39,528 bases of DNA from Terriglobales bacterium (lineage in GTDB: Bacteria > Zixibacteria > MSB-5A5 > RBG-16-43-9), in contig DATKKH010000142.1 in NCBI GenBank assembly GCA_035543035.1, positions 1 to 39,528 of the forward strand, in the 5' to 3' direction. Position numbers and translations under genes: made by a program. A model generated the notes under the pieces. It saw nothing but the letters and a program-made list of their open reading frames with translations, did not search any database and had not been told where the DNA came from. Below are positions 1-39,528 of the stretch, piece by piece. Position 1 is the stretch's first letter. Each line of letters starts with the position of its first letter.

Positions 1-2
1 GA

Positions 3-890
3 GCTGGTTTTCGCATCTCAAGGGCTCAAAGGGCATTGGGTCACAAAAGCGATTTTGCAATTTTCCGTCCTTCTTTTTCTGGGTTTCCGGCTGATTTCAT
101 TTTGAAAGGTGATGAAGAAGAATGGTCCCGGGCTAAAAGATTTTCCTTCTTCTTTAAATGTCTGTGGAATTATGACATTTTCCATTTTCACGCAGAATCG
201 ATCTTCGCCGCAGAGTTTAAGGATATCCCCTTATTAAAAAAACTGGGCAAAAAGGTCGTATTTCATTTTCACGGAAGCGAAATCAGAGGTAAAAAGATGC
301 ATCCCCGGATTAAACTGGCTGATGCCAGGCTGGTTTCGACTCCGGATCTTCTGCAGGAGGTGCCAGATGGCATCTGGATACCCCAGCCAGTGGATCTGGA
401 ATTCTGGAAGCCTCGACCTTCTGCTCTGCCCAAAGAGAACCTGGTCTTGATCCATGCTCCTACCAGCAGAAAGATAAGCGGAACCGATTACATCATCTCC
501 GTAGTTGAAGATTTAAAAAAAGAAGGATACAAATTAGAGCTTCGGCTTATCGAGGGGATGCCTTACGAGAGCTTAAAAGAACTTTATCATCAGGGTGATA
601 TCTTCATCGACAAGATAATTCTGGGAATCTATGGAACTATTGCAGTAGAGGGGATGGCTCTTAAAAAGCCGGTTTGTGTTTTTATCGATGAGAAGCTTTT
701 AAATTCCTACCCGGCGGAGCTTCCGGTAATGAATACTAACCCGGACAACCTGAAGCAGAACCTCAGGAAACTAATCGAGGATGAAAGCTTAAGAAGAAAA
801 TTAGGCGAACAAGGAAGGGCATATGCAGAGAAATATCACGACGTCAGAAAAGTAGCTGAAAAATGCCTTTCCATCTATCAGGGCATTTGA
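3..890 (+). CDS. glycosyltransferase, GT1/GT4-like, 5' end cut by the window edge
   Basis: The frame is open from nt 3, with no stop upstream of the tool's TTG at 36, so the gene is partial. It has a GT-B style C-terminal region (...AVEGMALKKPVCVF...). The stop lies 1 nt before the next start. Confidence 0.55.
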   Translation, partial: AGFRISRAQRALGHKSDFAIFRPSFSGFPADFILKGDEEEWSRAKRFSFFFKCLWNYDIFHFHAESIFAAEFKDIPLLKKLGKKVVFHFHGSEIRGKKMHPRIKLADARLVSTPDLLQEVPDGIWIPQPVDLEFWKPRPSALPKENLVLIHAPTSRKISGTDYIISVVEDLKKEGYKLELRLIEGMPYESLKELYHQGDIFIDKIILGIYGTIAVEGMALKKPVCVFIDEKLLNSYPAELPVMNTNPDNLKQNLRKLIEDESLRRKLGEQGRAYAEKYHDVRKVAEKCLSIYQGI

Positions 891-891
891 G

Positions 892-2397
892 ATGTATAAA
901 ACCTTTAAGACCATAATAAAGCACACTGCTATTTACAGTACCTCGGACCTCTTAGCCAAGGCTGTGGGCTTTTTTCTTCTGCCGATTTATACCCGCTATT
1001 TAAGTCCGGCCGACTACGGTATCCTGGAGCTTCTGGCAGTAACTTTGAACATCATAATAATCCTGGTTCAGCAGGGGATGCAAACCTCTTTTTTCCGGGC
1101 TTATTCTTTTGATTATAAGGATAAGGCAGAGGAACAGAGGTCAGTGGTCAGTACCTCTTATTTGTATCTTCTCATCTCTTCTTTTTTTTTCCTGGGCGGA
1201 ATCTCTCTTTTTTCCAGGCCGATAAACAACCTTCTTTTTCAGTCTAAAGATTATACTCTTCTGGTTAGGCTGACTTTTTTGACCGGTTTTTTCAATACCC
1301 TGACCAATATCCCCTTTCAGCTTTTCAGGGCTAAGCTCCAGTCAGTCAGATTCAGTCTGGTCTCCATATTCAGATTCGTCTTAAACGTTTCATTCAATAT
1401 ATATTTCATTTTGAAACTAAAGTTAGGATTAAGCGGGGTGGTATATGGAAATCTGTGCACTGCCTTTCTGGTTTCCATACTGTTGTTCATCCTGGTCGGG
1501 AAAAATCTTTCCTTCAAGCTCTCCTGGTCAAAGTTAAAGGGGATGCTCAGCTATGGAATGCCTCTGGTGCCCGGAGCCCTCTCTTTCTGGGTTTTGACAG
1601 TTGCCGACCGGTATCTTCTGGAAAGGCTCTCCTCTACTACCGAGTTAGGCTTGTATTCTCTGGGAATTAGATTTTCAGGAATTCTGGAGTTCCTTCTAAT
1701 CCAGCCTTTTCTAACCACCTGGCCCTCGATCTATTTCCCCCTGGCACTAGAGAAGGATGCTAAGGCGACATTTTCTCGTTTGACCACTTATTTCCTTTTA
1801 ATCGGCTGTTTTTTCAGCCTGAGCATAATCGCCATATCTAATCCTGCCATTAAAGTTATGGCAGATCCTAAATTCTGGGTCGCTTACAAGGTCATACCTG
1901 TTTTGGTGCTGTCGACTCTGTTGTATGGTTTATTCAGCCTGCTGAACATCGGCATATTCATCCAGAATAAAACCAAATACAACCCACTTATTATTGGAAT
2001 CGCGGCAGTCTTTAATGTTCTGCTCAACTTTATCCTGATACCCCGCTACGGTATGCTGGGTGCGGCATTTTCCATATTTTTTTCCTATTTACTGATGAAT
2101 CTTCTTGCATATCTCATCAATCTCAGGATTTATCCCATATTTTACGAGGGGATTAGAATTCTGAAGATAATCGCGGTCACAGCCTTGTTCCTCCTGGTTT
2201 TCAGCCGCCTGCAGGTCAGCTCCTGGAAAAAGGAATTGCTCTTCAAAGCGATTATCCTTCTTTTTTTCCCTCTGGTTTTGTGGGCGACAGGTTTCTTTGC
2301 TCCGGGCGAGCTTAAGAAAGCGAAGGATTTTATTTTGGAGTTTCTCGAAAAGCTCGGGCTTGAAAAGGCTTACCGCTTAATTTTTAATAAGAGATGA
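892..2397 (+). CDS. wzx: Wzx-type oligosaccharide flippase (MOP/polysaccharide biosynthesis protein family)
   Basis: 501 aa, about 12-14 hydrophobic helices. The N-terminus (AIYSTSDLLAKAVGFFLLPIYTRYLSPADYG) is typical of PST flippases. The stop overlaps the next start (ATGA at 2394-2397). Confidence 0.8.
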   Translation: MYKTFKTIIKHTAIYSTSDLLAKAVGFFLLPIYTRYLSPADYGILELLAVTLNIIIILVQQGMQTSFFRAYSFDYKDKAEEQRSVVSTSYLYLLISSFFFLGGISLFSRPINNLLFQSKDYTLLVRLTFLTGFFNTLTNIPFQLFRAKLQSVRFSLVSIFRFVLNVSFNIYFILKLKLGLSGVVYGNLCTAFLVSILLFILVGKNLSFKLSWSKLKGMLSYGMPLVPGALSFWVLTVADRYLLERLSSTTELGLYSLGIRFSGILEFLLIQPFLTTWPSIYFPLALEKDAKATFSRLTTYFLLIGCFFSLSIIAISNPAIKVMADPKFWVAYKVIPVLVLSTLLYGLFSLLNIGIFIQNKTKYNPLIIGIAAVFNVLLNFILIPRYGMLGAAFSIFFSYLLMNLLAYLINLRIYPIFYEGIRILKIIAVTALFLLVFSRLQVSSWKKELLFKAIILLFFPLVLWATGFFAPGELKKAKDFILEFLEKLGLEKAYRLIFNKR

Positions 2398-3761
2398 AAA
2401 AAAAAGTTTTAATCATTGCCTATAATTTCCCGCCCTTGGGAGGAGGCGGTGTTCAGAGAACACTTAAGTTCTCCAGATACCTCCCCTTATTCAGCTGGGA
2501 ACCAACAGTCCTCACGGTATCTAACCCTTACGCTCCTCTTTGGGATTATTCCCTGGTAAAAGAGCTTCCGACTGATTTGCAAGTATTCAAGGCTCCAGCT
2601 TTCGAGCTTTCCAGATGGGAAAACAGGTTTTTCTCTTTATTCAAAGCTGGCAGTAAATCAGGAACAGAAAAAAAGGAGAAAGGTTCTCATATTCCTCTTG
2701 AGGTGGAACCCTCCCCTTCTAATCTAAGAGCCAATCTTAAGAAGATTTACGGATTTCTTACTTTCTGGTTGAGGGTTCCAGACGACCAAGTCGGCTGGGT
2801 TCCAGCAGCGATTCTGGAAGGTCTTTCCCTGCTCAGATCAAAAAAAATCGATCTTATCTATACTACTTCTCCCCCTCACTCCTCTCAATTGATCGGGCTT
2901 TTCCTAAGTAAGTTATCCGGCAAGCCCTGGGTGGCAGATTTCCGGGATGACTGGTTAGAGGATGAGCAAAGGATCAGCCATTACCCCGGTTTCTACTTGA
3001 AAATGGAAAAAAAACTGGGTGAAAGATTAATTAACAGCACCTCCTGCATGATTGCCAACACCGAATTTAAAAAGGAAGTCTACGATAGAAATTATCCCCA
3101 GGCAAAGAGGATAGAGGTTATTCAGAACGGCTTCGATGCCGAAGATTTAATGAAAGCAGGACAGAACCAGGATAAATGGCAGGATGGCAAGTTTCACCTG
3201 TGCCACACGGGTTATTTTTACCCGGGAATCGCGCTTCCTTTTTTCGAGACGCTCAAAGAATTCCTGCTGGAGCATCCGGAACTAAGAGGAAAAATCCAGA
3301 TAGACCTGGTAGGCTATTTGGAAAAAGAGTATCAGGATGCGATAACGAAGAACCAGCTTGGGGACGTTATCAAACTCTGGGGATATGTGGAGCATCTGTC
3401 ATCCATAAATTTCCTGTTGAAAAGTCACTTGCTTCTTCACCTGATTGGCTCGGACGGTGAGTTCTGGAAAGGTGTTGTTGCAGGGAAGCTGTATGAATAT
3501 TTAGCCAGCGGAAAACCGATCTTATCCTTTGCTCCTGGTGGTGGGGAGAGCGAAAAGATGATCCAGCAGGCGAAATCCGGCTGGGTGCTGGATTTGAATA
3601 ACAGGACCGGGATCAAACGAAAATTGAAAGAACTCTATGAGCTATTCTTGAAAGGCGAACTGAAGGTCGAGCAGAATAAATCCTACGTTGAGGGATTTGA
3701 AAGGAAAAATCTGACCCGAAAACTCAGCCTGGTTTTTGATGATTGTCTGGCTAATAAGTAG
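2394..3761 (+). CDS. glycosyltransferase, GT4-like
   Basis: N-terminus is KVLIIAYNFPPLGGGGVQR. C-terminal GKLYEYLASGKPILSF is a GT-B donor-binding motif. Confidence 0.7.
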   Translation: MKKKVLIIAYNFPPLGGGGVQRTLKFSRYLPLFSWEPTVLTVSNPYAPLWDYSLVKELPTDLQVFKAPAFELSRWENRFFSLFKAGSKSGTEKKEKGSHIPLEVEPSPSNLRANLKKIYGFLTFWLRVPDDQVGWVPAAILEGLSLLRSKKIDLIYTTSPPHSSQLIGLFLSKLSGKPWVADFRDDWLEDEQRISHYPGFYLKMEKKLGERLINSTSCMIANTEFKKEVYDRNYPQAKRIEVIQNGFDAEDLMKAGQNQDKWQDGKFHLCHTGYFYPGIALPFFETLKEFLLEHPELRGKIQIDLVGYLEKEYQDAITKNQLGDVIKLWGYVEHLSSINFLLKSHLLLHLIGSDGEFWKGVVAGKLYEYLASGKPILSFAPGGGESEKMIQQAKSGWVLDLNNRTGIKRKLKELYELFLKGELKVEQNKSYVEGFERKNLTRKLSLVFDDCLANK

Positions 3762-3767
3762 GCAGAT

Positions 3768-4802
3768 ATGCTGAAGACATTTTTTAAAAAGATAATCAAA
3801 TCCATTCTGGTGAAATTGAATCTCATTCGCCTTTTTTACCTTTTCGCACCTCAGGGGAGATTGGTTATCCTTAACTACCACCGGATTAGCGAGAAGCAGG
3901 AAGAAAAATCTTTAAGCGCTTTTGAGATAGGAGTCACCCGTGAGAAATTTGAAAAGGAGATGAGATATCTCAATAGGAACTTCTCGATCATCCCCTTTTC
4001 AAGCGCAATCAAGCTTTTGAAAAACGGGGGCGATTGGCCCAGGCTCCCGGTGGTAATAAGTTTCGATGACGGTTATAGAGATATCTACCTTAATGCTTTT
4101 CCCGTCCTGGAGAAATTTAACCTGCCCGCCATTGTTTTTATCTCCACCCGTATGGTGGAAAAAGGAGACCCTTTCTGGTGGGATGAGTTGGAGAGTCTGA
4201 TTGAGCACAACCACCTGGAGGAGATTAAACTGGCTCTGAAAAACTGCTCTTCCCCGGAATATGATCTGGACCTGGGGAAGGTTGTTGCGATACAGGATAA
4301 AAGAGTTTTCCTTGAGAACTTAATCGAGCAGATTAAAAAGATCAAAGGCAGGTATCGGGATGAGCTGTTGACTAAACTCAGACCCCTTTTGAAATCGGAA
4401 AAAGAGGTAAAAAGAGAAGTCCTATCCTGGGATGAGATCAAAAAGCTGAGAAAAAACCGGATCGAGTTCGGCTCTCACACCCATAATCATTATCTGCTGA
4501 CTTTTGAGGATCAGAAGACGATTATCGAAGAGCTGAAAATCTCCAGGCAGAAACTGGAGGAGAACCTGGCAGAGAAAATCGAATTTTTATCTTACCCCAG
4601 CGGTCTGTCTAATCCGGAGATAGAAAAATCAGCTAAGGAATTCGGGTATAAGGCAGGCTGTTCGAATTCTTATGGTTTTAATCACAAAGGAACAGATTTT
4701 TTTTACTTGAAGCGTTTGAGCTTGGAAGAATCCCAGAGCTTGGATGATTTCAAAATCTCCCTGGGCAGGCTTTTTGGTGCTTTGCCTTTTTTAAAAGATT
4801 AA
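3768..4802 (+). CDS. polysaccharide deacetylase (NodB/CE4 domain) with N-terminal membrane anchor
   Basis: NodB motifs are present: VISFDDGYRD, FGSHTHNHYLL, LSYPSG. The N-terminus is hydrophobic. Confidence 0.8.
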   Translation: MLKTFFKKIIKSILVKLNLIRLFYLFAPQGRLVILNYHRISEKQEEKSLSAFEIGVTREKFEKEMRYLNRNFSIIPFSSAIKLLKNGGDWPRLPVVISFDDGYRDIYLNAFPVLEKFNLPAIVFISTRMVEKGDPFWWDELESLIEHNHLEEIKLALKNCSSPEYDLDLGKVVAIQDKRVFLENLIEQIKKIKGRYRDELLTKLRPLLKSEKEVKREVLSWDEIKKLRKNRIEFGSHTHNHYLLTFEDQKTIIEELKISRQKLEENLAEKIEFLSYPSGLSNPEIEKSAKEFGYKAGCSNSYGFNHKGTDFFYLKRLSLEESQSLDDFKISLGRLFGALPFLKD

Positions 4803-4803
4803 G

Positions 4804-6006
4804 ATGAGCAAAGAAGCAACTGAGATTTCCGTGGATAAGCATAAGCTCTGCTTGAAGAAGATTAATTCCACCCAGGAATTTAGAGAGTTAAAGGACAAAT
4901 GGGATTCATTCCTGGAACAAAGCTCCAGTCCTAATATTTTTCTAACCTGGGAATGGCTTTTCACCTGGTGGGAACTATATTCAAAAGGCTACCAGCTTTT
5001 CGTGCTTCTGGCTTTGGATCAGAATGAAAATATCTTGGGAATTGTCCCGCTTTGCCTGACCCGATTAGGCCCGCTCAGATTAAAGGTCCTGAAATTCCTT
5101 GGAACCAAGGAGGTTTGCTCGGACCATCTTGACTTCATTCTCAGGAAAGGCAGTGAAAAAGAGACGTTCAATCTTTTCTTAGACTATCTTGAGGAAAACC
5201 CGAAGGAATGGGACCTGTTGGATTTAACCGATTTTCGTGAAGGCTCTTCTGGTTTAGCTCAGATTCAGACTTGGGCTGAAAAAAACAGATTCGGCTTTTC
5301 TATCAACCTCTGGACAGTCTGCCCCTATGCGATTCTGACTAACGAGTGGGAAAATTTTCTTGGCGGGCTTTCAGCCAATTCCCGAAAAGACATCAGGCGT
5401 CAGCTCAGGTTGATGGAAGAGTCAGGCAAAATCAGATTTTCTTCAGTAAAAGACAGAGACGAGGTAATGCTTAGAATGGATGACCTTTTCAGACTGCACA
5501 GCAAGAGATGGAGCGCCTTAGGTGAAATGGGGGTTTTTCAAAGAGAAAGATTCAACCGATTCCACAAAAAGATAGCTGAGCTTTTTTTTGAAAAGGGCTG
5601 GCTTTCAGTTTCCTACCTGGCAAATGAGGAGAATATTTTTGCCATTTATTACAATTTCCAGTATCTGAACAAAATCTATGCTTATCAGTCAGGCATAGAC
5701 CCGGATTGGGAGAATTTCAGCCCGGGGACCGTAGCCCTGGCTCTTACAATCCGGGAAGCCATTTTTCAGGGGTTCAGGGAATTCGATTTCTTAAGGGGAG
5801 ATGCTTCTTACAAATACAAGTGGACTGAAAAAGAAAGAAAAAATCAGCAGGTTTTAGTTTGGAACAAAAATTTCAGGTCCTTGATCTATAAAAATTTTCT
5901 TTCCTTACTGGAGAAATCCAAGAACCTGGCTAAAAGATATCTGCCTGACTTCGTAATAAAAGTATTGAAATATTTTTGGCAAAAAGCTGGTTTTGCAGGT
6001 GAATGA
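4804..6006 (+). CDS. GNAT-fold acyltransferase, CelD/BioF2-like (FemAB-related Acetyltransf_6 type)
   Basis: 400 aa. It has FLTWEWLFTWWELY near the N-terminus and C-terminal FDFLRGDASYKYKWT, both typical of CelD-like GNAT proteins in EPS loci. Confidence 0.65.
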   Translation: MSKEATEISVDKHKLCLKKINSTQEFRELKDKWDSFLEQSSSPNIFLTWEWLFTWWELYSKGYQLFVLLALDQNENILGIVPLCLTRLGPLRLKVLKFLGTKEVCSDHLDFILRKGSEKETFNLFLDYLEENPKEWDLLDLTDFREGSSGLAQIQTWAEKNRFGFSINLWTVCPYAILTNEWENFLGGLSANSRKDIRRQLRLMEESGKIRFSSVKDRDEVMLRMDDLFRLHSKRWSALGEMGVFQRERFNRFHKKIAELFFEKGWLSVSYLANEENIFAIYYNFQYLNKIYAYQSGIDPDWENFSPGTVALALTIREAIFQGFREFDFLRGDASYKYKWTEKERKNQQVLVWNKNFRSLIYKNFLSLLEKSKNLAKRYLPDFVIKVLKYFWQKAGFAGE

Positions 6007-6244
6007 GAAGCATTTGAAAAGAGAATTATATTGAAGGATTTTTGTTGTTGCTCATATTTTGACGAAATCGCTGAACCGGTTATGTCACAGAAGGTTAGAT
6101 AAGCTGAAAGGTTACCTTAGTCCATTTTGTGCAGAAATTGAGCAGCTTAGAACGTTGATACGCGGTTGACTATGCTGTGTCTGAATAACTTATGAAATGG
6201 CATACACTTTGCATACAAGAATATTATTCATCAGGAGGAAAAGC

Positions 6245-8809
6245 ATGCTAAGAAAAAAGCGTTGTCTCTTGTCATTTGTTTTAATTATATTTTTTCTTTT
6301 TAGTTTGAATGCTTTTGCCAAAGGACCTACCCACCCCTCAGTCAATACTTTTTCCCATAGTGCTCCTGGTCAGTACGATGTTCCGGATTCCTGGACTCAG
6401 TGGCTGAACCTGCATACGGACTGGGCTACTTCGGGACCACCTTGGTATTTCCCATATTTCAACCGAAACCAGCCGGTGGGTGATTATTATAATGTCCACC
6501 ATCAGGAGCCCGGAGCAGAGGATTATAATAGCCTGGTTCAGTGGTTCACCGGCAAGGGATACAGAAAAGAAACTGCCTTTGCTCACTGGAAAGTAAATAC
6601 TACCCAGAGTTATGACGGCGAGACCAGGCTGATCCCGGGATGGGATCCGGCCAACGATGCCAATGGAGACGGGATAAGGGACTACCCGGCAGATTACGGC
6701 TACATAGGCCAGTTCACCGTGGGCACCAACTGGATCCGTCATTCGGGTAAGAACTGGACCGCCAATACCTGGCAGAACGACTATGTAAAATTAGGCTGGT
6801 GGGACGACCCGGATACGGTCTCCTTTACAGTTACCAGAAACAGCCGGGATACGATCTTCGTCAACGGAACTATCCCCTCACATACTTATTATTTCTACAT
6901 AGTTGACGACCGTTCTGCCCCTGACCATAATGCAGTTGCCATGTCGGACAGCTTGGCCCATATCTGCGTTTATTACTGGACCCAGATAGCGGTGAATATA
7001 ACCCATCCGGAGGTGAAAAAATGGACTGGACACTATTGCGCTGAAAGGATGCGAAGCTGGAGAAGCTCCTATTCTGGCCCGGTAGCCGTGTTCCACGATA
7101 ACATCTGGGATATGATCCCGACCGAGATGTTAGGAAGAGCACTTTACCAAAACGTCCCTACTTATGGCGGGGTGATGTTAGAGGCTATGCAAAGTAATCT
7201 TGATTTCTCCAACAATTTTAAGGATTGTCTGAAATCGATAAAAGATAGCCTTACCGCATTCGTGTCCGGACAGACTTACCTGATAGGAAATGTGGGCAAC
7301 TACTCCAGCGAGTCTTTTGATACCCTTTTAAGAAGGTGTGATGGCGTTTGGTATGAGAGGTGGACCGGCATTGACCAGCCCCTGGGAACTTTTGAAGAAC
7401 ATAAAGCCGCAGTGGAAAGACACCAGGCTATGGGCAAGTATACATTCTTAAATATGTGCGGAGATGGGGACCTGATAGGATTGGGCGACCGGGACAAGAA
7501 CTTTTCCCTCGCAAGCTACTACATAACTTATGATGATAAAAGCTATTATCTTTTCGACACCAGCCCCAGTTACGGAGTAAAGTTAGCTGACACTACGAAC
7601 TGGTGGTACGGTTCCATTAGTGCGGACCTGGGAACACCTGTGGCTGCGGCTTATACCCTCGCTTCAGGATATATCTGGAGAAGAGATTTTACCAAAGGGG
7701 CGGTCTTGTTTAAGCCCAGACCGGATGGCGGCTCCAATTACACTGATAGCACTTTGGTAAGTTTGGGGGGATATTATTACCGTTTGGATACAGGGGGAAA
7801 AAAGTCTCCGTCTGACTCTTTGAACCGGGTCTATGTGAAGAATGCCGAGGGAGTCATTCTGATAAAGACCAGTTCCCAGAGCCAGACCCAGCTTGATCCT
7901 CCCCTGCCTCTTTCTCCTACAAACGGCTCTACTGTGGATACTACCCAGCCGACCCTGATCATACAAAATGTCCAGGATTCAGCCGGCAGGCCCATACTAT
8001 ATTATTTTGAGCTGGACACAGCCACTCAGTTTGCTTCACAGAAAAAAAAGGAATCAACCCCTTTTGAGTTGGAAGCGGGTCAGGACAGTACAACCCGCTG
8101 GACTGTCCCGACTCCGCTCTCCTCTGGAGTTTATTACTGGAGAAGCCGGGCTTATACTAATACTTATCCCAGCGACACCAGCCAGCCTACTCCAGTTTAT
8201 CATTTCCAGCTCTCCACCAGCGTAGGGGATTCGATATATACTCTTTTTCTCCCTTCCCCGGTTGGTGATGAGCAGGTGGTTACTCTTAGACCAACTCTCA
8301 ATGCCCAATTCATCCATAATGGTTTTGATCGGAGCCAGATCCGGGTAAAATTTCTGGTAGGCGAGGATCCTTCATTTAATCCTGGCAGGACAATCTTCTC
8401 TCCTTACATCGATATACCGGATAACCTCACGCTATTCTGGACCCTGGACCGGGATTTACAGGAGGGCAGAAGATATTTATGGAGGGTAAACGTTTATGAT
8501 CAGGATGTCTTGGTTGCAGCCAGCGATCCCGCCTCTTTTTTGACTGGCTCAATCCACGTTTTCCCTAATCCGTTCAAGCCTTCAGCGGGCGATAATTCTA
8601 TAACCTTCAGGAATATCCCTCTCTATTCAAAGATACAGATTACGACCTTATCCGGAGAGTTAGTTCGGGAGCTTACCGGTAACTCTTCGACCGACGTGGT
8701 CTGGGATGCAAAGAATAAGGAGGGCAGGGACTTAGCCTCAGGGGTTTATTATTACCGGGTCGATTTCCAGTCCGGCAGCTCTACTGGAAAGTTAGCTATA
8801 ATCCGATAA
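6245..8809 (+). CDS. secreted multidomain protein: possible TIM-barrel glycoside-hydrolase-like N-domain, two tandem beta-sandwich repeats, FlgD-Ig/T9SS-type C-terminal domain
   Basis: I prefer the ATG at 6245, which has AGGAGG 6 nt upstream and gives the signal peptide MLRKKRCLLSFVLIIFFLFSLNAFA/KG. There is a DxNxDGxxD Ca-loop (DANGDGIRD). The C-terminus (FPNPFKPS...ASGVYYYRV...KLAIIR) matches the FlgD-Ig/Por-secretion-tail pattern. Confidence 0.75.
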   Translation: MLRKKRCLLSFVLIIFFLFSLNAFAKGPTHPSVNTFSHSAPGQYDVPDSWTQWLNLHTDWATSGPPWYFPYFNRNQPVGDYYNVHHQEPGAEDYNSLVQWFTGKGYRKETAFAHWKVNTTQSYDGETRLIPGWDPANDANGDGIRDYPADYGYIGQFTVGTNWIRHSGKNWTANTWQNDYVKLGWWDDPDTVSFTVTRNSRDTIFVNGTIPSHTYYFYIVDDRSAPDHNAVAMSDSLAHICVYYWTQIAVNITHPEVKKWTGHYCAERMRSWRSSYSGPVAVFHDNIWDMIPTEMLGRALYQNVPTYGGVMLEAMQSNLDFSNNFKDCLKSIKDSLTAFVSGQTYLIGNVGNYSSESFDTLLRRCDGVWYERWTGIDQPLGTFEEHKAAVERHQAMGKYTFLNMCGDGDLIGLGDRDKNFSLASYYITYDDKSYYLFDTSPSYGVKLADTTNWWYGSISADLGTPVAAAYTLASGYIWRRDFTKGAVLFKPRPDGGSNYTDSTLVSLGGYYYRLDTGGKKSPSDSLNRVYVKNAEGVILIKTSSQSQTQLDPPLPLSPTNGSTVDTTQPTLIIQNVQDSAGRPILYYFELDTATQFASQKKKESTPFELEAGQDSTTRWTVPTPLSSGVYYWRSRAYTNTYPSDTSQPTPVYHFQLSTSVGDSIYTLFLPSPVGDEQVVTLRPTLNAQFIHNGFDRSQIRVKFLVGEDPSFNPGRTIFSPYIDIPDNLTLFWTLDRDLQEGRRYLWRVNVYDQDVLVAASDPASFLTGSIHVFPNPFKPSAGDNSITFRNIPLYSKIQITTLSGELVRELTGNSSTDVVWDAKNKEGRDLASGVYYYRVDFQSGSSTGKLAIIR

Positions 8810-8938
8810 AAATCATAGCAATACGAAATTAAAACTTTGTCGGTCAGTCATCCTTACCAAAGTGAGGGTGTGCAATTCCTTTGTGAATTAATCTTGAGGA
8901 AATGTCTGACTACCTGACTTCTGTTTTTATTCATTTTT

Positions 8939-8992
8939 GGTTCGATAAATCGAACCCCAACTACTTCAAATTGTAGGGGCTTGATTTATCAA
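8939..8992. repeat. cluster of small hairpins / REP-like palindromes downstream of the secreted-protein gene
   Basis: GGTTCGATAAATCGAACC (8939-8956) is a palindrome. CCCCAACTAC...GTAGGGG (8955-8979) is an imperfect hairpin. TTGATTTATCAA lies at 8981-8992. The 12-mer TCGATAAATCGA is the reverse complement of TCGATTTATCGA at 25234-25245. Confidence 0.5.
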
Positions 8993-9015
8993 ACTCTTTA
9001 CACTATTTTGTTTAT

Positions 9016-10413
9016 ATGGAACAATCAAAAAGCAGAGCTCTTCCGGAAAGAGGTGAAGGAGTTACCCGGATAGTCACTTCCGAGAAGCTCTGGTATTTAT
9101 TGCTGATCTTCGTCTCCCTGGTTTCCGGGGCTTTTCTTCTTTTTATCCCCAGGCCGGAGATTATGCCAGCAATAGCCCTAGCCCTGATAATCGGAATTAC
9201 CTTTTTCTTCTACCCTTATCTGGGGGTCTTAGCTTACATCATCTTATCCTATATGCGGTTTGAGGAGACCATTCCTGCTCTGGGTCATCTGCATTTAGCC
9301 AAACTTCTGACAGTCACCCTGATAGTGGTGTGGGTTTTGAAAACCGGTATCACCAAATCCAGACTTTACCTTCAGGAAAACGGGCTTATCCTTTTATACC
9401 TTTTTTACCTGGTTATGGTTTTTTCCATCCCCTTTAGTTACTGGCCTTCCCGCTCTTTAGATATTTTCGTAGAAATGCTAAAGATTTTGGTTTTCACAAT
9501 TCTTTTCATCCATCTGATAAGTACTACCAAAAAACTGAAGACCTTCTTTTGGATTTTCCTCCTGGTAAATGGCTACCTGGCTCTGAGTGCGATCAAAAAT
9601 TTTCTGGTCCTGGGGCAGGCAGCAGTTGCCTCACGGGTTGGTGGATCAGGTGGTTTCTTGGGGGATGCTAATGATTTTGCCTTAGCTTTAAGCATCGCAC
9701 TCCCTTTTGCGTTCTATCTTTTCTTGGCGGAGAAAAAAAAGAATCTGAAGCTGATTTATTTTCTTTTCATCAGTCTTTACACCCTGGGAATTATCTCCAC
9801 TGCTTCCCGCGGAGGTTTTATCACCCTGGTCTTTCTTTTTCTCTATTTCATTTTCAAGAGCAAGCATAAGCTGGTTGGGGTTTTCTCGGTGCTGCTCATT
9901 TTCCTTATGATATTTTTCTTCGCTCCCAAGGAATACTGGCAGAGACAGATGACCATCACCACGTATCAGCAGGATGAATCTGCCATGGGAAGGATCGGAG
10001 CCTGGAAAGCCGGGATCAGGATGTTTGCCGACAGACCCTTGACCGGAGTTGGGGTGGGTGTTTATGAGGTGGCGTATGGGGTAAAATACGGTGGGAAAAG
10101 CGGTCCCTGGTTTTCTCCGCATAATGCTTATGTCGAAGTCGGAGCAGAATTGGGCTTTTTCGGAATAATTCTCTATCTGGGATTGATGCTATATGTTTAT
10201 ACTCTGGCAAACTCTTTGATTAAATCGTTTAGAGAGGAAAACTATCTGAAGTGGATCTCCCAGGGATTAAAAGGAGCTCTTTTAGCCTATGCTGTCGGGA
10301 GTTTCTTTTTGTCGGTCGGGCTATACCCTCATCTCTACCTTTTGCTGGGTATGGTGATAGTAATAGGGATTTTGAAATCTGAGCAGAAGAAGGAAATATG
10401 TCAGGAGACTTAA
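9016..10413 (+). CDS. O-antigen polymerase/ligase family membrane protein (Wzy_C domain), likely EPS polymerase
   Basis: 465 aa polytopic protein. It has ISTASRGGFITL and a periplasmic loop ...GRIGAWKAGIRMFADRPLTGVGVG...SPHNAYVEVGAELGFFG, characteristic of Wzy/WaaL-family proteins. Confidence 0.75.
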   Translation: MEQSKSRALPERGEGVTRIVTSEKLWYLLLIFVSLVSGAFLLFIPRPEIMPAIALALIIGITFFFYPYLGVLAYIILSYMRFEETIPALGHLHLAKLLTVTLIVVWVLKTGITKSRLYLQENGLILLYLFYLVMVFSIPFSYWPSRSLDIFVEMLKILVFTILFIHLISTTKKLKTFFWIFLLVNGYLALSAIKNFLVLGQAAVASRVGGSGGFLGDANDFALALSIALPFAFYLFLAEKKKNLKLIYFLFISLYTLGIISTASRGGFITLVFLFLYFIFKSKHKLVGVFSVLLIFLMIFFFAPKEYWQRQMTITTYQQDESAMGRIGAWKAGIRMFADRPLTGVGVGVYEVAYGVKYGGKSGPWFSPHNAYVEVGAELGFFGIILYLGLMLYVYTLANSLIKSFREENYLKWISQGLKGALLAYAVGSFFLSVGLYPHLYLLLGMVIVIGILKSEQKKEICQET

Positions 10414-11366
10414 AGATTTTGACTCACATAAGCACCCAGGCTAGCCCAACCTGGGAAGAGAAGACGACTCTTATTCAGGCAAAACCTGGAACTCTGAATT
10501 CCTTTTTTCTATCATTACGACTTTATTTAAAGAGAAAAGATTTTGACCTGGTGGTTATCTCTGGAGGAAAGGCAGGAGTATTTTTCTCTCTTCTACAAGC
10601 CCTTCTTCCATTTAAAAAAACTCCAACTCTGATGCTGGATTGTCTCTGGTATAGGGCTAAAAACTCATGGAAAAGATTTCTGAAGAGAACTCAGATAAAA
10701 CTTATGAACAGGTCAGTCAATCTATTTCTGGTCTGGGCTAAAAGAGAAATAGAGGCTTATTCTTCAGAATTTGGGATACCTCAGGAGAAATTAAGATTTT
10801 TCCCTTATCATACCACCTGCGAAGTTTACGATTGCACAGTGGAAAAAGGAGATTATCTTTTCAGCGGAGGCAATTGGAACCGGGATTATAAGACTTTAAT
10901 TGAGGCAGTTAAAGGTCTGAAATTAAAAGTCATCCTTGCGACTAACAATAATTTTTTGCTGGAGGGTATCAGTCTCCCGGAAAATGCAAAAGTGATAAGC
11001 GCTTCAGATAGTCAATTTTACGACCTGTTGGCAAAATCAAAAATGGTGGTGGTGCCTATGGCAAAAGGTTTTTTGCACTCTGGAGGCCAGCAGACTTTTT
11101 TGAATGCAATGTTCTGGGGGAAACCCGTGATCGTGACAGATCCAGAAGGAGCAAATGATTATATCCAGGACAAGAAAGATGGAATCCTGGTTCAACCCGG
11201 AGATGTCGTCGTATTGAGAAATGCCATCTCCTATATTTTGGAAAATCCTGAAATGGTTCAGAAGATGGTGGATGAAGCTCAAAGAAAAACCCGACAAATG
11301 ACCACTGAAAAGTTCTTTCAGGGAATTATAGAATTAGCCCAAGAGATCGTCTATGGAAATAATTGA
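10398..11366 (+). CDS. glycosyltransferase, GT1-like
   Basis: C-terminal GGQQTFLNAMFWGKPVIVTD...GILV GT-B motif. Overlaps the upstream gene by 16 nt. Confidence 0.6.
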   Translation: MSGDLKILTHISTQASPTWEEKTTLIQAKPGTLNSFFLSLRLYLKRKDFDLVVISGGKAGVFFSLLQALLPFKKTPTLMLDCLWYRAKNSWKRFLKRTQIKLMNRSVNLFLVWAKREIEAYSSEFGIPQEKLRFFPYHTTCEVYDCTVEKGDYLFSGGNWNRDYKTLIEAVKGLKLKVILATNNNFLLEGISLPENAKVISASDSQFYDLLAKSKMVVVPMAKGFLHSGGQQTFLNAMFWGKPVIVTDPEGANDYIQDKKDGILVQPGDVVVLRNAISYILENPEMVQKMVDEAQRKTRQMTTEKFFQGIIELAQEIVYGNN

Positions 11367-12381
11367 ATATTCTGACAGGTTCGAAAGCCAGTGGAAAGCT
11401 TATCTGCACCAAAATGAGTCTTCGACTTTCGCTCATCAGATAGAATGGAAGACCGTGCTGGAAAAAAGCTTTAACCAGAAACCGGTCTATCTCTTGGCAA
11501 AAGAGGATGATAAGGTAGTTGGCCTCCTGCCCCTTTTTTATTATTCCAGCATCCTGTTTGGAAAATTCTTAATCTCTTTGCCCTGGCTGGATTACGGAGG
11601 AGTCTGCTCTGATTCAGAAGAAATCCAGGAGAAGCTCATAGATAAAGCTATTCAGGTTGCCAGAGAAAAGGGTTGCAAGTTTCTAGAGCTGAGAAGCGTT
11701 AAAGCGGAGGACAAAAGGCTGACCACAAGAACTTCAAAAGTAACCTTTATCCTGGAGCTTGACCCTGATCCGGAAAAAGTCTGGAAAAAAATCGATTCAA
11801 AAGCCCGGAACCAGGTCAGGAAAGCCCAGAAATCAGGACTAGAAGTCATATTAGGAAGAGAAGAATATTTAGACCAGTTCTATTCTGTTTTTTCTGTAAA
11901 TATGAGGGACTTGGGAACTCCGGTTTGGACTAAAGAGCTTTTTAGAAATATATTGACTTATTTCCCGGATCTAAGCGAGATAGCTCTGGTGAAATTAAAA
12001 GACAAGGTGATCGGGGGTGGGCTGATCTTGTATTTTAAAGACATGCTGACTGTTCCCTCTGCTTCCTCACTTGGAGCTTACTTAAGCCTTTGCCCTAATA
12101 ATTTACTCTACTGGGAGATTATGCAGAGAGGCTGTCTAAAGAAGTATAAAAGATTTGATTTAGGAAGATCGACCCGAAATTCGGGAACGTTTAATTTCAA
12201 AAGTCAGTGGGTCAAAGAGCCGACCCAGCTTTTCTGGCAGTATTATTTGAATAAAATAACGGATTTGCCAGAGCTTAATCCTGAAAGCTCAAAATTCAGC
12301 CTGGGTATAAAGCTCTGGAAAAAGTTACCTTTGAGTTGGGCTAATTTTTTAGGTCCAAAAATTGTGAGAAACCTACCTTAA
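11353..12381 (+). CDS. FemAB-family acyl/aminoacyl-transferase (EPS-locus/PEP-CTERM-associated type)
   Basis: 342 aa. FAHQIEWKTVLEKSF...LLPLFYYSSILFGKFLISLPWLDYGG and C-terminal FDLGRST...FNFKSQW fit the FemAB-related proteins found in EPS loci. Confidence 0.7.
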   Translation: MEIIEYSDRFESQWKAYLHQNESSTFAHQIEWKTVLEKSFNQKPVYLLAKEDDKVVGLLPLFYYSSILFGKFLISLPWLDYGGVCSDSEEIQEKLIDKAIQVAREKGCKFLELRSVKAEDKRLTTRTSKVTFILELDPDPEKVWKKIDSKARNQVRKAQKSGLEVILGREEYLDQFYSVFSVNMRDLGTPVWTKELFRNILTYFPDLSEIALVKLKDKVIGGGLILYFKDMLTVPSASSLGAYLSLCPNNLLYWEIMQRGCLKKYKRFDLGRSTRNSGTFNFKSQWVKEPTQLFWQYYLNKITDLPELNPESSKFSLGIKLWKKLPLSWANFLGPKIVRNLP

Positions 12382-12385
12382 AATT

Positions 12386-13579
12386 ATGTTAAAATCTATT
12401 CCCCCTGCTGGAACGCAGATTAAGTTCGCAGAGATATTTGGAAGCCTCTCCTCTATTCTCTCCAAAGGTCACTCCAGTGAAGAATTCAGGCAAAGGTTCT
12501 GTGAATACTTTCAGGTGAAAGATTGTTTCCTTACTTCATCTGGCAGAGCCGCTCTGACTTTGATACTCAAAACCCTTAAGAGACTCAGGAATAAAGACGA
12601 GGTAATCATACCTGCCTATACCTGCTTTTCAGTCCCCTCTGCCATAGCTAAGGCTGGATTAAAAATAAAGTTATGCGACATATCTCTGGAGACCCTTGAT
12701 CTGGATTCTGAGAAGTGGTTAAATCTTATTGATGAAAACACTCTGGCAGTTCTGCCAGTTTATCATTTCGGATTAGCTCACTCGAACATGGATATAATCG
12801 CTCACTGTCGTGAAAAGAAAGTTTTTGTGATCGAGGATGTTGCCCAGGCAATGGGAGCTAAATTCAGAAACCAATATTTAGGAACTTTCGGAGATGTCGG
12901 ATTTTTCAGTCTGGGAAGAGGGAAAAACATCACCGCTGTCGAAGGGGGCATCATCCTGAGCCAGGATGAAGAAGTATCTTCACTCCTGAAACAGGAATTA
13001 TCAAATTTGAGAAAAACTCCTGGCATTGAATTCTTCTGTAAAACCTTAATCTATAAAATTTTTCTGAATCCACATCTTTACTGGATACCAGAGGGGATAC
13101 CAGCTCTTAAGTTAGGTGAGTCGGAATTCTCTTTAGATTTTGACCTTCACTCTCTTTCCGAATATCAGGCTAAGGTGGGAGCAAGTCTTTTGCATAGGCT
13201 GGAAGATATAAACCGGATAAGGATAAGGAACGCATCTTATCTAATCTCTGGTCTAAAGGATTCAGATAATGTTTCTCTTTTCCCTTTACACGATGAGTCT
13301 TATTCTGTTTATCTGCGCCTGCCGATATTATTTAAAGACAGCTCAGAGAGAGAAAGAGTTTTTCAGTCATTAAAAAAGAAAAAACTGGGAGCTTCGAAGA
13401 TGTATCCGACTTCTCTGGATAAAATACCGGGAATTGAAAAATATTTAGCCTCATCTTTGGATGAGCTTGTCAAAAGCCATCAGGTGGAAAAAACCATTTT
13501 GACTTTGCCTACTCATCCATATCTTAAAGAAAACGATTTGCACAATATAATAGAGATAATAAAAGAGGGAGGAAAATAA
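12386..13579 (+). CDS. DegT/DnrJ/EryC1/StrS-family PLP-dependent sugar aminotransferase
   Basis: Fold-type I pattern: VIIPAYTCFSVPSAI, VIEDVAQAMGA, and FFSLGRGKNITAVEGG with the PLP lysine. Confidence 0.75.
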   Translation: MLKSIPPAGTQIKFAEIFGSLSSILSKGHSSEEFRQRFCEYFQVKDCFLTSSGRAALTLILKTLKRLRNKDEVIIPAYTCFSVPSAIAKAGLKIKLCDISLETLDLDSEKWLNLIDENTLAVLPVYHFGLAHSNMDIIAHCREKKVFVIEDVAQAMGAKFRNQYLGTFGDVGFFSLGRGKNITAVEGGIILSQDEEVSSLLKQELSNLRKTPGIEFFCKTLIYKIFLNPHLYWIPEGIPALKLGESEFSLDFDLHSLSEYQAKVGASLLHRLEDINRIRIRNASYLISGLKDSDNVSLFPLHDESYSVYLRLPILFKDSSERERVFQSLKKKKLGASKMYPTSLDKIPGIEKYLASSLDELVKSHQVEKTILTLPTHPYLKENDLHNIIEIIKEGGK

Positions 13580-13583
13580 CTTA

Positions 13584-14078
13584 ATGAACCAGCAGATATC
13601 GTTAGAGGATTATAAAACTAAAAGGAAGTTAGGCCGGGCAAAAGACGCCTTCAGAAAAATGCTGAACATCATCACCCGGAATTTTATCCTGAGCTACAAG
13701 CTGAGAAATAAACTGTATCGCGCTCTGGGCGTTAAAGTGGGTAAACAGGTTTTCATCGCTCGTGAGGTTTTGATCGATGATAATTTTCCTGAGCTTTTGA
13801 CCCTGGAGGACGGGGTGGTGCTGAGCTGGAGGGTGGTTATCCTGATGCACGATACTTCCAGGCATCCGCATATAGTTGCGCCAATAACCATTAAAAGAAA
13901 AGCTCTGGTCGGTGTGGGGGCGATAATCATGCCCGGAGTAACAATCGGAGAATATGCCCAGGTGGGAAGCGGGGCTGTAGTGACTAAAGACGTTGAGCCT
14001 TATACAGTAGTGGCTGGCGTTCCAGCAAGGAAAATTAAGGATAAAGTCGATATCGAGCCAGATGAACAATCAATCTAA
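13584..14078 (+). CDS. hexapeptide-repeat (LbH) sugar O/N-acetyltransferase, WcaF/Maa-like
   Basis: VGVGAIIMPGVTIGEYAQVGSGAVVTKDVEPYTVVAGVPARKI is a left-handed beta-helix repeat region. Confidence 0.8.
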   Translation: MNQQISLEDYKTKRKLGRAKDAFRKMLNIITRNFILSYKLRNKLYRALGVKVGKQVFIAREVLIDDNFPELLTLEDGVVLSWRVVILMHDTSRHPHIVAPITIKRKALVGVGAIIMPGVTIGEYAQVGSGAVVTKDVEPYTVVAGVPARKIKDKVDIEPDEQSI

Positions 14079-15207
14079 GAAATTCATAATTTCGATCGCT
14101 GAGGATTGGGGAAGGCTTCCCTCTTCTTCCCAGCATATCATGCGGGTCCTGTCCAGGGAATATTCGATTCTCTGGATGGATTCTCTGGGCTTGAGAACCC
14201 CTTCGGTCAGTAAAAAGGATTTAACAAGGATTTTCCAGAAGCTGGGGAAATTCTTCTCCGGGATCAAGGAAAAAGAGCCAAACATCTACGTTTATTCTCC
14301 TATAGTTCTGCCTTATTTTCAAAACAGGATAGTACGAAAAATAAACCAGTTCATACTCACTTTGAGTTTGAAATTCTATCTCGCTCGGAAAAAAGCTCAA
14401 AAGAGGATCCTCTGGGCAGCCTGCCCTACAGCCGAGAGCCTGGTTGGAAGACTGAAAGAGGAAAAAAGCATTTATTATTGTGCAGACGAATATTCTGAAT
14501 TCACCGGATACTCAAAAAACTTAGTAAAAGAATTAGAGGAAAGTCTTTTAAGAAAGGTTGATCTGGTTTTAGTCGTTTCCGATAAGCTATTCCAAACCAA
14601 AAAGGAATTTAATCCTAACATTTTTTTTATTCCTCACGGGGTTGAATTCGAGCATTTTTCTCGATACAATGAAAATTCTGTGGAACTCCCCTCTGACATG
14701 AAATACATCAAAAAACCTGTAATCGGCTATTACGGTTTAATCCGGGACTGGATTGATTTTGAGCTTCTGCAAAAAATCTCTGAGAAAAAAAACTGGTCAT
14801 TGGTTTTTATTGGACCATCCAGTACAGATGTGAGTGCAATTCGAGGAAAAGAGAATGTCCACTTCCTGGGTCCAAAGGATTATAAGGACTTACCTCAGTA
14901 TCTTCAGGGTTTTGATGTATGCATCATCCCTTATAAGTTAACTGAGGTTACGATAAATGCCAGACCTTTGAAACTTTTTGAATATCTGGCATCAGGCAAG
15001 CCCGTGGTCAGCACGCCTCTTCCTTCTGTTTTACCCTACATGGAAGTGGTTAAAATAGGCTCGAACAATGAAGAATTCATCCGGCAGATAGAAAAATCCC
15101 TGCAGGAAAAAGGCGAATCTCTGAAAAAGAATAGAATAGATTTAGCCAGGGAGAATTCCTGGGAAAAATTAGTGCAGAAGAATTTGAAACCTCTTCTTCT
15201 GACTTAA
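14062..15207 (+). CDS. glycosyltransferase, GT1-like
   Basis: C-terminal ...RPLKLFEYLASGKPVVSTPLP... motif. Overlaps the upstream gene by 17 nt. Confidence 0.7.
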   Translation: MNNQSKKFIISIAEDWGRLPSSSQHIMRVLSREYSILWMDSLGLRTPSVSKKDLTRIFQKLGKFFSGIKEKEPNIYVYSPIVLPYFQNRIVRKINQFILTLSLKFYLARKKAQKRILWAACPTAESLVGRLKEEKSIYYCADEYSEFTGYSKNLVKELEESLLRKVDLVLVVSDKLFQTKKEFNPNIFFIPHGVEFEHFSRYNENSVELPSDMKYIKKPVIGYYGLIRDWIDFELLQKISEKKNWSLVFIGPSSTDVSAIRGKENVHFLGPKDYKDLPQYLQGFDVCIIPYKLTEVTINARPLKLFEYLASGKPVVSTPLPSVLPYMEVVKIGSNNEEFIRQIEKSLQEKGESLKKNRIDLARENSWEKLVQKNLKPLLLT

Positions 15208-15208
15208 A

Positions 15209-16333
15209 ATGATGAAAAGAATCAAAGTCATAATTCTGATCGCTACCTATCGAATAGGCGGTCCTGGAAAGGAGATACTCGATATTTGCGAGGTCGCACC
15301 AGAATTTGGCTTTGACCCAATCCTTGTAGGATTCACTGTGGGAAGGGAGAAGAATACACCTTTTCTTGACGAGGCCAATAGAAGAAAAATCAAAACCTTT
15401 AGCATCAGGCACTACTTTAGATATGATCCCTCACCCATTATTCAATTTCACTCTCTTCTAAAAAGGTCGCAAATAGACATTATTCAAACCCACGGACATA
15501 AGGCGAATTTTATAGCATTTGCTTTGCGAGATTTTGTCAACCGACCCTGGATTGCGTTCGTTCATGGCTGGACAGATGAAGACTGGAAGATCAGAGTCTA
15601 TAATAGGCTGGATAAATATCTGCTCAGATTTGCGGATAGATTGATTGCAGTCTCAAAAGACATGGCTTCTAAACTTCAGACTTTAGGGATTCCTCATGAA
15701 AAGGTAGTTACCATCTACAATGCGGTCTTTGAAAAAGGAATTTCCAGTGGAGACCCTAATCTGGATATAAGGAGAGAATTCAAGATTACTCAGGGAGATA
15801 AGCTCATTGGAGTCATTGGAAGATTAAGTCCGGAAAAAGGGCAGATCTATTTTCTGAAAAGCTTTTCAGAGGTCACAAAAACCTTTCCCCGGGTAACTGC
15901 TTTGATTGTCGGTGAAGGGCCTGACGAGAAGAAGCTAAAGGATTTTTGTGCTCTGAAACAGCTCGACCACAAAGTTATTTTCACCGGCTACCAGAAGGAC
16001 ATCGCCTCGATTTATAAATCCTTGGATCTGGTGGTTCTGCCCTCTCTCTCTGAGGGGATGCCAAATGTAGCCCTGGAGAGCATGCTTCTTGGAAAACCGG
16101 TCATAGGAACAAATGCTGGAGGAACGCCGGAGGTGATCGCAGATGAGATGACTGGCCTGTTGGTGCCTCCTGAGGACCCTCCTTCTTTAGCACGGGCAAT
16201 GCTTGAGCTTTTGAATGATGAAAAAAAGATGAAAATCTTCTCTGAAAAGGGAAGAGACTGGGTCTTGGAGAATTTCTCTTTAGAAAAAAGAGCAAAAAGA
16301 TTAGTAGAGCTTTATCGAAAACTTCTAGCTTAG
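15209..16333 (+). CDS. glycosyltransferase family 4 (GT-B, EX7E)
   Basis: PSLSEGMPNVALESMLLGKPVIGTNAGGTPEVI...GLLV is the classic GT4 signature. Confidence 0.85.
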   Translation: MMKRIKVIILIATYRIGGPGKEILDICEVAPEFGFDPILVGFTVGREKNTPFLDEANRRKIKTFSIRHYFRYDPSPIIQFHSLLKRSQIDIIQTHGHKANFIAFALRDFVNRPWIAFVHGWTDEDWKIRVYNRLDKYLLRFADRLIAVSKDMASKLQTLGIPHEKVVTIYNAVFEKGISSGDPNLDIRREFKITQGDKLIGVIGRLSPEKGQIYFLKSFSEVTKTFPRVTALIVGEGPDEKKLKDFCALKQLDHKVIFTGYQKDIASIYKSLDLVVLPSLSEGMPNVALESMLLGKPVIGTNAGGTPEVIADEMTGLLVPPEDPPSLARAMLELLNDEKKMKIFSEKGRDWVLENFSLEKRAKRLVELYRKLLA

Positions 16334-16334
16334 T

Positions 16335-17447
16335 ATGGACCGAATTAAAAAAATCCTTCATCTCAATACTACCAGCTCCATTGGCGGAGCTGAACAAATG
16401 ATTATAGATCTGGCAGAACAAACCAGCCTCGATAAATTCAGGACTTATGTGAGCGTGCTGCGGGAAGGAGAATTACTTTCCGAGCTAAGGAGAAGACATG
16501 TGAAATTTATCTGGCTTAAGGAGAGCACCCGGGTCTACGATTATAAGTTTCTGAGAAATATCGTGGAGTTGATTAGGCAGAATCGGATTGATCTTATCCA
16601 CTCTCATACCTGGGGAACCGATTTCTATGGTTATTGGGGCTCTAAAATCTCAGGCATACCTATGATCTCAACCATTCACGATCGTTATTATATATTCGAG
16701 AAATGGACTCGGAGATTATCTTACCGGTTGTTCATAAACCACATTAAGAAGATCGTGGCTGTATCCAAAGACATCAAGGGTTTGCTTATCGATGAGCTTA
16801 AAATCAGCTCCCAAAAAGTGAGGTTGATTTACAACGGGATCAATACTCTTAAGTTTCAAACTGTAGAAAATCTAGATATGATTAGAGATGAATTAGACCT
16901 TGGCAGACACGATCTTGTCATAGGAAATGTCGGAAATCTGAGAGAAGTTAAAGATCACCGGACGCTGATCACCGCTTTCAGTAAAATAGTCCCCTTATTC
17001 CCCAGGTCAAAATTATTGATAGTTGGAGAGGGAAAACTTAAACCCGACTTGAAGAAACTTTGTGAAGAGCTGGGCTTGGGGGAGAGGGTTCTCTTCTTGG
17101 GTCACAGAGAAGATGTTCCTTTCATTTTGAGCTTATTGGATGTTTTTATCCTTCCTTCAGTTTCAGAGGGCTGCTCTCTTTCCCTCTTGGAAGCTATGGC
17201 CGCAGGAAAAGCAGTTGTCGCGACGAATGTTGGTGGGAACCCCGAGCTGGTGCTAAATGGTAAAACGGGCATCCTCGTTCCTCCATCTCAGCCAGACCAG
17301 TTAGCGGAAAAGATGATACATCTGCTTAGTAACGAGGATCTAAGAAAAAAAATGGGAGCGGAAGGCAGAAAAAGGGTCAAGCAGAAATTCTCCAGGGAGT
17401 CGATGGTAAAAAATTATGAAGAGCTTTATTCCCGGATACTGAGATGA
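16335..17447 (+). CDS. glycosyltransferase family 4 (GT-B, EX7E)
   Basis: PSVSEGCSLSLLEAMAAGKAVVATNVGGNPELV...GILVPP. It appears to be a paralog of the preceding gene. Confidence 0.85.
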   Translation: MDRIKKILHLNTTSSIGGAEQMIIDLAEQTSLDKFRTYVSVLREGELLSELRRRHVKFIWLKESTRVYDYKFLRNIVELIRQNRIDLIHSHTWGTDFYGYWGSKISGIPMISTIHDRYYIFEKWTRRLSYRLFINHIKKIVAVSKDIKGLLIDELKISSQKVRLIYNGINTLKFQTVENLDMIRDELDLGRHDLVIGNVGNLREVKDHRTLITAFSKIVPLFPRSKLLIVGEGKLKPDLKKLCEELGLGERVLFLGHREDVPFILSLLDVFILPSVSEGCSLSLLEAMAAGKAVVATNVGGNPELVLNGKTGILVPPSQPDQLAEKMIHLLSNEDLRKKMGAEGRKRVKQKFSRESMVKNYEELYSRILR

Positions 17448-18592
17448 TTACTTTCTTCCTAATTTTACTATTTTTGCTGTTTTATACCTATTCAGGATAT
17501 TTTATCCTCCTGAAATTCATATCCTTTTTTAGATTAAACCCTATTCAAAAAGGGGAATATCTGCCTGAAGCTGCACTGCTCATCCCTGTATTCAATGGCG
17601 AAAAGGTAATCAGGGATAAGCTGGAGAATTGCCTTAAACTAAATTATCCTAAGGATAAATTGAGAATATTTGTCGTCTCTGATTCATCCACAGACAGAAC
17701 AGATGAAATCGTGCAATCATATTTAAATCAAGGAATAAAGCTTGTCAGACTGGAAAAAAGGGGAGGAAAAACCAGAGCATTGAATTCAGCTTTGAAAGAC
17801 GTTCAGACAGAGCTGGTCTTTTTCACCGATTCCTCTACTTTATTGAAAGAAGATTCTTTGAGAAACCTAGCCAGAAATTTCTCTGATCCGCATGTCGGAT
17901 GCGTAAGCGGAGAAGATCAGAGTGTTTCCACCACTTCAGAAAAGTCTGAAGCTGGAGAAGGGCTTTACGTAGGCCTGGAGATGAAGCTGAGAAGACTGGA
18001 AAGTCTAATCGGAAACCTTACCGGTGTGAGCGGATGTCTGTATGCCATTAGAAAGGACCTCGTCCACGAGATTCCAAACGATTTCATAGACGACTTCTAT
18101 CTGCCGCTTCAGGTCGTGAAAAAGGGCAAAAGGGTTATCTCTGAGCCGGAAGCGATTGCTTATGTTACCAAAGTCGCAAGTTTTAAAGAAGAGTTCAAGA
18201 GGAGGAGGAGAACCACTTTGGGAGGTTTGGAGGTTTTCTTCTCAGAGCTTTCTTTATTGAATCCTTTTAATTATGGTATATTCAGCCTGGAGCTTTTGAG
18301 TCATAAGCTTTTGAGATGGCTTACTCCGCTCCTGTTTTTGCTTTTGTTCCTGACTAACATTTTCCTGCTGGGCACTCATCTAATTTTCAAACTAATTTTT
18401 CTCTTTGAGCTTATCACGATATTAATTACTTTGATCCACTGGCTTTTTTGGAATAACAAAAAATCAGCAGGAGTTTTTTCATATTTTGAATCGGTATTTT
18501 ATTTTTATCTGGTAAACTTAGCGCTTTTTCTTGCCTGGGTAAAATTCATCACGGGAAAACGAGAAGTAATCTGGGAGCCATCCAAGAGGTGA
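17444..18592 (+). CDS. glycosyltransferase family 2 with C-terminal membrane helices
   Basis: N-terminal TM helix, VVSDSSTDRT and FFTDSST (DxD-type) motifs, ...HKLLRWLTP (RW motif) and a hydrophobic C-terminus. ATGA start/stop overlap with the upstream gene. Confidence 0.8.
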   Translation: MITFFLILLFLLFYTYSGYFILLKFISFFRLNPIQKGEYLPEAALLIPVFNGEKVIRDKLENCLKLNYPKDKLRIFVVSDSSTDRTDEIVQSYLNQGIKLVRLEKRGGKTRALNSALKDVQTELVFFTDSSTLLKEDSLRNLARNFSDPHVGCVSGEDQSVSTTSEKSEAGEGLYVGLEMKLRRLESLIGNLTGVSGCLYAIRKDLVHEIPNDFIDDFYLPLQVVKKGKRVISEPEAIAYVTKVASFKEEFKRRRRTTLGGLEVFFSELSLLNPFNYGIFSLELLSHKLLRWLTPLLFLLLFLTNIFLLGTHLIFKLIFLFELITILITLIHWLFWNNKKSAGVFSYFESVFYFYLVNLALFLAWVKFITGKREVIWEPSKR

Positions 18593-18644
18593 ATATTTCG
18601 ACTCAAAGTATCAAAGTGATGGTCGGGTCCCCTGACCAGACCAG

Positions 18645-19511
18645 ATGCAAACCAGTCCAAAGGACCTGGCTTGCACTAAAAAATCATTGAAGAGGAAAGT
18701 TTTGAGCAAAATCCTGATACTTCTTTATCATCGTCTCTTATCTAAGGAAGAGTACCTCTCAAAGATAAACTCCGAAGATAGGGTCTATCTGTCAAAAGAA
18801 GAGGATTTTGCCAGACAGTTGGAGTATTTGCATTCTGAAAAGTGGAATAGTGTCTCTGTAAATCAATTATTGGAATCTCTTAAGAACAAAACTTCTCTTC
18901 CGGAAAAAAGTCTGATAATCTCGTTTGATGATGGGAATCAGACCGATTACACCATAGCCTTTCCCCTGCTTGAAAAGTTAGGTTTCAAAGCTACATTTTT
19001 TTTGACCAGTGATTTTATCGATAAACCTGATCATCTGAGTAAATCTCAGATTCTCAAAATGAGCCAGGCAGGAATGGAGTTCGGCACGCACGGGAAAACC
19101 CACAAATTCCTGTCGACTCTGAATGAAAATGAATTGAAACTGGAGCTTTTGGAGTCGAAGAAATCGCTGGAAGAAATCACAGGCAAGAAAATCGAGCTTC
19201 TGAGCCTGCCTGGCGGTTATCATAGTTCTGAAGTGAAAAGAATGGCGCAGGAACTTGGCTATAAAGGAATCTGCACTTCTAAGTTCGGATTGAATGAAAA
19301 TAATGCTGACCCTTTTGAGTTGAAGAGAATCTCCTTACGATTTGATGACCCCTTCTCGCAGTTTATCTCTATCGTTAATCAGGATAAAAAGTTTTATCTG
19401 ACAAAGAAGCTGAGAGATAACTTCCTGAGCTTTCTCAAAGCTATTTTAGGGCCGAATAACTACTTCAAGCTCTGGAATTTTTGCCAGAGGATTTCTAACA
19501 AAAGTTCTTGA
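18645..19511 (+). CDS. polysaccharide deacetylase (NodB/CE4 domain), second copy
   Basis: NodB motifs: IISFDDGNQTD, FGTHGKTHKFL, LSLPGGYHS. Confidence 0.8.
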   Translation: MQTSPKDLACTKKSLKRKVLSKILILLYHRLLSKEEYLSKINSEDRVYLSKEEDFARQLEYLHSEKWNSVSVNQLLESLKNKTSLPEKSLIISFDDGNQTDYTIAFPLLEKLGFKATFFLTSDFIDKPDHLSKSQILKMSQAGMEFGTHGKTHKFLSTLNENELKLELLESKKSLEEITGKKIELLSLPGGYHSSEVKRMAQELGYKGICTSKFGLNENNADPFELKRISLRFDDPFSQFISIVNQDKKFYLTKKLRDNFLSFLKAILGPNNYFKLWNFCQRISNKSS

Positions 19512-19556
19512 ACCGATATTAGGTCTTTATTATTGCCTGGATAGGTGTTTTATGTT

Positions 19557-19613
19557 GTGTCAGGAGTTCCTCTCCTGACACCCTCTTTGACCGTCAGGAG
19601 CAGCTCCTGACGG
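19557..19613. terminator. two tandem 10-bp hairpins sharing the core GTCAGGAG/CTCCTGAC, between convergent genes
   Basis: GTGTCAGGAG-ttcct-CTCCTGACAC (19557-19581) and CCGTCAGGAG-cag-CTCCTGACGG (19591-19613). They lie between the end of the EPS operon (19511) and the 3' end of the TolB-like gene (19646). Weak or no U-tracts, so they may be REP-like rather than classical terminators. Confidence 0.5.
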
Positions 19614-19645
19614 AACAAAAAATTTTCCAGTTCCGAATGAAACCG

Positions 19646-20629
19646 TCACTGCAGTGGATAATTAAAGGTAAGCTGGCGCTTTTCTCCGGTTTCGATATTA
19701 ATGATCCATAGTGTGCCGTTTTTATAACTGAAATCGGTAGAACGATAGCTCAAATAAACGATCTCTTTGCTGTCTGGGCTCCAGCTAAATCCTTCATAGA
19801 CCCCTTCAGTAGTTAGTTGGCTAAATCTACTTCCATCAACATTCATCAGATAGAGTTGAATTAAACCTTTTCCATAAGTCTGCAAGAGGAAAGCGATCTT
19901 CCTGCCATCTGGCGAAACTTTTGCCTCTGCTAAGCGATTTATCCTATCAGAATAAATCTGGATTTTGGATGAGTGGTCTATCGTTTCAATCCAAAGACCT
20001 GCTGCACCGTAAAGTAACCGTTGTCCATCTGGAAACCAGTCTGGTTGGCCGCCAAAGGCAAAGTAGCTCTTGATTCCTGAGCCATCCGTAGGGGATATCC
20101 AAACGCCTACTGTGTCACCTATCGTATTGCTGTAAGCCACCAACTTTCCGTCCGGGCTCAAGCTTGGGAAGAAATTGCGTCCAGTAAACGTTAGTTGAGT
20201 CAGAGTAGTCGTGTCAAATGTGGTCCCTGTGAACCACATCTTGTAAATCTGTGCTCCAGCTTCAAAAGCAATCCACTCACCATCTGATGACCAATCCGGT
20301 TCACCCAGTCCCTGGGGCAGCACTCTCCGCATGTTCGTCCCATTTGTATTAATGAGCCAGAATCCGCTTGAATCTATATCGAACTCATACATTACATCTG
20401 TCAGACAACCTTTATCATCATAGCTCAGAATTATTTGTTTAAGTGGGGTGTAATTAAATCCTATAAATTGACCACTTGGGTGCCATACAGGACTACTGTA
20501 CGGGGAAAGTGCAACGATTTTGAGAGAAGGACAAAGTGGTTTAACGGGGTTGGATTTGTTGCATGACACTCCCAGACAAATAAGAAGTGTCACAGCTATA
20601 AATTCAAGAGTTGTTCTAAACGATCTCAT
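19646..20629 (-). CDS. TolB-like PD40 beta-propeller protein, probable lipoprotein
   Basis: Repeated W.P(D/S)G motifs (WHPSG, WSSDGEW, SPDGK, FPDGQ, SPDGRK, WSPDSK). I prefer the ATG at 20629, giving MRSFRTTLEFIAVTLLICLGVSC, a signal peptide with a lipobox-like Cys. Confidence 0.75.
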   Translation of the reverse strand: MRSFRTTLEFIAVTLLICLGVSCNKSNPVKPLCPSLKIVALSPYSSPVWHPSGQFIGFNYTPLKQIILSYDDKGCLTDVMYEFDIDSSGFWLINTNGTNMRRVLPQGLGEPDWSSDGEWIAFEAGAQIYKMWFTGTTFDTTTLTQLTFTGRNFFPSLSPDGKLVAYSNTIGDTVGVWISPTDGSGIKSYFAFGGQPDWFPDGQRLLYGAAGLWIETIDHSSKIQIYSDRINRLAEAKVSPDGRKIAFLLQTYGKGLIQLYLMNVDGSRFSQLTTEGVYEGFSWSPDSKEIVYLSYRSTDFSYKNGTLWIINIETGEKRQLTFNYPLQ

Positions 20630-20897
20630 GGTTGCCAATCACCGTAGAATTAAGAGGCGTTTGCTGTTCAGGGGCAAATCCCCTACTTTTTTGCTTGAGA
20701 CAGGCCCATGACGTTTTCAAAGGGCTTTCGTCAAAATAAATCAGAATGAATGAGCATCTGCATCATAAATGCATACGCAGATTTATTTCCTCCTTCTTCA
20801 ATCTTGGTTGGTCTTATTGCCTCCATTATCAAAATAAATCCATTCCTTTAAAAATCAAGGGCTTTTTGAAAAAATCTTAAATTCCTGTTAATTTTCC

Positions 20898-20925
20898 TTG
20901 ACAAACCTTCGATTATTTTTATTAT
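20898..20925 (+). promoter_or_regulatory. sigma-70-like promoter candidate for the 144-aa secreted protein gene
   Basis: TTGACA (20898-20903), 16-nt spacer, TATTAT (20920-20925), 21 nt upstream of the ATG at 20947. Confidence 0.4.
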
Positions 20926-20946
20926 AGACAGAGATTAAGGACTTTT

Positions 20947-21381
20947 ATGAGAGGGGTAATGAAGAACTTGACAAGAAGCGGGATAGGCTGGTTTGTGATT
21001 TTTGCTTTTGTCGTGGGAATCGGTGCCCTGGTCCAGTCTGCGAATCTTCCCTGCCAGCCCTGGGGCAAGGTTTATTATAAGGGAAAACTGGTGCCGGATG
21101 GCTGTAAAGTTTCGGCTTACATCCAGGGCGTCAAGTATGCCGAGACCGAAGTAAAAGGAGGAGCTTATTCACTATCGATACCGGCAGATGACCCGACTAC
21201 CTCCGTAAAAGAAGGGTGGGAAGACCAGGAATTCGCATCCTTGAAGGTCGAGGGTTATTCCGGAGCCACGACTTTCCAGATTTTGTCAAACAAGTTGATG
21301 CCTCAAGTCGATATAAATTTGACTACTATGGGAGTGCTTAACCTCACTACCTGGGGAAAGATCAAGGCGCTCTTTAAATGA
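20947..21381 (+). CDS. small secreted protein, CarboxypepD_reg-like beta-sandwich, unknown function
   Basis: N-terminal signal/anchor (IGWFVIFAFVVGIGALVQSA). GKVYYKGKLVPDGCKVSAYI...GGAYSLSI resembles a carboxypeptidase-regulatory-like fold. AAGGA lies 5 nt upstream of the ATG. Confidence 0.55.
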   Translation: MRGVMKNLTRSGIGWFVIFAFVVGIGALVQSANLPCQPWGKVYYKGKLVPDGCKVSAYIQGVKYAETEVKGGAYSLSIPADDPTTSVKEGWEDQEFASLKVEGYSGATTFQILSNKLMPQVDINLTTMGVLNLTTWGKIKALFK

Positions 21382-21435
21382 ACCTGGCTCGAAACTCCGG
21401 TTCCGGTTCTGCGTAAAAAAATTTAGGAGGAGAAG

Positions 21436-21774
21436 ATGAAATTGACCACGCGTGAAGATAAAGGAATAGTGATTCTGGAGCCCAAAGGAAAAATCATGGG
21501 AGGCCCGGATGCAACCCTCTTGCACGACAAGCTCCATGAGCTGATAACTCAGGGAAAAAAGAAGGTTGTGATCGACCTGGCTAAAGTGGATTGGATGAAC
21601 AGCACCGGCCTGGGAATATTGATCTCCGGACTGACCACCATGCGGAATAACGGCGGAGAGCTGAAACTGGCTAACGTAACCGAAAAAATCCAGAGCCTTT
21701 TGACTATCACCAAGCTCATAACCGTGTTTGAGACCTTTGATTCAGTTGATCAGGCAGTGGCAAGCTTCAAATAA
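21436..21774 (+). CDS. STAS-domain anti-sigma-factor antagonist (SpoIIAA/RsbV-like)
   Basis: 112 aa. Contains ...VIDLAKVDWMNSTGLGILI... with the phosphorylatable Ser in the DSSGLG-type motif. Strong SD (AGGAGG). Confidence 0.85.
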   Translation: MKLTTREDKGIVILEPKGKIMGGPDATLLHDKLHELITQGKKKVVIDLAKVDWMNSTGLGILISGLTTMRNNGGELKLANVTEKIQSLLTITKLITVFETFDSVDQAVASFK

Positions 21775-21813
21775 ACTCGCTTTTATCCTGGAAATACTTT
21801 TGTGAAGATCCAA

Positions 21814-21841
21814 AGGTAGGTCGATCAACCTACCTTTTTTA
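21814..21841 (+). terminator. intrinsic terminator between the STAS gene and the kinase gene
   Basis: AGGTAGGT-cgatca-ACCTACCT (8-bp perfect stem) followed by TTTTTTATTT. It sits 40 nt after the STAS stop and 10 nt before the next ATG. Confidence 0.65.
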
Positions 21842-21850
21842 TTTAAGAAA

Positions 21851-22285
21851 ATGAAAAAGGTAATCCGCAAAAACAACCAGATAATAATCCCCAGCTCCCA
21901 GATCTATCTGGCTAGGGTGGATAGTTTCGTCGAGGGCAAGTTAAAAAAGCTGAAACTGGACAAAAACCAGCTGGCCGATCTGGCGATCTCGGTGACCGAG
22001 GCGGTCAATAATGCGATAGTGCACGGAAATAAAAAAGACCCGGAGAAAAAAGTCACGCTCCGGCTGATCTGCGAAAAATCCTGTATCTGCATAGAGGTCG
22101 AGGACGAGGGAAAGGGATTCGATCTCAACTCCCTCCCCTGTCCCATAACCGAGGAAAACCTGCTCAAAGAAGTCGGAAGGGGGATTTTCATCGTCCGGTC
22201 TCTGATGGATAAAGTCGATTTCATCTTCAAGCCTGATGGCGGTACCATAGTTCGTCTTACCAAATATCTGAAGAACAAGGAATAA
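21851..22285 (+). CDS. anti-sigma regulatory factor Ser/Thr kinase (SpoIIAB/RsbW-like, HATPase_c)
   Basis: N-box EAVNNAIVHG, G1 EDEGKGF, G2 VGRGIFIV. 144 aa. Confidence 0.85.
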   Translation: MKKVIRKNNQIIIPSSQIYLARVDSFVEGKLKKLKLDKNQLADLAISVTEAVNNAIVHGNKKDPEKKVTLRLICEKSCICIEVEDEGKGFDLNSLPCPITEENLLKEVGRGIFIVRSLMDKVDFIFKPDGGTIVRLTKYLKNKE

Positions 22286-22286
22286 G

Positions 22287-24512
22287 ATGAATCTTCTGAC
22301 TCTGGTAGCTTCGGTCTACCTGGTCTGCGGCATAGTCCTCTTTTTTCTGGGGGTTACCATCCTTTCGGAGGATTACCGGGGAAGGCTGAACCGGATAACC
22401 AGCCTGATGCTTTTCTTTGCCGGATCAGGTCCTGTTTTTGCCGCCTTTGGAACCATTCTTAAAGCCGGAGGCCTGGCTTCTACGACTTCGGTTTTCTATA
22501 CCAATATCTTTTTTCTGTGGGAGCTTTTTTTCCCCCAGCTTCTGCTTTTCTCTCTGGTTTTCCCGGTTGAAAATCCATTTTTGAAAAAACGTCCCCGGGT
22601 TAAGATCCTGATTTTCACGCCTCACCTCTTTCGAATCCTTCTGGTTCTGTTTCTGTACCAGCCGCGCAATCTGATTAATTTCTCTTCTCTGGAAAATTTG
22701 TCCGGACCCTTGAGCGTGCTCCTTAATCCGGTAATCTATGTCCTTAAGTTCTTATCTCTGACCATCGAGATAATCTACAGATTTCATCTGCAGTTTTTCT
22801 CGGTCATAAACCTGACTTACCTTTTTCTGGCTGTCTTTTTTCTTTACCGGGGAACCCGAAACCTTGCCCAGAGCCGTCTGAAAAAACAGGCCCAGTTAGT
22901 TGCCTGGGGGATCAGGTCTTCCACCGGGCTTTATGCGTTTGCTTTTATCCTGCCGGTCCTGACCAATCTGAGGATTCCCGACACGCTCAGGTATGCGCTG
23001 ACCATCTCAGCCCTCCTGATCGGGGCTGGCTCAATTGCCTGGGCAATAATCCGCTACCGATTTCTGGATATCAGGACCTTAGTCAGACAGAGTTTAGTCT
23101 ATTCTCTGACCTCTGCTCTTCTCTTAGGAATCTATTTTCTTTTGATTACTCAGCTGAGTAATCTAATGCAGACCCTTTTAGGCCGCAGGGTCCCGATTTT
23201 GGAGATAGGGTACCTGATACTGGCGATACTTTTATTCCAGCCGATAATGGGCTGGATAGATGAGTTAGTGAAAAGATTGCTCCTTAGGGACCGGGCTGAC
23301 TTCAGAATGATGATGGAGATGTTCAGCCGCAAGATTATCTCGATTTTGAATCTGGATGAACTTAACCGCACGATTTTTGACTCCCTGAAAAAAGAGATGT
23401 TGGTGGAGGAGGTTTACCTGTGCCTGTGCGATACCAAGAATAAGAGATTTTCACTTTTATCCGAGGAAAAAAACCTTTTCTTCCCGGAAGATGACCGTTT
23501 GATCGAACATCTCAAATCACGGGAACGGCCCTTTTTCCTGGATGAAGTTGAGCCTGAAATAAAGACTCCTCTTTTGCAAACCCTTTCCGATTCAGAAGTT
23601 TTTCTGATGGTGCCGATCTACAGCTCCGAGGAGTTCATCGGCTTTTTCGGCTTAACCAAAAAAATCATCGGTTTAAAATACACTTATGAAGATCTGACCC
23701 TTTTAAAAGTTCTGGCTAACCAGTTCGTGATAGCTTATAGAAACGCCCGTCTGTATCAGGAATCTCTGGAAAAACAGAGAATTGAGGAGGAGCTTTTGGT
23801 TGCCAAAAAGATCCAGCTCGGTCTTTTGCCCAAGGCTTTTCCAAAAGGAAAGGCTTTTGAGCTTTCTGCTTTTACCCAGCCTGCATACCAGGTCGGTGGC
23901 GATTATTATGATTTCCTGGAGAGGTCGGATGGTTCCTTAGGTGTTGCCATAGCTGATGCCTCGGGCAAAGGTGTGCCTGCTGCCCTGATGGTTTCCCTTC
24001 TGCATGCATCTTTAAGAGCAATGATGAAAAATAAATTCGAGCCTTCTGAAACTATGTCCAACATCAATCAGCTCATCTCCTCCTCAGTCTCTGAGGGAAG
24101 GTTTGCCACTATGTTCTACGGAGAGTTCAATCCTCTGACCAGAAAGCTTTCCTACTGTAATGCCGGGCATAACTACCCCATCGTCATCCGCAGAGACCAG
24201 AAAGTGGAGTTCCTGAAGGCCGGGGGACTGATCTTGGGAGCATTTCCAGAGGCGAGCTATCAGATGGAGCAGATTGAATTCGAGCCTGAGGACCTGGTCT
24301 TTCTTTATTCGGATGGGCTGACTGAGAATTTCAACGAAAAACAGGAGATGTTCGGCGAAGACCGACTTTTGGAGCTTCTTTTGGAAAACCGGAGACTTTC
24401 CACCGAGGAACTAAAGGAGCTAATAGTCAAGCAGGTCGAAAATTTTGCACACGGGATTTCTCTGTATGATGATTTCACGATAGTGATATTAAAGGTTCTA
24501 AATGGGTTATGA
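22287..24512 (+). CDS. membrane-bound GAF-domain PP2C phosphatase (SpoIIE/RsbU family)
   Basis: About 300 aa of multi-pass membrane N-domain and a central GAF-like region. PP2C motifs: PAYQVGGDYYDF, IADASGKGVPAALM, LYSDGLTE, DDFTIVILK. Confidence 0.85.
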   Translation: MNLLTLVASVYLVCGIVLFFLGVTILSEDYRGRLNRITSLMLFFAGSGPVFAAFGTILKAGGLASTTSVFYTNIFFLWELFFPQLLLFSLVFPVENPFLKKRPRVKILIFTPHLFRILLVLFLYQPRNLINFSSLENLSGPLSVLLNPVIYVLKFLSLTIEIIYRFHLQFFSVINLTYLFLAVFFLYRGTRNLAQSRLKKQAQLVAWGIRSSTGLYAFAFILPVLTNLRIPDTLRYALTISALLIGAGSIAWAIIRYRFLDIRTLVRQSLVYSLTSALLLGIYFLLITQLSNLMQTLLGRRVPILEIGYLILAILLFQPIMGWIDELVKRLLLRDRADFRMMMEMFSRKIISILNLDELNRTIFDSLKKEMLVEEVYLCLCDTKNKRFSLLSEEKNLFFPEDDRLIEHLKSRERPFFLDEVEPEIKTPLLQTLSDSEVFLMVPIYSSEEFIGFFGLTKKIIGLKYTYEDLTLLKVLANQFVIAYRNARLYQESLEKQRIEEELLVAKKIQLGLLPKAFPKGKAFELSAFTQPAYQVGGDYYDFLERSDGSLGVAIADASGKGVPAALMVSLLHASLRAMMKNKFEPSETMSNINQLISSSVSEGRFATMFYGEFNPLTRKLSYCNAGHNYPIVIRRDQKVEFLKAGGLILGAFPEASYQMEQIEFEPEDLVFLYSDGLTENFNEKQEMFGEDRLLELLLENRRLSTEELKELIVKQVENFAHGISLYDDFTIVILKVLNGL

Positions 24513-25183
24513 AAAAATCATCAAAAGATACCTTAACCATCAACAAACCAAAATCCCGCAGAAGCTGGTCAATTTCTCCTGTCACCCGTGTCAAGGAAAG
24601 CGGAAAGGTTTATAGGAGGAAAGGGAAGTTTCCTTCAAAGTCAAAAGAACAGGAAGATGACCTTTACTTCAAGTATCTGAGAAAAGAAGAGGATTACCGG
24701 TATTGCCCTCGTTGTAGTGCGGAGTTAATCAAAAAAAGAGTTGACCATAACCTGAGAAAAGTCTGCGCGGTATGCGGCTTTGTGTTATACCGTAATCCCG
24801 CACCTGCGGCTGGGGTCATCATCGAAAAAGAAGGGCAAATCGTTCTGGTCAGAAGAAAATATAATCCCTATGAAGGGTACTGGTGCCTGCCAGCAGGATT
24901 TATCGAATATGGGGAATCTCCGGAACATTGCGCAGTAAGAGAGGTAAAAGAAGAGACAAATTTAGAGATAAAGCTGACCACCCTTTTCAGAGTTTATTCG
25001 GGTTCGGATGACCCGCGTGTCCGTGCAGTCCTTGTAGTTTATCTGGGAGAAATCTTAAGCGGAGAGCCTTCACCCGGAGATGACGCCTCCGAAGTAAAGT
25101 TTTTTCCGATCGACAAGATACCTCAAAATATCGCCTTCCAGTCCCACCGCCAGGCATTGAAAGATTATTTCACCACATCATGA
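24509..25183 (+). CDS. Nudix hydrolase with N-terminal zinc ribbon
   Basis: CPRCSAEL...CAVCGF zinc ribbon. Nudix box GFIEYGESPEHCAVREVKEETNL. ATGA start/stop overlap with the PP2C gene. Confidence 0.85.
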   Translation: MKKSSKDTLTINKPKSRRSWSISPVTRVKESGKVYRRKGKFPSKSKEQEDDLYFKYLRKEEDYRYCPRCSAELIKKRVDHNLRKVCAVCGFVLYRNPAPAAGVIIEKEGQIVLVRRKYNPYEGYWCLPAGFIEYGESPEHCAVREVKEETNLEIKLTTLFRVYSGSDDPRVRAVLVVYLGEILSGEPSPGDDASEVKFFPIDKIPQNIAFQSHRQALKDYFTTS

Positions 25184-25190
25184 CTGCGTA

Positions 25191-25364
25191 GGGGCGGAGT
25201 TTAGCTCCGCCCCAAGCTTTGGGATGTAGTTGCTCGATTTATCGAGCTGTAGCGTCCTCACTCCAGTCCTACGGATCCGTTCTAGGATGAGGACGGCAAT
25301 ACTTCCCCTTTTCGATGGGAGGGGATAATGGGGAGGGTGAATTGATGTCAACGACCCTTCTCCC
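25191..25364. repeat. tandem cluster of GC-rich hairpin (REP-like) elements downstream of the Nudix gene
   Basis: GGGGCGGAG-n-CTCCGCCCC (25191-25213). GCTCGATTTATCGAGC (25232-25247). CGTCCTCA...TGAGGACG with inner TCCTA-CGGATCCG-...TAGGA (25253-25295). A two-hairpin module ...TCGATGGGAGGGG..GGGGAGGGTGAATT...ACCCTTCTCCC (25305-25364) recurs at the window end. Confidence 0.65.
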
Positions 25365-25561
25365 ACAAGCCGATAAAACATTACGGCTCGTAGAGGGGAG
25401 TAGGGATATTTTACCATTTCAAGAAAGAGGCAACACTACAGCCTTTTTCTCTCTTTTCTACACTTTTTTTCCATCCATTCTACCCTTATAAAAAAAACCA
25501 ATTTGCCGATAAGAAGAAATGAATCTTTATTCCTTGAACTTTTCTTTGGTGGAGGAGCGGA

Positions 25562-27268
25562 ATGGATAATTCAGGGGTCAACAAAAAGGACAAAACTGCC
25601 TTAGAGGAGATGGAAAACCTCTTTCAGAAAGTCCAGACTGCACACCCCCGTTTACAAAATAACACTTCTGGAAAATTTAAAAATGACGATTTGGAAGCCC
25701 TCCTGGAGGTCAGCCAGGCTATCAATTCCTCCCTGGTTCTGGATGATATCCTGCAGACCGTGATGAAAAAAGCAGTTTCTCTTTTGAGAGCGGAAAGAGG
25801 ATTCCTGATGCTATTGGATGACAAAGGAGAGCTGCAGTTCAAGACCGCCCATAATATCACCAAGGAATCTTTGAACAAAGAAGATTTCAGGATCAGCATG
25901 TCGATTGCCAACAAGGTGGCAACCACCGGTGAATCGATCTACACCAGCGATGCTTTGAAAGACGAGAGGTTTTCCAAACAGAAAAGCATCCTGGAGCTCA
26001 AGCTGAAATCGATAATGTGCGTTCCCCTGAAAAGCAAGGAGAAGATCGTCGGAATACTGTATCTGGACAACTCCTCCAAGAACAACGTGTTCCTGCAGAG
26101 CGACCTCTATGTATTCGAGCTTTTTGCCGGGCAGGCGGCCATTGCTATCGAGAATGCCAAATTATATGAGAACCTTTTAGCCCTGAAAATATATAACGAG
26201 AATGTGGTGAGCCGCACCCCGATTGGTCTTTTGGTGGTTGACAATAACCTCTGGATAACCATAGCCAACCAGGCTTCAAGGGAGATCTTCAAAAAAGCCG
26301 GGTGGAGAGAGGACCTTTCGGACCTTTCCTTCAACCAGGTCTCTTTTCTGGATTTGATGCCGGAAGAAGAGAAGAACAAATGGAAAAAAATCTGTTACCA
26401 GGTGCTTTATACTGGTCAGCCCTATGAGGAGGCAAAATCCTTCCATAAGTTCAAAGATGAAGAATTAGTCTTATCGGTTAAGGTTAGCCCCCTGGAGAAC
26501 GTGGAAAACAGAATAATGGGCTTGATCCTGGTAGTGGAGGATATCACCGACAAGGTACTTATGGAGAAAAGGCTGATCCAATCCGAGAAGCTGGTTGCAG
26601 CCGGGGAGATGTCTGCTTCCATCGGGCACGAGTTGAATAACTATCTTACCATTATTTTGAATAATGCCGAACTTTTGCCTTTACATTTGAAAAAAGGAGA
26701 GCTCGAAAAAGTTTCCTCCAATGCCAGGGCTATCTTGGAAAGCGTCAATACCATGAAGCGTTTCACCGACGGGCTTATGGATTTTTCCAAGCTGGAGACC
26801 AAAGTCGAAAAATATGACCTTAAAAACCTGGTCGAGGACCTGCTCTTCTCCTTAAGACCTCAGGCAAATTATTCCCAGATAAAGTTCAACACCGATTTTG
26901 ATCCGGAGTTACCCCCACTGGAATTGGATGTCGGTCAGATTCAGCAGGTTTTCCTGAACCTGCTGAATAACGCAGCCGAATCCATAAAGGATAAAACCGA
27001 GGGAAAAGGGGAGATCTCTATTTCCTGCCAGTACCAGCCTGAGGAGAAAAAAATCCAGGTGAAGATTCAGGATAACGGCACCGGGATTTCTCCGGAGAAC
27101 TTAGACAAGATCTTTGAGCCGCATTTTACCACCAAAAAGGAAGGCCACGGCCTGGGACTGGTGACCTGCCAGAAAATCATAAGAAACCATAAAGGGGAAA
27201 TAAAAGTGGAAAGTGAGTTGGGTAAAGGGACCTCCTTCCTGCTAAGTTTCCCTTTAAGTAATTCCTGA
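25562..27268 (+). CDS. cytoplasmic GAF-PAS sensor histidine kinase
   Basis: GAF region (aa about 45-200), PAS region, H-box SASIGHELNNYLT, N-box LLNLLNNAAESI, G1 QDNGTGI, G2 GHGLGL. SD is GGAGG. No response regulator gene is adjacent. Confidence 0.85.
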   Translation: MDNSGVNKKDKTALEEMENLFQKVQTAHPRLQNNTSGKFKNDDLEALLEVSQAINSSLVLDDILQTVMKKAVSLLRAERGFLMLLDDKGELQFKTAHNITKESLNKEDFRISMSIANKVATTGESIYTSDALKDERFSKQKSILELKLKSIMCVPLKSKEKIVGILYLDNSSKNNVFLQSDLYVFELFAGQAAIAIENAKLYENLLALKIYNENVVSRTPIGLLVVDNNLWITIANQASREIFKKAGWREDLSDLSFNQVSFLDLMPEEEKNKWKKICYQVLYTGQPYEEAKSFHKFKDEELVLSVKVSPLENVENRIMGLILVVEDITDKVLMEKRLIQSEKLVAAGEMSASIGHELNNYLTIILNNAELLPLHLKKGELEKVSSNARAILESVNTMKRFTDGLMDFSKLETKVEKYDLKNLVEDLLFSLRPQANYSQIKFNTDFDPELPPLELDVGQIQQVFLNLLNNAAESIKDKTEGKGEISISCQYQPEEKKIQVKIQDNGTGISPENLDKIFEPHFTTKKEGHGLGLVTCQKIIRNHKGEIKVESELGKGTSFLLSFPLSNS

Positions 27269-27344
27269 ATTGTTGCTGAAGTTGAGACCTTTTTTTAAAA
27301 ATTTGAAATTCTCCCTCTCCTCTCTTTAATATTATTCTGAATTT

Positions 27345-30300
27345 ATGTCAACTGAAAAAAAATTTATAACTCCGCGTTATCGAGTCAAAAAAGAAATAGG
27401 TCAGGGTGGCCTGGGAAAAGTCTTTGAGGTTTCAGACCTGTGGGAGGGGAAAACTGTTGCCCTTAAGCTCCATTCCCCCCAAAAAGAACAGGAAGAAAAC
27501 AGCCTGGAAAGGTTCAAGCAGGAGTTCAGACTGACCTCTGAATTATCTCATCCCGGCATAGTGGAAGTTTATGATTTCGGGTATACTCCGGATCAAAGAG
27601 CCTTCTACACCATGGAAATGGTTCGGGGAGAAGAGTTGACCTTTGAAACTGCCCAACGAAATTTGAACCGGTTTTATCAGATCGTCTGGCAGATCTGCGA
27701 CATCCTGGACTACCTTCACTCCCAGGGTCTGGTGCACTCTGATCTTAAACCCTCCAACTTCAAGTTGACTAAAAATATCTTTTCGGTAAAACTTCTGGAC
27801 TTCGGATTAGCACGTAAGACATTTTCTCAGGTTTCTTCCGGCACTGCTGGGACCCTCGAATATATGGCTCCAGAGGTTTTTCTGGGAAGGAAAATCGATC
27901 CCAGGACAGACCTTTATTCCCTGGGAATAATCTTGTTTGAGCTTTTGACCTCAAGAGTTCCTTTTTTCTCTGAGGACCCTTTAATCTTGAGGTCTGACCA
28001 TTTGGAGAAACCTGCCCCTCCTCCGTCCTCCTTTAGACCTGAGTTGTCGAAGGGTCTGGACTTACTAGTTCTAAAACTGCTTGAAAAAAAACCCGACGAC
28101 CGTTTCCAGAATATCCCAGAGCTAAAAGAGGAGCTCTCAAAAATCGCCCCTTCTACGGCCTGGAGAGTCGAAAATGCCTCTTATCTGAACAGAATTTACG
28201 GTGGCAGGATTCTCGACCGGGAAGAAGAATATGAGATTTTAAAAAAAGATTTGGATGAATCGCTGCTGCACGGAGGAAAATTTTCTCTGCTCGAAGGGGA
28301 AATGGGTATAGGTAAATCCACTCTTTTGAAATACCTGGAAAGGGAAGCCCAGGTTCAAGGAACTCTATTCGTGCAGATAGATTGTCCCAGCGAAGAAACC
28401 CACCCATTGCAGGCTGTGAGAGAGCTTTTCAACCGAATCTGTCCCTTTTTCCAGAAGCTTTATCCCTCATTTGGAGAAAGATATGAAGACACTCTTGACT
28501 CCTTCTTAAACCAGGGCAATGAAAAAGAAAATCAGGCAAAATCAGAGCTGGAAAAACTCGCTTATTTCATACTAGAGGCATCAAATCATTATCCCTTTGT
28601 TTTAGCTTTTGAGGACCTTCATCAGATGGGAGAAGGAAGTCTGGTCCTATTGGAGGAACTGGTAAAGATCCTGGACAAGTCTAAGCTTTTCCTGTGTGCT
28701 ACCGTAGAGGAGAACAAGTTGTCTCCTCAGAGTAAGCTTAGGGAGTTGATCAATAAACTGACTGGTTCAAACCAGTTTCATCTTTTGAGATTACCCCCCT
28801 TCAGCTTGCAGGATCTCGGTAAGCTCTTGTCACAGAAGTTAGGGTTGAAGAAAGCCCCTGATGCCTTGCTCGATTTCGTTTACCGAAACTCCTCTGGAAT
28901 CCCTCTTTTCGCTCTGGAGATTTTGAAATACCTGTTTGAGAGAAAAGCTTTATACGTTGAAAAAGGGATCTTTGGGTTTGAGGAAAAGCTACTGAAAGAC
29001 TCGAATGTTCCCGATACGATCGAAAAGACCATTCTGGGGAATCTAAAAAAATATCCTGCAGAAGCTTTGAATTTTCTAAACCTGGCTTCCCTGATCGGAC
29101 CAGAGTTTGATCTCGACTCTATCAAATTTCTGACAGAATACGAAGAGGATAAAATATTCGAGTCTCTTTTCATACTCTTGAAAGATCGGCTCTTGATCCA
29201 AGCTCAGAAGAAAACTCCTAATTTAGTATATACCTTCTCCACTCCCACTCTTCAGTCTTTAATCTACAAGAACTTTAGCGGAGAAAAACAAGTTCTTAAT
29301 CGTAAGCTGGCATATTTTTTAGAAGGACGAAGGACTAAAGGAGAAAAAATCGAGATCGAGGAGATCGCTTCTCATTTCATCAAAAGCGACGATTATTCTA
29401 AAGCCTTTGACTACGCAATTGGTTGCGCCATCAATAATCAGAAAGACCTGGATTTCCCTAAGGCTTTGAAATATCTCCAGCAGGCCCTGTCAGTTGCTGA
29501 AAGATTTCCTGACCAGATGGAGAAATCAAAAAGGACTGCTCAGGCTCTCAAACAAAGGGGAGATCTTTTTTTAAAAAATATAGGTGATCTGAACCTGGCT
29601 TTGAAAGACTACGATGATATTTTGAAAATGGCAGAGCCTACGGATGACCTGAAACTTATTGCGGAAACTCACAAGGACTTGGGCGAACTTTTTCGCTTGA
29701 AGCATGACCACCAGAATGGACTGAACTTTTTGCTTAAAGCAAAGGAGACTTTTCAGGAACTTAAAGATTATAAAGAGGTGGCTCATACGCTTAACAATCT
29801 GGGGAATATTTACTGGATAGATTGTCAATATCAAAAGGCTCTGGAAGCATTTGGAGAGGCATTGGAGATTCATAGGTCCCTGGATAACAAACATGATATA
29901 GCTTCCACTTTGAACAACATGGGAATTATCTTTGTGTCTCAACATCAATATAAAAGAGCACTGGAGTACCATGAGGAATCTTTACTGATAAAAAAAGAGC
30001 TGGGAGACAAAGAGGAGATAGCCAGGAGTCTGAACAATATCGGTTTCGTCTATTATCTCATGGGCAGCCTGCAGGAGGCAGTAAAGTCTTACCAGAAATC
30101 TCTGGAGCTGAATCAGGAGATAGAGAACCAAAAGGAACTATCCATAAACCTGGTGAACTTAAGCGAGACTTACTTTAAATTGGGTGATTATCGAAAAGCA
30201 GTTGATTATTCGAGACAGGGGTTGAAGATAGCCAGGGATATAGGCTTCTTGCAGCCGGTGGGTTATCTATTAAAAAACCTGGCTAATATAGACCTGGAGA

Positions 30301-31073
30301 CTGGGCTCTATCAAAGCTCGTTGATTCAATTGACAGAAGCTTTAAATATCTCTGACGAAATAAAAGATAAGGAATTAAAAGTATTGGTCCTGCTTTCTCT
30401 GGGAAGGCTGTATTTCCTGTTGAACCGGGCAGAAGATGCAAATCGTTTCCTGGAACAGGCTCAGGAGATCTCCCGGCAGATAAATGACAAGAGAACCCAG
30501 ATAGCAGTAGGTCGTTTGCAGGGAATACTCTTAAGAAAAAACAAAAGAATCTCCGAAGCTATGAAGCTGCTTGAAAATTCGATCTCGCTGGCTGAGGAGC
30601 TTGATTCTTTAGAGGATAAGCTCAGCTTGAGCTTAGATTTTGCCTGGGCTTATCTGGATTCTGGGCAGAACGGAATGCGCGAGAGCTTTCTGGAAAACGC
30701 AAAGACGATCATCCAGCAGAATAATATGCCTTTGATTGAGTCCGAATATTATTATATGCTCTTCAGAAAGGAATTCAAGCGGGGAGATCTGAATCAGGCT
30801 TTAACATACTCGGAAACTGCTATGGAAAAAGCCTCAAGACTGAATCGACTGGAGATCATCTGGAGGATTCATTATCTCCGGGGAAAGCTTTATTTTTCGA
30901 ATAACGACCTGGAGAGCGCCTATAAGGAATATGAAAAGGCTGGTAAAATGATTAAAAGTTTAAGTCAGAATATAGATGACCCGGATTTAAAGCAAAGCTA
31001 CCTTAGCGAAAAAGAAAAGCTTGACCTCCTCTCAGACATAAAAAAACTTGCCGAAGCAATGGTGAGCAAGTAA
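27345..31073 (+). CDS. Ser/Thr protein kinase fused to AAA/STAND-type ATPase and TPR repeats
   Basis: Hanks motifs: GQGGLGKV, VALK, HSDLKPSN, DFGLA, GTLEYMAPE. P-loop GEMGIGKST with LAFEDLHQ. The C-terminal ~550 aa are TPR-like (repeated ...A..LNN(L/M/I)G.(I/V)Y....Y.KAL..). Confidence 0.85.
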   Translation: MSTEKKFITPRYRVKKEIGQGGLGKVFEVSDLWEGKTVALKLHSPQKEQEENSLERFKQEFRLTSELSHPGIVEVYDFGYTPDQRAFYTMEMVRGEELTFETAQRNLNRFYQIVWQICDILDYLHSQGLVHSDLKPSNFKLTKNIFSVKLLDFGLARKTFSQVSSGTAGTLEYMAPEVFLGRKIDPRTDLYSLGIILFELLTSRVPFFSEDPLILRSDHLEKPAPPPSSFRPELSKGLDLLVLKLLEKKPDDRFQNIPELKEELSKIAPSTAWRVENASYLNRIYGGRILDREEEYEILKKDLDESLLHGGKFSLLEGEMGIGKSTLLKYLEREAQVQGTLFVQIDCPSEETHPLQAVRELFNRICPFFQKLYPSFGERYEDTLDSFLNQGNEKENQAKSELEKLAYFILEASNHYPFVLAFEDLHQMGEGSLVLLEELVKILDKSKLFLCATVEENKLSPQSKLRELINKLTGSNQFHLLRLPPFSLQDLGKLLSQKLGLKKAPDALLDFVYRNSSGIPLFALEILKYLFERKALYVEKGIFGFEEKLLKDSNVPDTIEKTILGNLKKYPAEALNFLNLASLIGPEFDLDSIKFLTEYEEDKIFESLFILLKDRLLIQAQKKTPNLVYTFSTPTLQSLIYKNFSGEKQVLNRKLAYFLEGRRTKGEKIEIEEIASHFIKSDDYSKAFDYAIGCAINNQKDLDFPKALKYLQQALSVAERFPDQMEKSKRTAQALKQRGDLFLKNIGDLNLALKDYDDILKMAEPTDDLKLIAETHKDLGELFRLKHDHQNGLNFLLKAKETFQELKDYKEVAHTLNNLGNIYWIDCQYQKALEAFGEALEIHRSLDNKHDIASTLNNMGIIFVSQHQYKRALEYHEESLLIKKELGDKEEIARSLNNIGFVYYLMGSLQEAVKSYQKSLELNQEIENQKELSINLVNLSETYFKLGDYRKAVDYSRQGLKIARDIGFLQPVGYLLKNLANIDLETGLYQSSLIQLTEALNISDEIKDKELKVLVLLSLGRLYFLLNRAEDANRFLEQAQEISRQINDKRTQIAVGRLQGILLRKNKRISEAMKLLENSISLAEELDSLEDKLSLSLDFAWAYLDSGQNGMRESFLENAKTIIQQNNMPLIESEYYYMLFRKEFKRGDLNQALTYSETAMEKASRLNRLEIIWRIHYLRGKLYFSNNDLESAYKEYEKAGKMIKSLSQNIDDPDLKQSYLSEKEKLDLLSDIKKLAEAMVSK

Positions 31074-31085
31074 ATCAGAAAAAAT

Positions 31086-31195
31086 GGCTGTAGCAGGTTT
31101 CTTCCTTCATCACCCAGGGAAATTATCCTCTGAATCTGATTCTGAAGTTCCCTCACATTCCCGGGCCAGGTATAATGAGTGAACGATCGAGGATT
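31086..31195 (-). pseudogene. remnant of a sigma-54-dependent transcriptional activator (NtrC-family AAA+ C-terminal fragment)
   Basis: The minus-strand translation reads ...NPRSFTHYTWPGNVRELQNQIQRIISLGDEG..., containing the diagnostic WPGNVREL motif. An in-frame TGA (31196-31198) lies immediately upstream and there is no AAA+ core. A frameshifted continuation (..GKLGSEILDRSLI..) may extend to about 31225. Confidence 0.55.
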
Positions 31196-31249
31196 TCACT
31201 CCCCAATTTTCCGTTACCATTGTCAGAGTAAGACTAGTAAAGTGATTCA

Positions 31250-31687
31250 CTAAAGGACGGTGATACCTATACCAATTTTATAATTAATGATGTCGGCCCT
31301 ACTCACAGGTGGGGCTAAGGGCAATTTCAGAGATGGCCTCATTAAAATATTGTTATATTCAATGCCAGCCAGAATAAAAAGTTCTCCCAGTTTCAGTTGC
31401 AATCCAGTGCCTACCAGAAAACCCGGATAAGTTTCAGACACATTTCTAATCTCCCACTGAAAATGCCATTGGCTATCAAACTGAGGAAAAGGATATTCCA
31501 CGCTTAGATGATAAACGCCGCCACCCATCTCCACAAAAGGTGTGATGGCACCTTTTCCTACATTCGTCTTCGCGTAGAAAACCGCAGCTGTCCAATCCCA
31601 GTCAGCGAAATGGCTCCTTTGCATGCCACCGGGATCAGTTAAAAATACCCATTCATTTCCCCTTAAAGGCAAACTCTCTATTTGCAA
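31250..31687 (-). CDS. beta-barrel OMP-like fragment with no ATG start and no signal peptide (possibly a truncated gene)
   Basis: Alternating hydrophobic beta-strand pattern (..YKIGIGITVL end). The tool start is TTG. The frame is open up to the TAA of the upstream 79-aa gene and contains no ATG and no signal sequence. Confidence 0.3.
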   Translation of the reverse strand: MQIESLPLRGNEWVFLTDPGGMQRSHFADWDWTAAVFYAKTNVGKGAITPFVEMGGGVYHLSVEYPFPQFDSQWHFQWEIRNVSETYPGFLVGTGLQLKLGELFILAGIEYNNILMRPSLKLPLAPPVSRADIINYKIGIGITVL

Positions 31688-31738
31688 TCCTAAACGAAAA
31701 GTGAAATAAGAAGTTTTTTTGAAGCTGCCACAAACTGT

Positions 31739-31978
31739 TTACACCTTGATTACCCCAGTAACTCCGAATATTGCTATAATTAGACCTACTATCCCGAGAA
31801 GACCTAGATATCCAAGGTCTTTTTTCATATAACGGAAATTAGTGAAGAAGGCGAAAAAGCAGAAGTTAAACAGGTAGTAGGGGTCGTGGCGGACAAACGC
31901 CATAAAACCATAGAGTCCTAGGAGGCCAAAGATGCCATGTAAAATCTTGTCTTTCCTGCGTTCCTTGTCTTCATTCAT
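31739..31978 (-). CDS. 79-aa hydrophobic membrane protein (about 3 helices), unknown function
   Basis: Strong SD (AAGGAGAGGAGA, 7 nt from the ATG). Gly/Phe-rich helices: ILHGIFGLLGLYGFMAF, LFNFCFFAFF, LGLLGIVGLIIAIFGV. It lies 53 nt downstream of the SPASM ORF. Confidence 0.6.
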   Translation of the reverse strand: MNEDKERRKDKILHGIFGLLGLYGFMAFVRHDPYYLFNFCFFAFFTNFRYMKKDLGYLGLLGIVGLIIAIFGVTGVIKV

Positions 31979-32031
31979 GACGGTATCTCCTCTCCTTATT
32001 AAGAAAGTTGTTGATCATAAGGCCAAAAAAA

Positions 32032-32418
32032 TTATCTACTTTTAAAGATAGTAGTATCTCTGGAAGGAAGGATACATCCGATATGATTCTTTTTTTCATC
32101 TTTTGGCTTGTCAAACTCAAACCAGTTACCTAAGTCTTGAGATCTGGCCCAGCTGCATAGTACACCTGTTCGCTCCAGGACATAGATAGACTTGATAAAA
32201 CAAAAGTTGCAGTATGCTTGGTATGGGCAATCTGGGCAGAGCTGAGGTGTTGGTTCCCTAAGCTTGGAAAGATAGCTCACTATCGGTTTTTGAAAAATTT
32301 CATCAATTGAGCTGTTTAACATATTCCCAAGTGCTAAGTAGGTTTCCGGCAGTAACGGACAGGGCCTAACTACTCCAGTTGGTCCCAATACACAACTCTT
32401 ATACCCCGCTCCACAATT
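32032..32418 (-). CDS. SPASM domain (auxiliary 4Fe-4S cluster region) of the radical SAM maturase, in frame with the upstream ORF after one TGA
   Basis: The translation directly after the TGA is NCGAGYKSCVLGPTGVVRPCP...LCPDCPYQAYCNFCF...GVLCSW, which is a SPASM 7-Cys pattern. The tool's TTG start (32388) would remove the first Cys (CGAG). Confidence 0.7.
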   Translation of the reverse strand, partial: NCGAGYKSCVLGPTGVVRPCPLLPETYLALGNMLNSSIDEIFQKPIVSYLSKLREPTPQLCPDCPYQAYCNFCFIKSIYVLERTGVLCSWARSQDLGNWFEFDKPKDEKKNHIGCILPSRDTTIFKSR

Positions 32419-33450
32419 TCACCTCTTTAAAAAGTGTTCAATTTGGTCTTCTTTGAGCTGAAACAAAAAGTTCCCATATCTTTCGTGTAGGTATTTTGGA
32501 AGCTCCTCAAGTTTCTTGAGGTGCACTGGGCTCCAACTTAGACGTAAGTCCTTAGCTCGCCCTACATCAGTTATTGGAGAATAAGAGAACATATAAGCAC
32601 CACATTGCTTTGCAATCTGTAGAGTATTCTCAATATCATTTACATTAGAGGGTACGACATTCATAGCCACCTTCACCAATATATTATCCCTTGCCAAAAA
32701 TTCAATACCTTTTTTTGCCTTTTCGAAACAGCCTGGAACTCCTCTTAGGCCATCGTGAACAACGGCTGTCGAACCGTCTAAATCGATCTGAACCATCAAT
32801 TTATTTTTGTACTTCGCGATCCCCTTAGCCACTGTCTTGTCAACTAAGGTTCCATTTGTCAAGATGGAGACTAGAATAAAACGTGTTCCGCAGAAATCGA
32901 CAATCTCTAAGAAGTCCGGGTGAAGCAAAGGTTCTCCACCTGTAAGCTCAACGATCCTTATGCCATTTTCAAGGAGTGTATTCAGACACTTTAAAAGCTG
33001 AGTAGTAGAGAGTCGTTGATATTTTCGAACGTCGCTCTCGTTATAACAATAAATACATTTTAAATTGCATTGAGAGGTCAGCTCTATTGAGAAATGTACA
33101 GGTATGAAATATTGTCTTCTGCCGGTGACTCTCATTTTTCTATAAGAAGGCTCATCCTCCGTTCCAATGATGCCTCGTTTAATTGATTCTTCTAGAAAAC
33201 CTGTGATCGCTTTTAGGCTCATTTCCTTTCTTTGTAGTCTCTGCAGCAAATTTTGTTTAGTTAAACCTTCGTTACATTCCAATAGTATATCTGTTCCTAA
33301 TGAGTTGACGTAGTGTAGATTGGTTTTGAGAAAATCAAGTGTTCTATATCGGGCTTCCGAACTTTCCTGGAAAACTAAAGTCTCATCAGGAGTTAGATGA
33401 ATTTCTGTTCCTTCGCACAAAGTGAGATATTTCTGTTCGCATCCGACCAT
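32419..33450 (-). CDS. radical SAM peptide maturase core with N-terminal PqqD-like RiPP recognition element (ends at the in-frame TGA 32419-32421)
   Basis: CX3CX2C at C128/C132/C135 (SQCNLKCIYCY) and the ELTGGEPLL SAM motif. N-terminal ~100 aa fit an RRE pattern (YVNSLGTDILLECNEGLTKQNLLQRL...ITGFLEESIKRGIIG). SD is AAGGAG, 5 nt from the ATG. Confidence 0.85.
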   Translation of the reverse strand: MVGCEQKYLTLCEGTEIHLTPDETLVFQESSEARYRTLDFLKTNLHYVNSLGTDILLECNEGLTKQNLLQRLQRKEMSLKAITGFLEESIKRGIIGTEDEPSYRKMRVTGRRQYFIPVHFSIELTSQCNLKCIYCYNESDVRKYQRLSTTQLLKCLNTLLENGIRIVELTGGEPLLHPDFLEIVDFCGTRFILVSILTNGTLVDKTVAKGIAKYKNKLMVQIDLDGSTAVVHDGLRGVPGCFEKAKKGIEFLARDNILVKVAMNVVPSNVNDIENTLQIAKQCGAYMFSYSPITDVGRAKDLRLSWSPVHLKKLEELPKYLHERYGNFLFQLKEDQIEHFLKR

Positions 33451-33475
33451 TTTTTCTCCTTTCCCTTTCTATAGC

Positions 33476-33499
33476 AAAGCCTCCAACATAGGAGGCTTT
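33476..33499 (-). promoter_or_regulatory. intercistronic stem-loop between the precursor and maturase genes
   Basis: Minus strand: AAAGCCTCC-tatgtt-GGAGGCTTT, a perfect 9-bp stem. It lies 30 nt after the precursor stop and 25 nt before the maturase ATG. The only downstream T-run is the TTT at the base of the stem. Confidence 0.55.
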
Positions 33500-33529
33500 G
33501 GTTGACTCGATTATGACATCTCTGTCAGC

Positions 33530-33718
33530 TTAAAACGGAGTAGGAAGGGCGCCAACAAGAGCATAAGCCAAAGTTGCTCTGTAAGTTGTATAGCTTTTCA
33601 CAGTCGGCTGATTATCTCCGCAAGCGTTGCAGAATTCACAAATAAAACAGGATGCACAAAGACCACAAGCCATAAGCTCAGTCGATGGTGGCTCTATGTA
33701 TCTTGGTTCATCTGTCAT
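33530..33718 (-). CDS. Cys-rich RiPP precursor peptide candidate (62 aa, six Cys in strict C-x-x periodicity)
   Basis: MTDEPRYIEPPSTELMACGLCASCFICEFCNACGDNQPTVKSYTTYRATLAYALVGALPTPF. It has a near-consensus SD (AAAGGAGGTGA) upstream and lies immediately upstream of, and co-oriented with, the RRE-rSAM-SPASM gene. Confidence 0.8.
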   Translation of the reverse strand: MTDEPRYIEPPSTELMACGLCASCFICEFCNACGDNQPTVKSYTTYRATLAYALVGALPTPF

Positions 33719-33752
33719 CTCTAACTCACCTCCTTTTAGATTTTATTTTTTC

Positions 33753-33811
33753 GCTCCGCCCAGGCCCCCTCTACCCAGGGCGTTAGAGCCTTTCGGCCCG
33801 CAGGGCGGAGC
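33753..33811. repeat. 59-nt GC-rich inverted repeat (GCTCCGCCC...GGGCGGAGC) upstream of the precursor gene
   Basis: 9-bp terminal arms GCTCCGCCC / GGGCGGAGC with nested GC pairs inside. It shares the GGGCGGAG/CTCCGCCC arms with the hairpin at 25191-25213. On the plus strand it is followed by TTTTGTTG. Confidence 0.6.
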
Positions 33812-33860
33812 TTTTGTTGCGCCAGAAAAGAACTGAGGGGGTAAAAACCAACCGGCTGAT

Positions 33861-33869
33861 ACTATAACA
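33861..33869 (-). promoter_or_regulatory. extended -10 promoter candidate (TGTTATAGT) for the precursor/maturase operon
   Basis: The minus strand reads TGTTATAGT, close to TGnTATAAT. No good -35 element. It would give a ~135-nt leader containing the GC-rich hairpin. Confidence 0.3.
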
Positions 33870-34165
33870 AAAAGTATGCCGATCCGATTTTCTATGTTCG
33901 AAACTGTTTAACTTGTTGAAAAATAAAGAAGTCAATCTTTGGTGGATTTGCTTGATGAGGCTTTGTAGAAATGAAAAATCTCAAAAAATGGAGAGCCATT
34001 CTCCAAATCTGGAGAGTCGATATTGGATTTCCTTATTTTGATGTGGAGAAAAGTAGTCCGTAGAGTTCCTAATATAATGATAATGTAACTTTGGGCAGGA
34101 GAAGCTCCGCAGTCTCGTCAAAATAAGTGAACTTGAGGAGTATAATGAGTCTGATGTAAAAAAGG

Positions 34166-34196
34166 AAAAGACCACCCAGGAGCCGGGTGGTCTTTT
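34166..34196. terminator. bidirectional intrinsic terminator
   Basis: AAAAGACCACCC-aggagcc-GGGTGGTCTTTT. U-tracts follow on both strands (plus: TTTTGATT; minus: TTTTCCTTTTTTAC). Confidence 0.75.
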
Positions 34197-34244
34197 GATT
34201 AGGAGGTGCTAATTGTCGTAACAAAAAGCAACTAATCTAAGTTA

Positions 34245-34325
34245 CTATTGTCCGCCAGCAGATGATAAAGGAGCAATCTTCTCCTCTAACTCCTCCACCT
34301 CCAGGATTAATTCTTTCAGCTCCAT
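34245..34325 (-). CDS. 26-aa acidic, leader-peptide-like small ORF (MELKELILEVEELEEKIAPLSSAGGQ)
   Basis: Below the ORF-track size cutoff. SD is TAAGGAGGAGGTGA, ending 5 nt before the ATG at 34325. It has double stops (TAG TAA) and the strong terminator lies 48 nt downstream. Confidence 0.5.
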   Translation of the reverse strand: MELKELILEVEELEEKIAPLSSAGGQ

Positions 34326-34437
34326 AGAATCACCTCCTCCTTATGTTCAAAATCTGAGCAATCGAAGATAAAAAAATTTCCTGCCTTTTTAGGATCGACT
34401 AAGTTGCTAAATCGACCTCACCTTTAGAAATCCGTTT

Positions 34438-34623
34438 TCAAAAAGCGAGCGGATGGGGATAGTTATAATGCAAAACTACCCAGCTAATTACATCCCTCTC
34501 CTCAACCATTAATCTAACCCTGTGATAAGTCTTGTCAAGCAAAATCTGATAATTTTTAAAAATTTCCTGAAGAAATAATGGACGTGCCTCAATATATTGT
34601 AAGATATCTCTGTTAATATACAA
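34438..34623 (-). pseudogene. possible degenerate ParE/RelE-like toxin remnant
   Basis: TTG start only. ..RDILQYIEARPLF.. and ..YHRVRLMVEERDVISWVVLH.. resemble the N- and C-terminal motifs of ParE-type toxins, but the middle is missing and there is no antitoxin partner. Confidence 0.25.
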
Positions 34624-34803
34624 GATATTGAGATAAAAAATTTAGCAATCAGAATACATTTTCTGGAATTTGGAAACAATTTGTGTCTCTTTATCAGGAA
34701 TCCTAAGGTCAGAAAAATCTTTCTCTGCCCGAAAACCTGGTTTGAATCAGAATTGAGAAAAGATTGTGTTATTCCTTTTTTTCAAAAAATACGTTTTAAT
34801 AAC

Positions 34804-34832
34804 TTGCTAATCTGAATAGTCGAATATATAAT
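34804..34832 (+). promoter_or_regulatory. sigma-70-like promoter for the ABC ATPase/MFS operon
   Basis: TTGCTA (34804-34809), 17-nt spacer, TATAAT (34827-34832), 19 nt before the ATG. No SD in the short leader. Confidence 0.5.
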
Positions 34833-34851
34833 TGATTAAAATATTGTAACC

Positions 34852-35946
34852 ATGCACAAACTTGAGTTAAAAGCAGTAAGCAAGCATTTCGACAAGAATC
34901 AAGTCTTGAGAGACATCAGCTTCGAGGTGGAAGAAGGCGAGTTCTTTGTGCTGGTGGGGCCCTCCGGTTGCGGCAAAAGCACTATCCTCAGGCTGATCGT
35001 GGGCTTAGAGGAGGTTTCCACAGGTGAAATCTATCTGGATGGTCTTTTGATCAATAACCTGCCTGCCAAACAAAGGGACATGGCTATGGTTTTCCAGAAC
35101 TATGCCCTGTATCCTCATTTCACGGTATTTGAGAATCTTGCCTTTCCCCTGAAACTAAGAGGATATTCAAAAGAAGAAATCAGTCTGAGAGTTAATGAGA
35201 CTGCTGAAATCCTGGGATTGGAAAAACTGCTTCAGAGAAAACCCAAGGTGCTATCCGGAGGAGAAAGACAGAGAGTTGCTTTGGGTAGGGCAATAGTCAG
35301 AAAACCAAAACTTTTTCTTTTTGATGAGCCCTTATCCAATTTAGATGCACTCCTCAGGGTCCAGATGAGGGGAGAGCTCTTGAAACTGCATAAAAGATTA
35401 AAAAGTTCAGTGGTATATGTGACCCATGACCAGTTAGAAGCCATGACCTTAGGCAACAGGTGTCTGGTCTTGAAGGAAGGGACTATCCAGCAGACTGGAA
35501 CGCCTTTTGAACTGTATAGATCACCTTCTAATATCTTTGTAGCGTCTTTCATAGGAACACCCTCGATAAATTTATTAAAAGGAGTTCTGACTCCAGCTCT
35601 GGAATTTAAATTGAGTGATAAGTATGGGTTCTCGCTACCCGAGAAATTTGAACAGAGATTAAAAAGGTTCTCCGGCAGTGAAATCTGCCTGGGAATAAGA
35701 CCTGAGGATGTCCGAATTTCTTCAGAAAAACGGAATCCAAAATTCGAGCTGGAGCAGATCGAGCCGGTTGGCGCAGAAGCTTTCCTTTATTTCAAGGTTG
35801 GAGACCAGAAATTGGTGACCAGGGAAAGAGGTTATGAAAATCTCAAGCCAGGCTTTTGCCTGGAACTGTCTTTTAACCTGGATAAAGCAGTTTTTTTCGA
35901 TTTGAAAACTGGAGAAAATATCTTTAAGGATTTGAAATCTAAATAG
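34852..35946 (+). CDS. ABC transporter ATP-binding protein, MalK/UgpC/MsmX-type (sugar importer ATPase with C-terminal regulatory/TOBE-like domain)
   Basis: Walker A GPSGCGKST, Q-loop VFQNYALYPH, signature LSGGERQRV, Walker B LFLFDEPLS, H-loop VTHD. Confidence 0.9.
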   Translation: MHKLELKAVSKHFDKNQVLRDISFEVEEGEFFVLVGPSGCGKSTILRLIVGLEEVSTGEIYLDGLLINNLPAKQRDMAMVFQNYALYPHFTVFENLAFPLKLRGYSKEEISLRVNETAEILGLEKLLQRKPKVLSGGERQRVALGRAIVRKPKLFLFDEPLSNLDALLRVQMRGELLKLHKRLKSSVVYVTHDQLEAMTLGNRCLVLKEGTIQQTGTPFELYRSPSNIFVASFIGTPSINLLKGVLTPALEFKLSDKYGFSLPEKFEQRLKRFSGSEICLGIRPEDVRISSEKRNPKFELEQIEPVGAEAFLYFKVGDQKLVTRERGYENLKPGFCLELSFNLDKAVFFDLKTGENIFKDLKSK

Positions 35947-37176
35947 ATGGAAAATTTATCTGAGAAAAACAAGGGCTCCGGCTCGATTTTCCGGAACCTG
36001 AATTTCTTTTCGATCTGGATAGGTCAAACCGTCTCAGTCATCGGCGATTTTCTTTATATGATTGCCCTGATGTGGTGGGTTCTGGAAAAAACCGGCTCAA
36101 CTGCGGCTATGGCTACTGTGGCTATTTGTTCTTCTCTGCCTGCCATAATCTTGGGACCTTTTGCAGGGACTTTTGTCGACCGGGTCGATAAAAGAAAGCT
36201 TATGATCCTGATGGACTTGGGACGGGGAATATTGATTACCATCCCCGGGGTCCTTTATTTTTTGAATCTGCTTCAGGTCTGGCACATATTCGTGATAGCA
36301 GCATTTCTTTCATCTATGTCGACCTTCTTTAATCCGGCCCTGGCTACGTTCATACCGGTGATAGTTAATAAAGAGCAGTTAGTCCGGGCTAATTCGATCT
36401 CCCAGATGAGCAGCAACATAAGCGGAATCATAGGGCCTGCATTGGGAGGAGCGCTGGTCGCCCTTTTTGGAGCCGGAATAGTGATGTTTTTGGATGCTTT
36501 GAGCTTTTTCATTTCGGTTATTGCCATATTCCTGGTTAGGGTTAAAGCTGAACAGGTTTTTCCTTCTGAGGAAAGAAAAAAATTCCTACAGGAGCTGGTG
36601 GATGGTCTGAATTTCATCCGCAAAGAGTCTGGGATACTTGGACTGGTGGTTTTATTTTCTATTCTTAATTTTTTCGTCGCCCCAGTAGGGGTCTTGATAC
36701 CCTTAATGGTCAAAAAGATATTGATGATGGGAGCAGAGGGGTTCGGAGTGCTTGGCTCAAGCATTTCGATAGGAATGGTTCTCGGCAGCCTTTTCCTGGG
36801 GATGATTGGCGGGGTGAGGAGAAAAGGCACCTTTATTATGTCGGGAATAGTTGTGGCCGGATTATTTTTGGCCCTGTTTGGGATCTCTGAATCTTTCTGG
36901 GTTTCAATCTTTCTGCTGGGTGGGTGCGGGTTCGGGCTTTCCTTCGCCAACATCTTGGTGCCGGTGGTTTTTCAGACCAAAATCCCGCATGAAAAACAAG
37001 GCAGGGTTTTCGGCACGCTTGGAACTATCAGCGGTGGCTTAAGACCTGTCTCTTTAGCTCTGATAGGAGTTATGGGTGGACTATTGCACGTCCAGATGAT
37101 TGTTTTTTTGAGCGGGGTTTTAGTTGCCCTGGGTGGATTGGCCGGTTTTTTTATACCGGGGATAAGGAAATTATAG
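35947..37176 (+). CDS. MFS transporter (EntS/MFS_3-like, 12 TM)
   Basis: 409 aa. N-terminus FRNLNFFSIWIGQTVSVIGDFLYMIALMWWV and the loop motif GTFVDRVDKRKLMI. The start abuts the ATPase stop (TAGATG). Confidence 0.85.
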   Translation: MENLSEKNKGSGSIFRNLNFFSIWIGQTVSVIGDFLYMIALMWWVLEKTGSTAAMATVAICSSLPAIILGPFAGTFVDRVDKRKLMILMDLGRGILITIPGVLYFLNLLQVWHIFVIAAFLSSMSTFFNPALATFIPVIVNKEQLVRANSISQMSSNISGIIGPALGGALVALFGAGIVMFLDALSFFISVIAIFLVRVKAEQVFPSEERKKFLQELVDGLNFIRKESGILGLVVLFSILNFFVAPVGVLIPLMVKKILMMGAEGFGVLGSSISIGMVLGSLFLGMIGGVRRKGTFIMSGIVVAGLFLALFGISESFWVSIFLLGGCGFGLSFANILVPVVFQTKIPHEKQGRVFGTLGTISGGLRPVSLALIGVMGGLLHVQMIVFLSGVLVALGGLAGFFIPGIRKL

Positions 37177-37809
37177 CTCTTTGATCTTTCCTCGGTTGGT
37201 GAGAGCAAACGAGAGGTGTTCTAACTCCATCGCCATATTAACAGTGCGTAATACCACGTTATCCGGGACTTTGAGATTGGTGGGAGCAAAATTCAGAATG
37301 GTATGAACCCCGGCTGAGACCACCTCATCCGCGGTCCCTTGGGCAACAGACGCCGGCACAGCCAAGACCACTATCTCTATTTTATCCTCTTTCAGCTCTT
37401 TAGACAGGGTTCTTACATCCGAGACTATGATACCTTTGTGGTTTTTTCCAATCTTCCTCTGGTCGTTGTCGAATATTTTCTTGATGACGAAACCCTGCCT
37501 GGGGAATTCCTTGTAGGAGACCAAAGCTGAACCCACGTTTCCCACTCCAACCAGAGCTACATTCCAGGTCCGGTTCAATCCGAGAATGGAGGCGATCTTA
37601 TCCTTAAGCTCGTTTACCGGGTATCCTAATCCCCTGGTTCCGAAGCTTCCGAAAAATGAGAGGTCTTTCCTCACCTGGGCTGGGGTGAGTTTATCCCTTC
37701 TGGCAAGCTCCCTGGAAGAAATCGTGACGTACCTTTCCCTCTGCAGATTTATCAAGGTGCGGTAATAAAGGGATAGCCTGTGGATCGTGGTTTCTGAGAT
37801 TTTACGCAT
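37171..37809 (-). CDS. rex: redox-sensing transcriptional repressor Rex
   Basis: Winged-helix N-terminus ISETTIHRLSLYYRTL and Rossmann motif VALVGVGNVGSAL. I prefer the ATG at 37809 (MRKISE...), because the tool's TTG at 37860 is the -35 hexamer of a consensus promoter. The stop codon abuts the MFS stop (TTATAG). Confidence 0.85.
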   Translation of the reverse strand: MRKISETTIHRLSLYYRTLINLQRERYVTISSRELARRDKLTPAQVRKDLSFFGSFGTRGLGYPVNELKDKIASILGLNRTWNVALVGVGNVGSALVSYKEFPRQGFVIKKIFDNDQRKIGKNHKGIIVSDVRTLSKELKEDKIEIVVLAVPASVAQGTADEVVSAGVHTILNFAPTNLKVPDNVVLRTVNMAMELEHLSFALTNRGKIKEL

Positions 37810-37813
37810 AACG

Positions 37814-37831
37814 TTGTGAATACTTTCACAT
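37814..37831 (-). promoter_or_regulatory. Rex operator (ROP box)
   Basis: The plus strand reads TTGTGAA-TACT-TTCACAT, 17/18 matches to TTGTGAA-N4-TTCACAA. It lies directly between the -10 hexamer and the rex ATG. Confidence 0.7.
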
Positions 37832-37860
37832 ATTGTATCGGCAGAACAAAGATTTGTCAA
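37832..37860 (-). promoter_or_regulatory. sigma-70 consensus-like rex promoter
   Basis: Minus strand: TTGACA (37860-37855), 17-nt spacer, TACAAT (37837-37832). Confidence 0.65.
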
Positions 37861-37977
37861 GCAAAAAATCTTAAGTAAAAGACATTTTTCGTATCTGGAT
37901 CAGATAAATAGTCTCTTGACTATCAAAAGGAAAGGAGATGCTAAGATTTTTTGGACTACATCCCAAGCAAGAAAGAA

Positions 37978-38006
37978 TTGACAAGGACAATTTTTTTCTT
38001 TATAGT
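37978..38006 (+). promoter_or_regulatory. sigma-70-like promoter for the phosphohexomutase gene
   Basis: TTGACA (37978-37983), 17-nt spacer, TATAGT (38001-38006). GGGAG SD 6 nt before the ATG at 38028. Confidence 0.55.
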
Positions 38007-38027
38007 TGTTAAAAATGGGAGCGAATC

Positions 38028-39383
38028 ATGGAAAAAGAAAATCTAAAGATTAATCCTTCGATTTTTAAAGCTTACGATATAAGGGGTATCTATCCTCAGG
38101 AACTTAACGACAATATCGCTTATCTGATTGGCAGGGGATTTGTGCAATATCTAAAACCCCGAATGGTGTGTATCGGCAGGGATATGCGGCTCTCCTCGGA
38201 TGCCCTGTTCCAAAACCTCTCTCGCGGGATTACCCGGTCAGGTGCAGATGTGATAGATCTGGGCTTGTGCACTTCCGATGCTCTGTACTTTGCAGTTGGT
38301 AAATTCGGATATGAGGCCGGAGCCATGATTACCGCCTCGCATAATCCGCCGGAATACAATGGAATGAAGATGTGCCAAAAGGAAGCTGTTCCTCTAAGTG
38401 GCAAAGAGGGGATCGAGCAGATCAGAGAGATTATAGCCAGAGGAGATTTTTCAGCTCCTGGTAAAGAGGGCATAGTAAAGAAACAGGATATCCAGTCCGA
38501 TTATATCCGGCATCTTTTGTCATTCATCGAACCCCAGAAGATCAAACGCTTTAAAATAGTGGCTGATGCAGGTAATGGAATTGCCGGTAAGGTTTTGCCT
38601 GATTTCTTCTCCCATCTTCCCTGCAAGTTGATTCCTATGTTCTTTGAGCTGGACGGCTCTTTTCCCAATCACGTGCCCAATCCCATGATCCCGGAGAATA
38701 TGGTTCCTTTGGGGTCGAGAATCTTACAGGAGAAGGCTGATTTCGGCGTAGCCTTTGATGGGGATGCAGACCGGATGTTCTTGATGGACGAGAAGGGTGT
38801 TACTTTGGGTGGTGATATCGTAGCTGCCCTTGTGGCTAAGAGCTTGCTGAAAAAAGAAAAGGGTGCCACCATATTATATAATGTCCCCTGTTCAAGGACC
38901 GTTCGTGAGGTCATCGAGCAGAATGGAGGAAAAGCTGTTCGCACGCCAGTGGGACATGCGCTCATCAAGCCCCTGATGAAAAAATATGATGCCGTTTTCG
39001 GAGGCGAGCATTCCGGTCATTTCTATTTCCGTAAAAACTATTTTGCCGATTCTGGAATGATCGCAATTTCGGTCTGTCTGGAGCTTCTCTCCGAAGAAAA
39101 TAAGCCTCTTTCTCAGCTGGTAAGCTCCATCGACCATTATTTCAGGAGTGGTGAGATCAATTCAAGGGTGGCAGACGTCCCTAAGAAGCTTGAAGAGATC
39201 GAGTTACATTATCGGGATGGGAAAATAGACCACCTTGATGGCATAACCGTAGAATATCCTGACTGGTGGTTCAACGTTCGGCCCTCCAACACCGAGCCTT
39301 TGCTCCGCCTGAATCTGGAGGCAAACACTAGGGAGCTTTTAGATCAAAAGAAAACAGAGGTTTTAAGCCTTATTCGCTCCTGA
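38028..39383 (+). CDS. manB: phosphomannomutase/phosphoglucomutase (alpha-D-phosphohexomutase family)
   Basis: Active-site loop TASHNPPEYNGMK, metal loop FDGDADR, sugar loop GGEHSGH, phosphate loop RPSNTEP. Confidence 0.9.
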   Translation: MEKENLKINPSIFKAYDIRGIYPQELNDNIAYLIGRGFVQYLKPRMVCIGRDMRLSSDALFQNLSRGITRSGADVIDLGLCTSDALYFAVGKFGYEAGAMITASHNPPEYNGMKMCQKEAVPLSGKEGIEQIREIIARGDFSAPGKEGIVKKQDIQSDYIRHLLSFIEPQKIKRFKIVADAGNGIAGKVLPDFFSHLPCKLIPMFFELDGSFPNHVPNPMIPENMVPLGSRILQEKADFGVAFDGDADRMFLMDEKGVTLGGDIVAALVAKSLLKKEKGATILYNVPCSRTVREVIEQNGGKAVRTPVGHALIKPLMKKYDAVFGGEHSGHFYFRKNYFADSGMIAISVCLELLSEENKPLSQLVSSIDHYFRSGEINSRVADVPKKLEEIELHYRDGKIDHLDGITVEYPDWWFNVRPSNTEPLLRLNLEANTRELLDQKKTEVLSLIRS

Positions 39384-39453
39384 ATAGACCTCCAAAAAAC
39401 CAGTTATTGAAGAACATCCCGCTCAGTGCACGATGCCTACGATTTTTTTGAAT

Positions 39454-39528
39454 TCCCCTCCCTCGATGGGAGGGGTAAGGGGAGGGTGAATTTCCATTTT
39501 TTATTTCCCCCTCACCCTAACCCTCTCC
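39454..39528. repeat. second copy of the two-hairpin GC-rich module (runs to the window end)
   Basis: CCCCTCCC-tcgat-GGGAGGGG-taa-GGGGAGGGTGAATT...ACCCTCTCC. It shares TCGATGGGAGGGG and GGGGAGGGTGAATT exactly with 25313-25343. It begins 70 nt after the phosphohexomutase stop. Confidence 0.65.

What the first reader, a model, noticed from the sequence alone, without database searches (positions are those of the whole stretch)
31739..33869. Apparently unclassified RiPP locus: 62-aa precursor with a (C-x-x)5-C cysteine ladder next to an RRE-radical SAM-SPASM maturase
Three co-oriented, closely spaced minus-strand genes make up the locus.
(i) A 62-codon ORF with a near-perfect SD (AAAGGAGGTGA) encodes MTDEPRYIEPPSTELMA-CGLCASCFICEFCNAC-GDNQPTVKSYTTYRATLAYALVGALPTPF. 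The six Cys fall at exactly every third residue (18, 21, 24, 27, 30, 33).
(ii) 80 nt downstream is an enzyme with a PqqD-like recognition element at its N-terminus, a CX3CX2C motif (SQCNLKCIYCY), a GGEPLL motif and a C-terminal SPASM 7-Cys region.
(iii) A 79-aa hydrophobic protein follows.
A Cys-rich short peptide plus an RRE-rSAM-SPASM enzyme is the established signature of sactipeptide/ranthipeptide (SCIFF-type) thioether RiPPs. However, this precursor does not resemble the SCIFF, subtilosin, thuricin CD or thurincin H sequences I can recall. It combines a short leader, a six-rung Cys ladder and a 29-residue Cys-free tail. No protease or peptide exporter is encoded nearby. It sits in a patch full of gene scars, inside an organism type where RiPPs are poorly explored.
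Basis: partly seen in the sequence, partly recalled or inferred. Interest (0 to 1): 0.88.

Follow-up and report, generated by a model that had tools for sequence, protein, structure and literature searches.

The report
Six-cysteine thurincin-H-like sactipeptide cluster, damaged copy
This is a small gene cluster for a ribosomal peptide, probably antibiotic-like, of the already known thurincin H (sactipeptide) type, with six cysteine "rungs" where characterised relatives have four; the copy in this window looks broken, with a stop codon inside the modifying enzyme and no exporter or regulator gene.

Summary
The 62-aa ORF with Cys at 18/21/24/27/30/33, its strong ribosome-binding site, the adjacent radical SAM gene and the 79-aa hydrophobic ORF are all real.

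An in-frame TGA (window 32419-32421) separates the radical SAM part (343 aa) from the SPASM part. The two closest relatives have GGA (Gly) at that codon, and TGA is the commonest stop in the window.

The locus is not unclassified:
- Thurincin H has the same CxxCxxCxxC donor ladder.
- Its maturase ThnB aligns with the intact 81%-identical homologue P0001 at 29% identity (E 8e-43) and falls inside the same clade in a neighbour-joining tree.
- Its exporter ThnT matches the ABC exporter found in intact relatives (33% identity, E 1e-83).
- Small (Cxx)3-5C ORFs sit directly upstream of the closest maturase relatives in bacteria and archaea, and nowhere else in about 165 loci examined.

Best reading: a thurincin-H-type nested-hairpin sactipeptide cluster with six potential S-to-alpha-carbon bridges. 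Here it is a recently inactivated or mis-assembled copy that also lacks the exporter and the sigma-54 activator seen in relatives. The chemistry is inferred, not shown.

Novelty: new member of a known kind. Interest is moderate to low.

The parts
33530..33718 (-). Precursor peptide gene (62 aa). Conserved leader MTDEPRYIEPPSTELMA; six-Cys donor ladder CGLCASCFICEFCNAC (residues 18-33); 29-residue Cys-free acceptor tail ending in A-x-P-x-P-F.
   Evidence: sequence. Four orthologues keep all six Cys plus leader residues D3, E4, P5, Y7 and P10, and tail residues T44, A57, P59 and P61. dN/dS against L002 is 0.27. No Pfam or NCBIfam family matches.
33726..33736 (-). Shine-Dalgarno sequence AAAGGAGGTGA of the precursor gene
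   Evidence: Conserved in L001, L002, L084 and L085.
33753..33811 (-). Conserved GC-rich hairpin (GCTCCGCCC ... GGGCGGAGC) between the putative promoter and the Shine-Dalgarno sequence, in the 5' leader of the precursor transcript. Function unknown.
   Evidence: Alignment A2 shows an invariant outer stem and a differing but still complementary inner stem in L084/L085. Fold z-score -2.55. A second copy precedes the 927-aa gene in L001.
33866..33880 (-). Imperfect sigma-54-type promoter candidate GGCATACTTTTTGTT (GG-N10-GT). Weak evidence.
   Evidence: Conserved in window, L002 and L001. L084 has TGGCATACCTTTTGC 312 nt upstream of its precursor. Sigma-54 activator genes lie directly upstream of the precursor in L002 and L084. 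The window site fails the GC at -12.
33475..33500 (-). Stem-loop CAAAGCCTCC-TATGTT-GGAGGCTTTG between the precursor and maturase genes. Probably a transcript-stabilising or attenuating hairpin (inferred).
   Evidence: the same stem occurs in L001 (z -4.6) and L002 (z -3.4), and a shorter one in L084.
32422..33450 (-). Maturase, N-terminal part (codons 1-343): putative RRE (about residues 1-100) plus the radical SAM core with CNLKCIYC and GGEPLL.
   Evidence: Pfam Radical_SAM 2.6e-22. NCBIfam AlbA is the best hit at 151.8 bits. 81% identical to the intact 472-aa P0001. dN/dS against L001 is 0.18.
32419..32421 (-). In-frame TGA (codon 344), a single G>T change relative to GGA (Gly) in L001 and L002
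   Evidence: Homologues have Gly, Lys, Arg or Pro here, so it is not selenocysteine. TGA ends 14 of the 26 longest stop-free reading frames (200 codons or more, not all of them genes) in the window.
32032..32418 (-). Maturase, SPASM part (codons 345-472), carrying all seven auxiliary-cluster Cys. Same frame as the N-terminal part, but cut off from it by the TGA.
   Evidence: Pfam SPASM 5.1e-08. AlbA model positions 338-436, 57.5 bits. No further lesions; dN/dS against L001 is 0.13.
31739..31978 (-). 79-aa membrane protein with two or three hydrophobic segments. Candidate immunity or accessory protein (inferred).
   Evidence: Conserved directly after the maturase in L001 (two paralogues), L084 and L085. 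84% identical to the L001 copy; dN/dS 0.10. Hydropathy. Only sub-threshold DUF3796 and WGxxGxxG hits.
31250..31729 (-). Outer-membrane beta-barrel-like ORF lacking about the first 59 codons (no signal peptide). A likely gene remnant at the position where relatives carry the ABC exporter.
   Evidence: tblastn with the L001 OMP_b-brl protein: residues 60-203 match, 28% identity, E 1.5e-14.
31103..31230 (-). Frameshifted fragment (residues about 670-712) of the TPR/sigma-54 activator that precedes the precursor in L002. A gene scar.
   Evidence: blastn 78% identity over 125 nt. tblastn in two frames. Domain content of the L002 protein.

Best explanation
The locus is a member of the thurincin H (ThnA/ThnB) kind of type I, nested-hairpin sactipeptide gene cluster.

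Proposed mechanism in intact relatives, with the basis for each step:
1. A sigma-54 activator turns on the operon (inferred from neighbouring genes).
2. The 62-aa precursor is made in excess. Its conserved leader (M-A/T-DEP-R/K-Y..P) is bound by the N-terminal RRE of the maturase (inferred from fold and family).
3. The radical SAM/SPASM enzyme abstracts an alpha-hydrogen from a residue in the Cys-free tail and joins that carbon to a ladder cysteine. Repeating this up to six times gives nested S-to-C-alpha bridges, from the innermost Cys33 outwards to Cys18. The chemistry is inferred from homology to ThnB, AlbA and SkfB. The number and register of bridges are hypotheses. One tail register holds small residues in all five orthologues (window S42, T45, A48, A51, L54, A57).
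4. A ThnT-like ABC exporter secretes the peptide, and the 79-aa membrane protein may protect the producer (inferred).

In this window the cluster is crippled. A GGA>TGA change cuts the maturase before every SPASM cysteine. The exporter is absent. Only a fragment of the activator remains. The nonsense change is recent or an assembly error, because the downstream frame is otherwise intact and shows purifying selection.
For: - Same donor pattern as thurincin H. Its bridges are Cys4/7/10/13 to Ser28/Thr25/Thr22/Asn19 (PMC8172795), and its precursor sequence was verified in 31 Bacillus plasmids.
- ThnB against P0001: 29% identity over 339 aa, E 8e-43.
- ThnT against the L001 exporter: 33% identity over 552 aa, E 1e-83, with the same gene order.
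- AlbA is the best NCBIfam model for the window protein, for P0001 (219 bits) and for ThnB itself (149 bits).
- SkfB is the best solved structure by sequence (3.4e-27) and by fold (Foldseek 5.4e-25, TM 0.79). The model has pLDDT 86.
- Ladder ORFs with 4-6 Cys lie upstream of the closest maturase relatives from Thermoproteota, Methanobacteriaceae, Chloroflexota, Acidobacteria, Bacteroidales and Deltaproteobacteria, and of none of the more distant ones.
- Ladder-linked maturases form one NJ clade, and ThnB falls inside it.
- Every tail is long enough for n nested bridges.
- Damage to this copy. dN/dS of 0.13 after the stop.
Against: - No chemistry was observed. S-C-alpha cannot be told from S-C-beta/gamma by sequence.
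- Identity to ThnB is only 29%. The NJ trees have long branches and no bootstrap support.
- All AlbA scores lie far below the family cut-off (850 bits).
- Pfam PqqD is not detected in the window protein.
- A few clade members (L011/L096, L156) have no visible ladder ORF.
- The acceptor register is a guess, and the loop length differs by two residues among orthologues.
- The TGA could be a sequencing or assembly error or a minority allele. The exporter and regulator could be encoded elsewhere in the genome.
Confidence: 0.7

Rival explanations
1. The cluster in this organism is fully functional. The TGA is a sequencing or assembly error or a minority allele, or it is read through often enough. 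The exporter and regulator are encoded elsewhere in the genome.
For: - There is only one lesion. The 128 codons after it have no frameshift or further stop, and dN/dS is 0.13.
- The precursor and the 79-aa gene are intact, with good ribosome-binding sites.
- The window is a metagenome-assembled contig.
Against: - TGA is the commonest stop in the window.
- NCBI's annotation also ends the protein there.
- The exporter that follows the small membrane gene in L001 and L084 is missing from the same position. Gene fragments occupy that place.
- The activator survives only as a frameshifted 43-codon fragment.
Confidence: 0.3
2. The maturase family makes a different cross-link or modification on the ladder peptides. 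Candidates are ranthipeptide-type S-C-beta/gamma thioethers, or non-nested (type II) connectivity, rather than nested sactionine bridges.
For: - SPASM maturases that are close in sequence can differ in chemistry, and full-length similarity is a poor predictor (PMC10288494).
- CteB, a ranthisynthase, is also a clear fold match.
- The acceptor residues are unknown.
Against: - The best matches at every level are hairpin-forming sactisynthases: AlbA, SkfB and ThnB.
- ThnB falls inside the ladder clade.
- N-terminal donor Cys followed by a Cys-free tail at least 6+3(n-1) residues long is the type I layout.
- The precursor matches no NCBIfam model, including SCIFF-type models.
Confidence: 0.12
3. 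The small ORF is not a substrate of the radical SAM enzyme. It would be a Cys-rich metal-binding or disulfide-rich peptide that merely neighbours an enzyme with another (non-RiPP) substrate.
For: - No direct evidence of modification.
- The (Cxx)n pattern could in principle ligate metals.
Against: - Precursor-maturase adjacency on the same strand recurs in more than 20 loci from at least seven labelled lineages of bacteria and archaea, and only next to this maturase clade.
- The leader is conserved while the core is variable.
- The enzyme has an RRE-type N-terminal domain.
- Non-RiPP SPASM enzymes score far lower.
Confidence: 0.03

Closest known systems
Thurincin H / thuricin 17 cluster (thnA-thnB-thnT...) of the Bacillus cereus group; type I nested-hairpin sactipeptide
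   Same: - Donor cysteines at every third residue (CWSCLVCAAC against CGLCASCFICEFCNAC), followed by a Cys-free tail. In thurincin H the tail carries acceptors at every third residue.
- Short leader.
- The maturases are homologous (29% identity, E 8e-43) and ThnB falls inside the ladder clade.
- The ABC exporters are homologous in intact relatives (33% identity, E 1e-83).
- Gene order is precursor, maturase, exporter, with a small extra ORF.
   Different: - Six Cys instead of four.
- 17-residue leader instead of 9.
- Longer tail (29 aa) ending in a conserved A-x-P-x-P motif.
- A 79-aa membrane protein sits between maturase and exporter.
- A sigma-54 activator is the neighbouring regulator, where thn has a GntR-type regulator.
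- No ThnP-type protease or ABC-2 immunity pair was seen.
- The host is an uncultured bacterium labelled Terriglobales, not Bacillota.
- In this window the maturase is truncated and the exporter is absent.
Subtilosin A maturase AlbA (NCBIfam NF012164) and sporulation killing factor maturase SkfB (PDB 6EFN)
   Same: - Best-scoring curated family model (AlbA).
- Best solved structure by sequence and by fold (SkfB).
- RRE + radical SAM + auxiliary-cluster domain architecture.
- Both install Cys-S to C-alpha bridges.
   Different: - Scores are far below the AlbA equivalog cut-off (about 209-219 bits against 850).
- The subtilosin and SKF precursors have irregular Cys spacing and are head-to-tail cyclised.
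- SkfB has a twitch-type domain with a [2Fe-2S] auxiliary cluster, not a full SPASM domain (PMC8172795).
SCIFF / ranthipeptide systems (CteB, PapB, QhpD-type)
   Same: A Cys-rich short precursor next to an RRE-radical SAM-SPASM enzyme. CteB is a significant fold match.
   Different: - The precursor matches no NCBIfam or Pfam model.
- CteB matches much more weakly than SkfB (1.7e-11 against 3.4e-27 by sequence).
- The donor Cys are clustered N-terminally in a regular ladder, not spread through the C-terminal part.

Membership tests
Sactipeptide cluster, type I (nested hairpin, thurincin H-like) | Precursor with donor Cys clustered in the N-terminal half of the core, followed by a Cys-free acceptor region long enough for nested bridges | tested here: met
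   Cys at 18-33 and a 29-residue Cys-free tail, against a minimum of 21 for six bridges in the thurincin register. The same holds for all 20 family precursors collected.
Sactipeptide cluster, type I (nested hairpin, thurincin H-like) | Maturase homologous to characterised sactisynthases (ThnB, AlbA, SkfB) | tested here: met
   ThnB 29% identity, E 8e-43. AlbA is the top NCBIfam model. SkfB is top in the PDB by sequence and by fold. ThnB lies inside the ladder clade in the NJ tree.
Sactipeptide cluster, type I (nested hairpin, thurincin H-like) | One polypeptide carrying the CX3CX2C radical SAM site together with the SPASM/twitch auxiliary-cluster cysteines | tested here: not met
   All motifs are present in the DNA, but an in-frame TGA at 32419-32421 separates them in this window. 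The feature is met in relatives P0001, P0003 and P0004.
Sactipeptide cluster, type I (nested hairpin, thurincin H-like) | N-terminal RiPP recognition element (PqqD-like) | tested here: inconclusive
   Pfam PF05402 is not found in the window protein at E<=0.1. It is precomputed in relatives at about 38% identity. The AlphaFold model of 81%-identical P0001 has strands at 8-29 and 43-48 followed by three helices at 50-91. Foldseek alignments to RRE-bearing SkfB, SuiB and CteB span 390-479 columns.
Sactipeptide cluster, type I (nested hairpin, thurincin H-like) | Cys sulfur to alpha-carbon thioether bonds in the mature product | not testable with these tools
   Needs mass spectrometry and NMR on modified peptide.
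Sactipeptide cluster, type I (nested hairpin, thurincin H-like) | Dedicated export function in the cluster | tested here: not met
   No ThnT-like exporter in the window. The only tblastn hit is a generic ABC ATPase at 34858-35349. An exporter is present in L001 and L084.
AlbA equivalog (NCBIfam NF012164) | Whole-protein score at or above the curated cut-off of 850 bits | tested here: not met
   151.8 + 57.5 bits for the two window fragments and 219 bits for intact P0001. It is AlbA-like, not AlbA.
SCIFF / other curated Cys-rich RiPP precursor families (NCBIfam, Pfam) | Precursor matches a curated precursor model | tested here: not met
   No family at E<=0.1 for the window precursor. None at E<=1 for seven of eight family precursors; L006 has only a weak NHLP-leader hit.
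Non-RiPP SPASM enzymes (anaerobic sulfatase maturase, heme/NirJ, MoaA) | Best similarity to these enzymes and no cognate small peptide gene | tested here: not met
   These enzymes score below AlbA in NCBIfam. anSME is at Foldseek rank 12, E 3e-13, against SkfB at 5e-25. A conserved peptide gene is present.

The most novel reading that the evidence does not exclude
In the intact relatives (L001, L084, L085, L002), all six ladder cysteines are bridged to the tail. That would give a six-fold nested sactionine hairpin. The characterised sactipeptides I found described have at most four bridges (thurincin H; huazacin and ruminococcin C from the same review and my own knowledge).

The ThnB-like 'Cxx-ladder' family, with 4-6 rungs and some members carrying long Nif11/NHLP-like leaders, would then be a widespread class. 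It would be uncharacterised experimentally outside Bacillota and would reach into Bacteroidales, Chloroflexota, Acidobacteria, Thermoproteota and methanogen MAGs, possibly under sigma-54 control.
Probability: 0.4. Interest if true: 0.5.

Novelty: new member of a known kind. Interest (0 to 1): 0.33.

Why it matters
If the intact relatives make the predicted product, it would extend the thurincin H scaffold from four to six nested thioether bridges. It would also show that this scaffold is made well outside Bacillota, including in archaeal MAGs. That is useful for RiPP genome mining, because no curated precursor model exists. It would also supply very rigid, protease-stable peptide scaffolds.

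It would not change how sactipeptide biosynthesis is understood. The copy in this window is probably dead, so its main value is as a pointer to the intact orthologues (L001, L084).

Tried and rejected
- **Selenocysteine at the TGA: rejected.** Homologues have Gly, Lys, Arg or Pro there. Rfam found no SECIS element or any other family in the window.
- **Alternative genetic code (TGA as Gly or Trp): rejected.** TGA ends 14 of the 26 longest stop-free frames, and long ORFs read normally in table 11.
- **Curated precursor families: none.** No Pfam or NCBIfam hit for the window precursor or most relatives.
- **Word-indexed search with the precursor:** found only one relative. The exhaustive search added only two real ones plus a spurious repeat protein.
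- **Canonical sigma-54 promoter (TGGCAC-N5-TTGC, up to 2 mismatches):** found upstream of the precursor only in L084. The window sites are imperfect, so regulation stays an inference.
- **Extra copies of the 5'-leader hairpin in the window:** the one pattern tried found none, but its 5-35 nt gap was too short to match even the known copy (43 nt between the arms), so this test is uninformative.
- **Sigma-70 promoter and terminator scan:** not above the shuffled expectation.
- **Exporter, second 79-aa paralogue or 927-aa neighbour of L001 in the window:** absent.
- **'Catalytic site proximity' residue table of Precord et al.:** could not be used, because the supplement is not held.
- **Literature searches for an already described Cxx-ladder family outside Bacillota:** nothing specific found.
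- **Independent taxonomy of the contig:** not pursued. Only the NCBI label 'Terriglobales bacterium' is available.


Full report
**1. What is in the window**

On the minus strand, searches show four things.
- A 62-codon ORF (33530-33718) encodes MTDEPRYIEPPSTELMACGLCASCFICEFCNACGDNQPTVKSYTTYRATLAYALVGALPTPF. Cys fall at 18, 21, 24, 27, 30 and 33. AAAGGAGGTGA (33726-33736) precedes it.
- A radical SAM gene starts at 33450, 79 nt after the precursor stop. It carries CNLKCIYCY and GGEPLL.
- A SPASM-type cysteine pattern lies further downstream in the same frame.
- A 79-aa hydrophobic ORF occupies 31739-31978.

As assembled, the window encodes a 343-aa radical SAM protein (32422-33450; stop codon TGA at 32419-32421) and a separate, start-less SPASM frame (32032-32418). 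NCBI annotates only the 343-aa product, as 'radical SAM protein [Terriglobales bacterium]' (P0002).

**2. The stop codon**

The intact 472-aa homologue P0001 (81% identity) has Gly at this position. P0003 has Lys, P0004 has Arg and P0005 has Pro.

At the DNA level the window reads AGG TGA AAT where L001 and L002 read AGG GGA AAC, so the difference is a single G>T change. TGA terminates 14 of the 26 longest stop-free frames in the window, and Rfam finds nothing in the window. Selenocysteine and an alternative genetic code are therefore rejected.

All seven conserved SPASM cysteines (C346, C364, C405, C408, C414, C417, C432) lie after the stop. From established knowledge of AlbA and ThnB, the auxiliary clusters are needed for thioether formation, so the truncated product should be inactive.

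The 128 codons after the stop have no other lesion. Their dN/dS against L001 is 0.13, compared with 0.18 for the N-terminal part. The change is therefore recent, or it is an assembly or population artefact. I cannot distinguish these possibilities without reads.

**3. What the enzyme is**

- Pfam finds Radical_SAM and SPASM.
- In NCBIfam the best model for both fragments is the subtilosin maturase AlbA (151.8 and 57.5 bits). This is ahead of the mycofactocin, heme, ScmE, SkfB and StsB models, and far below the AlbA cut-off of 850.
- Intact P0001 scores 219 bits on AlbA. The bona fide thurincin H maturase ThnB scores 149 bits on the same model, which is also its best hit.
- The closest solved structure by sequence is the sactisynthase SkfB (E 3.4e-27). 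PqqE scores 1e-12 and CteB 1.7e-11.
- An AlphaFold model of P0001 (pLDDT 86) has an N-terminal domain of strands followed by three helices (residues about 8-91), then the radical SAM barrel and the SPASM region.
- Foldseek ranks SkfB first (E 5.4e-25, TM 0.79), then SuiB and CteB. anSME is much lower.
- Pfam PqqD itself is not detected in the window protein, but it is precomputed for relatives at about 38% identity.

**4. The precursor-maturase pairing is conserved**

Four orthologous loci (L001, L002/L003, L084, L085) carry 61-62-aa peptides. All six Cys are invariant, as are G19 and leader residues M1, D3, E4, P5, Y7 and P10. The tail is much more variable apart from T44 and a terminal A-x-P-x-P.

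An exhaustive phmmer search of 1.84 billion representatives finds only these relatives plus one spurious repeat protein, so this subfamily is rare.

The wider pattern comes from scans with the maturase profile.
- In GTDB genomes and JGI metagenomes, (Cxx)3-5C ORFs lie immediately upstream, on the same strand, of every one of the closest relatives: L004-L010, L086, L088, L089 and L091-L095.
- These loci come from MAGs labelled Thermoproteota, Methanobacteriaceae, Brevefilum (Chloroflexota), Acidobacteria, Bacteroidales, Dysgonomonadaceae and Deltaproteobacteria.
- No such ORF occurs in the distant loci: 21 ladder ORFs among 16,356 small ORFs overall.
- In NJ trees the ladder-linked maturases form one clade.
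- The exceptions inside that clade are a contig-end truncation (L090), a transposase insertion (L087) and two or three basal loci with no ladder.

**5. Relation to thurincin H**

The sactipeptide review (PMC8172795) gives the thurincin H bridges as Cys4-Ser28, Cys7-Thr25, Cys10-Thr22 and Cys13-Asn19. Donors and acceptors are both spaced every third residue.

The 40-aa precursor METPVVQPRDWTCWSCLVCAACSVELLNLVTAATGASTAS, recalled from memory, was verified at 100% identity in 31 Bacillus plasmids.

From one of those plasmids (L170):
- ThnB aligns with P0001 at 29% identity over 339 residues (E 8e-43).
- The exporter ThnT aligns with the L001 ABC exporter at 33% identity over 552 residues (E 1e-83).
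- Gene order is the same.
- Added to the tree, ThnB falls inside the ladder clade, and its twelve nearest neighbours include eleven ladder loci.

This is the same design with six rungs instead of four.

**6. Proposed mechanism**

Shown:
- conserved leader plus conserved Cys ladder;
- homology to sactisynthases and to a sactipeptide exporter;
- tail lengths of 19-30 residues, always at least 6+3(n-1) for n = 4-6 Cys.

Inferred:
- RRE-leader binding;
- alpha-hydrogen abstraction on tail residues and S-C-alpha bond formation, giving up to six nested bridges.

In all five orthologues one of the three tail registers is made of small or beta-branched residues and ends at the invariant Ala (window S42, T45, A48, A51, L54, A57). 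I offer that only as a testable guess, because the loop length differs by two residues among orthologues.

The 79-aa protein follows the maturase in all orthologous loci and is duplicated in L001. It is under strong constraint (dN/dS 0.10) and has two or three hydrophobic segments. An immunity or accessory role is an inference.

A stem-loop between the precursor and maturase genes is conserved (33475-33500). It resembles the intergenic hairpins of other RiPP operons (my own knowledge).

**7. State of the window copy**

Relatives carry a TPR/sigma-54 activator directly upstream of the precursor (L002, L084). They carry a ThnT-like exporter after the small membrane gene (L001, L084).

In the window:
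- neither gene is present;
- a frameshifted 43-codon fragment of the activator lies at 31103-31230;
- an outer-membrane beta-barrel-like ORF lacking its first ~59 codons lies at 31250-31729;
- homology with L002 upstream of the precursor ends near 33890.

Together with the nonsense codon, this looks like a decaying cluster. Exporter and regulator genes elsewhere in the genome cannot be excluded.

**8. Novelty and interest**

I found no paper describing this subfamily or a six-bridge sactipeptide. No curated precursor model matches.

Large-scale mining has already catalogued thousands of putative sacti- and ranthipeptide clusters (3,421 in PMC10288494). The design principle here is that of a characterised compound. 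I therefore rate it a new member of a known kind, of moderate-to-low interest. The intact orthologues, not this window, are the worthwhile experimental targets.

Noticed in passing
window 33753-33811 (minus strand); L001 4379-4510: The GC-rich hairpin GCTCCGCCC...GGGCGGAGC and the preceding ~60 nt upstream of the precursor are repeated in L001 in front of an unrelated 927-aa FlgD_ig/Por_Secre_tail gene. L084 and L085 keep the outer stem but have a different, still complementary, inner stem. This may be a shared regulatory or 5'-leader element of unknown function.
   Followed up: partly
L086, L087, L088 (maturase at 8001-9395 in each): A four-Cys ladder cluster: precursor MELPRLLSVSAASSSCDICVGCAACGLGGFAPIIVVAVAIAALS, maturase P0024, an ABC ATPase and a 230-aa protein. 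It sits among T4SS coupling-protein, transposase, AbiE and restriction genes, and is recorded in 121 blocks of the collection, so it looks mobile. In L087 a transposase occupies the place of the precursor.
   Followed up: partly
L006, L007, L008, L010, L092 (ORFs just upstream of the maturase): Five-Cys ladder precursors in Acidobacteria, Bacteroidales, Dysgonomonadaceae and Deltaproteobacteria MAGs have long (69-79 aa) leaders that look like Nif11/NHLP leaders. Only L006 gives a weak NHLP hit (E 0.0022). The same core design is thus used with two very different leader types.
   Followed up: partly
L091 2375-2572 and 2650-2796: Two tandem, diverged four-Cys ladder precursor genes precede one maturase, like the tandem thnA copies of thurincin H.
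   Followed up: no
window 33900-34850: About 950 bp upstream of the locus has no ORF longer than 64 aa. It contains a strong terminator-like hairpin (34166-34196, minus strand, 14-bp stem plus T-run) with no obvious gene to terminate. This could be another degraded gene or a non-coding transcript; Rfam finds nothing.
   Followed up: no
whole window; window 8561-8806: The contig has 43% G+C and is labelled Terriglobales by NCBI. That G+C seems low to me for this order (my own recollection, not checked). The C-terminus of the 870-aa ORF (6197-8809) weakly resembles the Por_Secre_tail end of the L001 927-aa protein (28% identity, E 1.8e-6). The binning or taxonomy of the contig may deserve a check.
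   Followed up: no
P0124 (hit): A 211-aa 'protein' made of about four copies of a 60-residue unit containing CFFCPFC matched the precursor weakly. It looks like a translated tandem DNA repeat, not a relative.
   Followed up: no

Follow-up and report, generated by a model that had tools for sequence, protein, structure and literature searches.

The locus examined here raises the question why the gene for a radical SAM peptide maturase carries a single in-frame TGA between the part encoding its radical SAM core and the part encoding its SPASM domain. The window, i.e., the whole stretch of DNA that was analyzed, is 39,528 bp long, and a first-pass annotation of it had left four options unranked: a selenocysteine codon, programmed readthrough, a sequencing or assembly error, or very recent inactivation. 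The evidence favors the last of these. We consider it probable, at roughly 0.8, that the gene, which encodes an AlbA/SkfB/CteB-like RRE-radical SAM-SPASM maturase in a remnant RiPP cluster, has recently become a pseudogene by a nonsense mutation, possibly with some leakiness of the stop.

The maturase frame (33450..32032) is on the minus strand and is composed of the following parts:

32419..33450, minus strand: 5' ORF of 343 codons plus TGA, with an N-terminal RRE-like region and a radical SAM core containing the CX3CX2C motif (C128, C132, C135)
32421..32419, minus strand: TGA at codon 344, in frame with the maturase, seen in the sequence and with the same base in a second assembly
32032..32418, minus strand: 128 further codons of the same frame, closed by TAA, in which Pfam and the homologue alignment show an entire SPASM domain and its seven conserved Cys
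32388..32386, minus strand: TTG, the sole in-frame restart past the stop, with a weak AAGAG upstream and a product without Cys346

The 5' ORF opens with ATG at 33450 and ends with ...EHFLKR-TGA at 32419. Beyond the TGA, the same frame reads NCGAGYKSCVLGPTGVVRPCP... and stays open until the TAA at 32034..32032, giving a maturase frame of 472 codons in total when the TGA is bridged. In the read-through product, Pfam places Radical_SAM (PF04055) at residues 122-278 (E 1e-21) and SPASM (PF13186) at residues 346-409, and the NCBIfam AlbA profile spans residues 90-440 unbroken across the stop. The Pfam domains and the continuous profile match indicate that the continuation is genuinely coding and did not stay open by chance. 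The ORF coordinates, Pfam and the AlbA profile all agree with the earlier description of one in-frame TGA dividing core and SPASM in a 472-codon frame. In an alignment of 119 homologues, C128, C132 and C135 of the radical SAM cluster motif are invariant, and the columns of the SPASM cysteines (C346, C364, C405, C408, C414, C417 and C432) are invariant or nearly so. The TGA is located two codons ahead of C346, the first SPASM Cys. The predicted maturase product of 343 aa thus is devoid of SPASM, a domain that is encoded in full but behind the TGA.

The codon at this position was compared with that in orthologues. A protein search yielded three uninterrupted orthologues of 469-479 aa (P0001, P0003 and P0004, with 81%, 63% and 62% identity, respectively), and a fourth and closest locus, L086 (NCBI GCA_040961595.1, 85% nucleotide identity), was reached via a precursor-peptide search. 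All four orthologues covering the site have a sense codon at position 344, i.e., GGA in L086 and L001, AAA in L002 and AGA in L003, and the UGA is conserved in none of them. The codons on both sides are otherwise kept (TTT TTA AAG AGG xxx AAY TGT GGA). Since the closest orthologues have GGA, one G-to-T change explains the TGA. Measured against the intact orthologues (469-479 aa) the stop is premature, and it is reproduced in the second assembly. Among the 119 homologues, column 344 accommodates 19 residue types (including G 38, E 18, K 12, N 8, R 7, D 7 and Cys 1), aromatic residues being accepted as well, and two positions further on Cys346-Gly347 is invariant. Scans of genome and metagenome contigs with a four-sequence alignment gave no close orthologue, the best hits being 27% and 34% identical. 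No further copies of the same locus were found by an exact-pattern scan of metagenome and genome contigs with N at the variable base.

The best NCBIfam match of the maturase is AlbA (NF012164) with 216.8 bits. This is far under the equivalog cut-off of 850 bits, so the maturase is not AlbA. Among solved structures, the best hit is SkfB (6EFN, E 5e-28), an enzyme that forms thioethers. With AlbA (subtilosin), SkfB (PDB 6EFN), CteB (PDB 5WGG), Tte1186 and PapB, the enzyme shares an N-terminal peptide-recognition region, the CX3CX2C motif and a 7-Cys C-terminal SPASM domain, and as with AlbA/SkfB/CteB-type maturases the gene adjoins a short Cys-rich precursor. What sets the window system apart is a precursor family without known relatives, a maturase motif that ends in CX2CX5CX2C, and a frame broken by a TGA ahead of SPASM. 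In CteB, the auxiliary-cluster ligands are C344/C362/C413 for AC1 and C400/C403/C409/C432 for AC2 (PMC10177961). The spacing of the SPASM cysteines encoded in the window maps onto these ligands, with Cys346 being equivalent to CteB C344 of AC1 (PMC10177961).

In the reading that we prefer, codon 344 would have changed from GGA (Gly) to TGA by a recent nonsense mutation. Termination at this codon would give a 343-aa protein in which the peptide-recognition region and the cluster that cleaves SAM are preserved, whereas all seven Cys ligands of both auxiliary [4Fe-4S] clusters would be missing. By homology with sactisynthases we infer that this product should be catalytically dead for thioether formation, and the truncated enzyme would then leave the adjacent Cys-rich precursor without cross-links.

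The state of the surrounding cluster bears on this interpretation. Its features are:

31074..34141, not stranded: 3.1-kb block with the whole RiPP remnant, which sister Zixibacteria genomes do not have at the syntenic position
33753..33811, minus strand: conserved hairpin GCTCCGCCC...GGGCGGAGC, -35 kcal/mol, between a possible sigma-54-like motif and the precursor ribosome-binding site
33530..33718, minus strand: intact precursor gene, 62 aa, Cys-rich, MTDEPRYIEPP...ACGLCASCFICEFCNAC..., with a strong Shine-Dalgarno sequence
31739..31978, minus strand: small membrane protein, 79 aa, 84% identical to a 99-aa protein of L001
31250..31687, minus strand: 145-aa ORF without family match, located where orthologues have a second small membrane protein and an ABC exporter
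31103..31247, minus strand: frameshifted 43-codon relic of a sigma-54 EBP (YSDNGNGKLGSEILD / FTHYTWPGNVRELQNQIQRIISLGDEG), equal to residues 670-712 of the 775-aa activator of L086

In L002, L003, L086 and L087, a precursor gene of 61-62 aa immediately precedes the maturase. L001 has a truncated call of 90 residues at the end of its contig, and the C-terminal part of this call is the precursor sequence. The precursors of these five loci and the window have a leader M[AT]DEP[KR]Y[IV][DE]PP, a six-Cys core ACGxCxxCFxCExCNxC and a hydrophobic Pro-rich tail. They have no match in Pfam or NCBIfam, and a search of 5.8 billion proteins returned one hit only. By its sequence, the precursor appears to represent an undescribed RiPP family, here comprising a handful of metagenomic loci. 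Every orthologous locus has the strong GCTCCGCCC...GGGCGGAGC hairpin just 5' of the precursor ribosome-binding site; in L002 and L003 its inner stem and loop differ. At 33824..33810 (TGGCGC-N5-AAGC) there is a GG-N10-GC motif that is possibly sigma-54-like, but L002 and L003 do not conserve its GG element, so that its assignment as a sigma-54 promoter is tentative. In L001, a second copy of the hairpin (about 4379..4510) lies past the ABC exporter and before a degenerate precursor start (MVDYPSGFI*), which suggests a tandem duplication of the 5' end of that cluster.

The gene order in L001 and L002 is precursor (61-62 aa), maturase, one or two membrane proteins (79-99 aa) and an ABC exporter of 582-584 aa with ABC_membrane and ABC_tran domains. 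A TPR/sigma-54 EBP gene precedes the precursor in L086 and L087, and a partial gene of that kind is present in L002. The homology of the window with L001 stops at 31740, directly after the single 79-aa gene. An ABC exporter is absent from the window cluster, tblastn and tblastx detected no relic of it in 31050-31760, and of the sigma-54 EBP the cluster holds only the relic at 31247..31103 and no intact copy. The lack of both exporter and sigma-54 activator, in addition to the broken maturase, indicates that the locus is being pseudogenised, and these two functions could be encoded elsewhere in the genome. Much of what the first-pass annotation had set out as refuting evidence was thus found, i.e., unrelated residues at the position of the stop in orthologues, a missing exporter and a regulator present only as a relic.

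Sister genomes were selected via the neighboring phosphomannomutase (84-86% identical), and the named matches were all Zixibacteria. They keep the flanks of the locus (histidine kinase, 1242-aa Ser/Thr kinase, ABC ATPase, MFS_3, Rex and PMM) and have no RiPP cluster at the syntenic site, so the cluster is dispensable in the clade. In L002, the cluster adjoins a convergent homologue of the same Ser/Thr kinase. Judging from this arrangement, the position may be ancestral, with the cluster being lost in this clade.

The age of the lesion was deduced from the selection acting on the two parts of the gene. Compared to L001, dN/dS was 0.18 before and 0.13 after the stop, and a three-taxon branch decomposition with the window, L086 and L001 gave an omega of 0.17 on the window branch versus 0.23 and 0.16 on the other two. 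The read-through protein departs from columns that are at least 90%, 80% and 70% conserved among distant homologues at 2, 6 and 9 positions, respectively. Its intact orthologues do so no less often, and every one of these departures is also found in intact P0001. Conserved columns and omega values (0.13-0.18) thus revealed neither secondary lesions nor relaxed selection inside the maturase gene. The window lineage does show more private amino-acid changes (37 vs 17), and an explanation by relaxed selection was rejected because the branch is longer and omega unchanged. This suggests that the SPASM-coding part was under purifying selection during essentially the whole branch and that the stop is very recent. 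Unrelaxed selection suits a very young lesion, and it equally suits a stop that is tolerated, e.g., by leaky readthrough. In comparison with ordinary bacterial nonsense pseudogenes in decaying BGCs, the gene is similar in having a single-base change from the orthologue sense codon that is not conserved, in the loss of accessory genes and in the existence of sister genomes without the cluster. It differs in being very young, with no secondary lesions in the gene and no rise in dN/dS.

One alternative for a UGA in frame and beside a metal-ligand Cys is that it encodes selenocysteine, here two residues ahead of the first SPASM Cys. The two weak hairpins noted earlier within 50 nt downstream are indeed present in the sequence. 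However, folds of 50, 60 and 80 nt 3' of the UGA were no better than those of dinucleotide shuffles (MFE z +0.74, +0.32 and +0.67, respectively), and the hairpin sequence is shared with the GGA-containing orthologues, where it is kept because it encodes the conserved NCGAGYKSCVLGPTG. With Rfam, no family matched in the vicinity of the UGA at E<=10, and none that is relevant was obtained for the whole window at the gathering threshold. The 39.5-kb window contains no tRNA according to ARAGORN and no SelA/SelB/SelD-like domain among its ORFs, and a literature search did not reveal a natural Sec-containing SPASM enzyme. A Sec codon is also expected to align with Cys, and column 344 does not: where the first-pass annotation had proposed to look for Cys or Sec, the orthologues have Gly, Gly, Lys and Arg, and Cys is found in only 1 of the 119 homologues, which counts against Sec. 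Bacterial selenoprotein genes have a SelB-binding SECIS hairpin directly downstream of the UGA as well as Cys homologues. The window gene resembles them in the in-frame UGA near a metal-binding Cys and in nothing else, since its orthologues have no Cys or Sec in the column, there is no significant hairpin, and the UGA is not conserved. We therefore regard selenocysteine as very improbable. That no orthologue has the UGA also means that the stop is not a programmed feature, which leaves programmed readthrough, as originally listed, without support. A genome-wide reassignment of UGA to Gly (code 25) or Trp (code 4) would leave the gene intact, and Gly is the residue at this codon in the closest orthologues. 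On the other hand, TGA terminates 14 of the 32 window ORFs, including 36..890, 892..2397, 16335..17447 and 22287..24512, with the next in-frame stop 2-31 codons further on. The chosen ORF set, of about 12,000 codons and including a 1242-codon gene, has no second TGA with a long open frame behind it. TGA thus is an ordinary stop in the window, as had been proposed from a smaller set of genes, and reassignment according to tables 4 or 25 is excluded, its odds being practically nil. Taken together, selenocysteine, code reassignment and programmed recoding at codon 344 are not supported.

Two other explanations keep somewhat better prospects. If the TGA were a sequencing or assembly error or a population variant, the functional allele would have GGA at codon 344 and the gene would be intact. 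This would agree with the rest of the maturase gene being flawless and under purifying selection, and with the origin of the sequence from metagenome assemblies. However, contig k141_2267567 (19,018 bp) of ENA assembly ERZ27256600, which matches window positions 28028-39528 at 99.98% identity over 11.5 kb, has the identical TGA and the identical 343-aa ORF call while showing two SNPs relative to the window, at 35760 and 38783. Because two consensus sequences that differ elsewhere agree at the TGA, a one-off assembly error is unlikely. Furthermore, the change is a substitution and not a homopolymer indel, and the locus has other, larger lesions. The two assemblies may share reads, and a fixed consensus error or a majority population variant is still conceivable. 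Overall, we see a slim chance for an error or variant. It is equally unlikely that the stop is real and tolerated, either by leaky readthrough of UGA-A or by reinitiation at TTG 32388 giving a radical SAM core and a free SPASM fragment that are jointly active. UGA followed by A is a relatively weak terminator in bacteria. With 19 residue types including aromatic ones at position 344, a Trp-containing readthrough product would probably work, and since this position tolerates almost any residue a small amount of readthrough could suffice. No relaxed selection is visible, and the TTG is close to the stop, with 30 nt in between (31 nt when counted from the final UGA base to the first T of the TTG). 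Against tolerance, the stop is conserved in no orthologue, and the TTG is preceded by a weak AAGAG alone, whereas the real cluster genes have strong Shine-Dalgarno sequences. The restart ORF (32032..32388) gives a 118-aa product that is without the invariant Cys346-Gly347-x-Gly349, confirming that the only restart drops the first auxiliary-cluster Cys, here the equivalent of AC1 ligand C344 in CteB (PMC10177961).

We thus maintain that codon 344 is most probably a young nonsense mutation. The main residual uncertainty is that near-cognate readthrough of the UGA could still give a little functional full-length enzyme. It would be a somewhat long shot that the UGA acts as a leaky, tolerated stop at a residue-indifferent linker, or that a SPASM fragment made by reinitiation complements the free radical SAM core, and selenocysteine is much less likely than this. 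If this were true, an uncultivated lineage of Zixibacteria would provide a natural case of attenuation at a stop codon or of a SPASM enzyme split in two. As it stands, the finding is ordinary and its consequence is mainly for annotation: the two ORFs should be described as one disrupted maturase gene, and neither as a selenoprotein nor as two separate genes. The locus is a clean case of an in-frame UGA beside a metal-binding Cys that mimics a Sec site, and the codons of the orthologues settle the question. The RiPP family itself, with its 62-aa six-Cys precursor, AlbA-like maturase, membrane proteins, ABC exporter and sigma-54 activator, may merit a study of its own, for which intact copies of the cluster, e.g., L001 or L002, are best suited.

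Several other observations were made in the window. The deposited label is 'MAG TPA: Terriglobales bacterium' (Acidobacteriota), whereas the closest named relatives of the PMM gene (38028..39383) all belong to candidate division Zixibacteria (66-85% identity), the syntenic loci are from Zixibacteria MAGs, and the GC content of the window is 43%. From these sequence comparisons, the taxonomic label or the binning of the contig looks wrong. Next to the RiPP remnant, 480 bp at 34142..34631 have no annotated gene and no Rfam match, and are about 81% identical to the sister genomes, with blocks of 100% identity longer than 90 nt. This stretch contains a 26-codon ORF (34245..34325, minus strand; MELKELILEVEELEEKIAPLSSAGGQ) preceded by a perfect ribosome-binding site, AAGGAGGAGGTGA, as well as a promoter-like TTGACA/TAGATT pair about 190 nt upstream of that ORF (near 34538/34516) and a GC-rich terminator hairpin at 34167-34195, and it may be a small-protein or RNA gene. 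Between this stretch and the gene for the ABC ATPase, the sisters carry a gene of 552-584 aa that has no Pfam domain and probably encodes a lipoprotein (L088 4830..6488, L090 4821..6575). The window has 146 bp at that place (34632..34777), which indicates that the gene was deleted in the window lineage. The MalK-like ABC ATPase gene (34852..35946) ends with TAG and is abutted in the same frame and with no gap by the gene for an EntS-like MFS_3 protein (35947..37176), an unusual pairing that is conserved in the sister genomes. At the other end of the window, an 870-aa ORF without a Pfam match (6197..8809) is located inside a polysaccharide-biosynthesis cluster that occupies 1-19.5 kb and encodes glycosyltransferases, a Wzx-like flippase, a Wzy_C ligase, deacetylases and FemAB/GNAT-like proteins.
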